From Pecten maximus (lineage: Eukaryota): DNA of 64,000 bases. Both the position numbers and the translations under genes were made by a program. Of the stretch, positions 1 through 64,000 are shown piece after piece. Positions within the stretch are counted from its first letter, which is position 1. Every line of letters starts with the position of its first letter. The stretch is taken from NCBI RefSeq assembly GCF_902652985.1, contig NC_047026.1, forward strand, positions 31,248,001 through 31,312,000. The letters run 5' to 3'. Below the pieces are notes generated by a model. It searched no databases and was not told the DNA's origin. It was given only the letters and a program-made list of their open reading frames with translations.

Positions 1-251
1 AGCAACCTAAGACCATACAAACCAAAACATTATACTTTGACTCGTCTATCAAATTACAGTAAAACTTGTTATCTTGAACTATGGTGACTCAAACACTCTG
101 CTTAACTCACAGTTTCGACAATAAAATTCTACATATATACTCCTTTAATTCGATTATTCAAGATAGCTTTTTCATGCCTCTATTGTCTTTGAGATAACAA
201 AGTCTTTAGTGTATATCAATTGTTATATCATTGTAAATTAATCAAACTTAC

Positions 252-3002
252 TTTGTCTTTTTCTGTAGCTCTTACATCTTCTTTTCTGAAACAGGAAACA
301 CAAAATAATAATAATTTTACCAGTAATTTTTGTACTTGTGATGAGATGTTCATGGCTCAATGGAATGATCCAAAGATAACTATATGTATACATAATTTGC
401 ATGATCAACAATATTTGTAACTGGTGTAAGATATAATGATATGCCATTATTCTTATAACTTTCATTAGTTACTATTGTATAAAACAGACAATCTTACTAA
501 GGCAGTAAACATACAACTATAGAGGTCTTCTAAAGGGTGTGATGCCTTCTAAAATTATTTTGACAGTAACCTTACTTGATGAGGCTTCCTAAAGGATGTG
601 TTGCCATCTATACTTATTTTACAGTAACCTTAATGAGCCCCCCTTAAGGGTGAAATGCCTTTTACACTTATTTTGACAGCAACCTTACCAGATGTGGCCC
701 CCTTAAAGGTGTGATGCCTTCTACATTTAGTTTGGCAAGAATCCTAGCTGATGAGGTACACTAAAAGGTGAAATGCCTTTTACACTTATTTTGACAGTAA
801 CCTTACCTGAGGAAGCACCCTTAAAGGTATGATGCCTTTTACATTTAGTTTGACAGAAAACTTCTCAAAGCCCAAGAAAGAGGGTGATGCCTGCTACATT
901 TATCTTGATAATAAACTTTAGCTAATGAGGCCCCCCCAAAGGGTTACCAGTGGTCTTATTTTATAAACTCAGTCTGTCACAGAAAACTTACCTGATAAGG
1001 CCCCTAAAGGGTTCTTTAAGTGTGATACATCCTACGCTTAAGATGGAACATTTGCAAAATCTTGGATTTACATTTGTGACCTGAAATACAAATAACTTTT
1101 TTGAATAACAACACTAATCAAAAGTTAATGACATATCAAAAAAAAATTTAAGGATTTTAAAATAACTTAAATGTTAGAAACTAGAACAAGAAAATCAATT
1201 GAAGTACAACTATAGTTAACCATAGTGTAAACAGAAGAGCATGTTTCACTAATACAAGACAATGTTTACTTAGTTTTTAACTTCAAGATAGTGTTTTGGT
1301 GAATATACCTATTTCCTTTTTCCTGCTGAACACAAGGTATATTAAACCGGTAATATCAATGATATTTCAGTTTATAATTAATCTCTAAATTTTGATTGAA
1401 CACTCTTCTGTTACACAGTTGTTAAGAATATTAAAGATAAAAAAACACACATTACTAAGTTACTGTTATGTTGGTAGCATTTCTTTAGTGAATTTCAATC
1501 TTTTTTATACATCATATGAACTGCATTTCTGTTTGCATTCTGTAAATCTCCACAACAGATATCATGTTTTAATGTCAGGAGATATGTAAACTGGGTGTCA
1601 CCTAACACTGAAAACCTATCAAGGCTATCATATCTTGAGTTGATGAGAATTTTATCCCTCCCATTTGTAAACTCGTACCTAGTGAAGCTGACAGGTAAGT
1701 TTGACCTTTAATTGTTCCCCTACAGAAACAATAACTTGTGTACTGGGTACACCTACCCTTGTTGTGACTACGGCATCCACTGTTGGCACAATGTTTAGTT
1801 CAGTGTCTGTTTTCACTTCCACAATAACCTGTCATATAAGAAGTACATACAATGTGCAACTTGGCAATAAAGAGAAAATACAGGCATGAAAAGTCTTTAG
1901 TCAAGTTTAAGAATTTTCAATTTGATGAGTTGTATATAGCTTTTGCAATGTATTATATATGCACATGCCATCACAATCGGATTCTGATTGGTGTCGAAAT
2001 GATTAAACCATTCATGATTTAAGTTATAACCTTTCAGACTAGTGTACAGGAATATAAATAGGAAAGCAATCGTGAAGATCATCTTCAGTACTTAAAGGGC
2101 TAGTTAATTATCAAATGTATATCATGCTTCAGCACAAATATTTTGGACCAAATTTTCAAAGTTGTTGAATGATGATGAGTTAAAGATAATAATCACATCA
2201 TATATATACCTGATCATTATCAGATCTTGTAGTTAAGTACCCAGCCAGACTGGCATGCACAAACCCTGATCTTGTGTATGTGCCATTACCAGACACCACA
2301 TTCTCATCATATCTGCATATTCTCTGACCTAAAAAAATGACAAGACACATTAGACAATGTTAGAAATACATGTACCAAAACTTTCAAACATATTCAATGA
2401 TTCCCTGATAAAATTTACAAATTTCTACACGTGACAATAAGACCTATCCGAAGAGGATGATGGCCATATTTAGATTAAATTGTATCACTGCTAGGCGTTT
2501 GAAATTCTGACAGTAAATCCATCATTATATTTCTTCTCAAGGTGAAGACGTTTATCCTATATTTAATTTGATTGTGTATAACGGTATAATCAATTCGTCT
2601 TAATACCATGCATTCGTGTTATTTTACATTATTGATATTAGAACTATCAATATCACAAGATTTGTATTAATTTAATGTTTCAATATTGATTAAACGGAAT
2701 ATAACTGAATTACCACCTGTACTTCTTATACCATTCATTTAATATATGATTTCGAGTCCAGTGATGTAACGTTAAGTAGAATCCACTGGAAATAAACTTA
2801 AATAAATATTGATCGGAAATCACTTTGCCGTTTTAACGGCAAAGTGATTTCCGATCAATATTGTTCATTTCTATGCAACACCCTTCATAAGCAATAGTAT
2901 GTTGGTAACATATCAACAGATCGCTAACAGTATATATTTTGAATCATTTTCATCGATAGATCACTTACCTGGAACACACACCTTTTCTATGGGGGCAGAC
3001 AT
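252..3002 (-). CDS. EXOSC1: Exosome complex component CSL4 (EXOSC1), 5' part; gene continues beyond the left edge
   Basis: Coding exons (minus) 3002-2969, 2328-2210, 1828-1757, 1080-992, 285-252, all GT-AG and phase-consistent. Translation MSAPIEKVCVPG/QRICRYDENVVSGNGTYTRSGFVHASLAGYLTTRSDNDQ/VIVEVKTDTELNIVPTVDAVVTTR/VTNVNPRFCKCSILSVGCITLKEPFRGLIR/KEDVRATEKDK matches the recognised CSL4 motifs (PGxR, GTYTR, SLAG, FRGxIRKEDVRATEKDK). Confidence 0.95.
521..986. repeat. Degenerate ~59-bp tandem repeat (about 8 copies) in EXOSC1 intron 4, derived from the exon 4 donor junction
   Basis: Units such as cttacctgaggaagcacccttaaaggtatgatgccttttacatttagtttgacagaaaa resemble the true junction cttacctgataaggcccctaaagg...gtgtgatacatcctac at 987-1035. 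Confidence 0.75.
2805..2862. repeat. Perfect 28-bp inverted repeat with 2-nt loop in EXOSC1 intron 1
   Basis: aatattgatcggaaatcactttgccgtt-tt-aacggcaaagtgatttccgatcaatatt. Confidence 0.95.
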
Positions 3003-4589
3003 ATTGTTTGGAACAATCTATTCCATGTGAGTTATAAACAGGTTATAAGTTTTCCAACTTTCTGTGGCGAAAACCCTCCAGTGCTGAAGTATGTGCATAA
3101 AAAAGTTTAAAAAGATGTATATAATAATAATCAAAAGTAAATCAAATTTCTAAAACTTAAATAATGTCTACAAGCTTAATTTTATGGTGGTAATTATCCC
3201 TATTCATAATATAGAATGTCTTATCCTATTTCCGGATCCGGAACAAGATGGCGGTTGACTAACTGAAAGTTGAAAACTTTATTATAGAAAGGGGTGTTAT
3301 AGGCCCTGGTGTAGCTATTGTTGTATAGGAACAGCATTTAACACTTATGGAAGCCTTTAAGTAAAATGTCAAATGTTTTTTCCCCGCTATAACTGTACCT
3401 AGCCATGGTGTGCGGCGCGGCCCGTAGCTTTTCAATAAATATTTAATAGGCCTATGGTGCTAACGTCAGTACCTCCAACAGCTCCAAGTACACGTTGCCC
3501 GAGTTACGTGTATTCCCCCTATTGCACTACTCCCTCGGACACAAAGTCTTTGCGTCTTAGTTTGACTCATCCATTGGTAATTAAGTATGTCCAATGCTTC
3601 GTCTTAATGAATTGGAAGTTTTAAGTGTGAACACTGTGTCAATATTCCATGTTTGTCATTGCATTGAATTGTGGAAGTATGTCTTCAACATAATTTGGGA
3701 TTCGGGGAATTTTTGTGCGTTCAGGAGGTATTAACGTTTCAAATACTGCTCTGAAGCTTTTTCTCCCAAAGACACCATATTGAAAACTAGAATTTCGCAT
3801 TTGTTTCTCAAGAGCAAACCAGTTTTAGTTTACAAACCGTTTTGAAAACCAGGTTTAAACCATAAACCCAAACCTAAACCAGTTTATTTGCAACAAATTT
3901 GCCCTTAGTATGTCCAATGCTTCGTCTTAATGAATTTTTTTGCTGGAGTTATGGCCCTTTGCACAATGATAAACAACCCTCTTTTTTTTAAGCTGATTGC
4001 AACATCAATTTGAAACTTAGTGCATGTTTTTTTTCATAATGAACTACATTTCGTGTTAGAATTCTCTTATTTACTGGTGTTCTGGACTCCTTTTCGCTGC
4101 CACTTGCTACATTGATTTGTTCCTTAGTTTATCATATTTGAATACTGTATTGTAATATGTTCAGTAGCAGTTTGTATACTTATACATATAATCTGTAAAT
4201 CATCATATCTACATGTACACGTTAGCTAATTTGTCAGTAATTGGATGTTATCTATGTAATACTGGTTGTATTCAATTATCTTCTTGTAGTTCCAATTAAT
4301 GTGGTATTTACATGTAGACTTCAGGTCACTAACCCCATGACCATATTATGTCAGGGGAAATTGATCTGTCCTGCAAATTAGTATAAAAGAATCCCATTTT
4401 CCTCGTGATTGTCACTCCTACCCATACACTGTACAGATATGTCACTCCTACCCATACATTGTACGGATACAACATATACCTTCACCTACACCAATAAACA
4501 GGCACCAAAAAAAATGACTTTGTCATTCTTCAACTCTACATCTCTAAAACTTCAATACTACAAAATTGATTATATTTTATTACAGATTG

Positions 4590-7344
4590 AGTTTGAACCT
4601 TGTATTAAAATTACATTTTATCGCGTTATTGCCATATGCTTCTTGACTTTTTTCCCCGTAGTATTATGCAATCATGATTCATTGCATGATACCATCCTCA
4701 TTTGACCTCATGATGTATGGATGTAAAGCTCCATCAACCAACCAGCAACAGAAAACATCCTTTCAATTACAGCACTGCAAGTGGGTGCAGACGACACATC
4801 CACTTCCATGGGATTATAGTTTTAGCTCCAAGGAAGCCTCTTATTCTCCTTTAGGTCTCACTTTGATTGGTCAACAGCACATGCATATCTGAAATAGCAA
4901 GGAGTAATGAACAAAAGGCCCAAGGGCCTTAAAGGTCATCTGACTCAAAAGACCCTTGTACTATTGTAGTATACATGTACATACTCAGTAGCAACTATGA
5001 TGGCACTGTTGGCCATGGCGGCAATTGTGGATTTTGGACCGACCAGAAAATAAACAACACCTGGTAAGGACCATTTCAGGTAAGTTAGTGCTGAATCCCA
5101 GTGGTGGAACTTGAGAAGAAGTTTGAAATAGGTGTTGTTCAGGAAAACCATGATTGCGCAATCATGTTACAAAATGGCCGCCCTGGCTGCCATGTCAAAG
5201 TTCTTAAGAGGCTGAAAAACACTTTGATGGCTCCCCTTCCTTAACATCCTCACCAATTTCCAGTTCAATGGCACCAGTGGAACTAGAGAAAAAAAAAGTT
5301 TAAAATGTGTTTTTCAAGATGGCGATCATGGTGGCCATCTTGGATATCGAACCAACCCGAAAAATAACAACACTTGGTCAGGATCTTCTCAGAATCATTT
5401 CGGGCAAGTTTCAGCTCAATGGCACCAGTTGAACTGGCGAAGAAGTTTGAAATATGTTTTTCAAGATGGCAGCCATCTTGGATTTCGGACCAACCCGAAA
5501 AATAACCATACTTCGGTCAGGGCCATCTCAGGATCATTCCAGGCAAGTTTAAGCTAAATCCCACCTGTGAAACTTGAGAAGAAGTTTAAAATGTGAAAAG
5601 TTTACACACGGCGGATGGCGTACTACGACAGACAAAGCACAATGACGACAGGTCAGATTACCTAAAAATGCCTGTGCTGGGCCACAAAGTTTCATGCTTG
5701 TTCTCAAGTGCAATGGACAATTCCGCTACCCTGAGGTAATGAGGGTAAGGTGACATTATACTCTCCACTTTTACAATTTGATCCGACATGTAAGAGCTAG
5801 ACCAGAGGCGCCTGCATTTAGTTAAATATTTAGCAAAATATTCCACTCTAGTATAAGAGTTGTTGGAAGGCTATGAGGGTTCTAAATACAGAATTGGTGT
5901 TTTAAATATAGGTGAAATTTCACGTTTTTTTATCATGAAGAATTATAAACAATGTAAAGACAGACAACTGGTGTAAATCCCAACAATATGTTTCAAACCT
6001 TTTTGATGCAATGCTTACCACAAAGATATATTTACTTTTTACATACACAATGATTCAAATGCATGTAGCATCATGCCAAACATTTGAAGTATGCAATGTA
6101 GATCAGATCACAACCTTAACCTCGTACCATGGATGACTTGACATTATATCAGTGCTATTCCAGACTTATCTGTGTGGGAGGCATTTGTATTAAAATTTGA
6201 TGAGTGGTCAGGGTAAAGCTCCATTTTTCTGGTATTCCTTATAGTAAAATTGTTGGGTAGTGAAGTCTCCGAAAAAATGCCTACCTTCTTAATTTCTGTT
6301 TGAGAGAAATGTTTGGCTAACAGCGAAGACGGTGCCCTGAATAATAATGCCATTATACCAAAATGTCACTTGAATGTGAAGTATAGAGCAATCAATCTTG
6401 GAGAAGGAAGTCGAAAATAAATGCATCAATGATTTAAGATTTGCTGAAGTCGAAGGAGGAAAGTTGATTGATTTTACCAAAAAAGCATATAAAGTGTCTG
6501 TCGTACCAAAAAATATAAAGAACGGGTCGATATGTACATTACAGTCTGTCACTCATCTAATTGCGATGCATGCTTCTTTGGCCGACAGCTTGTAGAGCTG
6601 TGGATTATCACGCCAGAGACTTTTGGTTTGATTCCTTTTGTGGCTCTTTCACTGTGCTTCCCTAATAGCACAAAATTGGGGAGGGGGCCAATTATTGAAT
6701 GTAGGCCTGGTTTCAAAAGACTTGATAGAAAGGGGAGGGGGCTTATTGCCAAGCAGAGTCTTACTACCATTCAAGTACGGTGAGTTAAAGGATAAAATAT
6801 TTCTCCTATACTTCACAGGGTTATCCAGCGGTCTCTTACACAGGATGGGTAAAGACAGTCGGCACATGCTATATGTCGCTGCTCACAATACGCAGTTTGA
6901 ACCCTGTATTAAAATTACATTTTATCGCGTTATTGCCATATGCTTCTTGACTTTTTTCCCCGTAGTATTATGCAATCATGATTCATTGCATGATACCATC
7001 CTCATTTGACCTCATGATGTATGGATGTAAAGCTCCATCAACCAACCAGCAACAGAAAACATCCTTTCAATTACAGCACTGCAAGTGGGTGCAGACGACA
7101 CATCCACTTCCATGGGATTCCAGTTTTAGCTCCAAGGAATTAAGCCTCTTATTCTCCTATAGCTCTCACTTGGATTGGTCAACAGCACATGCATATCTGA
7201 AATAGGAAGGAGTAATGAACAAGAGGCCCAAGGGCCTAACGGTCATCTGACTCTTAAGACCCTTGTACTATTGTAGTATACATGTACAAACTCAGTAGCA
7301 ACTATGATGGCACTGTTGGCCATGGCGGCAATTGTGGATTTTGG
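4590..7344 (+). repeat. ~450-bp dispersed direct duplication (4590-5037 and 6894-7344)
   Basis: Near-identical sequence from agtttgaacc to gcaattgtggattttgg. The duplicated ORF text (FEPCIKITFYRV..., MIHCMIPSSFD...) appears twice in the ORF track. Confidence 0.95.
4910..5668 (+). mobile_element. Helentron-associated non-autonomous element (HINE-like) with internal tandem repeats
   Basis: 5' end aacaaaaggcccaagggcc (short hairpin). Internal 130-180 bp repeats carry caagatggc...ggccatcttgga. 3' end has acgg-type microsatellite remnants and caggtcagattacctaaaaa. Architecture matches bivalve HINEs; family assignment by recognition, not by search. Confidence 0.65.
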
Positions 7345-7546
7345 TCTCTTACACAGGATGGGTAAAGACAGTCGGCACATGCTATATGTCGCTGCTCACA
7401 ATAACGCAACGTCATCATTTTACGATGCGTAACCAGGTCGTAAATGATGTCATAAATTTTGACACACATTCCAAGAAGCATTGAAGATGGCGCGATGAAA
7501 AACTTTCTTAAAAACTTACGTTTAGTTGCGAGTATGTGAGAAAAAC

Positions 7547-7671
7547 AATCAATCACGGGTCTGTTCCGTGAACAAGGGTATTTCAACCCTCGGCAAGCCT
7601 CGTGCTGACTGGCCAAACTCTTACACACGGGTTGAGATATCCCTGTCCACGGAACAGACACGTGATAGATT
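7547..7671. mobile_element. Long imperfect hairpin (43-bp arms), likely the terminus of a non-autonomous Crypton-like element
   Basis: Arms 7547-7589 and 7629-7671 are reverse complements with 6 mismatches. The hairpin is seen directly; the Crypton assignment is inference. Confidence 0.5.
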
Positions 7672-9020
7672 CTATTAATCTAATTCAGTGCAAAGTGGTA
7701 TGATTTATTACATTTTTGGTGACTCAACTGAAAGGAACTGGGCTGATCACTGGCAGACCAGAAATTCACATTTTTTTTAACTTCCCTCCAAAAACTCAGC
7801 TCTCGGGCTTGAGCCCGAGCAGTCTGTCCACAGGTGCTAAGTATCCTGTTTATTAAATATTTGGAAAATGATCCACCCTTATAACAGATATAGCCTATTT
7901 CCTTTCCATAGTTGAGCACTTGGGTCCATTTATGTCGCATTACAAAAGAATAATGTATGTTTTTATAAGGAATTTAAACCAATGGAGGTGCATACTTCAG
8001 TGTATCGGTATTTGATCATTTTTGTTGGATTAAACTGAAATTCAAAGTGAATCTAAGCTTGTGCTTATGACTGTGTTGATTAAATTTAGTAATTTACCAG
8101 TATGCATTCCAACAGTCATCACCCATGATACTGTTAACTTGGTGATATCTAGGGTTAAGGAATTGCAGAACTCTTAAATTTTGTGAAAATTACAATTTCA
8201 GTTTGTTGGGCAGTATTCTATGATATATTTGTCAAATTCTAACTACAAAACAATACAATGGGCTTTACCACAATACAAAAGTTTATTTCACATAAAGATT
8301 CAATATTGGACAAATTTGAAGACAGGATAAAAATTAAACATGCAGATGTTGTTCCTCTACTCCATGATTGTACTGAGTTCCCTGCCCATTGCCTTTCCCA
8401 GCGATACACCCCACGTGTCCTAATTAAACTTATAAATATACAACAAAAATAACAACGAAGTTTCACCTGAACTACAAAACTGTCTCAAGCATAATGACAG
8501 GTGTAGCAGGTACCAATGGAAAGTTCTAGATCTGCAATAAAATACTATCAATGCAAACATTATCTATAACTACAATGCTCACATTTGTCAATTGTGTGAT
8601 AATAAAATATTACATTTTCAGTAATCACACAAATTTTTCTTTACCACTAATCAGTTTAGATAATTGGAAAGTCTCATCTGTAACAGATGTGATGTTAGCA
8701 TGTACATGTAGTTTAACTATAATCTACATATCTTTTTAATCATTTTAACACATCCAAAATAAAATCCAATCCTGTCTTCGAAGTGAGAATTTTATATGTT
8801 AACGTTGCCTTTGTGTGATCAGATCACGATTTCCTCAATCGTAGCCTGTATCAATGTTTGTAAAAAGGATAACATGTCATCATTCAGAGTATGTGTATGG
8901 ATAGTTTGCAATATTCAATATATAGCAATGTTTCAATGAATCACTATTATAGTCTGTGATAATGATGCACACATCTAAACTACAAATACTCTAAAGGAAC
9001 ATCACATCCTATGTAGGATG

Positions 9021-21160
<12,140 letters not shown>

Positions 21161-21787
21161 TCTGAGTGAAAGTTTTTCCTGTTATCGCAGAAGGTTGGTC
21201 AGGTATCAAGGATGCATATCTGCTTTCTTATCGTCAATAACTACGGTTGTTTTCTTCTTTTTTCATTCATTTTCGCCCAGATTCTTTTCGCGCCGATCTT
21301 GTTCCGGTAACACCGCCACCTGTTGGAAAAACATTTGCATCTATTTCCTATAAGGGACGCAACTCGATTTGATTGTTTTCTGTGGAAGCGCGATACTAAA
21401 ATATGCATCATGTGATACTGATCTCATCGTAGCTAGCAGAGCGAAGAAAAGCATAATCAATTGCAGTTAACGCTGATGAAAAATAAATTGACAAATTCAA
21501 ATAGCAGGTTCCAGAACGTCAAAAATACTAAATTTGTTTACAGACCTGGACAATTTGATTAAATGTTTTATATAGAGTCTAGTATGTTTAAACATTTATA
21601 TAATAGTGATCTTAATTCGTATTCTAACTTCCATATCTACCCAAGTTTTATTAACAAAGAAAGATATATAGTAGATAGTATTTTATTAATTGATCAGCTT
21701 TATTTAATATTCTTTTATGATACTCGATGTTATCAAACAAATCCTAAGATGCCTTAAATTAAGTGACGCTAAAATAATCATAAGACG

Positions 21788-21818
<31 letters not shown>

Positions 21819-24800
21819 AAGAGCGATGAAATTGTAAACTGTACCGAAACCGGCTGATCACATCATGAATCCAAAATAACATTTATTGTTATATTAAGGA
21901 AAGAAAAAGGTATGCTGCATTTATCTATCTATTTATTTATTTATCCGTTTATTTGTTTGCGTGTACGACAATCTCAGGCTTTATTAAAATGTTTAATCCG
22001 TATTTTTTCCAAAGTATCATTTTTAACCAAAAGTACATAAATTCTCACTTATAATAATAAATCACAAAACAACCTTTTTTTTTTTATTGTTGCAGTGTTT
22101 GCGGCTTAGACCCCTAGCTAGATGACAGTTTCAACCGAGTTACAAACTTTTATGGTTATGGTATCTTTCGTGTAATCGTTTTTTATTGTCAAGGCTTTTT
22201 ATTTTAAGGTATTTTCTATGAGTAAGACAAGCACCATGATTCGGTGGCACTCCCATAGAGGGGTGTGATAGTGGGACAACATTCATACCGAATGTGAGGG
22301 TGTGTGTATTAAATGACCAAAACTGATATTTGGATTACATGAAGTTAGCACTCCTGAACATACATCTATATGCCCCTGTCAAGCACTATTTAAATCTATG
22401 CTACTGTATTTAAACAGACCATAATTGTCCGATGGGAACAAAGTAGGTCACTCTCTTGGCAGATTTGTTTCTGTTTTCATACGAGGACGAATCCCAGGAA
22501 GAACTTATCAGAATGTGTGGGTAAAACAGACCTTACACAGTTTTATAATTTAGCTTTTATATATCTTTGATGTTTAAAAAAAAACCAAGCACTGTATAAA
22601 ACATTGTTGATATACCATCAAGAAATTAAAATCAAGCAAACTACAACTCTTAATTCCACACCAGCCGCGCTCCTTGATCTACTGATTAGCCAACAAACTA
22701 AGGACAGCACGTTATGATTCGTATATGCCAACAATTTCTGAAAAGTAACATCCATACATACTTTCCCAATCTGTGGTATTTTTGTATTGACATGTCAGAT
22801 TCATAATATCACGATTTTAGTGACTTCAGTCTGAAAATCGTTTTTTAATTATCATTGTGGGTGTGCTGTTTTACGATGACCACCGAACGGTAGACATTTT
22901 CTTGTCGTCATTCTGATCTCGTTAAGAATTTTTTTTTTTTTTTTTTAGATATGATGTTTGATGCTTTCAAAGCTGCATGTGATCTGTTTAGAGTGTACCA
23001 ATACTGGTACCGGTAACGCCGATCGATCATAACCCACTAACCATTCGAGAAAGGCTTTTCTCCTGATCTACAAATATTTTTCATGATTTGCTCATATTTT
23101 ATTACTATAAGCTGATATTTTCGTTAAGATTTTGACATTTTCTTTATTTTTCTTTGAACTCGATGCTATCGTATTAGTGATCCAATACAACATAAATATC
23201 AAATCGTTTCCTTTTAAAATTCGATAACAAGACAGGGTGGATATAAAACCTAATACACCCGTGATATATGAAAAACAACGTATAGTGGGCGGGATTTGGA
23301 TTTTATTTATAAAATAAAGTTAAAACGCAACAAAATATATAATCGAATAACAATATGACTTCATTAATATAATAAAACTTAGAATCTCAAAAACGACATT
23401 ATGAGTAACTGGGAGTACATATGTATCACAAATATATATAGATAATACGTATATTTATATCACAAATATCTACATTGTATAGGCATACATGTACTTATAT
23501 AAAACAAATCTAGATACATTTTATCACAGACATACACGAGTACATTTATATTTTGCAAATCCTTTGGTTACATTTATATCACACATGTATCTAGACACAA
23601 TGCTAGAAATACAGTGCTTTATTGACACACAGACAAATACAATATCTCTTATTTACACGTTGATGTGATGTAAAATCATACTTGATAAAAGTAATGTTTT
23701 AAATCTATATTCAGACGGCTATGAGATCAATTAAGGACCGCATGGCATTAAGGGAACAAATTTATCTCATTGATTTCCTATAATGTGTGGAAACTTGGAT
23801 ATTGGTTGTGGCCAAAGGCGTGATGTCATCAAATACGCCAATAGCAAACAAACAAGATAATTAATCTTAGGAAGCAAACAGAATTAAGTTACTAGACGTT
23901 GCATTGGACATAGGTGATATATTTTGACAACTTTCGCCATTCTGCTGGGATTTACAAATTATCAGCCTCTTAAGATCACCCACAAGTTAGTAGCAAGTCC
24001 ACGTATATCTTATATCGACCAGCGGGTTCATGAGGTGTAAAAACCAATTATCACAAGTATTAATACTGTATGAGGGCTACCACATAGATCGGTAAACTGG
24101 TCATGCATGAACCACTAACCATCGCATACGAATAATCTATACACATGAATGACACTTTGGCGTTGGAATCCTTCCACAGACAGCCAACTAGCTGACATGA
24201 CAAATTAGATGAAATAATGTTTAAAGAAATAACAAAATGAAAAACAACTTTATCATCGGATATAATATCTATGTGTTTTGTTCCTTTTCTATCCTTCCTA
24301 TGTCACTCTTAGAGTCTAGAATTTGTTGATAGTAATATTGTGCAACCTCTAATGCATGGCATATGGATAAGAAACCTTTAAAAGTTCAGGAGTGACCCGA
24401 TGAAGGAGTAAAGGAATGTTTTTTTTTTGTGGACAATGGATGAGTGACGTGTATTGGATGTGTAGCTAGGACGTGCCATACATTAGTTTTAATTAGTTCT
24501 TTTATTAAGTATATTTAAAGATATACATGTATATTGTGTACATCATTTATGAGCCTTGATTTGTGGTACACTTGAATATCCTTATGTATCAACATTCATC
24601 TTACTCTCAGATCTCTAGATCGGTCTTCCTTCGTTCCATTCTCCTTTGCTTTTCTGTTTTTATAGTCATCATTGGTACTAGTATGCTGTGCCGCTATCAC
24701 AGTCCTCGTAATATATATTTGTGGAGAGGGCTTTTATGAGTTATTAAAACCCAATCCAATTGTGTTTAAACAATGAAATACGTTTAAATCAAACCAAACC

Positions 24801-25083
24801 ATCTCCAGAATAATTGTATCAGTTCCCCAATTATCGATGGAATAACATAATTACAGTAGAAATGGGATTTAGGAGGAGTTTACCCACAGTTAATATAGTA
24901 AAGTGGAGATCGAAGTGATTCACCAGGAAAATTATACGAAAAGGCGAGCAATGTAGGTGAGAATCGACTCTCAAATCAAGTTACTGAAATAATTTCAAAA
25001 ATGGACACAGCGTAGCTTTTGTTCTTTCCACCCATTTTGGGTTTGCTCAGTGGTATCCTAGATACCGACACTTTAGACCTTTA

Positions 25084-25128
25084 TCATTACCGACGAGTCC
25101 AGGGACTAAACAGCTATACAGTATGGTG
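25084..25128 (+). ncRNA. Degenerate solo copy of the 49-bp hammerhead unit
   Basis: tcattaccgacgagtccagggactaaacagctatac aligns to catcactgacgagtcc-tagaa-ggacgaaacagctgta, with core mutations. Confidence 0.4.
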
Positions 25129-25791
25129 CAGCTTATAGTCATAGGATCCGCGATACTCTTTTTAGGGAACGACTCCCAAAGTTAACATGTGGATTAAAAA
25201 TAAATACTTTCATTGTGTTATTTCCCTGCCATCATCGTAATTAAGGATAAATTAACGATTTGTTTCGCCTACTCATTATCATCTACAGATAATAATTACC
25301 TACCGATTATCAACATACTAACATCCTATTTCTCGAAAAAAATATTCCAGGTATAAGAAAGTTACGTGCCTCTTTTTCATTACAAATTATATAATTTTAT
25401 TAGATACAGCTGTATGATCCGATTTTCCTCGATTCTCATTGGCTAAAACAATGGTCACATGGAAGTCAATAACACGAGAAACATTATATTAACTTGATGT
25501 TTCTATTGGTAGAAACACAGAGTTAATACTGCGTTTATGGCATATCACTGTGAATTTACAACGGGCAAGCGTTTTTCCACCATGTTGCAAACAAGCTTCA
25601 TATCTAATATAAAAAAATCGAGGACATTCGATTTGGTTAATATGATGTTATACCAACCTGTAGTATCTAAAATATTGATCTCGGGCTACCAGGTTGGTGT
25701 GGCCCTATATTCACCCCACCGAAGTTCCATGTTTTAGTGAGGAAATCCTATGCCTGTAATTACCCCGCTATAGGGGAAGTTAGACATTTAA

Positions 25792-26263
25792 AGAGGCTTA
25801 CCCGCAGACGGACCGGTAAACGGCACATCTCCGATCACTAAATAAACTTCAGTACACGTTTCTATGTGACAAAATTAGAGGCTTTCCGACTTTATTTCTT
25901 GAAAACAATTACAGAATATGTATTTAAAAGACGTTTTAAAACTCAACCTGAGAGGGAAATGTATGGAATATAACGGCAAATCTTCTTTGTAAATCGCCGC
26001 TGCCTTTGAAGTTATCACTGTGCGGCACTGTGCACGTGCTTGTTTCTTTGATGTGTCAATCAAATTAGACTCCACTTTATAGCGGGGACTTATTGCGGGT
26101 TGCGATTAAATAAATAATATTTAAAAAATGAGGTTTTAATATCACTTTTCAGCGTTTTATAAGGAAAATAAAATGAAAAACTCAACAATTCCAACAATCT
26201 GTCATGTGTAAAAAATCTTTTTCTATTAGCCAATTTTTCTGATCTCTCTGCGGGCAAGCCTCT
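25792..26263. mobile_element. Kolobok-type MITE
   Basis: 17-bp TIR agaggcttacccgcaga / tctgcgggcaagcctct (1 mismatch), TTAA on both sides (25788-25791, 26264-26267), AG...CT termini. Confidence 0.85.
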
Positions 26264-26348
26264 TTAAATCCTGTATGTTTTATAAAAAAAAAAAATTCTC
26301 TTTTGCGGTTTTTTGCGTTGTTCACATGCTGTTTTATCATGTTTGTCG

Positions 26349-29300
26349 TTATGGTTCGTCGTAAAGAGCAGGAGGAGGAGGAGCATTTGCTTGAACTGAA
26401 GGTAGGGATTCATAATATATTGGAGGGGAATCACAAGAAAGCGGGACCGGTTGATGATGCTGGACATCGGGATGATAACCTGGTAGGATACTTTGCTGTC
26501 CGTGAGGCATCCACTGTGTGTGTCCTGTATCTGACGACTGTTGGATAATCCCACGTGACTGGCGAAGTGGCGGCAGGTGATGCGGAGGGGCATGTGGATA
26601 ATGACCTAAATGACAGATGAAGTAAAGAATAAACACTGTCTATGTACCATTGGACCCTGTTACGTCGATGAACAAATAACATAGGTCAGTATGTTATTAT
26701 AGAATAAAAAAAAACATAAACTATTTTTTAATACTTCACAATAGTATATAACAATAGCGAAATTTATACAATTCTTAATCAATCTTTGTCAATTAATTGG
26801 ATTTTATGAGACATTATAATTACATGTACATGTACTTGAATACACAATACTTCCTAAAATAAGTATGCGTTAAATTAATTTAGCGTTATGATATAAGACA
26901 GTGCTATATAACATTTATATTTGTGTTTCACACAATTCGAGTAGTAAAACAACTTATCACTGAATACTTACTTATACTGGTTAACATAGAAGTTCTTTTG
27001 TAGCCATAGTTTCACTTCACATCACACACACAAAAAAACGAATGAAATGTTCAGTAAGATAATTATTCTGACCTTGAAATGCTGGATATGTCGGTGTAGC
27101 ATTTAAAATCTGACCAGGGTGGGTCTGGTTACTTGTCCTGTTTTTGTAATAGCAACATACGGCGACGATGATAGCTATGGCGACGAAGAGTGCAAAACCA
27201 AGTACACTGCCAACGACTATGGCCACACTGTAAAGCCAACATTTACATAGTTGACATGCCGTATCGGTATAATAATACAGTACATAGTAATATCATGTGG
27301 CATATAGATACATATATTTCCATTTGCTCTGCATTGTCACTCTACCAAGCAAAATGGAAAGTTATCAGATCATAACATTATTCTCATTGGTGTTGGTGTT
27401 GTCTGATGCCACTATATCAGGTGTATGTTTGACGTCAAGACAATTCATGCGACTGGACTTAAAAAAACCGTTGATCAACGCAGCTTGCAATGATTTATGT
27501 AGTTCTCTTGTATAAAAGATGAAAATCACCAAAGTGGAATATATTGATTAAATTGTTAATATATGTTATATAGGCATCTTATACCTCAAGGTCCTCAAAG
27601 GTCCTCAAGAAGGAAGAACTATCCATAGTTATGTGTATAATGGGACCTAGCTCAGTAGCTACTCATCAGTAGGCAGCTTACAAATCTTGATAATTGGATT
27701 TCAGTTCTAGACAATTTTACAAAGATATAGCACGGGAGTATGACAAATTAATACAAACAATAACCTTTATTACTGCAATATACACTACACTTACGCGGCA
27801 TTGTCGTCTGATACTGGGACCTCTGTCGTTGTTGTGGATTCACAACACTCAGATGCACAACAACCCTGGTAACAGTAGCCTACATACGATGTCATAAAGT
27901 AATGGTAGTCATAGTGGTAGCATATAGTGCCTGTCATACCTGGAACATATTCAAATAGAAATAATCAGTATAAAACTGCATCTTTATACCAAACTACAAT
28001 TGTATGACCGATATAATTCATCCTTTAGGTCTTCCTCTCCTCGGCTAGACAATGTCACCAAAGCAATTTCATTTATTAACGCTAAGATAAAGAGGATTTC
28101 TTCTTTTTGAATAAAACATTAAGATATTCTGACATAACGAAAAATATCTCAGGTACAGGGCATATGTCAGAGTAGGAATGAAATTTATTTTGGATTCGTA
28201 TTTTTTTCTTTTCAAACAGACTGAAAGTAGTTTTGTAACCATGCATGAAAGAAATTATCACTAATGGCGAAAATATGTGTTTTAGAAAAAAGTGTTTATT
28301 TGTATAAACATGACACTGATCAAAGGATATAATAACATTGACCTAGCATTGAAATTTGTTGAATAATCGTTATTAACTGTTCTGTCGAGGTACTCTTAAA
28401 GTTAATTATATGTGAAACAATTGTATAAAAATGTCGTAATGTCCCAGTTGATGCGATATTTTGAAGGACGTATGCCCATTTTCACGATTTCCAGCGACAG
28501 ATGTCGAGTGCTGATGGAAAAATTAACCACACAAGGCTATGAGAGAAGCAGGTTGAAGGTCATAGAAAAGTTTTATGGTCTGGTCGACGTCGTGATCACC
28601 TTTGGAAGTATTCTATTTCATTGTGCGATGTCAGACATGTTCGATGTTTGTTGATACATCAAGTGGTTCTGTTTTCACCACCGTACTTGTAACTTAACTT
28701 GTAACTTATCTAGATTTGTATGGCGGGTGTCGTCGATTTGTCACATATATATATATGGTGGGTGTCGTCGATTTTTCATAGGTTTGTATGGTGGGTGTCG
28801 TCGATTTGACATAGGTTTGTATGGTGGGTGTCGTCGATTTGTCATAGATATATATATGGTGGGTGTCGTCGATTTGACATACACACATATATATATATAT
28901 GGTGAGTGTCGTCGATTTGACATAGATTTGTATGGTGGGTGTTGTCGATTTGACATAGGTTTGTATGGTGGGTGTTGTCGATTTGACATAGATTTGTATG
29001 GTGGGTGTCGTCGATTTGACATAGATTTGTATGGTTGATGGCGTCTATGAAGCAGAAGACGCTTAACCTTCCGGAACACCTGGTCTTATTCTCTTTGTAC
29101 TTTAGCAATGGTTTTCATGCAAATCATTAGTTTGGTGAAGATTTTACCCCCCGTTTTATCGACTTTGAGTTAGAATTATGAAACAGCTGTGTGGTGTCCC
29201 TTACATCACTGACGTGTCCAATAATGGTGAAACAGCTGTGTGGTGTCCCTTACATCACTGACGAGTCCAATAATGGTGAAACAGCTGTGTTATGTCCCTT

Positions 29301-30552
29301 ACATCACTGACGAGTCCTAGAAGGACAAACAGTTGTATGGTTTGGTTTATTTTGTTTAACGCCCTTTTCACAGCCAGGGTCATTTACATCTTCGCTAGCC
29401 AAGGCTTCTGATTACGTTACACTCCGCGAACCCTTGGCAGATATAGGCGTCAGTTCTGGCCCTCTAGCGGTGATTCGAAATTACCACCCTTCACGCATGA
29501 AATTTTCGACCAATCAAAACAAGCGTTACCGATTTACTTCATCGGTGATGTTTACAAACACACATCGAGGTTTGGTGTCATTTCGATGAGATATGTGATC
29601 AATGACTTATATGAATTGATCAAACACTGCGAATGTTCCCCCAAAGATTGTGATTTTTGTATTTAGGTAAAATGCCATGACATAGTCGGCAATGTAGCTA
29701 TGTACTGGGTGCCGCATTTTTTGTTTACTGCGAAACCAAGCCAGAATGTAAAACGCGATTTGATTGGGTGCCCTGGGATTCCAGGGCGCGACGGTTTGAA
29801 CACGACTATATCCGCCAAGGGTTCGTGGAGTGTAACGTAATCAGAAGCCTTGGCTAGCGAAGATGGGTCATTTAAGGACGTGCCTGGTTTTGGAGGTGGG
29901 GGGAAAGCAGGAATACCCGGAGAAAAACCACCGATCTATGGTCAGTACCAAGCAATTGCCCAACATGAGTTTCGAACTCGCAACCCAGAGATGGAGTGAT
30001 GATAAAGTGGCGGGACACCTTAACCACTCGGCCTCCGCGGCCCAACTGTATGGCGTCCCTTACATCACTGACGAGCCCTAGAAGAGCGAAACGGATGTAT
30101 CGTGTCCCTAACATCACCGACGAGTCCGAGAGGGCGAAACAGCTTTGTGGTGTAGCTCAATCATTTACTAAATTTATGTTCAAAGGTGATATTTACTTCA
30201 GAGCCGTTGTGAATCTTTTGAAGATGTACAGTTATCATGATATGAACTGAAAGCGAATTTCCTACACTGGCGTTTGCCCAGATTAAATACATTATAAGAA
30301 GAGGTCTGGGCAAACGTAATAGATTCATACACGTCTCAACACTATAGAGGCAGACTAAAATAAACCCGAGCCTTTTCCACTGAGTATCAAACACCATAGT
30401 CACAGAAGACTCGGACTGAAGGCGCAGATGAACATATGATACCGGACAACGACAGTTGCCATATTATTTTCGATAAGTATATTTCACAATTGTTTGCTCT
30501 TACCTGGGATCAACAACGTAAGTACCAAACCAATGGTATGACCGGGGGCCAT
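26349..30552 (-). CDS. CYYR1/Shisa-like (WBP1/VOPP1 group) single-pass membrane protein, 4 exons, 201 aa
   Basis: Exons (minus) 30552-30504, 27939-27795, 27227-27073, 26605-26349 (606 nt, phase-consistent). Signal-like MAPGHTIGLVLTLLIPG, Cys/Tyr-rich ectodomain ICYHYDYHYFMTSYVGYCYQGCCASECC, TM AIVVGSVLGFALFVAIAIIVAVCC, Pro/Gln-rich tail with PPIY (PPxY). The first exon is the least certain. Confidence 0.85.
28430..29170 (+). mobile_element. Decayed 3' end of a Penelope-like (Naiad-type, RT-terminal) retroelement
   Basis: Peptide SQLMRY...DRCRVLMEKLTTQGYERSRLKVIEKFYG...MSDMF* resembles the C-terminus of mollusc RT-terminal PLEs, followed by the 3' motif gggtgtcgtcg...gaagacgcttaaccttccggaacacctgg. 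Assignment by recognition. Confidence 0.55.
28708..29035. repeat. 33-bp minisatellite (about 9-10 copies)
   Basis: Unit atttgtatggtgggtgtcgtcgatttgacatag. Confidence 0.9.
29338..30043 (-). mobile_element. tRNA-derived SINE with V-domain-like core, interrupted by a MITE
   Basis: Minus strand: head gggccgcggaggccgagtggttaagg (A box), gagttcgaaac (B box), core ggtttttctccgggtattcctgctttcc, tail ...ggcgttaaacaaaataaaccaaacca. Confidence 0.8.
29387..29865. mobile_element. MITE with ~59-bp TIRs and 9-bp TSD (MULE- or AcademH-type)
   Basis: TIR catcttcgctagccaaggcttctgattacgttacactcc... / ...ggagtgtaacgtaatcagaagccttggctagcgaagatg; exact TSD ggtcattta at 29378-29386 and 29866-29874. Confidence 0.92.
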
Positions 30553-30999
30553 CTTGTAACGTTATTTGTCACCGTTAGCTACTCTATTCAATATACAGCA
30601 CACAAAAGAACTAGCACACCATCGCGCGCCTATTGTTTCACACACATTACCGATCTATATATAATATACAGGTATGATTTATACCCGTATACAAAGTATA
30701 TACACTGTGTATTTAAAGTTTTATTCGGGAGAAGAATTGCTGTATTATTCCATCTAAAGCGTCGTCTACGAAAAAAAAAGAAAGTTATTGGACATTGGTT
30801 ACAAATGGAATATGATTATTACGATAGGTTAAAAAGTATTCCATGTAAAATATGATAGAAATAATTCAATACTATCTGGCCGGCAAGAGGGCTGTGAATC
30901 ACATCTGATAGCTGATGTCTTTTGCAGTGGTGGGTGATCTGTTTTGGCTTAAAGAATTGTTCACTACGCTTAGAATTTCTTATACATAAAAACACGCCG

Positions 31000-31200
31000 A
31001 AGATGAAAGTGTTATGGTCGAAATCATTGTCTCAGCTGAGTACATTGTATATTCTATTTCCTTATGCGATATCAAGTCAGACGTTTTTGAAGTTGAACAG
31101 AAGTCGCTCTCTATTTCGGAGTATCTGGTCTAATGAAGCAGAAGACGATTACTCTTCCGGAACCCCGGAATTAAAGTCTTGGTTTATGGGTTATATGTTC
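31000..31200 (+). mobile_element. Second decayed 3' fragment of the same Penelope-like family
   Basis: aaagtgttatggtcga (K.YGR) ... gaagcagaagacgattactcttccggaacccc matches the motif at 29048-29083. Confidence 0.45.
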
Positions 31201-32674
31201 GTTTATTGTCAGTATTCTTTGTTTTTTAAACAAACGTGGACTTTTTATTGTTGTTTGGATGTTTGTGAAGGCAACCGCTATCTCATAGAATTGGATATCG
31301 GCGTTATCCTTTGGTCTGTAGCCTGTAATGTCGTATATACCCCACGTTAAATTTCCTGTGTAATGCAGTTGCATATTGATTACGAAATATAGTAATATAA
31401 TATATACAGCATCTGTTAGTAACATATTTAAATGTGCTATTAATTTGTGTATCTGATGTAAATCGTTAGATACAGTCTTGTATATGTATCGTAGAGGACC
31501 AGACAATAATGATCCATGATGTATATTGATTTACAGACGACTGTAAACACTTGGTACCTGGTAATTTTAAAAGTCACACCAAAGCTCCAGTTATTACAAA
31601 GATCTGTGGATACTAACCGATTGAGATATATTCTCAATCATTCTTACAAACTTTCACGATCAGAATATTTCTTGAATTTCATATTTCCCTAATAAATCCA
31701 ATTACGTTTTTTGCAAAATTTATGTTTTTGGTGAATTGTTAATCTGTAGACCAGTTTGGAGATAAATTCATGTAAGGTAAACTGATATACATGTAGTGGG
31801 AGATGAAGTCATTACATGTTAAAGCCAGTATAAGATAGCAGAGTCCGATAAAGTTTTATCAGGAAAAAATACACAACGCGGCGCGTCAGCACTTCTTGAA
31901 TAGACACGGGATGTTTTACTGAGAAAAGCTGCGCACATCAGCAAAAACGAACGCATGGTGCATGGTTGAGCTATCAAATGACAGCCGATCATCTCCAATT
32001 TTAACCTGAACATTTTTCATTACCCATATTAGCAAGCCTCGTGAAATGGTCAATGCCACCACTAAAAAGTCTGTCCGAGTTTCTTCTGTCAACGTACAGA
32101 TAGCTATATTTAATGTCCAGGTACTACTAGGAATTTCAGTTAAGTGCTTGATGACAAGGTACACATTATTTAACAATCTTACAGTTACATCCTGGGAAGG
32201 TCAAGGGCGCGTTAGCTATTATGGTAGGTTAAACCGACTAAAATCCGGTTCACTATTTATTCTATCTCGAAGAAAGTTATTTTCAACGAAAAGAATCGCC
32301 CGAACGACCAGTCATTTCCATTCTATCTTTGTCGGAAACATTGAATTCCTAAGATAAATGTTAAGATGGCCATAAGTCCATATTTGGTCAGAACAGAAAC
32401 AATATCGGGAATAAATCCTTATAGTGTTTTCATTCTTGAACCAAGTGCCAGGAAATATTGATACCTGCGCGTGGTAAAAGTCGCTTTACATCGTATTTGT
32501 TAAGTTCCGTGAGATCAACCTTTTCATGTTATGCTATTGTATTTGTTTACAAGTGATATCTATGTATTGATTTCCTGGAATACCACTGACATAATACTGT
32601 GAGAGTACACTCAAATTTAGGCGCATAACTGAATTCAAACAAGATAAGATATAAGCTCAATGATGAATTGGCGC

Positions 32675-34490
32675 ACTCGCAATACACTCGCAATACACTC
32701 ACAATACACTCACAATACACCCATAATACACCCATAATACACCCACAATACACCCATAATACACTCACAATACACCCACAATACACTCACAATACACTCA
32801 CAATACACTCACAATACACCCACAATACACCCACAATACACTCACAATACACCCACAATACACTCACAATACACTCACAATACACCCACAATACACTCAC
32901 AATACACTCACAATACACCCACAATACACTCACAATACACCCACAATACACTCACAATACACCCACAATACACCCACAATACACCCACAATACACTCACA
33001 ATACACTCACAATACACTCACAATACCCTCACAATACACTCACAATACACCCACAATACACCCACAATACACTCACAATACACTCACAATACACTCACAA
33101 TACACCCACAATACACCCACAATACACCCACAATACACCCACAATACACCCACAATACACTCACAACACCCACAAACCCCACAAGACCGCACAAACACTC
33201 ACAAACACCACAAGACACCACAAGACACCCACAAGACACCCACAAACAACCACAAGACACGCACAAGACACCACAAGACACGCACAAGACCCCACAACAC
33301 CACAAGTACACACCCACAAGACACCACAAACACGCACAAGACACTACAAGACACCACAAACACGCACAAGACACCCACAAGACACGCACAAGACACGCAC
33401 AAGACACCACAAGACACCCACAAGACACCACCACAAGACACGCACAAGACACGCACAAGACACCCACAAGACACCACAATACACCCACAAGACACGCACA
33501 AGACACGCACAAACACCCACAATACACCCACAATACACCACAATACACCACAAACACCACAATACCCACAAATACCCACAATACACCACCACAAACCCAC
33601 AATACACGCACAATACACCCACATCCACAGTACACTCACAAACACTCCACAGACACCCACAAGACACCCACCTCACAAGACACCCCACAACCACTCACAA
33701 TACCCACAAGACACCACAATACACCCACAATACACCCACAATACACTCACAATACACTCACAATACACCCACAATACACCCCAAACCCCACAATACACGC
33801 ACAAACACTCACAACACCACAACCCAATACAATACACTCACAAACCCACAACACCACAAACACCCCAATCCCACAGATACATCAATACACGCCACATACA
33901 CAACCACATACAACACTCACAATACACCACAATCAATCCTCACAATACACCCACATACACCCACAATACACCCACATACACGCACAATACAACCCACAAA
34001 CACCCACAATACACACACAATACACCCAACATACACCACAGACAATACACTCACAATACCAACACCACAATACACCACAACAAATACACTCACTCACCCA
34101 ATACACCCAAAGACAGCACAACGACAACAGCAAGACACCCCACGCACAAGACACCCACAAGACACCCACAAGACACGCACAAGACACCCACACAAGACAC
34201 GCACAAGACACGCACAAGACACGCACAAGACACCCACACCAATACACCACAATACACCACAATACACTACACTCACAATACACTCACAATACACCCACAA
34301 TACACCCACAATACACCCATAATACACCCACAATACACCCACAATACACTCACAATACACTCACAATACACTCACAATACACTCACAATACACTCACAAT
34401 ACACCCACAATACACTCACAATACACCCACAATACACTCACAATACACTCCAATACACCCACAATACACTCACAATACACTCACAATACA
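32675..34490. repeat. 11-bp minisatellite (CACAATACACY)n with a central CACAAGACAC variant and a scrambled core
   Basis: Direct reading; source of the 612-aa low-complexity ORF. Confidence 0.95.
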
Positions 34491-35861
34491 CGTTTCATCG
34501 TCCTAACCATAAACACATAAACACAGATAACCCAACCTACCATTTTTATATACACCTCATCTCTTTGATAATATAATATGTCCTATGTAATTAACACTAT
34601 TGGATGACAATGTGTCCCAAATGGATATAAAATACAGCGGTGTACTTTTACAGTGCAATTAAACTGAAATACGTTGATGAAAGCTATAGTATGACAGAAC
34701 ATCAGAATGAATAATTAAATATTGATTTTTCTAAATATAGTTCCAATACTGATAAGTAAACAACATCAACTATAAATAAAATCAATTATGAAAGCAATTG
34801 ATTGGAACCTATTCCATTTGTGTATTCAGTGGCAGCTAAATGAAACTCTGGTTGTTGACAAAACAAAATGTGTCTATAAATAACGCATTATACACATATT
34901 TACATATTTACAGAGACTGGCTTATGTGTGCTGTGGGAACCCGTTTGTTTACAGGTTGTGTTGAGATTACATTGGTGTACACCCAAGGATGACATTTTTA
35001 TAGGAAACGACAGCTCACGAGACCAGGTAACTAGACGCAGGAGAATTAAGCAGGTAAGTCGGGTACACAGTGTTTACAACCAAGTGATTGGTATGCATTT
35101 TAAATCGCGTATTTTGCTCGAGTGTGTGAACAATATTTTAAATGAGATGGAAATTCTCCTGTACTGCCCATCCAGAGAACTCTAGAGAACTACCACAAGG
35201 ACCCAGAAAGTGATGAAATGGTAGGGAAGTCGCCTAGGAATTCCTTCAATCGCAAGGAAAACCGCAACATATTTTGATGTGATGGTAGGATTGTCGCTAG
35301 GGTATAGTGTGAGTGGTAAGGGTATTCCTCGTCTATATAATTGTTGTTAGCAGATCAGCAATGTTAGCGGACATCTATAATTCATAAGTCGTCTGCCATT
35401 TACTCTTAGTTTGCTCAAAACCTTCATATTGACTATAACATTAAAACGGATCAATCACTGAAAGGCATAGTATAACATAAAACCTTTCCCCTGTCCATCT
35501 GGTAGACAGTAGAATTGTTATACTCTCTCAGGAAGACAATAATACAAGGTGATTTACACAGTCATTCAAGTCACTCAACAATAACATTCGTCCGTCATTT
35601 CAATTGTACCCGACTACCAGGCTTAAACGATGTGTAATATATATTAAATATTTTATGGTATACATACAAATAATGTAGCAAAAACAAATCGGTAAACCTG
35701 GCTCCACACTAGATTCTAGGTATTGGCAATTCTAAAATTAAGTCAGCAGAATTTGGTGTTGTGTTGTGTAACTGTATCACAATTCTGGTGGGTCGAGCAA
35801 ACAATACATACTGACGTTGTTAACATATATGGCACCTATACAAAAATGAGTTCGATACAAC

Positions 35862-36383
35862 ACCTCATACAGATGTTTTGTCCTTCTAAGACTCGTCAGT
35901 GATGTTAGGGACATAATAAAGCTGTTTCGTCCTTCTAGGACTCAACAATGACGTTAGTGACATCATACAGCTGTTTTGTCCTTCTGTGATGTTAGGGACA
36001 TCATAAAGCTGTTTCGTCCTTCTAGGACTCATCAGTGATGTTAGGGACATCATACAGCTGTTTCGTCCTTCTAGGACTCATCAGTGATGTTAGGGACATC
36101 ATACAGCTGTTTCGTCCTTCTAGGACTCATCAGTGATGTTAGGGACATCATACAGCTGTTTCGTCCTTCTAGGACTCATCAGTGATGTTAGGGATACCAT
36201 AAAGCTGTTGTCCTTCTAGGACTCGTCAGTGATGTTAGGGACATCATAAAGCTGTTTCGTCCTTCTAGGACTCAACAATGACGTTAGTGACACAATACAG
36301 CTGTTGTCCTTCTAAGACTCATCAGTGATGTTAGGGACATCATACAGCTGTTTTGTCCTTGTAGGACTCGTCAGTGACGCTAA
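35862..36383 (-). ncRNA. Tandem array of 11 minimal hammerhead ribozymes (49-nt unit); three consecutive perfect units at 36047-36193
   Basis: Minus-strand unit: ACAUCA-CUGAUGA-GUCC-UAGAA-GGAC-GAAAC-AGCU-GUA^UGAUGU-CCCUA. It has the canonical CUGANGA/GAAA core, a 4-bp stem II, a 6-bp stem I (ACAUCA/UGAUGU), an NUH triplet GUA and a palindromic stem III. Confidence 0.9.
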
Positions 36384-37479
36384 TGGTTTAAAGTGATATG
36401 GGTATGTTGTTTTAAATTATTGAGATATTAAGTTAACCAGGCGTTGGTGTTCGACTACGTCATGTTGTTTTGTAATGCCTAATTAAGCCCTACTGCACAA
36501 AGCAACGGCGAAGAAAGAATGTCCCCTGTTATTGGAATTATGTGGCAGAATAGCGGGAAACATCAACAGAAGAACGCTAATCTGGAAAAAAACTACAAAT
36601 GAAAAAAAACGTGAAATTATGCTTTCTAAAATATATAATGTTCTCTTAACGAGAGAAGGAACATGTTTGTTTTGTGTTGTCATCTTAAATGATATCGTTT
36701 TGTAAGGGAACGTCGCGTGTCGGTTATTGGCCCCAAAACAGGTCTTTGTTTGTTAACATCACATTCGCCACGTGGCGTTTTCCCTTTTAAATATACAGTA
36801 CATAAATTAAGATAGACATCGTTACTTTATCTCCCCTAACTGTAAATATTTACCGATCGGTTATCAAGAACTTACCAGAATGTGTTGAACTTCTGCGGTG
36901 ACAATATGGACTCCACATGCTATATAGTAATAAAACAATTTTCTAGTGATGATCAATTATTAGATTTAAACAAATGATAGCTGAAATAGTGTAATTTGTC
37001 TCGCGTTTTTGGCAGCACACATTTCATATTAAATTGTGCTGTGTGTAGCAGGATTAATGGGATGTACAATTGTACGACAAAAATATACGCCAATAGTAGT
37101 CAACATCTCTGGCGAAGTTAAAACCCATTAACAGTTTTCTTTATAGTTTCACCTGGTGTTTCCCTTTATTTATTGGATTGTGTTTCTAATAGATTTGTAT
37201 ATACTGTATTACTGGAATAGAATTATCTGTAGAAGGTACATTGACAACAGATCTAGCCTACAGTTATAAGGTGTCATTGTCTGACCCGAATTTCGTCAAT
37301 AGGAAAGCATTACCGAATTTAAGCGAGATGTTGTTGTGAAGTCCGATAATGCTTCCCGATGGAACATTACCAGTTATGTCCTAAGGTTAAGAAATATTGA
37401 TGAGACGGGGTTCCAAATCAAGGGCAATAATTGCATAATACATGAAAAATATTGATTTGCATGACAAAATGTCTATATT

Positions 37480-38010
37480 GCCACGCATGATATACTGTCA
37501 TATTGATATGCATGATATACTGTCATATTGCCACGCATGATATACTGTCATATTGATATGCATGATATACTGTTATATTGATGCGCATGACAAACTGCTG
37601 TATTCAATTTGTTTATTTTAGCTTTGGGCTTTACAGCTGATCAGTACATATAACAATTAACATTTTACAATTGTCAGGCATGACATACTTTTTTTAGTAC
37701 AACGTACTGTTATATCGCCAAGCATGACATGACACTATTGCATTGTCACACACGAGAAACTGTTATATCGTCACGCATGGCATGTATACTATTATATCGA
37801 CACGCATGACATGTATACTATTATATTGTCACGCATGACATGTATACTATTATATTGTCACGCATGACATGTATACTATTATATTGTCACGCATGACATG
37901 TATACTATTATATTGTCACGCATGACATGTATACTATTATATTGTCACGCATGACATGTATACTATTATATTGTCACGCATGACATGTATACTATTATAT
38001 TGTCACGCAT
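37480..38010. repeat. 29-bp minisatellite plus related degenerate 25-bp units
   Basis: Unit catgacatgtatactattatattgtcacg, about 8 copies at 37776-38010. Confidence 0.9.
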
Positions 38011-39379
38011 GGCAAACATTTATATTGCATTATTTATTAATTATATATGCATGACATGCAACGCACTGTTATATCGTCACAAATAGCATATATATTGTTA
38101 CGTATGACAAACTTTTATACCGTCACGCATGAAAAACTTATATTTTTACTCAATAAACAATTCGCTAACGGCTCTTTATATGAATTGGAGGCTAAAATGT
38201 TCCATGGACAGAGAGTGAGATGCGAGATTCCAATCTCCCTATTTGGAGGTTGTCCAATATAAATATACATTGGTGTGTCTACAGGCTAAAGTAATGTCCA
38301 TCATACCAAACTATTTTATTGTACAAACAGTAGTTGTATGTGTTTGTAATTATGAAACATGTACGTTCGCCCCGGATGTGTAATGGACGTGTAGCCGACA
38401 ATTACACTCTAGACTTCACTACACAAACACTTCGTGTTTCCGGTATGTTTATCGTAGCTACACCATTGTTTTCATTATTTTCAGGATGTCTTTTACTATT
38501 GTGATTCGATCTGTTGGCTGGAACTTCTGTATGGCAAACTTTAGCATCTTTATGTCGATGTTGTATTACTGTTATATGTAGTAAAAATAAACATGTAAAT
38601 TACAAGCCACAACACGAAAACAGCTAGGGGCCTTTTGTGTATGCTTTAATCAGGCTTTATCTAGTTATCCGAGGTCCGACTTCCTGCACGTAAGTACGCC
38701 CGTCAGTACTGATTTGGCCGAGTTTAAAACCCCGCAGTGACGATATTGTATGATATGTATATTCCTGTATAAAAATATATTATTTTTTACAGTTCTGATA
38801 ATGAGATTATTCATAATTATTTTAATCATTTATTCTTTTCTGCAATTATTTTTATCATTTAAGGTAATTATAATAAAATTTGTGCAATATAATAAATAAA
38901 AAAAACAATATTTGAGCATAGTTTCAAAAACAGATTTGATCCTGCGGGCCGGGGAATAGAAAAGGATAAACAAGAACATACTTTTGCACACAGCATGTAC
39001 GCCAGAGGCGACTAATGTGGTGATCCCGTGAGAATTGGTAATTTGCTTTAGTGTCCTATCCTCGGTCTGTTTGAGATAAAGACAATATAGACCTGCTAGC
39101 TGTACCACTGTAACAGTTGTGATCTGCGTCTTCTGTCTACTTTCTAATGTACAATGTTCGGTTTTTTTTTGTTCCATTGGAGTAAATATCGCTTTTGCCT
39201 TATTGTGACCGCGCAAGCGAGAAGATTTATCGGTTCTGTTCTTTGATCAAGACAAACCAAATTATATGTACTTTTACGAATATGTGGAATTGGTACATGT
39301 ATACAATTTCCAGCAGTTGGTGAGTTGCGTTCTTTTATGGTATCTGTCAGAGACCAACCGAAGATGTAGCCTTTGGATC

Positions 39380-39775
39380 ATACCTGTTGTTTTCTGCTTG
39401 ATGTTCAGTGTAAAGTTTTCATAATAATGTGACTGGTTTGGGTGTTACGTTACCGTCTCAGGTAGGTGTGACATTTCAGTGTTATAACACTATAATGTAG
39501 ACCTGGGGTAACGTCATGCTACCGTCTCCATGTGTGACACTATAATGTAGACCTGGGGTGACGTCATGCTACCGTCTCCATGTGTGACATTTCAGTGTGA
39601 TAACACTATAATGTAAACCTGGGGTGACGTCATGTTACCGTGTCCCGGTGTGACATTTCAGTGCGCTAACACTATAAACGTGTCCATCAGCAGCTCCTCG
39701 TCATCCATGGACACAGTCTTCGCATAACCTTAGTTGTTGAGAGGATACAGAACCATAAATTGTCAAACAATAAAC
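39380..39775 (+). mobile_element. Probable SINE remnant with internal tandem duplication
   Basis: Repeated acactataatgtagacctggggtgacgtcatgctaccgtctcc blocks and a SINE-like 3' end ataaccttagttgttgagaggat...aaacaataaac. Confidence 0.35.
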
Positions 39776-41073
39776 GATATGTTCCCGATATTTAACGGTA
39801 AGTAAGCCCTCTTCGTATTTATTGGATTAGGACATCAGTATCAATATTTATGTTTAAACGTCCGTTAACAAGGTCATATAACAAACCAAATAATTTGCCT
39901 CAAACGTATTACTTTCCTCTATCTCAGTGGTTGAGGAGCGCGCGTAATATCTTCTTGATTCAGCTGGTGGCTTTGAGCTCCGCCCTCTGACGTCATACCG
40001 AAATGGTCATCTGATGATTAACGAGGTCTACGGTAAGTTCAATTAGACACGGTAGACTTGTCAAGGAAATTATATCTAGTATATACAACAAACATATCGA
40101 ACCTTTATTATAATGCTGTCAGAATCTACAGAAACTTGCAGTGCATATGTATATACATACCATTTTGCCATAAGATAAAGGTATACAGGTAGAGATAGAC
40201 CACACAGGTACGGCCAGGTCACTGACGGACATTACACTCTAGAGATATAAAGCGGTCATTAGTATGTAATAATGAACAGTAATGAGTGTAGACGTTTTGA
40301 TCAACGGGAAGTTCCTGTTCGTATTCCATCTTCCTCGTACACTGACATCGGGTATGCAATATAATATCAGAGGCCACATAAACATATTTACCTCTGTGCA
40401 TCTGTGTTAATTCTTGTCATAAGACACAATGGCCAACAATACCACATGACTGATTACTACATGGCTTTGGAAGGCTGACGACCTTGCCATTCACTTAAGA
40501 TGGTTTATCAGCAAAACTATTTATGTTCTATTTTCCACCGTTGGCTCACACGTTTGACAGTTTGTCACCAAGCGATCGGTTTCCTTCCTGGGAATTAACA
40601 CAAATTAGTACCCAGTATCAGGTATATGCTGCAAATAATTACATCTCAGGTGAGTTTATTAGTTGTTACCATCCGTTTTGTGTACTAGTGTCAGCGATAA
40701 AATGTATTTAGTATACATTATAACAATATGTTGCCTGTTTGATGTCAATTATCATTTCTTCCAAATATGAAAACTTACAGAAGGGTGAATACGTGTGCCT
40801 CCATTTATATGTAACCACAAATGTACCTGGTATAACACCAGCGGTCGTGTCATGTATGTGACAACATGTGTACTATAGGACTCGTGTGATGTATATCCAC
40901 GTGTACTGAAGTATCTTGTGTATGGTCACACGTGTATATCAAATAAAACAAGCGGTGTGTGATGTATGTGGCCACACGCGTATCTCCATGCAATAACACA
41001 CGCGGTCGTGTGATGTATGCATATAGCCAAGTGTACCTCTATATTATACTAGAAGTGTGATATATGTGGCCAC

Positions 41074-41885
41074 ACGTGTACCTCCACTAACACCATCAGT
41101 CATGTGATGTACGTGTACCTCCACTAACACCATCAGTCATGTGATGTACGTGTACATGTACTAACACCATCAGTCATGTGATGTACGTGTACATCTACTA
41201 ACACCATCAGTCATGTGATGTACGTGTACCTCTACTTACACCATTAGTCATGTGATGTACGTACATCTACTGACACCATCGGTCATGTGATGTACGTGTA
41301 CCTCTACTAACACCATTAGTCATGTGATGTACGTGTACCTCTACTAACACCATCAGTCATGTAATGTACGTGTACATCTACTAACACCATTAGTCATGTG
41401 ACGTGTACCTCTACTAACACCATCGGTCATGTGATGTACGTGTACCTCTACTAACACCATTAGTCATGTGACGTGTACCTCTACTAACACCATCGGTCAT
41501 GTGATGTACGTGTACCTCTACTAACACCATTAGTCATGTGATGTACGTGTACATCTACTAACACCATTAGTCATGTGATGTACGTGTACCTCTACTAACA
41601 CCATTAGTCATGTGATGTACGTGTACCTCCACTAACACCATCAGTCATGTGATGTACGTGTACATCTACTAACACCATCAGTCATGTAATGTACGTGTAC
41701 CTCCACTAACACCATCAGTCATGTGACGTGTACCTCTACTAACACCATTAGTCATGTGATGTACGTGTACCTCCACTAACACCATTAGTCATGTGATGTA
41801 CGTGTACCTCCACTAACACCATCAGTCATGTGATGTACGTGTACCTCTACTGACATCATCGGTCATGTGATGTACGTGTACCTCT
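41074..41885. repeat. 37-bp minisatellite with degenerate flanks (about 40820-42360)
   Basis: Unit cgtgtacctctactaacaccattagtcatgtgatgta, about 22 copies. Confidence 0.95.
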
Positions 41886-42805
41886 AGGCTAATAACACTA
41901 TCAATGTGTCAGGTATGTGGCCACACGTGTGACATACCTCCATATTGTACTAGAGGTATGATATATGTTAACAAGCGTGTTTCTCCATGCAAGTGACATC
42001 AGCAGTCATGTACGACTGTACACACGTGCATATCTAGAATTAGTCAAATGTGTATATGTTGACCAGGTGTACATCCATTAACACCAGCGCGTTTGATCGT
42101 GTGATGTACACACGTGTACCCCCAATAACACATGCAGTGTGTGACATTTATGTGGTGGCCTCGCGTGTAATTCGAATCAGTCATGTGATGTGTGTTGCCT
42201 ACGTTACAATAATACCTGCAGTGTGTGGTGTATGTGTACACCGTGTACTTCCTTCAGCAAGCGTACCGTGTCATATGTACATTTATGTGGCCACGCGTGC
42301 ATCTCGAATCAGTCATGTGATCACATGTGTGGCCCACGTGTACATCCAATAACACTAGCAATGCAGTGTGTGTGTATAAAGATAGGGCTAGAGACTTTAC
42401 TAAGACGTATATGAGCCGCCGGCTGGCATTTAGGTCCTTAAGTTCTATCCAATGAAAACGGAGAAAAAAGGGAATTCCGTCAGAGTTATTATTTCCATTC
42501 TATTTCCGTTTCGCGCGAAAACGGGAATCCCACTTGCGTTGCAAAAACACAAAATGCAGCTGATATACTTTGTTATAGATGAACTTTAAATACCTGTCCT
42601 TAAACTTTAGATATGTCGGTTAATTTTCCATTCAATAACATTAACGGTAAATGTAAATAAAAGTGTTTATTCAACAAAAATATCGACACGAAAGGGGTTT
42701 CCCCGTTTTCTGCCGAACACACTTCCGGTATTTACGTAGTTGTTTACATTCGCTACGAAGATGGCAGATGGGAGTGTTTAGGTCTAACGCATCAAGAAAT
42801 CGTAT

Positions 42806-45800
42806 ATGATGTCTCTTCCGCCAAATTTTAACGTAGTCGGATGTGATAGCGATTTAGCAAGTGAGATAGACGATGATTTTAGCCATTTCTTTCCGTGTAC
42901 AAGTCGGGTAAACAGTGGTACAGCTGAAGAGGTGAGTTCTGTCTCCGGTAATCAGGATGAAGATGTTGATTTTGACTATGACATCGAGAGTGATAATGAT
43001 GATGATGATGTGAGTAACGGCATTAGCGTTATTAATTCGCCGATTCTGCATACTCGGATGAGAGTTTTTATCAGAAATGACGTTGAAAGGGACACAGAAA
43101 ATGATTCTGATCAAGACACACTACGCAGTGATGACAACGAGGTTGATGATGATGATGATGATGACGACGAAAATAACTCGGACGAACGTGACGCACAGCG
43201 TAAATGTAAGAAGGGGTGTCTGTCCAAATTTCCCAATATGGATATCAAAGATAACAGATTGAATGTGCAGGGAATGGAGAGAGATGGCAGGGACATGTTA
43301 ATTATTGGACAGCTCCAGGCATGTGGCATGACAAGGGGAATACATGGTCAAACTAACGTCAAACGGCATCGCTTTGACTACCAATTCCAGAACACAAGTG
43401 TTTGCAAGGCTTGTTTCCTTTATGTTAATAACATAAATGCACATTACTTGAAAAACATCAGGGCCCATTTCGTCAAGAATGGTGCTGTTCCACGGATACA
43501 TGGAAATACAGGGAAAAAACCCAAAAATGCAGTGACCTATGATAATGTTCAACAAGTTGTCCAGTTTATTTCAAGGTAAGTGCTGTGCCGTATGTGTACT
43601 TATACACAGGTATTTAACATTAAAAAAAAAAATAAAAATGAAACCCATAGTTCTGTATGTAGAATATTCATACTTGTCGTGCATGTCATGATTAACATCA
43701 AACTATCTGTGCAGTCTGTATTTTGTTCTCTTTTGCTGGGGAAAAATAAATAAATAATACAACTGTTAGTAATTTAACTTAACATGTGCAAAACTTAATT
43801 TTAAAAAATCATCTCAAGTCACCTTGATTAAATATAAACATACCGGGTACATGTATTTTGAAATATAATAGCTATATTATTTATTTACATACATTCAATT
43901 GTAATAGGTCACAGTTTGATACAGACCTTGTCTGTTTCGAAATTTCCATTATACATATTTTACTATCAGCACAATGAGATATTTGGAAATGAATTTTGAT
44001 GTTAATTATTTTTTAATGCAGTTACATTTATCTGTTAGGTATGCAGATGAGATGGGATTGCCCCAACCTGCTGCACCACGTGGACGGGACAGCTTTCCAC
44101 CAATATATTTACCTGGAAGTGAAACCTATCTATCTGTCCATAAGAAATACAGCCAAGTATGTATGTAAGTATTATCCTCATAATGAAAAAAGTACTTGGT
44201 AATCAATTCATACAGCAATCCATGATAAACCAGTGTCAATTTTCACTGTTATGAATTAAATATTGTCTACAGATACATTTAATTTATAATCATAAAACAT
44301 TTGAAATAATGCCTTTATAAATTGGTTTAGCTATAAGAATATTTTTTTTAACTATGTATGCTTTAATTATAAACACAAACAAGCTGCTAATAAATTATCT
44401 TCCATCACTAGATATCTTAGAATTTGTCCAAATTATTTGTTAAAATGAAAATAATATATTTCAAACTTTGGAAATGACATTGAATTATTTGGTTTTAGTA
44501 TTGTTTATAATCGTCACCCTCCAATTTTATGATCTAGTGACATATCTATTTTCAACAGTGAAAGAGAAAACCGATGCCTATCTGAGACCACTTTCAGAAG
44601 AATATGGCACCAGTGTCTCCCACACATCCAGTTCATGTCCTGCAAGACAGATGTATGTCACAAATGTGAATCCTTTAGGAATCGGATACAGAAGGTAAGA
44701 ACCTAATCAAAACAAGTCTAATTTAATATCCATGGACATTAAAACCAAAATATCTTAATATATTTGAGTTCTAATTTTAGATAAACAGATAGTGATATTG
44801 TAATAATTCTACGTTCATATTCATTCATAACAATAATGGTATGAATTTATTAGTAAAATTACAAAGAAAACTTTTATTGCTTTAAACATCTTGTTATACA
44901 TTTTTATAGGTTCATTATATACATTTTGTATGTACAATGTATATAGAACATTTTGATGACATGTTAAGATAAGATTTTTGTACATATATTGTATCTAGGC
45001 CATCACTGAGGCAGATAAAATGGAGGCTAGCACAGACTTTGCAGAACACATTTAATCAGCCCAAAAGGAGAGAGACCATTATCGACAAAAATGTCATGCT
45101 GCTATTGCAGGTCGTCATGGTCATCCGAAGTCTACTGTTCCTGTTCCTCCAACATCCATGGACCTAAAAGATGTCCACTACACATTTGATTATGCTCAAA
45201 GTGTACTTCTGCCCAGTCATTGCAGACAGGAAGGAGCTTTGTACTTCAGGTAAAAAACAATTTACTGTCTGTTAAAAGGGAGAAGCAGTTGTTAAAACAG
45301 GTTACATTTAAAACCATTAAATCTCTGTAGTATTGGATCATATTTCATAAAATGTAATTCATGTATTAAAGATGTAAAGTTTCAATCTTGAATATCAGAA
45401 TAAAAAAATATCGGATTGAAATTAAAAGAAATGATCTTGAACACTATGCTTCTCTGATATTGTACAGCTTTTTCTTTCAGGTCACCATATAAAGCTAATC
45501 TATTTGGTATTTGCAATGATGGTCGGTCCCTGCAAACAAATTATTTGTTTGGCGAGGATCAGTCCATTGGTCTGGATGGTGCCCAGAGCCACTCGGCCAA
45601 TGCTGTTGTATCTATGTTGCACCACTTCTTCGAATACCATGGGGAAGGAGAAAAAACTGTGTACTTGAATGCAGACAATTGTGGTGGCCAAAATAAGAAT
45701 CAGGTATGGAATATTTGTTGTTGAGTTAAGAAAACACCTTAAAGGAGTGTGGCACATCAGTTAAGATCATTTGCCAAGTTGAACTGAATTCATTCAAAAA

Positions 45801-46967
45801 AGTCAGCAGTGTAAGTTTCTGTTTATCACAAAACTGGTAGTTATGCAAATATAAGGAGCAGGCTGTATGTTTCTTTGTACTGAAACAATTATTCAGCATT
45901 ACATAATCATTATGACATTATAAGTTACGTATTTTTGAAGCTGTTGAATGTTGATACCCACTCATCTCCGATTTCTCCAAAATTTTGTAATTGTGAAGTC
46001 ACAATAGTGTTATTATACAGGTGTTTTATTTTTGACATGCTAGTAGAAAGCAGGCCAGTAATATAATAAACTTAATAATACAGGTTCTTACACTGCTTTA
46101 TACAATGAACCTAATTTTATTTTTTTATGATTCAGGTTGTCACAAGCTATTTGGCTTGGAGAGTGGCAAAAGGATATCATGATGACATCCATCTACATTT
46201 CATGAAGCCATATCATGCCCGTTGTCTTGTGGATGGGATGTTTGGTATTGCCCGAAGGAAAATCAGACGCAATGATGTGGATAGTTTGTCTGACCTGAAG
46301 ATGACAATTCATGCTTCATCCACACATAACCAGGCAGATTTATACAGCGAGATGTCACCAAATTCGTGGATCTGGAGAGACTGGAAACAATTCTTCAAGC
46401 CTGTATTTAGAGCGGTTCCTGGTATTGGGAAATACCATCACTTTCACTTTGCTTCCACCACTTCAGGTACATGTACTGCTATATTTACATATTTCAATCC
46501 ATTTAATTTATATAATGTACTGCGCTTTCATTATCAATTACCTCCATGGGTAATTCCGCTAGATTTATGAGTCTGATTCTAATGATGTATTTGGTATGTG
46601 GGGCATGCAGAATTTTTATCCGATTTAAAAATAAAATGGTTTTGTACAGGTTTTTTTATTTTTATGTGTATCCCTTTCAAAACTAAGTTCAATTACAACA
46701 TGCCATTCCTGTTTCTTTCTTTCAGGAATGGTTACTGTTAAAAAAGGTGTTGACGGGGAGACAACGCCAGTGAGGCTTGTGAAGAGGGGAAAGATTATTC
46801 CACAGGGTTTGCCAGTGAGACTGGAGGCAAAAGGTTTTTCCGCAGAACGTGCATGGTACCTGTACAAAAATATCAGGCCTTTTGTAAAGGATCCGTCTAA
46901 GGACCTTCTATGTCCCCTGCCCACTGTCCCACAGCCCACCTTTAGACCCACCCACACAGAAGAATGA
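42806..46967 (+). pseudogene. Sola transposase, 7 exons, about 692 codons, one in-frame TAA at 45053-45055
   Basis: Exons 42806-43575, 44039-44164, 44559-44694, 44999-45249, 45481-45703, 46136-46466, 46726-46967 (2079 nt, GT-AG, phase-consistent). Motifs VCKACF, PRIHGNTGK, FRRIW..PHI..KTDVCHKC, HYTFDYAQ (D1), ADNCGGQNKN (D2), H....VDGMFG (D3), WRDWK, ERAWYLYKNIRPF..D.LCP. Confidence 0.9.
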
Positions 46968-47194
46968 ACTGAAAGTTGAGATCAAAATTGTTATTGATGA
47001 AAACTTAAATACTGTACTCATGCTTTTATTTTATATTATGAAATGAGCATTGCTTGTTAGGATACAGTTAAATACAATTTCAAAATAAATGTTTTATCTT
47101 CTTACACTACATGTAATTAATTGTAACAATAAAATCCTGATGGAGTCCTGGAGTTCACTTTGCAATCTGTTTCTACCAAATAAAATATAAAATG

Positions 47195-47405
47195 ATTGTT
47201 ATTTGTATTAGGTAAGGGATGTGACTGATTGTTTTTGTATTAGGTAAGGGATGTGACTGATTGTTTTTGTATGTAAGGGATGTGACTGATTGTTTTGTAT
47301 GTAAGGGATGTGACTGATTGTTTTTGTATGTAAGGGATGTGACTGATTGTTTTTGTGTGTAAGGGATGTGACTGATTGTTTTTGTGTGTAATCACAAGGG
47401 ATGTT
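47195..47405. repeat. ~29-bp tandem repeat in the 3' region of the Sola element
   Basis: Unit gtaagggatgtgactgattgtttttgtat, about 6-7 copies. Confidence 0.9.
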
Positions 47406-48313
47406 ACCTGTTTATTGCAAGATACATGTTTGTGTTCAAGTTGATATGTGAATCACAAATTTTATCCTTGTAAATAAATGAATCATGACAACTGAAAAAG
47501 GACTTTTTTCTTTTTAAATGACTATAGATATAATAACAATTACAAAATAACAGTCTTCAATTCAAGACCTGTAACAGCAAAGCATTATGCAACTGTCTGT
47601 GATAAATGACGTTGCAAAAAATGACGTCAAAAATGGCACTGGTAAAATGACGTCGTTATTAACGCCAACGTCATCTAGCATACCAAATGCGACATATATT
47701 CAATGTAGCGTCAAATCGTCAGTTATTGACACACCAAAGCTATTTTTACACCAATTTAACCGCCATTATCTCTAGATTATGAAAATACCAAAAACTCAAT
47801 TTTGATTTTTTATGCCTTAAGGACCTAAATGCCAGCCGGCGGCTCATATGTGCAGTTCACCGGCTACCCGGCTTTTTATTGAAGACATTTTATACCGATG
47901 TATTGTGGTTGAAAGTATGAAAGGATATTTAAATGAAATTCATGTCGATACTAGAAAAGGTATGACATTTAAAGCTGGCACACCGCGCATGATTGAATGC
48001 TGTATGAGGTAGCATGTTGATCGGTTACGGATGATAAACCCGGAGATGACTGCGGTATACCATATAAAGGCGTTATGCTACAGAAAGTTTATCAATAAGG
48101 AGAGCTGCCACACGGCGCGTACATATGAGCGGGCGTCAGGGGTAAGTACATGTAGTCACTAGGTTGTCAACAACATATTCTCGTATAGTGACACTAAGGC
48201 TTATCGGTGGCTGTTTGAATGTGAAGCTGTGCTGGGTATAGACATGTACTTTTATAGATATGGTAAAATAAGAACTCGTACATTAGGAACATAACGTAGA
48301 TATAGTCCCAGCA

Positions 48314-48377
48314 TAGCCCGAGTTTCCTGTGGCCCTGACACCAGACATGGTGTAAGGGCCAGAGGAAACTCGGGCTA
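48314..48377. mobile_element. 64-bp fold-back micro-MITE with degenerate 9-bp TSD
   Basis: tagcccgagtttcctgtggccctgacacca-gaca-tggtgtaagggccagaggaaactcgggcta (30-bp arms, 2 mismatches), flanked by gtcccagca / gtctcagta. Confidence 0.7.
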
Positions 48378-48591
48378 GTCTCAGTAATGTTACATCAGCT
48401 ACCATACCAATTATATGCCACGTCTGTAACCTCACGCGTAAACTTTCTCACTGTATGTGTGTCTCCATGACAAAAATATTTCAACATAAATACCTCAATT
48501 ATTATGCGCACCACCAAATAAAACACTGTTAATCACTACTTACATGCTGGTAATTACATATAATCAGTCACATCTGCTCAACTAGTAAAAC

Positions 48592-50985
48592 ATCTATCAG
48601 GTATACACCAGTAATACTACTGTCTATCAGGTATACACACCAGTAATCCTACTGTCTATCAGGTATACACACCAGTAATCCTACTGTGTCCTCTATCAGG
48701 TATACTCACCAATAATCCTACTGTCTATCAGGTATACACACCAGTAATCCTACTGTCTATCAGGTATACACACCAGTAATCCTACTGTCTATACACACCA
48801 GTAATCCTACTGTCTATCGGGTATACACACCAGTTATCCTACTGTCTATACACACCAGTAATCCTACTGTCTATACACACCAGTAATCCTACTGTGTCCT
48901 CTATCAGGTATACACACCAGTAATCCTACTGTCTATCAGGTATACACACCAGCAATCCTACTGCCTATACACACCAGTAATCCTACTGTCTATACACACC
49001 AGTAATCCTACTGTCTATCGGGTATACACACCAGTAATCCTACTGTCTATCAGGTATACACACCAGTAATCCTACTGTCTATACACACCAGTAATATTAC
49101 TGTCTATACACACCAGTAATCCTACTGTCTATCAGGTATACACACCAGTAATCCTACTGTCTATACACACCAATAATCCTACTGTCCATACACACCAGTA
49201 ATCCTACTGTCTATACACACCAATAATCCTACTGTCCATACACACCAGTAATCCTACTGTCTATCAGGTATACACACCAGTAATCCTACTGTCTATCAGG
49301 TATACACACCAGTAATCTTACTGTCTATCAGGTATACACACCAGTAATCCTACTGTCTATACACACCAGTAATCCTACTGTCTATCAGGTATACACACCA
49401 GTAATCCTACTGTGTCCTCTATCAGGTATACACACCAGTAATCTTACTGTCTATCAGGTATACACACCAGTAATCCTACTGTCTATCAGGTATACACACC
49501 AGTAATCCTACTGTCTATACACACCAGTAATCCTACTTTCTATACACACCAGTAATCCTACTGTCTATACACACCAGTAATCCTACTGTCTATCAGGTAT
49601 ACACACCAGTTATCCTACTGTCTATACACACCAGTAATCCTACTGTCTATCAGGTATACACACCCGTAATCCTACTGTCTATCAGATATACACACCAGTA
49701 ACCCTACTGTCTATCAGGTATACACACCAGTAATCCTACTGTTTATCGGGTATACACACCAGTAATCCTACTGTCTATCAGGTATACACACCAGTGATCC
49801 TACTGTCTATCAGGTATACACACCAGTAATCCTACTGTCTATCAGGTATACACACCAGTAATCCTACTGTTTATCGGGTATACACACCAGTTATCCTACT
49901 GTCTATACACACCAGTAATCCTACTGTGTATCATGTATACACACCAGTAATCCTACTGTCTATCAGGTATACACACCAGTAATCCTACTGTCTATACACA
50001 CCAGTAATCCTACTGTCTATCAGGTATACACACCAGTAATCCTACTGTCTATCAGGTATAATCACCAGTAATCCTACTGTCTATACACACCAGTAATCCT
50101 ACTGTCTATACACACCAGTAATCCTACTGTCTATCAGGTATACACACCAGTAATCCTACTGTCTATCAGGTATAATCACCAGTAATCCTACTGTCTATTA
50201 GGTATACACACCAGTTATCCTACTGTCTATCAGGTAAACACACCAGTAATCCTACTGTTTATACACACCAGTAATCCTACTGTCTATCAGGTATACACAC
50301 CAGTAATCCTACTGTCTATACACACCAGTAATCCTACTGTCTATTAGGTATACACACCAGTTATCCTACTGTCTATCAGGTATACACACCAGTAATCCTA
50401 CTGTCTATACACACCAGTAATCCTACTGTCTATCAGGTATACACACCAGTAATCCTACTGTCTATCAGGTATACACACCAGTAATCCTACTGTCTATCAG
50501 GTATACACACCAGTAATCCTACTGTCTATCAGGTATACACACCAGTAATCCTACTGTCTATCAGATATACACACCAGTAATCCTACTGTCTATCAGGTAT
50601 ACACACCAGTAATCCTACTGTCTATCAGGTATACACACCAGTAATCCTACTGTCTATCAGATATACACACAAGTAATCCTACTGTGTCCTCTATCAGGTA
50701 TACACACCAGTAATCCTACTGTCTATCAGGTATGCACACCAGTAATCCTACTGTCTATACACACCAGTGATCCTACTGTCTATACACACCAGTAATCTTA
50801 CTGTCTATCAGGTATACACACCAGTTATCCTACTGTCTATGCACACCAGTAATCCTACTGTCTATCAGGTATACACACCAGTAATCCTACTGTCTATCAG
50901 GTATACACACCAGTAATCCTACTGTCTATCAGGTATACTCACCAGTAATCCTACTGTCTATACACACCAGTTATCCTACTATCTC
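48592..50985. repeat. 32/25-bp minisatellite
   Basis: Unit acacaccagtaatcctactgtctatcaggtat, with a variant lacking caggtat. Confidence 0.95.
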
Positions 50986-51429
50986 GCCTATCACATCCGT
51001 CTCCTTGTCTCGCTGATCCTATGATGTAATGAAGGTATGATAATTTTCTGGTGTTGAAATATTCTTAGTTTGTTTGCCATAACGTACTTTGTCTGTGCTT
51101 AATATGATTTTGTTTTGTAATGAACAGAAAGCGTGTAACCTCTAATATATCTTCTTTTTGATCGATCCATTGCTATAAGATTATAATTGGTTTAGGGCAC
51201 TACACGTTTTGATAAATGTCCCAAGATTCTGATGAGGAGGTAGAGTTCTTTTTTAAGATGCCACAGACTACCACTCCTCAACGAGCTGTTTATCATATTG
51301 CTGTGCAAATGCTATTCTATCGACTATCTATTGTATGATGGTTCTGTCCAACAAATGATTCATTATGGTCAACATCTGATGTGCAGCTTTCGAGCCAAGG
51401 GATATTGACGTTATGCTTTGAGATTTAAT

Positions 51430-51690
51430 TACAGGGCCGTTAGGCTACTAAGACAACCGAGAATAATGACATAATAACTAAACCGTGATTCTGACCCGAA
51501 ATCGACAAAATGAGGGCAAAATATGAACAAACAATAGCGATGTTCACGGAGACCCTTAAAGCACCAGGAGAATAGGACCAGGTGTTCCGAAGGGTAAGCG
51601 TCTTCTAGGTAACGACGACACCCGCCATACATATCTAGGTCATGACGACACCCATCATACATATCTAGGTCACAACGACACCCGCCGTAC
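51430..51690 (-). mobile_element. Third 3' fragment of the Penelope-like family (minus strand)
   Basis: Reverse complement reads gtatggcgggtgtcgtcgttacctagaagacgcttacccttcggaacacctggtcc, preceded by a triplicated 30-bp 5' half. Confidence 0.55.
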
Positions 51691-51799
51691 TAACAGTTCA
51701 TTCCTCTAGTTCTTTACCGGAGAAGTTCCAATATACGTATAATAACTGGTTTACTAGCTTTACGTTTTCAGTTTAACACTTAGCTAAGATTGTTTTAGC

Positions 51800-54700
51800 G
51801 TGTCCTGTTTCGGTGTGGTGTGTCCTTTGTGGACGTGGTGTGTCCTGTGTCAGTTTAGTGTGTACTGTGTCGGTTTGGTGTGTCCTTTGTGGGTTTGATG
51901 AGTCCTTTGTGGGTTTGGTGTGTCCATTGTGGGTTTGGTGTGTCCATTGTGGGTTTGGTGTGTCCTTTGTAGGTATGGTGTGTCCTTTGTGGGTTTGGTG
52001 TGTCCTTTGTGGATTTGGTGTGTCCTTTGTGGGTTTGGTGTGTCCTGTGTCGGTGGGATGTGTCCATTGTGGGTTTGGTGTGTCCATTCGTGGGTTTGGT
52101 GTGTCCTTTGTAGGTATTGTGTGTCCTTTGTGGGTTTGGTGTGTCCTGTGTCGGTGGGATGTGTCCTTTGTGGGTTTGATGTGTCCTTTGTAGGTTTGGT
52201 GTGTCCTTTGTGGGTTTTTTGTGTGTCCATTGTGGGTTTGTTGTGTCCTTTGTGGGTTTTTTGTGTGTCCATTGTGTCCTTTGTGGGTTTGGTGTGTCCT
52301 GTGTCGGTTTGGTGTGCCCTTTGTGGGTTTGGTGTGTCCTTTGTGGGTTTGGTGTGTCCATTGTGGGTTTGGTGTGTCCTGTGTCGGTTTGGTGTGCCCT
52401 TTGTGGGTTTGGTGTGTCCTGTGTCGGTTTGGTGTGCCCTTTGTGGGTTTGGTGTGTCCTGTGTCGGTTTGGTGTGCCCTTGGTGGGTTTGGTGTGCCCT
52501 TTGTGGGTTTGATGTGTCCTTTGTGGGTTTGCTGTGTCCATTGTGGGTTTGTTGTGTCCTTTGTGGGGTTTTTGTGTGTCCATTGTGGGTTTGGTGTGTC
52601 CATTGTGGGTTTGGTGTATCCTTTGTGGGTTTGGTGTGCCCTTTGTGGGTTTGGTGTGCCCTTTGTGGGTTTGGTGTGTCCTTTGTGGGTTTGGTGTGTC
52701 CTGTGTCGTTGGGATGTGTCCTTTGTGGGTTTGATGTGTTCTTTGTGGGTTTGGTGTGTCCTGTGTGGGTTTGGTGTGTCCTTTGTTGGTTTGGTGTGTC
52801 CTGTGTCGGTGGGATGTGTCCATTGTGGGTTTGGTGTGTCCTTTGTGGGTTTGGTGTGTCCTTTGTGGGTTTGGTGTGTCCTTTGTTGGTTTGGTGTGTC
52901 CTGTGTCGGTGTGGTGTGTCCTTTGTGGGTATGATGTGTCCTTTGTGAGTTTGGTGTGTCCTTTGTGGGTTTGGTGTGCCCTTTGTGGGTTTGGTGTGTC
53001 CATTGTGGGTTTGGTGTGTCCTTTGTAGGTATGGTGTGTCCTTTGTGGGTTTGGTGTGTCCTGTGTCGGTGGGATGTGTCCTTTGTGGGTTTGATGTGTC
53101 CTTTGTAGGTTTGGTGTGTCCTTTGTGGGTTTTTTGTGTGTCCATTGTGGGTTTGTTGTGTCCTTTGTGGGTTTTTTGTGTGTCCATTGTGTCCTTTGTG
53201 GGTTTGGTGTGTCCTGTGTCGGTTTGGTGTGCCCTTTGTGGGTTTGGTGTGTCCTTTGTGGGTTTGGTATGTCCATTGTGGGTTTGGTGTGTCCTGTGTC
53301 GGTTTGGTGTGCCCTTTGTGGGTTTGGTGTGTCCTGTGTCGGTTTGGTGTGCCCTTTGTGGGTTTGGTGTATCCTGTGTCGGTTTGGTGTGCCCTTGGTG
53401 GGTTTGGTGTGCCCTTTGTGGGTTTGATGTGTCCTTTGTGGGTTTGGTGTGTCCATTGTGGGTTTGGTGTGTCCTTTGTGGGTTTGGTGTGTCCTTTGTG
53501 GGTTTGTTGTGTCCTTTGTGGGTTTTTTGTGTGTCCATTGTGGGTTTGGTGTGTCCATTGTGGGGTTGTTGTATCCTTTGTGGGTTTGGTGTGCCCTTTG
53601 TGGGTTTGGTTTGCCCTTTGTGGGTTTGGTGTGTCCTTTGTGGGTTTGGTGTGTCCTGTGTCGGTGGGATGTGTCCTTTGTGGGTTTGATGTGTCCTTTG
53701 TGGGTTGGGTGTGTCCTGTGTGGGTTTGGTGTGTCCTTTGTTGGTTTGGTGTGTCCTGTGTCGGTGGGATGTGTCCATTGTGGGTTTGGTGTGTCCTTTG
53801 TTGGTTTGGTGTGTCCTGTGTCGGTGGGATGTGTCCATTGTGGGTTTGGTGTGTCCTTTGTGAGTTTGGTGTGTCCTTTGTTGGTTTGGTGTGTCCTGTG
53901 TCGGTGTGGTGTGTCCTTTGTGGGTATGGTGTGTCCTTTGTGAGTTTGGTGTGCCTTTTGTGGGTTTGGTGTGCCCTTTGTGGGTTTGGTGTGACCATTG
54001 TGGGTTTGGTGTGTCCTGTGTCGGTGGGATGTGTCCTTTGTGGGTTTGGTGTGTCCTGTGTCGGTGGGATGTGTCCTTTGTGGGGTTGGTGTGTCCTTTG
54101 TGGGTTTGGTGTGTCCTTTGTGGGTTTGGTGTGTCCTGTGTCGGTGGGATGTGTCTTTTGTGGGTTTGGTGTGTCTAGTGTCGGTGGGATGTGTCCATTG
54201 TGGGTTTGGTGTGTCCTGTGTCGGTGGGATGTGTCCTTTGTGGGTTTGATGTGTCCTTTGTGGGTTTGGTGTGTCCTGTGTGGGTTTGGTGTGTCCTTTG
54301 TGGGTTTGGTGTGTCCTGTGTCGGTGGGATGTGTCCTTTGTGGGTTTGGTGTGTCCTTTGTGGGGTTTGGTGTGTCCCATTGTGGGTTTGGTGTGCCCTT
54401 TGTGGTTTGGTGTGTCCTGTGTCGGTGGGATGTGTCCTTTGTGGGTTTGGTGTACCCTTTGTGGGTTTGGTGTGTCCTTTGTGGGTTTGGTGTGTCCTGT
54501 GTCGGTGGGATGTGTCCTTTGTGGGTTTAGTGTGTCCATTGTGGGTTTGGTGTGTCCTTTGTGAGTATGGTGTACCCTTTGTGGGTTTGGTGTGTCCTGT
54601 GTCGGTGGGATGTGTCCTTTGTGGGTTTGGTGTGTCCTGTGTCGGTGGGATGTGTCCTTTGTGGGTTTAGTGTGTCCATTGTGGGTTTGGTATGTCCTTT

Positions 54701-55175
54701 GTGGGTTTGGTGTGTCCTTTGTGGGTGTGGTGTGTCCTTTGTGGGTATAGTGTACCCTTTGTGGGTTTGGTGTGTCCATTGTGGGTTTGGTGTGTCCTTT
54801 GTAGGTTTGGTGTGTCTTTTGTGGGTTTGGTGTGTCCTGTGTCGGTTTGGTGTGCCCTTTGTGGGTTTGGTGTACCCTTTGTGGGTTTGGTGTGTCCTTT
54901 GTGGGTTTGGTGTGTCCTTTGTGGGTTTGGTGTGTCCTGTGTCGGTTTGGTGTGCCCTTTGTGGGTTTGGTGTACCCTGTACTAACAGTTCATTCCTCTA
55001 TAGTTCTTTACCGGAGAAGTTCCAATATACGTATAATAACTGGTTTACTAGCTTTACGTTTTCAGTTTAACACTTAGCTAAGATTGTTGGGTTTGGTGTG
55101 CCCTTTGTGGGTTTCCTTTGTGGGTTTGGTGTGTCCTGGGTCGGTGGGATGTGCCCTTTGTGGGTTTGGCGTGTC
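51800..55175. repeat. 20-bp GT-rich minisatellite (about 3.3 kb)
   Basis: Unit gtgtcctttgtgggtttggt with variants; source of the 974, 741 and 662-aa spurious ORFs. Confidence 0.95.
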
Positions 55176-55841
55176 TCTGTTGGTCCTGCCTGTTCTGTTG
55201 GAAGTTTCATTTTTAGTTGACCTTGACTGTCTTTCACTTTTCGTCGTCCTTACCATATCAGTTGACAGGACGTTTCACATCACTTGGATATTATTCTATC
55301 ACCTCCATTCTATTTTTGAAATGACCAAAAACAAAATCTTTACCATTATGACAACGTTACCTGGTTCTTACACTGGATGTGTATAGATAATACATATAAT
55401 TGTGATATATTGATATCGGTCGAAACATGCTGTTATTGCACCAACCAATAACGACCGCGGACGTACATTATAGGTAAATGGTTATTTATCTTGGTTGACC
55501 AGCGCGAGGTAATCTTTTATCGACGGAAATCGATATTTTGCGAATAATTAATTATTTTTTTCAACAAAATAATTAACATCAAGTGTATTTTCAAATATCA
55601 TCTTAACAGAAGAACAAAAATAGAAAACCATTAATTTGAATATGCATGTATAGATATAGATGTACAGCACCGTTGTGATGTCAGGTCGATAACCAACCAA
55701 TATATTTACCTGTTTCATTCTCAGTATAATAGAAGTAGTGAATACATATTGCCATGACAATAGGTTTCTATAATTAGTACACGGCTATGAACTTTTGAAT
55801 GACAGCCGTTGGTAGTGGAAACACTTGCATATTAATGACTC

Positions 55842-56314
55842 TCTGGTGGTATTGACATGTACAGTACCATAACACGCCATCAAACGGGTGGTCTGACACT
55901 GACTGGTGGTATTGACATGTACAGTACCATAAACGCCATCAAACGGGTGGTCTGACACTGACTGGTGGTATTGACATGTACAGTACCATAAAACGCCATC
56001 AAACGGGTGGTCTGACACTGACTGGTGGTATTGACATGTACAGTACCATAAACGCCATCAAACGGGTGGTCTGACACTGACTGGTGGTATTGACATGTAC
56101 AGTACCATAAACGCCATCAAACGGGTGGTCTGACACTGACTGGTGGTATTGACATGTACAGTACCATAAAACGCCATCAAACGGGTGGTCTGACACTGAC
56201 TGGTGGTATTGACATGTACAGTACCATAAACGCCATCAAACGGGTGGCCTGACACTGACTGGTGGTATTGACATGTACAGTACCATAAACGCCATCAAAC
56301 GGGTGGTCTGACAC
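55842..56314. repeat. 59/60-bp minisatellite, 8 copies, upstream of PTDSS2
   Basis: Unit ctggtggtattgacatgtacagtaccataaacgccatcaaacgggtggtctgacactga. Confidence 0.95.
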
Positions 56315-57075
56315 GGACTTAATGGATTCAACAGCTACAACAGTGTCCTTACATCTGTACCCAAACGTTGTAATTTGATTATAAGGCATCCTCGAATCAC
56401 ATAAACTTCACATTGAATATATTTTCCGTGTTGGTGAGAGGGTATCCTCACAATTATATTGCGAAATAATTTGCTTTTAAATAACAATTGATCTACATTC
56501 TGTAGTAAATACATGTACATTTGTATACATTTTCTTTAAATTTTCCAAATAGAAACTTGATTATAATCCAGTTCGAGTAATCAAAACAGCTTTGTGTGTT
56601 TGTTTTTTTTCTCTCATCTACACAATTATTCGAACCTATTTCAGTAAAGTTACGTTTGAGATCTAACTAGAAATATTTGAAATAAAAATCTAAATACAGT
56701 GTAAAAGATTGTCTTCGGTCACGTTTATAAGTTGTACAACGTGATGAACGGGTTTAAGTGCTAGTACTCAATACAAAAATGTCCTGAAATTTATCGATAT
56801 TGTCAACCTTAAACGCGATAGGACTGTCCATTAAGTGTCATCAGGTGAATGAACCAGCCACCCGGGGAATGAACTCGACACTGTGACAGACAATGAGGTC
56901 TATAGTACATGTACATTATGCATTACTGTGACTTATGTACATGTGGCGGTGTGGTGTCCGTATTAACCACTCGGCTTTTTCACTTGTAGTTGACGTCCTG
57001 GAGAAAGTGGTAACGATAAGAACGAGCTATATGTGAGTGAGAAATCAGATTCATATATCTGACACCGATTCCAAC

Positions 57076-60000
57076 ATGGCTGCAGCTAACAGTGACCAAG
57101 AGATCGACGAGCTAAAAATCCACACCGCCACTGCCTTCGATTGGGAGGCAGAGAAGAGGAGGAATACTAACGTATCTGACGATGGTACAAACACATTTTT
57201 CTGGTGAGTGTATAGACTTATATGATGACAGATCCAAAAATGTAGACAAGTCTCAGGTACCTTTCCATCATCTGTTTTATATTGATATACTATAGATACG
57301 TATAAACATATTGACTCTTTATTAATTTGATAATTCTTGCCAGTGTTCTCTTTATTTTCTCACATATTTGACATCTTTTATCCGGACCTCTGATCCATCA
57401 CATATAGGTATTCCTTAATCCAAAGTTAGTCGTGGTTGGACATTTATGACTAAACTAACAATGCTACAGAACATAGGTGGTCAGTGGCCATGGTTTATAT
57501 AGCCACAGGTCGAGTTAAATAGACTATCCAGGGGAATTATTCATTGATTTTGTTGGACAATGCCCTTTATTGTCTACATAAACAACTATATGAGTATACG
57601 TCTATATAGATATGTCGATTTCTCAAATAACATGCTCGAAAGGTCTTGCAACACACGACTAGTTACGTACTTTTAATATTTATTTACATGTGTAAGCTTT
57701 CGATTGAAAACTATCGATGCCTATCTGATGTCTGACAACTGGGTGTTAACACTCAGCTCAGGGCTACGGCGCGGAACGTGACGAATTACGTCAGACTTTC
57801 AATCCATTATGGACTGTGATTGCCAAACTTCATTACAACACAAGTCAATCTTAATTGAGATGAGCGTGTTTCAGGACATACATAATGAAAAGTATGCGTG
57901 TACTTTAAAACAATGAAGCGGATTTTAACTTTAGACTAAACAAACCCACTGATTCACAAATAAAAATAAAAGATGAAATTCACAAGGATGAATAATTATA
58001 GTGTAACGACAGACCGTGTACACACTAAATACATTGTATTGACAATGTACAAAACCATCTACAAACATATACGGTACACCGGCAATATACAGACTAATAG
58101 TATACGTACAATATATACATACTGAGACTGTAAATACAGACGGTATACAGACAATATACAGACTGATACTATACATACTGACGGTATACAGACAGACAAT
58201 ATACTGACTGATACTATACATACTGACGGTATACAGACAATATACAGACTGATACTATACATACTGACGGTATACAGACAATATACAGACTGATACTATA
58301 CATACTGACGGTATACAGACAATATACATACTGATACTATACATACTGACGGTATACAGACAATATACAGACTGATACTATACATACTGACGGTATACAG
58401 ACAATATACAGACTCATACTATACATACTGACGGTATACAGACAATATACAGACTGATACTATACATACTGACGGTATACAGACAGACAATATACTGACT
58501 GATACTATACATACTGACGGTATACAGACAATATACAGACTGATACTATACATACTGACGGTATACAGACAATATACAGACTCATACTATACATACTGAC
58601 GGTATACAGACAATATACAGACTCATACTATACATACTGACGGTATACAGACAATATACAGACTGATACTATACATACTGACGGTATACAGACAGACAAT
58701 ATACTGACTGATACTATACATACTGATGGTATACAGACAATATACAGACCGATACTATACATACTGACGGTATACAGACAATATACAGACTGATACTATA
58801 CATACTGACGGTATACAGACAGACAATATACTGACTGATACTATACATACTGACGATATACAGACAGACAATATACTGACTGATACTATACATACTGATG
58901 GTATACAGACAATATACAGACTGATACTATACATACTGACGGTATACATACAATATATATATACTGAGACTGTAAATACAGACGGTATACAGACAATATA
59001 CAGACTGATACTATACATACTGACGGTATACAGACAGACAATATACAGACTAATAGTATACATACAATATATACATACTGAGACTGTAAATACAGACGGT
59101 ATACAGACAATATACAGACTGATACTATACATACTGACGGTATACAGACAGACAATATACAGACTGATACTATACATACTGACGGTATACAGACAATATA
59201 CAGACTGATACTATACATACTGACGGTATACAGACAATATACAGACTGATACTATACATACTGACGGTATACAGACAATATACAGACTGATACTATACAT
59301 ACTGACGGTATACAGACAGACAATATACAGACTGATACTATACATACTGACGGTATACAGACAATATACAGACTGATACTATACATACTGACGGAATACA
59401 GACAGACATATACAGACTGATACTATACATACTGACGGTATACAGACAGACAATATACAGACTGATACTATACATACTGACGGTATACAGACAATATACA
59501 GACTGATACTATACATACTGACGGTATACAGACAATATACAGACTGATACTATATATACTGACGGTATACAGACAATATACAGACTGATACTATACATAC
59601 TGACGGTATACAGACAGACAATATACAGACTGATACTATACATACTGACGGTATACAGACAATATACAGACTGATACTATACATACTGACGGTATACAGA
59701 CAGACAATATACAGACTGATACTATACATACTGACGGTATACAGACAGACAATATACAGACTGATACTATACATACTGACGGTATACAGACAATATACAG
59801 ACTGATACTATACATACTGACGGTATACAGACAGACAATATACAGACTGATACTATACATACTGACGGTATACAGACAATATACAGACTGATACTATACA
59901 TACTGACGGTATACAGACAATATACAGACTGATACTATACATACTGACGGTATACAGACAATATACAGACTGATACTATACATACTGACGGTATACAGAC

Positions 60001-63000
60001 AATATACAGACTGATACTATACATACTGACGGTATACAGACAATATACAGACTGATACTATACATACTGACGGTATACAGACAATATACAGACTGATACT
60101 ATACATACTGACGGTATACAGACAATATACAGACTGATACTATACATACTGACGGTATACAGACAATATACAGACTGATACTATACATACTGACGGTATA
60201 CAGACAATATACAGACTGATACTATACATACTGACGGTATACAGACAATATACAGACTGATACTATACATACTGACGGTATACAGACAATATACAGACTG
60301 ATACTATACATACTGACGGTATACAGACAATATACAGACTGATACTATACATACTGACGGTATACAGACAATATACAGACTGATACTATACATACTGACG
60401 GTATACAGACAATATACAGACTGATACTATACATACTGACGGTATACAGACAATATACAGACTGATACTATACATACTGACGGTATACAGACAATATACA
60501 GACTGATACTATACATACTGACGGTATACAGACAATATACAGACTGATACTATACATACTGACGGTATACAGACAATATACAGACTCATACTATACATAC
60601 TGACGGTATACAGACAATATACAGACTCATACTATACATACTGACGGTATACAGACAATATACAGACTGATACTATACATACTGACGGTATACAGACAAT
60701 ATACAGACTGATACTATACATACCGACGGTATACAGACAGACAATATACAGACTGATACTATATATACTGACGGTATACAGACAATATACAGACTGATAC
60801 TATACATACTGACAGTATACAGACAATATACAGACTGATACTATACATACTGACGATATACAGACAATATACAGACTCATACTATATATACTGACGGTAT
60901 ACACAGACAATATACAGACTGATACTATACATGCTGACGGTATACAGACAATATACAGACTCATACTATACATACTGACGGTAGACAGACAATATACAGA
61001 CTCATACTATACATACTGACGGTATACAGACAATATACAGACTGATACTATACATACTGACGGTATACAGACAATATACAGACTGAAACTATACATACTG
61101 ACGGTATACAGACAATATACAGACTGATACTATACATACTGACGGTATACAGACAGACAATATACAGACTGATACTATATATACTGACGGTATACAGACA
61201 ATATACAGACTGATACTATACATACTGACAGTATACATACAATATACAGACTGATACTATACATACTGACGGTATACAGACACAATATATACTGACGGTA
61301 TACAGACAATATACAGACTGATACTATATATACTGACGGTATATACAGACAATATACAGACTGATACTATACATACTGACGGTATACAGACAATATACAG
61401 ACTGATACTATACATACTGACGGTATACAGACAGACAATATACAGACTGATACTATACATACTGACGGTATACAGACAGACAATATACATACTGATACTA
61501 TACATACTGACAGTATACTTACAATATACAGACTGATACTATACATACTGACGGTATTCATACAATATACAGACTGATACTATGCATACTGACGGTATAC
61601 AGACAATATACAGACTGATACTATACATACTGACGGAATACAGACAATATAGAGATTGATACTATATATACAGACAATATACAGACTGATACTATACATA
61701 CTGACGGTATACAGACAATATACAGACTGATACTATACATACTGACGGTATACAGACAAGATACAGACTGATACTATACATACTGACGATATACAGACAA
61801 ACAATATACAAACTGATTTATTAAGTACGAGTACCGCGCGGATATGCTATACCCGCGAAGTAAGAACGAGTACCGCGCGGATATGCTCTACCAGCTGAGT
61901 AATAACGAACACCGCGTGGATATGCTGTACCCGCGGAGTGAGAACGAACACCGCGCAGATATGCTGTACCCGCGGAGTGAGAACGAACACCGCGCGGATA
62001 TGCTGTACCCGCGGAGTAAGAACGAACACCGCGCGGATATGCTGTACCTGCGGAGTAAGAACGAACACCGCGCGGATATGCTCTACCCACGGAGTAAGAA
62101 TGAGTACCGCGCGGATATGCTCTACCTGCGGAGTAAGAACGAGCACCGCGCGGATATGCTGTTCCCGCGAAGTAAGAACGAGTACCGCGCGGATATGCTC
62201 TACCTGCGGAGTAAGAACGAACACCGCGCGGATATGCTGTACCCGCGGAGTGAGAACGAACACCGCGCGGATATGCTGTACCTGCGGAGTAAGAACGAAC
62301 ACCGCGCAGATATGCTGTACCCGCGGAGTGAGAACGAACACCGCGCGGATATGCTGTACCCGCGGAGTAAGAACGAACACCGCGCGGATATGCTGTACCT
62401 GCGGAGTAATAACGAACACCGCGCGGATATGCTCTACCCGCGGAGTAAGAACGAGTACAGCGCGGATATGCTCTACGAGCTGAGTAATAACGAGTGCCGC
62501 ACGGATATGCTGTTCCCGCGGAGTAAGAACGAACACCGCGCGGATATGCTCTACCCACGGAGTAAGAATGAGTACCGCGCGGATATGCTCTACCTGCGGA
62601 GTAAGAACGAGCACCGCGCGGATATGCTGTTCCCGCGGAGTAAGAACGAGTACCGAGCGGATATGCTATACCAGCGGAGTAAGAACGAGCACCGCGCGGA
62701 TATGCTCTTCCCGCGGAGTAAGAACGAGCACCGCTCGGATATGCTGTTCCCGCGGAGTAAGAACGAGCACCGCGCGGATATGCTGTTCCCACGGAGTAAG
62801 AACGAGCACCGCGCGGATATGCTGTTCCCGCGGAGTAAGAACGAGCACCGCGCGGATATGCTGTTCCCGCGGAGTAAGAACGAGCACCGCGCGGATATGC
62901 TGTTCCCGCGGAGTAAGAACGAGCACCGCACGGATATGCTCTTCCCGCGGAGTAAGAACGAGCACCGCGCGGATATGCTGTTCCTACGGAGTAAGAACGA

Positions 63001-63729
63001 GTACCGCGCGGATATGCTGTTCCCGCGGAGTAAGAACGAGCACCGCGCGGATATGCTCTTCCCGCGGAGTAAGAACGAGTATTGCGCGGATATGCTCTTC
63101 CCGCGGAGTAAGAACGAGCACCGCGCGGATATGCTCTACCTGCGGAGTAAGAACAAACACTGCCTCGATATGTGTACTAATAAACAACAAACACGCGTTA
63201 AAAAGATCAGTCTATAACACGTCTGGCATCACGGCTCCTATCTTTATATTGATTATAAGACACATACTATGTACAACGAAGGCCATGTTGATATCACAGC
63301 TCGTATGAGATCCGGTACACATGGTCGTCCCACGATACGTACAATGGAATCAACCGGAGTCACACTTCCGTCTTAGATAAGTTCTAATGTATATATAACA
63401 GAAAAAAAAATCCTGTAAATCTAACACGCAAACGGAGAGGTCGTCCAACTTACGTTAGCATTCGGGAAATATGTGTCTTGGTCCCTTGTTTAATTAAATA
63501 AAGCATACAATATCCTCACATAATTCATATATATTTATACATGAATTCCGTGGACATTGTATATTTGATGGTAAATGACCGTCGATATCAGGATGATAGA
63601 ACATTTTCGATGTCTGTGTGTTTACAGGAGAGCTCATACCATCACGGTCCTCGTCGTTTTCATCGGCATTCTCGTCTACATCGCCTTGTTCGAGGACCCT
63701 GTACTCAACCCAGACTACAACAGCAGAAG
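57076..63729 (+). CDS. PTDSS2: Phosphatidylserine synthase 2, first two coding exons; continues beyond the right edge
   Basis: Exons 57076-57203 and 63628-63729, phase-consistent. Translation MAAANSDQEIDELKIHTATAFDWEAEKRRNTNVSDDGTNTFFW/RAHTITVLVVFIGILVYIALFEDPVLNPDYNSRR; DDGTNTFFWRAHT is the recognisable PTDSS2 N-terminal motif. Confidence 0.9.
58070..61817. repeat. 41/45-bp minisatellite in the PTDSS2 intron
   Basis: Unit atacagactgatactatacatactgacggtatacagacaat (period 41; +4 variant). Confidence 0.95.
61824..63160. repeat. 39-bp CpG-rich minisatellite (about 34 copies) in the PTDSS2 intron
   Basis: Unit gagtaagaacgagcaccgcgcggatatgctgttcccgcg. Confidence 0.95.
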
Positions 63730-63828
63730 GTATGACACTGATCACAGGGACACGACAAGCTGTTGCAGGTTCATTGGAACCTACTGGGTGTGTTATAAAG
63801 TTCTAAAAGCATGACAAGCAGACGAGGA

Positions 63829-64000
63829 TTATCAGGTCCCTGTGCCATTGATCACAGAGACATGAGACGTTGTTATCAGGTCCATGTGCCATTAATCACA
63901 GAGACATGTGACGTTATCAGGTCCCTGTGCCATTAATCACAGAGACATGTGACGTTGTTATCAGGTCCCTGTGCCATTGATCACGGAGACATGAGACGTT
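63829..64000. repeat. ~42-45-bp tandem repeat, truncated by the window edge
   Basis: Unit tatcaggtccctgtgccattaatcacagagacatgtgacgt(tgt). Confidence 0.85.

What the first reader, a model, noticed from the sequence alone, without database searches (positions are those of the whole stretch)
25084..36383. The hammerhead unit is a dispersed family, with variation partly at structure-neutral positions
Seen: three loci in both orientations (25084 +, 29180-30152 +, 35862-36383 -). Variants include CUGAUGA versus CUGACGA (the free position 7), stem II GUCC/GGAC versus GUCC-GAGA-GGGC (U-G pair, GNRA loop) and GCCC/GAGC (compensatory C-G plus one mismatch), and stem I UGAUGU versus UGGUGU (wobble). Many copies also carry inactivating changes (GUG triplet, lost GAAA). 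Units 2 and 9 of the main array share diagnostic changes (ctcaacaatgacgttagtg), showing later DNA-level block duplication. Inference: a mobile RNA-based family rather than one local slippage event.
Basis: partly seen in the sequence, partly recalled or inferred. Interest (0 to 1): 0.7.

Follow-up and report, generated by a model that had tools for sequence, protein, structure and literature searches.

The report
Hammerhead minisatellite inside an old retrozyme
An estimated several hundred places in this animal genome carry chains of a 49-letter predicted self-cutting RNA motif inside an old, decayed small repeat that was likely spread by a retrotransposon's copying enzyme; the mutations look like ordinary decay rather than preserved function, but the chains have changed only about half as much as the DNA around them.

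Summary
The three loci and all listed variants are real, and the family is genome-wide: 713 exact 28-nt cores, about 900 arrays estimated. The 49-bp hammerhead unit is not the whole element. Arrays sit in register between conserved flanks of a ~350-400-bp non-LTR retrozyme, whose single-ribozyme and partial-tandem copies also exist. Copies end sharply 91 nt past the predicted cut site and have staggered 5' ends, like Penelope-type insertions. Left over: array units are ~9% from consensus while their own flanks and single-ribozyme copies are ~20%, and one shared linker occurs behind two flank types. Homology-biased gene conversion reproduced the 9% in one simulated setting; a separately moving 49-nt RNA circle is not excluded. 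The scan noted local hammerhead minisatellites in two other genomes before, but not this sequence. New variant of a known kind.

The parts
25082..25132 (+). Single degenerate hammerhead unit: a single-ribozyme copy of the parent element, with a weakly matching 5' flank upstream (29 of 103 aligned bases differ) and the first bases of the 3' flank
29171..29340 (+). Left part of a ~6-unit array (one partial and three units; GUG triplets, altered stem II)
29341..30043 (-). tRNA-type SINE (29341-29386 plus 29866-30043) inserted into the array just after a predicted cut site; ~10-nt target duplication (29331-29340 / 30044-30053, 8 of 10 identical); ~80-86% identical copies of its main part elsewhere
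   Evidence: the A/B-box-like head is my reading of the sequence
29387..29865 (.). MITE nested in the SINE: 64-bp terminal inverted repeats (95%), 9-10-bp target duplication; an 80% identical copy in L176
30044..30153 (+). Right part of the split array (two units; GCCC/GAGC and GUCC-GAGA-GGGC stem II variants)
30154..30230 (+). Remnant of the parent's 3' flank, with a deletion (20 of 67 aligned bases differ)
35863..36382 (-). Main array, 11 units of 49 bp (two of 47, one of 38), starting and ending in register with the parent
35994..36189 (-). Four adjacent units with intact cores; three keep the 8-nt palindromic stem III. Predicted cuts after 36151, 36102 and 36053
35779..35861 (-). Remnant of the parent's 3' flank (profile score 9.5 bits, weak)
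36383..36410 (-). Short remnant of the parent's 5' flank tail (seen by eye only)

Best explanation
These are copies of an old, decayed ~350-400-bp repeat whose single predicted type I hammerhead has been multiplied in place into a 49-bp minisatellite, and which was likely spread as RNA by a Penelope-type reverse transcriptase. Shown: conserved flanks, in-register arrays, single-ribozyme and partial-tandem parent copies, a sharp 3' end 91 nt past the predicted cut, staggered 5' ends, neutral decay. Predicted: two adjacent units fold into a double hammerhead with an 8-bp stem III. Inferred: the duplication arose once (one linker everywhere); array-bearing RNA was copied uncleaved or partly cleaved, so arrays arrived as multimers; afterwards slippage changed unit number, and homology-biased gene conversion within arrays kept units nearer the founder than their flanks. 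The family is now largely dead DNA.
For: Flanks shared across unlinked loci, ~190 bp 5' and ~90-100 bp 3'. Flank searches recover single-ribozyme copies and tandem 3'flank-5'flank-unit-3'flank copies (L094, L104, L116, L123, L129, L200, L204). Array ends cluster at the parent's borders (21 of 77 starts at one position). The end motif is present in 30 of 54 3' flanks; by eye only 2 read on into the junction, and there is no common A-tail. The end lies 91 nt past the cut. In the anole Penelope element, RT starts at ORF +111 to +118 with the cut at +26, and uncleaved RNA is the main template (PMC11167929, main text read). Long open RT + GIY-YIG frames exist in this genome. The dimer fold is the minimum-energy fold, z = -4.6. 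No covariation. Only 24 loci match the 33-nt parent exit junction with <=1 mismatch; none of the 20 examined has young flanks. A conversion model with donor competition gives 0.094 to consensus and 0.133 within arrays, against 0.088 and 0.123 observed.
Against: No cognate autonomous partner: 0 of 50 GIY-YIG loci carry this ribozyme; the minimal hammerheads found there are of other sequence. No target-site duplications (0 of 16 of >=8 nt) and no excess of head-to-head arms (8 diverging, 8 converging in 147 loci); both tests are weak on copies this old. Only 1 of 18 conversion settings matched, and it assumes arrays arrived as identical multimers; plain or homology-dependent slippage never went below 0.157 (32 settings). 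Divergence drops abruptly from 0.235 to 0.084 at the first base of stem I, and small flank-found arrays (4-7 units) are also near 0.06-0.13; both fit later arrival as well. The shared linker resembles the type-B flank's tail yet sits in type-A copies, which needs at least one module swap.
Confidence: 0.55

Rival explanations
1. The 49-nt cut-to-cut product is itself a minimal circular RNA. A Penelope-type RT rolls round it and switches templates onto retrozyme RNAs, or its cDNA recombines into old genomic copies, so ribozyme-competent arrays were laid down later than their flanks.
For: The period equals the cut-to-cut distance, and adjacent units are predicted to self-cleave as dimers. Units are ~9% from consensus, their flanks 19-23% (13 loci, Wilcoxon p = 0.0002) and single-ribozyme copies 22-24%. 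Array flanks are star-like with no close pairs (pairwise 32-36%). The step is sharp at the unit border. One linker occurs behind two flank types. The array consensus matches single-ribozyme copies over 42 nt.
Against: No sign of selection in unit variation; array-majority variants often hit the core. A DNA-only conversion model can reach the observed divergence. 5'-truncated arrays show at most a weak excess of starts near the cut site (about 6 of 24 by eye). No raw reads were available to show a 49-nt RNA.
Confidence: 0.2
2. The parent spread as RNA with one ribozyme; the array module then spread among existing copies purely at DNA level, by ectopic gene conversion or excised DNA circles recombining through the 42-nt homology.
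For: It explains in-register borders, old flanks with younger units and the module swap between flank types. DNA-level turnover is evident: near-identical locus pairs differ in unit number (L039 8 vs L110 4), and a 24-bp derivative satellite grew from the unit (L032).
Against: A 42-nt homology at 10-20% divergence is a poor recombination substrate (established knowledge). Neutral ectopic conversion would let the array consensus drift from the single-copy consensus, and it has not. None of 17 loci found through the type-A 5' flank had an array of 3 or more units, which fits 5' truncation of long templates better.
Confidence: 0.15
3. The carrier is a DNA element (Helitron-derived or MITE-like with central tandem repeats, common in bivalves by recall) and the hammerhead is incidental.
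For: Conserved flanks around a variable central array is the usual layout of such elements (recalled; not tested against a library).
Against: One end is sharp and the other staggered, and the 3' flank reads on into the 5' flank in tandem copies, as for a circular or tandem RNA template. The repeat is a complete hammerhead that passes Rfam's gathering score.
Confidence: 0.06
4. Arrays are kept near consensus by host selection, for example as cleavage or decay elements in introns or UTRs.
For: Reduced divergence of units; contigs of RNA libraries hold the family.
Against: Only 328 of 1190 units pass my intactness rule; core and stems are not spared; dead variants are amplified.
Confidence: 0.04

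Closest known systems
Metazoan non-LTR retrozymes (Cervera and de la Pena 2020, PMC7229834; passages and sections 14 and 17 read), especially the mussel family of ~350-390 bp
   Same: Non-coding, AT-rich ~350-400-bp monomer with one type I hammerhead; tandem and solo copies; Penelope-like elements in the same genome.
   Different: Here the family is old (~20% diverged), with no young copy found and no long monomer arrays seen. In 16 of 66 loci found through flanks or the exit junction, the ribozyme alone is multiplied to 49-bp units. Circular RNA was not shown.
Vertebrate non-LTR retrozyme families of 51-972 bp (Li, Clavereau, Pollet 2026, bioRxiv 10.64898/2026.07.22.740005; parts 1-3 of 5 read, supplements closed)
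   Same: Units of about 50 bp with a hammerhead in each repeat are within their reported range, and they discuss local minisatellite growth from Penelope termini.
   Different: The text read does not describe ribozyme-only arrays nested in a longer retrozyme, shared across hundreds of loci and two flank types, and no mollusc is named among the groups sampled. Their supplementary tables could hold such a case.
Penelope-like elements: pLTR hammerheads (PMC4209133, passages) and internal RT initiation (PMC11167929, main text)
   Same: Short stem III with palindromic loop that needs dimers; sharp 3' end about 90 nt past the ribozyme cut; 5' truncation.
   Different: No ORF linked to this ribozyme; the hammerheads found beside this genome's ORFs are other, minimal motifs.
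Double-hammerhead conformation (Forster et al. 1988, as cited in PMC4209133)
   Same: Two ribozymes share a palindromic stem III.
   Different: The spacer between ribozymes is reduced to a 5-nt loop, so the repeat is nothing but ribozyme.

Membership tests
Type I hammerhead ribozyme (RF00163) | CUGANGA and GAAA core, NUH triplet, stems I-III | tested here: met
   Four intact cores in the main array; 13 units elsewhere pass the gathering score; window units 33.9 vs 34 bits.
Type I hammerhead ribozyme (RF00163) | Covariation or selective conservation of stems and core among copies | tested here: not met
   Expected for dead copies of one founder, so this does not exclude an active founder.
Type I hammerhead ribozyme (RF00163) | Self-cleavage | not testable with these tools
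   Only the fold is predicted.
Non-LTR retrozyme | Small non-coding monomer with one type I hammerhead | tested here: met
   Parent ~350-400 bp; no Penelope ORF hit next to the element in 125 records.
Non-LTR retrozyme | Tandem head-to-tail organisation, dispersed genome-wide | tested here: met
   Partial tandems of the monomer at 7 loci; listed matches on all 19 large contigs across.
Non-LTR retrozyme | Expressed as linear and circular monomer RNA | tested here: inconclusive
   Contigs of RNA libraries hold the family, but contigs cannot show strand, ends, circles or the source locus.
Non-LTR retrozyme | Homology to the pLTR of an autonomous Penelope-like element | tested here: inconclusive
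   0 of 50 GIY-YIG loci (30 best plus 20 chosen from 150 listed, 300 candidates); an extinct partner would be missed.
Penelope-type insertion | Fixed internal 3' end and variable 5' truncation | tested here: met
Penelope-type insertion | Inverted (head-to-head) arms or target duplications | tested here: inconclusive
   8 vs 8 orientations; 0 of 16 target duplications; copies are ~20% diverged.
Helitron-derived or MITE-like carrier | Two fixed termini with hairpin or inverted repeats | tested here: inconclusive
   5' ends are staggered, which argues against; no formal hairpin search.

The most novel reading that the evidence does not exclude
A 49-nt RNA circle made of nothing but a hammerhead ribozyme acted as a parasite of a parasite: released by dimeric self-cleavage, it was copied round and round by a Penelope-type RT and written into some 900 old retrozyme copies of two subfamilies, making it the smallest ribozyme-based mobile element found in these searches.
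Probability: 0.2. Interest if true: 0.8.

Novelty: new variant of a known kind. Interest (0 to 1): 0.45.

Why it matters
It shows how a genome-wide minisatellite family can be born from the ribozyme of a retrozyme. The 91-nt distance from cut site to 3' end, close to that measured in vitro for a Penelope element, adds genomic support for Penelope-type mobilisation of retrozymes. An RNA with 10-30 back-to-back hammerheads that was still copied whole bears on the open question of whether cleavage and circularisation are needed for retrozyme mobility. The two-fold gap between units and their flanks is a natural test: it reflects either biased gene conversion in short arrays or a minimal circular RNA element.

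Tried and rejected
Selection on the core: a raw test gave p = 0.035 but vanished when bases were matched. Covariation: none. Slippage as the cause of low unit divergence: rejected in all 32 simulated settings. Search bias as the cause: positions outside the search pattern are equally conserved, and two samples not chosen on the core show the same gap. Cognate Penelope partner, target duplications, head-to-head arms: not found. Expression: 4 RNA or guessed-RNA runs were laid; depth over the array is family-wide and mostly shows the CUGACGA form, so it says nothing about this locus; uncovered flanks prove nothing. Runs under two other organism labels hold the unit; under label C, contigs span 3 or more units and loose ends match both flanks, but the orthologous locus was not covered, so gain or loss of the array could not be read. 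The 59-bp repeat at 530-1010 has hammerhead-like words but is single-locus and failed the core scan. Left out before counting: L032 (24-bp derivative satellite, 9 segments), 12 of the 30 loci (11 overlapping duplicates and the window's own locus), units with more than 4 gaps (152 of 1342). Literature searches for a prior description of this architecture found none beyond the papers named; bioRxiv supplements were closed and I opened no other supplements.

Full report
Observation. A scan of both strands finds the unit at three places only: one degenerate unit at 25082-25130 (+), an array at 29171-30153 (+) and 11 units at 35863-36382 (-), well above shuffles. All listed variants are present. 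The middle locus is one array of about six units, split by a SINE (29341-30043) that holds a MITE with 64-bp inverted repeats and a 9-10-bp target duplication. The 49-bp unit is almost wholly a type I hammerhead: 6-bp stem I, 4-bp stem II, the full core, a GUA triplet and an 8-nt palindrome at stem III. Window units score just under Rfam's gathering threshold; units elsewhere pass it. Two real adjacent units fold, at minimum energy, into the double-hammerhead form (-29.7 kcal/mol, z = -4.6); two separate monomer folds are 14 kcal/mol worse than the dimer fold.

Genome-wide family. The genome (918 Mb, 19 large contigs; earlier unchecked notes call it a scallop) has 713 exact matches to a 28-nt core and 770 to the 33-nt unit junction, with none for the reversed controls. 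On three contigs the two patterns mark 51 and 36 loci, 11 shared, which extrapolates to about 900 arrays (a rough lower bound). Contigs of runs under a second organism label hold multi-unit arrays and both flanks.

The real element. Arrays share a 5' flank of about 190 bp and a 3' flank of about 90-100 bp, and begin and end in register with them. Searching with the flanks returns copies with one ribozyme, and copies in which the 3' flank reads through a junction into the 5' flank and a second ribozyme. The parent is thus a tandem or circular monomer of about 350-400 bp, the size of the mussel retrozyme (PMC7229834). Arrays of 3 or more units occur at 9 of 29 loci found by the 3' flank, 7 of 20 found by the exit junction and 0 of 17 found by the 5' flank. 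A second 5' flank type (B) exists: 7 of 12 candidates score 8.9 bits or more in leave-one-out tests, against at most 1.0 for shuffles. Arrays behind both types use the same linker, which resembles the type-B tail. The 3' end is sharp, 91 nt past the predicted cut, with no common A-tail; 5' ends are staggered. In the one Penelope-like element studied in vitro, RT starts 85-92 nt past the ribozyme cut (my subtraction from the paper's coordinates) and uses mainly uncleaved RNA (PMC11167929). Long open RT + GIY-YIG frames exist here, but none of 50 loci examined carries this ribozyme. No young parent was found among 20 of the 24 loci nearest the exit junction.

Variation. In 1190 near-complete units from 85 arrays, pairing at each of 10 stem pairs equals the independent expectation within 0.01, and core positions vary like non-core positions with the same base. 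On the window's own 17 units, 56-93 of 500 shuffles reach the observed pairing and covariation measures. C>T at ribozyme position 7 (14%) and G>A at G8 and G12 (about 10%) are the two CpGs; the family consensus is CUGACGA. The 'compensatory' GCCC/GAGC stem occurs in 1 of 1190 units. Only A>G at unit positions 3 and 43 stand out (about 20% against 1-9% at other A); both allow G-U pairs and both are common in single-ribozyme copies (9 of 24 each), so they are inherited states. Only 328 of 1190 units look intact. 49 of 66 long arrays have local majority variants, core-killing ones included, which confirms DNA-level turnover.

The anomaly. Units are 8.8% from consensus. At 13 loci with both flanks, flanks are 22-23% and units 9%. 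The ribozyme part of single copies is 22-24% diverged (24 copies, a few with doubtful alignment; 11 copies). Eight arrays found only through a flank give 6-16% and seven found through the exit junction 12%, so search bias is not the cause. Array flanks are as far from each other as single-copy flanks, and divergence steps from 0.235 to 0.084 at the first base of stem I. Neutral copying cannot lower mean divergence from the ancestor, and simulated slippage did not. Conversion in which the most similar unit wins as donor matched the data in 1 of 18 settings, starting from 14 identical units. A DNA explanation therefore suffices if arrays arrived as multimers; later arrival from a 49-nt circle fits equally and is untested.

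Mechanism. Most likely (0.55): one duplication of the ribozyme through a short homology gave the 49-mer (inferred); array-bearing RNA was copied uncleaved or partly cleaved by a Penelope-type RT starting at the fixed 3' site (inferred from anatomy and PMC11167929); at least one swap joined the array to the other flank type (inferred); slippage, biased conversion and CpG decay followed (turnover and decay shown; bias modelled). A complete cleave-and-circularise cycle would strip the array from the parent, so arrays imply either escape from cleavage or rebuilding at the cDNA step. Rivals: a separately moving 49-nt circle (0.2), DNA-only spread of the module (0.15), a DNA-transposon carrier (0.06), host selection (0.04).

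Comparison and novelty. Retrozymes are known (PMC7229834), and hammerhead repeat families down to 51 bp are listed for vertebrates (bioRxiv 10.64898/2026.07.22.740005; supplements closed). Six searches found no description of ribozyme-only arrays nested in a retrozyme across hundreds of loci. Earlier scan notes report one-off hammerhead minisatellites in two other genomes (unchecked) and nothing for this sequence. PMC8557442 and PMC8490949 were seen as passages only and changed nothing. Interest 0.45.

Noticed in passing
window 530-1010 (+): Degenerate 59-bp tandem repeat with hammerhead-like words (CUGAUGA, a GC stem, sometimes GAAA); single-locus in the genome search and not passing the core scan.
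   Followed up: partly
window 26431-27880 (-): Exon-like frames for a small membrane protein (Cys-rich stretch near 27790-27880 read by eye, transmembrane segment at 27017-27292, Pro-rich tail). Whether the arrays lie in its introns was not resolved; the main array would be in the sense direction.
   Followed up: no
L032:23-3239: An 8-unit hammerhead array grades into a long satellite of about 24 bp built from the stem III-stem I half of the unit: a second-generation repeat that has lost the ribozyme core.
   Followed up: no
L169, L170, L174, L175, L176, L183, L187, L188: Penelope-like loci (several with open frames of 700-930 codons) carry minimal hammerheads with the U3-A8 core variant; L174 and L185 also show a second motif type.
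   Followed up: partly
L060:2759-3082: Two arms joined head to head, both beginning within a few bases of the predicted cut site; a single case that would fit RT running off a self-cleaved RNA.
   Followed up: partly
L039 vs L110; L190 vs L191: Near-identical locus pairs (92% and 95%, second member on small contigs) differ in unit number (8 vs 4; 14 vs 13), showing recent length change.
   Followed up: partly
L127 and L123: Other short pieces of the parent element (junction region, part of the 5' flank) have also grown into local tandem repeats, so this element seeds minisatellites in more than one place.
   Followed up: no
window 2807-2860: Perfect 54-bp palindrome that draws sub-threshold miRNA and snoRNA matches; probably a repeat-derived hairpin.
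   Followed up: no
window 42788-46967: Fragmented open frames that look like a decayed DNA-transposon gene; not scanned against families.
   Followed up: no

What the first reader, a model, noticed from the sequence alone, without database searches (positions are those of the whole stretch)
35862..36383. A minisatellite whose 49-nt unit is itself a hammerhead ribozyme: a candidate minimal retrozyme
Seen: on the minus strand each unit reads ACAUCA CUGAUGA GUCC-UAGAA-GGAC GAAAC AGCU GUA UGAUGU CCCUA, so 44 of 49 nt are ribozyme. There are 11 units; three are perfect (starting 36047, 36096, 36145). Predicted cuts follow GUA at 36053/36052, 36102/36101 and 36151/36150. Known: CUGANGA/GAAA/NUH is the hammerhead core, and metazoan type I hammerheads with a tiny palindromic stem III occur in tandem non-LTR retrozymes and Penelope-like elements, normally in repeats of well over 100 nt. 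Inference: a read-through transcript would be cut into 49-nt monomers that could circularise, an unusually small self-processing repeat. The tandem array could itself derive from rolling-circle reverse transcription of such a circle.
Basis: partly seen in the sequence, partly recalled or inferred. Interest (0 to 1): 0.92.

Follow-up and report, generated by a model that had tools for sequence, protein, structure and literature searches.

The report
Hammerhead ribozyme minisatellite in scallop retroelement
A 49-bp tandem repeat in the king scallop genome really does encode one self-cutting hammerhead RNA per unit, but it is the expanded ribozyme module of a larger, decaying mobile element found all over the genome, not a free-standing 49-nt element.

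Summary
Window 35862-36383 holds about 11 units of 49 bp. On the minus strand, three units are perfect type I hammerheads and a fourth is nearly perfect. They score 33.9 bits against Rfam Hammerhead_1, whose gathering score is 34. The genome's majority variant, CUGACGAG, scores 35-36.5.

The assembly statistics match Pecten maximus exactly. The genome holds about 9,600 such units in arrays on all the large scaffolds. The scan had already noted this family in 34 other notes on this genome, none followed up.

The "minimal retrozyme" reading is only partly supported.
- Arrays sit at a fixed junction between two conserved arms, a left arm of at least 194 nt and a right arm of about 84 nt. These belong to a dispersed element of about 0.33-0.4 kb.
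- Copies of that element with one hammerhead, or with none, also exist.
- Resident units decay neutrally: CpG sites are hit hardest, including core G12. The core is no better conserved than the linker, and there is no covariation.
- Blocks containing dead units have been duplicated at the DNA level.

Two adjacent intact units fold, as the minimum-energy structure, into a double hammerhead with an 8-bp helix III, while a lone 49-mer misfolds. Cutting of a read-through transcript into 49-nt pieces is therefore plausible but untested.

A 2026 preprint already lists retrozyme families with consensus lengths down to 51 bp. I rate this a new variant of a known kind, of moderate interest.

The parts
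35862..36383 (-). 49-bp minisatellite of about 11 units, each encoding one type I hammerhead (44 nt) plus a 5-nt CCCUA linker
   Evidence: TRF period 49, 10.8 copies; row-by-row listing; Rfam matches
36140..36188 (-). Unit 5, a perfect hammerhead; predicted cut after GUA between 36151 and 36150
   Evidence: Hammerhead_1 33.9 bits at 36145-36188; sequence
36091..36139 (-). Unit 6, a perfect hammerhead; predicted cut between 36102 and 36101
   Evidence: Hammerhead_1 33.9 bits at 36096-36139
36042..36090 (-). Unit 7, a perfect hammerhead; predicted cut between 36053 and 36052
   Evidence: Hammerhead_1 33.9 bits at 36047-36090
35993..36041 (-). Unit 8: core intact, but G16.2 changed to U (GUA to UUA). 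It can still supply the core that cuts unit 7 in the double hammerhead
   Evidence: Hammerhead_1 31.0 bits at 35998-36041; sequence
36189..36383 (-). Units 1-4, all with disabled cores: G12 to A, GAAA shortened in two units, and UUGUUGA in unit 3
   Evidence: pattern mismatches
35862..35992 (-). Units 9-11, disabled: an 11-nt core deletion, UUGUUGA again in unit 10, and G12 to A. Units 9-11 echo units 2-4 at a lag of 330 bp
   Evidence: lag 330 identity 0.67; dead core shared by units 3 and 10
35822..35859 (-). Remnant of the carrier element's right arm, directly downstream of the array
   Evidence: Local alignment to the right-arm consensus scores 32; 0 of 1000 shuffles reach it
36382..36402 (-). 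Possible remnant of the end of the carrier's left arm (ATCACTTTA..CC..TT); marginal
   Evidence: Score 21; 44 of 1000 shuffles reach it. The full left-arm model does not detect it
29110..29340 (+). A second carrier copy in the window: a left-arm-like stretch, then 49-bp hammerhead-derived units that are dead (GUG at the cut site, weakened helix II)
   Evidence: TRF 29179-29317, period 49, 2.8 copies; sequence
30040..30220 (+). Probable continuation of that second carrier: two diverged hammerhead units and a right-arm-like tail. Inserted elements separate it from the first part
   Evidence: Sequence; pattern hit at 30068-30092. The arm resemblance is judged by eye only

Best explanation
The array is the ribozyme module of a dispersed, non-coding, retrozyme-like element of the king scallop, expanded in place into a minisatellite.

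The carrier element is about 0.33-0.4 kb long. It has a left arm of at least 194 nt, then a canonical type I hammerhead, then a right arm of about 84 nt. It is most likely a non-autonomous relative of Penelope-like elements.

Shown here:
- The ancestral carrier has one hammerhead.
- A 49-bp segment (5-nt linker plus 44-nt ribozyme) was tandemly duplicated. All arrays share the same phase.
- Array length then drifted locus by locus, from 0 or 1 to more than 55 units, with one array of about 14 kb. The drift came largely through DNA-level unequal exchange of single and multi-unit blocks.
- Resident units decay neutrally.

Inferred, not shown:
- This hammerhead has a 2-bp helix III with a palindromic loop, so it needs a partner. 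Two adjacent units supply that partner in cis and fold into a double hammerhead with an 8-bp helix III.
- A minus-strand read-through transcript would then be cut after each GUA where neighbouring units are intact. [quoted passage not shown]
- At this locus only units 5-8 qualify, so at most two or three monomers would be released.
- A host function is not indicated.
For: Ribozyme identity:
- Core and helices are intact in three window units.
- 25 units in 8 other loci pass the Hammerhead_1 gathering score, at 35-36.5 bits against 34.

Family size:
- 959 exact and 9,576 near matches in the genome, with 0 for the controls.

Carrier element:
- The right-arm model lies next to the array's 3' end in at least 20 of 46 loci. 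The left-arm model lies next to the 5' end in at least 13.
- In 12 of the left-arm loci checked (positions) the array starts 2-6 nt after the left arm. The right-arm junction is modally 3 nt inside the last unit.
- L063 is a carrier with a single hammerhead, L062 has arms without one, and L060 has one hammerhead plus an insert.
- A genome search with the L063 left side gives 230 first-look candidates. Many start at the same 5' point and others are 5'-shortened.
- The window copy keeps a significant right-arm remnant.

Neutral decay:
- Per-site conservation is flat at 0.88-0.98. The lowest values are at the two CpGs (core N7/G8 and C11.1/G12), though helix I positions 1 and 41 are also low at 0.77 and 0.85. 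G12 is lost in 20% of units, mostly G to A (14%).
- 43% of 569 units keep the core and 25% keep the core plus all helices.
- Compensatory double changes number 19, against 15-28 for slid partners and 27.9 for shuffles.

DNA-level growth:
- Within-array identity is 0.904 against 0.862 between arrays.
- Higher-order peaks appear at lags 2-9 in many arrays.
- The dead core UUGUUGA is shared by window units 3 and 10.

Dimer fold:
- The 98-nt dimer's minimum-energy structure is the double hammerhead, at -29.3 kcal/mol with z = -3.9 and 0 of 200 shuffles as good. The 49-mer instead pairs CUG with CAG.

Literature:
- Canonical metazoan hammerheads have exactly this 6/4/2-bp-plus-palindrome layout and cleave as dimers (PMC4209133).
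- Mussel retrozymes are 350-390 bp (PMC7229834).
- A Penelope-terminal origin followed by local amplification through unequal crossover has been proposed (10.64898/2026.07.22.740005).

Other support:
- Penelope-type GIY-YIG domains are abundant, with at least 150 hits, many in open frames of 700-930 aa.
- RNA libraries of the species hold the repeat, including a contig that runs from the array into the left-arm end.
Against: - No cleavage, strand or RNA ends could be seen. All runs were available only as contigs, and a repeat with about 10^4 copies could appear in RNA libraries through DNA carry-over.
- About half of the sampled arrays show no detectable arms. The sample was also chosen by similarity to intact units.
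- The carrier was not linked to any reverse-transcriptase-encoding element. No such ORF lies near the sampled arrays.
- No target-site duplications were found.
- The carrier's full extent differs between copies.
- L062, the copy without a hammerhead, could be read as an empty target site rather than a deletion.
Confidence: 0.68

Rival explanations
1. One reading: the 49-nt unit is itself a minimal retrozyme. Transcripts are cut into 49-nt monomers that circularise. Rolling-circle reverse transcription of such circles creates and spreads the arrays.
For: - The unit is almost entirely ribozyme, and adjacent units fold into a double hammerhead.
- Arrays occur on all the large scaffolds.
- Some arrays contain long runs of identical units, for example G000:C6:21852751-21866428.
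- About half of the sampled arrays show no recognisable arms.
Against: - Where arms are detectable, the array always sits at the same junction and in the same unit phase.
- Single-hammerhead carriers exist.
- Dead units are co-amplified in blocks.
- There is no selection signal on the core in resident units.
- The lone 49-mer is predicted to misfold, with no helix III to hold its ends together.
Confidence: 0.1
2. Inert satellite: the hammerhead is only a fossil of the element the repeat derives from. The arrays are not processed in vivo, or not transcribed on the minus strand, and persist purely by DNA turnover.
For: - Decay is neutral, with the catalytic G12 lost in 20% of units.
- Only 25% of units are fully intact, and 3-4 of 11 at this locus.
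- The window is crowded with unrelated minisatellites, giving 28 TRF rows, so the genome expands short repeats readily.
- No RNA coverage of this locus's flanks appears in two RNA libraries.
- Minimal animal hammerheads cleave poorly in vitro (PMC4209133). Eight of nine Xenopus dimers did not cleave (10.64898/2026.07.22.740005).
Against: - The family consensus is a flawless hammerhead that passes Rfam's threshold.
- RNA libraries contain the repeat with a variant spectrum unlike the genomic one. Dead-core variants C3 to U and G12 to C reach 28-87% of depth in some RNA runs, against about 3% of the sampled genomic units. This argues for real, locus-specific transcripts.
- The double-hammerhead fold is the minimum-energy structure.
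Confidence: 0.2
3. Chance resemblance: a satellite unit that merely looks like a hammerhead.
For: The window units score 0.1 bit below Rfam's gathering score.
Against: - All 11 invariant core positions, three helices, the G10.1-C11.1 pair and the palindromic helix III are present together.
- The majority variant passes the threshold.
- Helix II is letter-for-letter that of the Rfam type I consensus.
- Reversed-pattern controls give 0 hits genome-wide.
Confidence: 0.02

Closest known systems
Metazoan non-LTR retrozymes (coral, mussel, axolotl; PMC7229834) and vertebrate families (preprint 10.64898/2026.07.22.740005)
   Same: - Tandem DNA repeats in which every unit carries a type I hammerhead.
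- Low GC, no coding capacity, and many dispersed loci.
- Co-occurrence with Penelope-like elements.
- A weak palindromic helix III that favours cleavage as a dimer.
- The carrier's size of about 0.33-0.4 kb matches mussel retrozymes (350-390 bp).
   Different: - What is tandemly repeated here is only the 44-nt ribozyme plus 5 nt, with no cargo between ribozymes. The rest of the element stays single-copy as two arms.
- The classical unit range is 150-450 bp. The preprint lists consensus lengths from 51 bp but does not describe those families.
- No circular RNA has been shown here.
Hammerhead-bearing satellite DNAs (newt satellite 2, Dolichopoda pDo500, Schistosoma Sm-alpha)
   Same: A hammerhead embedded in repetitive DNA and transcribed as multimers. 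The double-hammerhead mechanism was first proposed for newt and ASBVd RNAs (Forster et al. 1988, cited in PMC4209133). The core and helix II are almost identical (CUGAYGAGUCC...GGACGAAAC).
   Different: Those units are about 330-500 bp. Sm-alpha has a Pol III promoter head, and none was found in the arms here.
Minimal hammerheads of Penelope-like elements (PMC4209133)
   Same: Association with retroelements, and dimer-dependent architecture with a palindromic junction.
   Different: Those lack helix III altogether, have a long helix II (7-8 bp) and a short helix I (4-5 bp), and lie in pseudo-LTRs about 3 kb apart. The scallop motif has the canonical 6/4/2-bp layout.
Tandem-repeat-containing short mobile elements of bivalves (arms flanking an internal minisatellite)
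   Same: Short conserved arms flank a variable-length internal array, and the elements are dispersed over all chromosomes. This resemblance is recalled from memory and was not checked against a paper here.
   Different: The internal repeat here is a complete ribozyme. Neither terminal inverted repeats nor Helitron ends were seen.

Membership tests
Hammerhead ribozyme type I (Rfam RF00163) | Invariant core CUGANGA ... GAAA ... UH at a three-way junction | tested here: met
   Present in window units 5-7, and in unit 8 apart from 16.2. 43% of 569 sampled units keep it.
Hammerhead ribozyme type I (Rfam RF00163) | Helices I, II and III with open ends at helix I | tested here: met
   Helix I is 6 bp, helix II is 4 bp with G10.1-C11.1, and helix III is 2 bp plus an AGCU loop in cis or 8 bp between neighbours.
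Hammerhead ribozyme type I (Rfam RF00163) | Score at or above the curated gathering threshold (34 bits) | tested here: met
   Met for the family: 25 units in 8 loci score 35-36.5 bits. The window's own CUGAUGAG units score 33.9, which is 0.1 bit short, so the gathering run on the window lists nothing.
Hammerhead ribozyme type I (Rfam RF00163) | Helices supported by compensatory changes among members | tested here: not met
   19 compensatory cells, against 15-28 with slid partners and a mean of 27.9 in within-array shuffles. The copies are too alike and decay neutrally, so this says nothing against the fold.
Hammerhead ribozyme type I (Rfam RF00163) | Site-specific self-cleavage | not testable with these tools
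   Only a folding prediction is available.
Metazoan non-LTR retrozyme | Tandem repeats, each unit with a type I hammerhead | tested here: met
Metazoan non-LTR retrozyme | Unit of roughly 150-450 bp that forms the body of the RNA circle | tested here: not met
   The unit is 49 bp with no sequence beyond the ribozyme and a 5-nt linker. This is close to the 51-bp minimum listed in the 2026 preprint.
Metazoan non-LTR retrozyme | Expression as unit-length linear and circular RNA | tested here: inconclusive
   Two RNA libraries hold 108 and 153 contigs on the array and none on the flanks. Contigs give no strand, ends or size, and DNA carry-over of a 10^4-copy repeat cannot be excluded.
Metazoan non-LTR retrozyme | The repeat unit itself is the mobile entity | tested here: not met
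   Arrays are carried at a fixed junction inside a larger element, and copies with one and with zero hammerheads exist.
Metazoan non-LTR retrozyme | Co-occurrence with Penelope-like elements in the genome | tested here: met
   At least 150 GIY-YIG matches over the cut-off, many in open frames of 700-930 aa. The reverse transcriptase part was not checked, and no physical link to the carrier was found.
Penelope-type minimal hammerhead | No helix III, helix II of 7-8 bp, helix I of 4-5 bp, located in pseudo-LTRs | tested here: not met
   The layout is 6/4/2 bp. No reverse-transcriptase ORF lies near the sampled arrays.
Sm-alpha-like SINE with hammerhead | tRNA-derived Pol III promoter head upstream on the same strand | tested here: not met
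   No tRNA was found in 28000-38000. The arm consensus has no A or B box by eye and contains T-runs. The tRNA-like heads near arrays (window about 29940-30050; L020) lie on the opposite strand and look like insertions.
Minisatellite (DNA-level tandem repeat) | Unit of 10-100 bp, variable copy number, local homogenisation and block duplication | tested here: met
   Copy numbers range from 0 to more than 55. Within-array identity exceeds between-array identity. Higher-order peaks are present, and a dead core is shared within the window array.

The most novel reading that the evidence does not exclude
Scallop cells contain 49-nt hammerhead-derived RNAs, linear and circular, released from these arrays. 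They would be the smallest natural self-processed ribozyme circles. Arrays would then grow in a single retrotransposition event: the reverse transcriptase copying the carrier RNA switches by homology onto such a circle, rolls around it, and switches back. That would explain arrays that are flanked by arms yet contain long runs of identical units.
Probability: 0.1. Interest if true: 0.85.

Novelty: new variant of a known kind. Interest (0 to 1): 0.45.

Why it matters
Hammerheads in animal satellite DNA have been known since 1987, and retrozymes since 2016-2020. The general class is therefore not new.

What is unusual here is the arrangement. A repeat with no cargo at all sits nested inside a single-copy carrier, so that each ribozyme's obligatory dimer partner lies 49 nt away in cis. 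This gives a clean natural system of about 10^4 units, with arrays from 1 to several hundred units, for asking three questions:
- Does local duplication of a weak-helix-III hammerhead rescue self-cleavage?
- How small can a ribozyme-made RNA, or RNA circle, be in vivo?
- How do satellite DNA and retroelements feed each other?

It also marks a sizeable unclassified repeat family in a reference bivalve genome. The genome paper mentions neither hammerheads nor Penelope-like elements (PMC7191990).

Tried and rejected
- **Rfam gathering run on the whole window:** no hit, because the units fall 0.1 bit short. The Hammerhead_3 match (34.7 bits against 48.5) skips a unit and is not a membership.
- **Terminal redundancy between the arm consensuses, and a left-arm start after the window's right arm:** not significant, at 507 of 1000 and 711 of 1000 shuffles. 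Only L063 shows a 15/16 terminal direct repeat, reached by 7 of 2000 shuffles.
- **Target-site duplications:** none convincing.
- **Penelope or reverse-transcriptase ORFs next to arrays:** long open frames near arrays are low-complexity or unrelated, and Pfam finds nothing except one NUDIX domain.
- **The 612-aa ORF at 32668-34506:** an 11-bp microsatellite artefact.
- **Scans of metagenome and viral contigs for the unit junction:** 0 hits.
- **Fold of the single-hammerhead carrier L063:1495-1703:** not unusually stable, with z = -1.4, so there is no support for a rod-like circle.
ARAGORN finds none.
- **Supplement of PMC7229834:** no matching mussel hammerhead sequence is held.
- **PMC5785218 (Lünse et al.):** not held in the library.
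- **Further genome loci:** The 14-kb array on C6 and the candidate Penelope copies were therefore not inspected.
- **Gene context of the window locus:** not determined.

Full report
**1. What is there**

Tandem Repeats Finder reports one array at 35865-36377 with period 49, 10.8 copies and 84% matches. A better-matching 96-98-bp higher-order period is also reported. The unit is ACAUCA, CUGAUGA, GUCC-UAGAA-GGAC, GAAAC, AGCU, GUA, UGAUGU, then CCCUA.

- Rows 5-7 (36140-36188, 36091-36139, 36042-36090) are identical and flawless.
- Row 8 (35993-36041) differs only by GUA to UUA.
- The other seven rows carry disabling changes. These are G12 to A, a shortened GAAA, a core reading UUGUUGA, or an 11-nt core deletion.

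Rfam's type I hammerhead model matches the three perfect units at 33.9 bits, against a gathering score of 34, and row 8 at 31.0 bits. The default gathering run therefore lists nothing for the window.

The layout is a 6-bp helix I, a 4-bp helix II with the G10.1-C11.1 pair, and a 2-bp helix III closed by a palindromic 4-nt loop. Cervera and de la Peña describe exactly this as the canonical metazoan type I hammerhead, whose weak helix III makes it work as a dimer (PMC4209133).

**2. Which genome, and how many**

The window's assembly has 918,306,378 bases in 3,983 scaffolds. The longest scaffold is 60,076,705 bases and C19 is 32,483,354. These are exactly the published figures for Pecten maximus (PMC7191990). 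That paper mentions neither hammerheads nor Penelope-like elements. No paper in the searched library links hammerhead ribozymes with scallops.

In the genome, a 32-nt pattern fixing the core, helix II and helix III occurs 959 times. A 33-mer within 3 mismatches occurs 9,576 times. Reversed-pattern controls give 0 for both. The dominant variant is CUGACGAG; the window's CUGAUGAG variant has only 35 exact copies. In 8 other loci, 25 units pass Rfam's gathering score at 35-36.5 bits.

Every apparently solitary match that I fetched turned out to lie in a more degenerate 49-bp array. The scan had already noted this family in 34 first-stage notes on other windows of this genome, none followed up.

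**3. The arrays are carried by a larger element**

I collected 46 loci and oriented them on the ribozyme strand. Models built from the flanks find two arms.

- A right arm of about 84 nt lies directly after the array in at least 20 loci.
- A left arm lies directly before it in at least 13 loci. It was first modelled at 82 nt and later extended to 194 nt.

The junctions are fixed. In 12 of the left-arm loci checked (positions), the array starts 2-6 nt after the left arm, at ACAUCA. The right arm begins about 3 nt inside the nominal last unit, just after GUAUGAUG. The array is thus n x 49 minus about 5 nt, in one phase everywhere.

Three loci show the carrier without an array.

- L063 has a single hammerhead between the arms. 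The element spans about 1299-1701, roughly 400 bp.
- L060 has one hammerhead plus an unrelated 290-bp insert.
- L062 has the arms joined with no hammerhead.

A genome search with the left side of L063 gives 230 first-look candidates at 67-85% identity. Many begin at the same query position (198-202) and others at 283-330. This fits a defined 5' end plus 5'-shortened copies.

L063 carries a 15/16 direct repeat at its two ends, reached by 7 of 2000 shuffles. This was not seen in the other sampled copies.

In the window, the downstream flank keeps a significant right-arm remnant at 35822-35859, reached by 0 of 1000 shuffles. The upstream flank keeps only a marginal trace at 36382-36402, reached by 44 of 1000 shuffles.

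The arms are much more diverged between loci (about 70-80%) than the ribozyme units are.

**4. How the arrays evolve**

In 569 in-register units from 33 arrays, per-site conservation is flat at 0.88-0.98. The lowest values are at the two CpG dinucleotides, at core N7/G8 and at C11.1/G12. Two helix I positions are also low (0.77 and 0.85). The catalytic G12 is changed in 20% of units, mostly to A (14%).

Excluding CpGs, core sites are no better kept than the loop and linker sites. The difference is about 5.5% against 6.5%. This holds even though my unit detection favours the core.

- 43% of units keep the core, and 25% keep the core plus all helices.
- Compensatory double changes number 19. Slid partners give 15-28, and within-array shuffles average 27.9.

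There is therefore no sign of selection on resident copies, as expected for dispersed copies of a mobile family. The case for a working ribozyme rests on the consensus.

Units are more alike within arrays (0.904) than between them (0.862). Many arrays show higher-order peaks at lags of 2-9 units. In the window, units 3 and 10 share the same dead core, with matching neighbours at a lag of 330 bp.

These are signatures of DNA-level unequal exchange that copies dead and live units alike. The window itself holds 28 TRF rows of unrelated minisatellites, so this genome expands short repeats readily.

**5. How it would work as RNA (inferred)**

The 49-nt monomer, in either permutation, folds with CUG of the core paired to CAG of the palindrome, and without helix III.

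The 98-nt dimer's minimum-energy structure, which is also its centroid, is a textbook double hammerhead.

- The two ACAGCUGU palindromes form an 8-bp helix III.
- One helix I is the UGAUGU-CCCUA-ACAUCA hairpin between the units, and the other closes the whole dimer.
- Each helix II stands as its own hairpin.
- The energy is -29.3 kcal/mol, with z = -3.9 and 0 of 200 shuffles as stable.

This is the Forster-Symons dimer mechanism cited for newt and viroid RNAs (PMC4209133, PMC7761336). The difference here is that the partner lies 49 nt away.

My reading is that duplicating the module gave a dispersed single-copy element a partner in cis. At this locus, units 5-8 could yield two or three 49-nt products. 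Circularisation of such products is possible in principle through RtcB, as shown for 330-350-nt retrozyme RNAs (PMC7229834), but it is not supported by any data here.

**6. Expression**

Public runs of the same species label hold the repeat, and so does a second organism label. I laid four runs on 35600-36650.

Two RNA libraries give 108 and 153 contigs confined to the array, and none on the unique flanks. One contig continues from the array into a sequence that is the reverse complement of the left-arm end. This places carrier and array on one molecule.

All data are contigs, so strand, ends and size are invisible. A repeat of 10^4 copies could also come from DNA carry-over.

One hint argues against pure carry-over. 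Dead-core variants (C3 to U; G12 to C) make up 28-87% of depth at their sites in some RNA runs, but about 3% of my genomic units. This rests on single contigs, and there is no DNA run from the same animal. If real, it would also fit survival of uncleavable transcripts.

**7. Comparison with what is known**

Classical animal retrozymes are tandem repeats of 150-450 bp. Mussel retrozymes are 350-390 bp, with about 5,000 hammerheads (PMC7229834). The scallop carrier has that size, but what is repeated is only the ribozyme.

A 2026 preprint on vertebrates reports family consensus lengths of 51-972 bp. It proposes that retrozymes arise from terminal parts of 5'-truncated Penelope-like elements and then amplify locally by unequal crossover (10.64898/2026.07.22.740005). 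That agrees with what I see, and it removes the claim that a unit of about 50 bp is unprecedented.

Penelope-type endonuclease domains are abundant in this genome. I could not link any of them to the carrier.

**8. Verdict**

The feature is a real hammerhead minisatellite. It is the expanded ribozyme module of a retrozyme-like carrier, mostly decayed at this locus, and it grows mainly at the DNA level.

It is a new variant of a known kind. The nested, cargo-free arrangement and the cis double hammerhead are worth a bench test. The 49-nt-circle idea remains a low-probability but attractive possibility.

Noticed in passing
window 29110-30220: A second carrier copy on the plus strand. Its hammerhead units (29179-29340 and 30040-30160) are separated by inserted DNA. 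One insert has inverted ends of about 50 bp (about 29385-29435 and 29815-29870). Next to it is a tRNA-like SINE head on the minus strand (about 29940-30050, with D-arm and T-arm motifs). ARAGORN calls no tRNA there.
   Followed up: partly
window 1-64000: The window is packed with unrelated minisatellites (28 TRF rows). Examples: 11 bp x 168 at 32680-34491, which creates a spurious 612-aa ORF; 32 bp x 79 at 48593-50961; 20 bp x 159 at 51800-54973; 41 bp x 86 at 58113-61686; 39 bp x 34 at 61822-63154; and 37 bp x 22 at 41074-41886.
   Followed up: no
G000:C6:21852751-21866428: A very long hammerhead array of about 14 kb with many consecutive perfect units, the largest seen.
   Followed up: no
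L058:2406-3100 (G000:C1:35977500-35983500): Part of the left arm plus 4-5 hammerhead units is itself duplicated at a spacing of about 371 bp. This is a higher-order tandem of carrier plus array, reminiscent of classical retrozyme repeats.
   Followed up: no
window 36113 and 36133, in the RNA runs: In RNA-library contigs, hammerhead units with dead cores (G12 to C; C3 to U) dominate the depth at those sites (28-87%). They are about 3% of the sampled genomic units. Possible causes are locus-specific expression or survival of uncleavable transcripts.
   Followed up: partly
L020 upstream of the array (G000:C6:32027448-32030593): A tRNA-like SINE head on the opposite strand abuts the 5' start of the array, as in the window's second carrier. 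It looks like an insertion rather than a promoter for the array.
   Followed up: partly
L062:1641-1700: A perfect palindromic insert of about 60 bp interrupts the right arm of the hammerhead-less carrier copy.
   Followed up: no

What the first reader, a model, noticed from the sequence alone, without database searches (positions are those of the whole stretch)
36047..36201. Tandem geometry converts a weak monomer into a full type III hammerhead with complementary loops
Seen: ACAGCUGU is a perfect 8-nt palindrome, so one unit's copy can pair with the next unit's to give an 8-bp stem III, while UGAUGU-CCCUA-ACAUCA closes stem I across the unit boundary. Loop 1 (CCCUA) and loop 2 (UAGAA) contain complementary triplets CUA/UAG. 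Known: loop1-loop2 contacts accelerate natural hammerheads at physiological Mg2+. Inference: activity would depend on copy number (single unit poor, two or more efficient), and a circular monomer would resist re-cleavage because its stem III is only 2 bp.
Basis: partly seen in the sequence, partly recalled or inferred. Interest (0 to 1): 0.8.

Follow-up and report, generated by a model that had tools for sequence, protein, structure and literature searches.

The report
Tandem 49-nt hammerhead ribozyme minisatellite
A 49-base repeat in the king scallop genome encodes a hammerhead self-cleaving RNA that is predicted to fold properly only when two or more units are transcribed together; this is a compact new example of a principle already known from other animal hammerhead repeats.

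Summary
Window 35868-36391 is an 11-unit array of a 49-nt repeat. Each unit carries a complete hammerhead core, a 6-bp stem I hairpin, a 4-5-bp stem II and the palindrome ACAGCUGU.

- **Rfam scores.** A single unit scores 33.9 bits as a type I hammerhead (cut-off 34). The 57-nt span across two units scores 47.0 bits as type III (cut-off 48.5). Other genomic copies pass the type I cut-off, up to 42.1 bits.
- **Folding.** RNAfold gives the active fold a probability of about 2-5e-4 in a linear or circular monomer. It gives 0.44-0.57 for 1.16- and 2-unit transcripts.
- **Known principle.** Tandem dependence through a palindromic helix III is the published double-hammerhead principle for metazoan type I hammerheads. 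The mechanism is therefore not new.
- **Loop pairing.** The proposed CUA/UAG loop pairing is unsupported. Chance gives it with P about 0.12, it shows no covariation, and it is the least preserved helix.
- **What I add.** The assembly statistics match Pecten maximus. The family is dispersed, with 52 arrays sampled. Arrays sit inside a composite element with a conserved leader of about 100 nt and a tail of about 100 nt. Most units are decaying; only 21% of neighbour pairs are fully intact. No link to Penelope-like elements was found.
- **Expression.** RNA libraries contain the family, but this does not prove transcription.

The scan noted the same family on another piece of this genome.

The parts
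35868..36391 (-). Whole 49-nt hammerhead minisatellite: 10 in-register units plus one internally deleted unit at about 35966-36003. Two-unit higher-order periodicity.
   Evidence: TRF period 49 and 96. Unit table. blastn of the family consensus.
36004..36199 (-). Block of four units with intact catalytic cores (CUGAUGA ... GAA-A).
   Evidence: Three Rfam Hammerhead_1 hits of 33.9 bits at 36145-36188, 36096-36139 and 36047-36090, and one of 31.0 bits at 35998-36041.
36103..36159 (-). Cross-unit type III-like hammerhead 1: stem III 8/8 bp, stem I 6 bp with loop CCCUA, stem II GUCC/GGAC with loop UAGAA. Predicted cleavage 3' of A36151 (GUA|U).
   Evidence: Rfam Hammerhead_3 47.0 bits, E 3.3e-10. 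This fold is the MFE of the 57-nt RNA, P = 0.44.
36054..36110 (-). Cross-unit hammerhead 2, identical in sequence to hammerhead 1. Predicted cleavage 3' of A36102.
   Evidence: The MFE of the 155-nt transcript contains this fold.
36005..36061 (-). Cross-unit hammerhead 3. Stem III is 7/8 bp because the downstream palindrome reads ACAGCUUU. Predicted cleavage 3' of A36053.
36152..36159 (-). Palindrome ACAGCUGU. It serves as the 5' strand of helix III for the downstream core and as the 3' strand for its own core. Further copies lie at 36103-36110 and 36054-36061.
   Evidence: Read directly from the sequence.
36375..36404 (-). Tentative remnant of the family's 5' leader, directly upstream of the first, degenerate unit.
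   Evidence: Resembles the leader consensus in the alignment of 20 loci. The local alignment score is not above shuffled controls.
35781..35867 (-). Tentative remnant of the family's 3' tail, directly downstream of the last unit.
   Evidence: Alignment with 22 other tails. Not significant on its own.
25022..25140 (+). Degenerate solo copy of the same element: leader, one hammerhead unit and the start of the tail, with no array.
   Evidence: blastn leader hit at 25022-25087. Sequence read.
29171..29345 (+). 5'-truncated copy of the family with three units (stem II variant) followed by the start of the tail.
30043..30153 (+). Two degenerate units of the family, with core C/U changes and stem II variants.

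Best explanation
The stretch lies in a minus-strand minisatellite whose 49-nt unit is a canonical invertebrate-style type I hammerhead ribozyme with no spacer.

**Fold (sequence shown, activity inferred).**
- A lone unit can form only a 2-bp helix III capped by the palindromic tetraloop AGCU. It is predicted to misfold, with CUG of the core pairing with CAG of the palindrome.
- When two or more units are transcribed in tandem, the palindrome of unit k pairs with that of unit k+1 to give an 8-bp helix III.
- The UGAUGU-CCCUA-ACAUCA hairpin at the unit junction forms stem I.
- The core of unit k+1 is then positioned to cleave after the GUA of unit k.
- This is one half of the classical double hammerhead, written as a type III permutation.

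**Predicted products (inferred).** Repeated cleavage would release 49-nt monomers with 5'-OH and 2',3'-cyclic phosphate ends. These monomers fold poorly into the active form.

**Genomic setting (shown).**
- The array is one copy of a dispersed, non-autonomous repeat family. The assembly statistics match the Pecten maximus assembly.
- The family has the form leader (about 100 nt), then (49-nt hammerhead)n, then tail (about 100 nt).
- The 49-nt unit looks like a tandem duplication of the core of a solo type I element. Loop 1 (CCCUA) corresponds to the 5' side of the solo element's stem I internal loop.
- Arrays then grow and homogenise at the DNA level and decay by CpG mutation.

**Loop contact.** A loop 1-loop 2 contact is geometrically plausible. 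Nothing shows that it is a CUA/UAG Watson-Crick triplet.
For: **Motif.**
- Full core, G10.1-C11.1 pair and three helices.
- Rfam type III 47.0 bits and type I 33.9 bits.
- Sister copies in the genome reach 42.1 bits, above the cut-off of 34. About 120,000 rough first-look candidates were found.

**Fold energetics.** The probability of the active fold is 1.4e-4 to 5e-4 in the monomer, 0.44 in the 57-nt RNA and 0.55-0.57 in the dimer. The dimer MFE is the hammerhead. The MFE of the 155-nt transcript contains the fold.

**Family.**
- 952 units from 54 array segments in 52 loci; spacing is 49 nt in 80% of neighbours.
- Neighbour helix III is 8/8 bp in 444 of 760 pairs and 6 or more in 687 of 760.
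- Changes fixed within an array and seen in several arrays are mostly wobble-compatible transitions, at unit positions 3, 12, 16, 27 and 45 (position 28 in one array). Disruptive transitions are mostly private to single arrays.
- Stem I shows an excess of compensated double changes: 15 against 5.3 expected, and 25 against 9.8 expected.

**Composite element.**
- Shared leader and tail in alignments of 20 and 23 loci.
- The tail lies next to the array in about 30 of 52 loci, with E down to 2e-27.
- One tail alone finds 39 other genomic places.
- A solo one-unit copy lies at 25022-25140.
- The solo consensus folds as a type I motif with a 6-bp stem I, a 5-nt bulge and a distal helix.

**Precedent and identity.** PMC4209133 and PMC7229834 describe the mechanism. 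The assembly size of 918,306,378 bp in 3,983 scaffolds matches PMC7191990.
Against: - No cleavage or expression was shown. The RNA evidence consists of contigs only, and DNA carry-over of a very high-copy repeat cannot be excluded. The unique flanks of this locus have zero depth in the three RNA-seq runs.
- Window copies fall 0.1 and 1.5 bits short of the Rfam cut-offs.
- At one sequence per array there is no significant covariation for any helix, because identity is 94%.
- Only 161 of 760 neighbour pairs are fully intact.
- The essential G12 is A in 17% of units and is the majority base in four arrays. Arrays therefore expand regardless of catalytic competence.
- Nearest-neighbour energies ignore tertiary contacts, so monomer activity may be underestimated. 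The literature attributes low single-motif activity to helix III shorter than the invertebrate 2-bp type, and a cloned mussel repeat self-cleaved.
- The leader and tail of this particular copy are too diverged to be significant.
Confidence: 0.75

Rival explanations
1. Inert relic. The hammerhead motif is real by descent. The arrays are DNA-level minisatellite expansions that are neither transcribed nor cleaved in vivo. This locus has no present activity.
For: - CpG decay at core positions, and only 21% of neighbour pairs intact.
- G12A is the majority base in four arrays.
- A 96-nt higher-order period indicates unequal crossing-over.
- The locus-specific flanks are absent from three RNA-seq runs.
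Against: - Three RNA-seq libraries each hold 108-153 contigs of the family at high word depth.
- Variants that recur across arrays are mainly structure-compatible.
- The window copy still has three fully intact cross-unit ribozymes.
Confidence: 0.2
2. The single unit is already an adequate ribozyme. Tertiary loop contacts stabilise the 2-bp helix III, as in other invertebrate type I hammerheads. On this view tandem geometry adds little.
For: [quoted passage not shown]
- A cloned mussel genomic repeat self-cleaved at about 0.1 per min in that study.
- The type I architecture is also present in the solo element.
Against: - The predicted active-fold probability is about 1e-4, with a competing inactive MFE that sequesters the core.
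- The palindrome is kept at 8/8 bp in 58% of neighbour pairs.
- PMC4209133 reports that such short helices impede monomer cleavage.
Confidence: 0.2
3. A three-base-pair Watson-Crick kissing contact (C9-G31, U10-A30, A11-U29 of the unit) between loops 1 and 2 is the tertiary interaction that speeds cleavage.
For: - The complementarity is present in the family consensus.
- Perreault et al. 2011 (PMC3088659) estimate that about 40% of hammerheads use a stem I-stem II pseudoknot.
[quoted passage not shown] Here the stems are 6 and 4 bp.
Against: - Only 3 bp are possible. Chance gives this with P = 0.12.
- Compensated double changes are 4, 0 and 2 against 7.3, 2.3 and 5.3 expected.
- It is the least preserved helix, with 11 of 50 arrays unpaired at C-G.
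- Loop 2 variants leave loop 1 unchanged.
- U29 can instead pair with A33 to extend stem II.
- In the one mutational series quoted (a metagenome type II hammerhead), trimming the pseudoknot from 6 to 4 bp cut the rate about 20-fold, and trimming further cut it more than 100-fold.
Confidence: 0.25
4. Chance resemblance: a simple repeat that happens to look like a hammerhead.
For: No Rfam hit at gathering thresholds in the window.
Against: - E = 3.3e-10 for the cross-unit segment.
- All invariant core nucleotides and all three helices are present.
- Sister copies score above the cut-off.
Confidence: 0.02

Closest known systems
Metazoan type I hammerheads in tandem repeats / non-LTR retrozymes (newt satellite 2, coral, mussel, axolotl; Cervera & de la Pena 2020, PMC7229834)
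   Same: - Type I core, with helix I 6 bp and helix II 4 bp.
- Helix III of 2 bp capped by a palindromic tetraloop.
- Head-to-tail repeats dispersed over many chromosomes.
- Predicted activation through a dimeric extended helix III.
   Different: - The unit is 49 nt rather than about 170-400 nt. There is no spacer, so stem I is closed by a 5-nt hairpin loop and every unit boundary is itself part of a ribozyme.
- Arrays carry a shared leader and tail rather than being bare multimers.
- circRNA has not been shown.
Double hammerhead (Forster et al. 1988 as cited in PMC4209133; minimal Penelope-like-element hammerheads that act as dimers)
   Same: A palindromic helix III region pairs between two copies to build a stable helix III. 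Single copies are poor, and multimers cleave.
   Different: - Here the two copies are immediately adjacent, so pairing is intramolecular and nearest-neighbour.
- This is a canonical 6/4-bp architecture. It is not the min-HHR type with a long helix II and a bulged base.
- No RT/GIY-YIG ORF lies within 1-1.5 kb of 52 arrays or in the window.
Type III hammerheads of viroids and plant satellite RNAs (Rfam RF00008)
   Same: The cross-unit fold has the type III topology, with stems I and II closed by loops and helix III open. It scores 47.0 bits against RF00008.
   Different: - It is genomic DNA-encoded animal satellite, not an RNA replicon.
- The topology arises only from the tandem arrangement of a type I unit.
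- The score is below the curated cut-off of 48.5.
Sm-alpha / SINE-like hammerhead elements of Schistosoma (from my own knowledge; mentioned in passing in PMC8490949)
   Same: A short non-autonomous dispersed element carrying a type I hammerhead between conserved flanking arms.
   Different: - No tRNA-like head was recognised in the leader.
- The internal hammerhead is amplified into a 49-nt minisatellite.

Membership tests
Hammerhead ribozyme (any topology) | Conserved core C3-U4-G5-A6-N7-G8-A9 ... G12-A13-A14, an A15.1-U16.1 pair, and H17 (not G) at the cleavage site | tested here: met
   CUGAUGA ... GAA-A ... U-A| is present in four consecutive units. The genome-wide consensus has C at N7.
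Hammerhead ribozyme (any topology) | Three helices around the core, with a G10.1-C11.1 pair closing helix II | tested here: met
   Stem I 6/6 bp and stem II 4/4 bp with G-C at its base. Stem III is 8/8 bp between neighbours, or 2 bp within a unit. This fold is the MFE of the 57-nt and dimer RNAs.
Hammerhead ribozyme (any topology) | Covariance-model score at or above Rfam's curated gathering score | tested here: not met
   For the window copies: RF00163 33.9 against 34.0, and RF00008 47.0 against 48.5. Sister copies of the same 49-nt family elsewhere in the genome do pass RF00163 (34.0-42.1 bits). The shortfall for type I is tied to U instead of C at N7, a position the core allows to vary.
Hammerhead ribozyme (any topology) | Site-specific self-cleavage | not testable with these tools
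   Only contigs of RNA runs were available. They cannot show RNA ends.
Hammerhead ribozyme (any topology) | Helices supported by covariation | tested here: inconclusive
   - With 51 arrays at 94% identity, 92.8% of cells are paired. That equals the shuffled value, and only 2 double changes occur.
- At the unit level, stem I shows an excess of compensated changes, but units within an array are not independent.
Non-LTR retrozyme | Type I hammerhead within head-to-tail genomic repeats dispersed in the genome | tested here: met
   52 arrays on many chromosomes, each 4-55 units long.
Non-LTR retrozyme | Repeat unit of about 170-400 nt that forms a highly self-paired circRNA | tested here: not met
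   The unit is 49 nt, with spacing of 49 in 760 of 898 neighbour pairs. The published size range comes from PMC7229834.
Non-LTR retrozyme | Abundant monomeric circular RNA in tissues | not testable with these tools
   The family is present in three RNA-seq libraries, but only as short contigs. There is no information on ends or circularity.
Penelope-like element pLTR hammerhead | Motif lies in the repeats that flank an RT plus GIY-YIG ORF | tested here: not met
   - PLE-type ORFs exist in the genome. One search shows RVT_1 plus GIY-YIG. One search gives 150 GIY-YIG matches, with open frames up to 929 aa.
- tblastn of those ORFs finds nothing in the flanks of 52 arrays or in the window.
- No unit, leader, tail or Rfam hammerhead lies within 1.5 kb of 12 PLE copies.
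- The sample is small and covers few PLE families.
Pseudoknot-stabilised hammerhead (Perreault et al. 2011) | Watson-Crick pairing between the stem I and stem II loops, supported by covariation or mutation (four or more pairs in most type II examples) | tested here: not met
   Only 3 bp are possible and 4 are not. There is no covariation, and this helix has the lowest pairing, 85%.

The most novel reading that the evidence does not exclude
The 49-nt unit may be an ultra-minimal retrozyme. On this reading, arrays are transcribed and cut by neighbour-assisted hammerheads into 49-nt monomers. The monomers are then ligated into the smallest known ribozyme-bearing circular RNAs. Copy number would act as a switch: solo leader-hammerhead-tail elements give stable RNA, while elements whose core has duplicated shred themselves.
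Probability: 0.12. Interest if true: 0.7.

Novelty: new member of a known kind. Interest (0 to 1): 0.4.

Why it matters
**If active.** This would be the most compact natural tandem hammerhead I could find described. It is a satellite with no spacer, in which every base of the repeat belongs to the ribozyme and each unit needs its neighbour to fold.
- It offers a clean natural system for testing copy-number-dependent ribozyme activity.
- It also lets one ask how small a retrozyme-like RNA can be.

**For genome annotation.** It identifies one family within the repeat fraction of the scallop genome that preconfigured repeat libraries did not classify (16.7% of the genome, PMC7191990). One search gave about 120,000 rough first-look hammerhead candidates. 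The family is a hammerhead-bearing composite element.

Tried and rejected
- **Rfam at gathering thresholds** on the whole window gave no hit. The hits appear only with E-value thresholds, because the scores sit just below the cut-offs.
- **Link to Penelope-like elements.** GIY-YIG search, Pfam check, tblastn of PLE ORFs against array flanks and the window, blastn of unit, leader and tail against 12 PLE loci and an Rfam scan of those loci all found no link.
The partner element and the context of tail-only hits stay open.
- **Covariation at one sequence per array** has no power. The palindrome's central dinucleotide shows no excess of compensated AT or TA forms. Some apparent co-changes in positions 41-48 are register shifts from 1-2-nt deletions.
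- **First flank comparison** by blastn (E 1e-5, over 60 nt) wrongly suggested unrelated flanks. Alignment later showed the shared leader and tail.
- **Array 5' ends as a proxy for cleaved RNA ends.** Leaderless arrays start at scattered phases, many at 38-49, not at the cleavage site.
- **Leader and tail of the window copy** are not above shuffled controls.
- **Search with the solo copy 25010-25150** found only itself.
- **RNA evidence.** Only contigs were available, and I had no call left to lay a silent control stretch.
- **ARAGORN** found no tRNA in the tRNA-like stretch at 29900-30045.
- **Literature searches** for hammerhead with scallop, or with bivalve and satellite DNA, found no report of this family.

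Full report
**1. What is there**

Tandem Repeats Finder places the array at 35865-36377 with 10.8 copies, and also reports a 96-nt higher-order period.

The ribozyme sense is the minus strand. Starting after the predicted cleavage site, a unit reads:
- UGAUGU-CCCUA-ACAUCA (stem I hairpin),
- CUGAUGA (core),
- GUCC-UAGAA-GGAC (stem II),
- GAA (core),
- ACAGCUGU (palindrome),
- A (cleavage-site nucleotide).

A unit-by-unit table shows 10 in-register units and one unit with an internal deletion.
- Four consecutive units, 36199-36004, have intact cores.
- Neighbouring palindromes pair 8/8, 8/8 and 7/8.
- The locus therefore holds three complete cross-unit hammerheads, at 36159-36103, 36110-36054 and 36061-36005.
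- Predicted cleavage is 3' of A36151, A36102 and A36053.

**2. Is it more than chance?**

Yes.
- Rfam finds nothing at gathering thresholds.
- With E-value thresholds, each perfect unit matches Hammerhead_1 at 33.9 bits against a cut-off of 34.0 (E 1.2e-6).
- The 57-nt cross-unit segment 36103-36159 matches Hammerhead_3 at 47.0 bits against 48.5 (E 3.3e-10).
- Elsewhere in the same genome, copies of the same 49-nt family score 34.0-42.1 bits on Hammerhead_1, above the cut-off.
- The window copies carry U rather than the family's usual C at the variable core position N7. That site is a CpG in the family consensus.

**3. The tandem-geometry claim**

ACAGCUGU is its own reverse complement. Within one unit it can form only A-U and C-G pairs around an AGCU tetraloop.

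ViennaRNA results:

| RNA | Probability of active fold |
|---|---|
| Linear monomer | 1.4e-4 to 5e-4 |
| Circular monomer | 1.8e-4 |
| 57-nt RNA (1.16 units) | 0.44 |
| Dimer | 0.55 (0.57 for the family consensus) |
| Trimer | 0.07 and 0.20 at its two sites |
| Tetramer | 0.09, 0.45 and 0.09 at its three sites |

- The monomer's minimum-free-energy structure is inactive. In it, CUG of the core pairs with CAG of the palindrome.
- The hammerhead is the minimum-free-energy structure of both the 57-nt RNA and the dimer.
- The 155-nt reader interval also contains the fold in its minimum-free-energy structure (z = -3.3).

These energies ignore tertiary contacts. [quoted passage not shown] A cloned mussel repeat in that study self-cleaved at about 0.1 per min (PMC7229834). 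'Monomer poor' is thus a prediction and not a certainty.

**4. This principle is already in the literature**

Cervera & de la Pena 2014 (PMC4209133) state the following about most metazoan hammerheads.
- They are type I motifs with helix I of 6 bp and helix II of 4 bp.
- Helix III has 1-2 bp capped by a small palindromic loop.
- This unstable helix impedes cleavage by the monomer.
- A second copy in tandem gives an active dimeric ribozyme.
- The arrangement is thought to allow cleavage of multimers while sparing circular monomers.

The scallop unit fits this description exactly. The 'type III' fold is a permutation of the same motif. It is one half of a double hammerhead, in which the hairpin between units supplies stem I. 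What is unusual is the size. Published animal retrozyme repeats are about 170-400 nt. Here the repeat is 49 nt with no spacer at all.

**5. The loop claim**

CUA in loop 1 and UAG in loop 2 are complementary. The evidence that this pairing matters is weak.
- RNAfold prefers a fifth U-A pair in stem II, which leaves an AGA triloop.
- In 952 units, the three proposed pairs show no excess of compensated double changes: 4, 0 and 2 observed against 7.3, 2.3 and 5.3 expected.
- With one representative per array (alignment A1), the loop helix is the least preserved. It is 85.3% paired against 93.0-94.5% for the real stems.
- Array-level loop 2 variants (UAAUA, AAGAA) and unit-level ones (AAAUA, CAGAA, UAAAA) occur with loop 1 unchanged.

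In its favour, Perreault et al. 2011 (PMC3088659) estimate that about 40% of hammerheads use a stem I-stem II pseudoknot. [quoted passage not shown] In the one construct they dissected (a type II ribozyme from a metagenome), trimming the pseudoknot from 6 to 4 bp cut the rate about 20-fold. I put this sub-claim at about 0.25.

**6. What the array belongs to**

The genome has 918,306,378 bp in 3,983 contigs, and contig 19 has 32,483,354 bp. These are the published statistics of the Pecten maximus assembly (PMC7191990). That paper does not mention hammerheads, Penelope elements or satellites.

*The family is dispersed.*
- The 155-nt query finds 183 scored matches out of 849 candidates, on most chromosomes.
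- The Rfam model gives about 120,000 rough first-look candidates.
- I collected 54 array segments in 52 loci, holding 952 units.

*Most units are decaying.*
- Spacing is 49 nt in 80% of neighbours.
- Only 161 of 760 neighbour pairs are fully intact.
- CpG sites decay. N7 C>U occurs in 18% of units, and the essential G12>A in 17%, where it is the majority base in four arrays.
- Arrays therefore expand and homogenise whether or not they are catalytically competent. Together with the two-unit higher-order period, this points to DNA-level unequal exchange.

*Some signal of selection on source copies.* Changes that are fixed within an array and recur in several arrays are mainly wobble-compatible transitions in stems, at positions 3, 12, 16, 27 and 45 (position 28 in one array). 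Disruptive changes are mostly private to single arrays. This suggests that pairing mattered in the source copies.

**7. A composite element**

A first blastn of the flanks suggested they were unrelated. Boundary analysis and alignments then showed a shared 5' leader of about 100 nt and a shared 3' tail of about 100 nt. Examples are L066:1437-1536 for the leader and L064:1836-1935 for the tail.
- The tail adjoins the array in about 30 of 52 loci, with E down to 2e-27.
- One tail alone finds 39 other places in the genome.
- The leader is seen less often, as expected if copies are 5'-truncated.

The window also holds other copies:
- a degenerate solo copy (leader, one unit, tail) at 25022-25140,
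- a 5'-truncated three-unit copy at 29171-29345,
- two degenerate units at 30043-30153.

The solo consensus folds as a textbook type I hammerhead. It has a 6-bp stem I (GCAUCA with UGAUGC), a 5-nt bulge on the 5' strand and a distal helix.

The array's loop 1 plus the 3' strand of stem I corresponds to the end of the leader. The 49-nt unit therefore looks like a tandem duplication of the solo element's core. That duplication converted the stem I internal loop into a hairpin loop. This step is inference.

In the window copy itself, the leader and tail are too diverged to be significant.

**8. Partner element**

Penelope-like elements exist in this genome.
- There are 150 GIY-YIG matches, with open frames up to 929 aa.
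- One checked ORF has RVT_1 plus a C-terminal GIY-YIG domain.

I found no link to them.
- No PLE protein matches in array flanks or in the window.
- No unit, leader, tail or Rfam hammerhead within 1.5 kb of 12 PLE copies.

A 2026 preprint argues that vertebrate non-LTR retrozymes derive from PLE pLTRs. That remains a lead here and is not a result.

**9. Expression**

Three runs on record as RNA-seq each hold 108-153 contigs of the family at high word depth. They hold none of the unique flanks of this locus. The contigs mostly carry the family-consensus C at N7, so they come from other copies.

Contigs cannot show RNA ends or strand. A repeat with this many copies could also appear through DNA carry-over. 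Expression is therefore suggested and not shown.

**10. Verdict**

- The tandem-dependent fold is well supported by prediction and by precedent, but the mechanism is already known.
- The loop triplet is unsupported.
- The instance is a new member of the metazoan tandem type I hammerhead kind. It is notable for its 49-nt spacer-free unit and for sitting inside a leader-array-tail element.
- First-stage notes s1-785260 and s1-785340 on this window agree with this reading. Note s1-784558 recorded the same family on another piece of the genome.

Noticed in passing
window 32680-34491: A long array of an 11-nt unit (consensus CAATACACCCA), about 168 copies at 81% match. It creates spurious long ORFs on both strands, for example 32668-34506.
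   Followed up: no
window 29900-30045 (minus strand); also the downstream flank of L029: A stretch with tRNA-like box motifs (GGCCGAGTGGTTAAGG ... GGTTGCGAGTTCGAAAC) abuts the two degenerate hammerhead units at 30043. It looks like the head of a tRNA-derived SINE, and a similar stretch lies near the array in L029. ARAGORN calls no tRNA there.
   Followed up: partly
window 37449-38011, 39487-39677, 41074-41886: Several further minisatellites lie just downstream of the hammerhead array, with periods of 25/50, 29, 50/66 and 37/144 nt. They are unrelated to it in sequence.
   Followed up: no
window 51773-54779: A cluster of long overlapping ORFs on both strands, up to 974 aa, with no Pfam match. 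This is probably a compositionally biased or repetitive region and not a gene.
   Followed up: partly
L030 (G000:C5:37224513-37227556), 897-1177 (+) and 1214-1600 (-): Two hammerhead arrays in opposite orientation lie about 40 nt apart. This head-to-head arrangement could form a long hairpin if transcribed through.
   Followed up: no
L022 (G000:C15:18198572-18201615): An array in which two stem II/loop 2 variants alternate (GUCU-AAAUA-GGAC and GUUU-UAAUA-GGCC). The AAAUA loop resembles the loop 2 of the Rfam type I consensus, and these copies give the highest Rfam scores (41-42 bits).
   Followed up: partly
G000 genome-wide: At least 150 GIY-YIG domain matches, many within open frames of 700-930 aa. 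One checked ORF carries RVT_1 plus GIY-YIG. Penelope-like elements with apparently intact ORFs are abundant in this scallop genome.
   Followed up: partly
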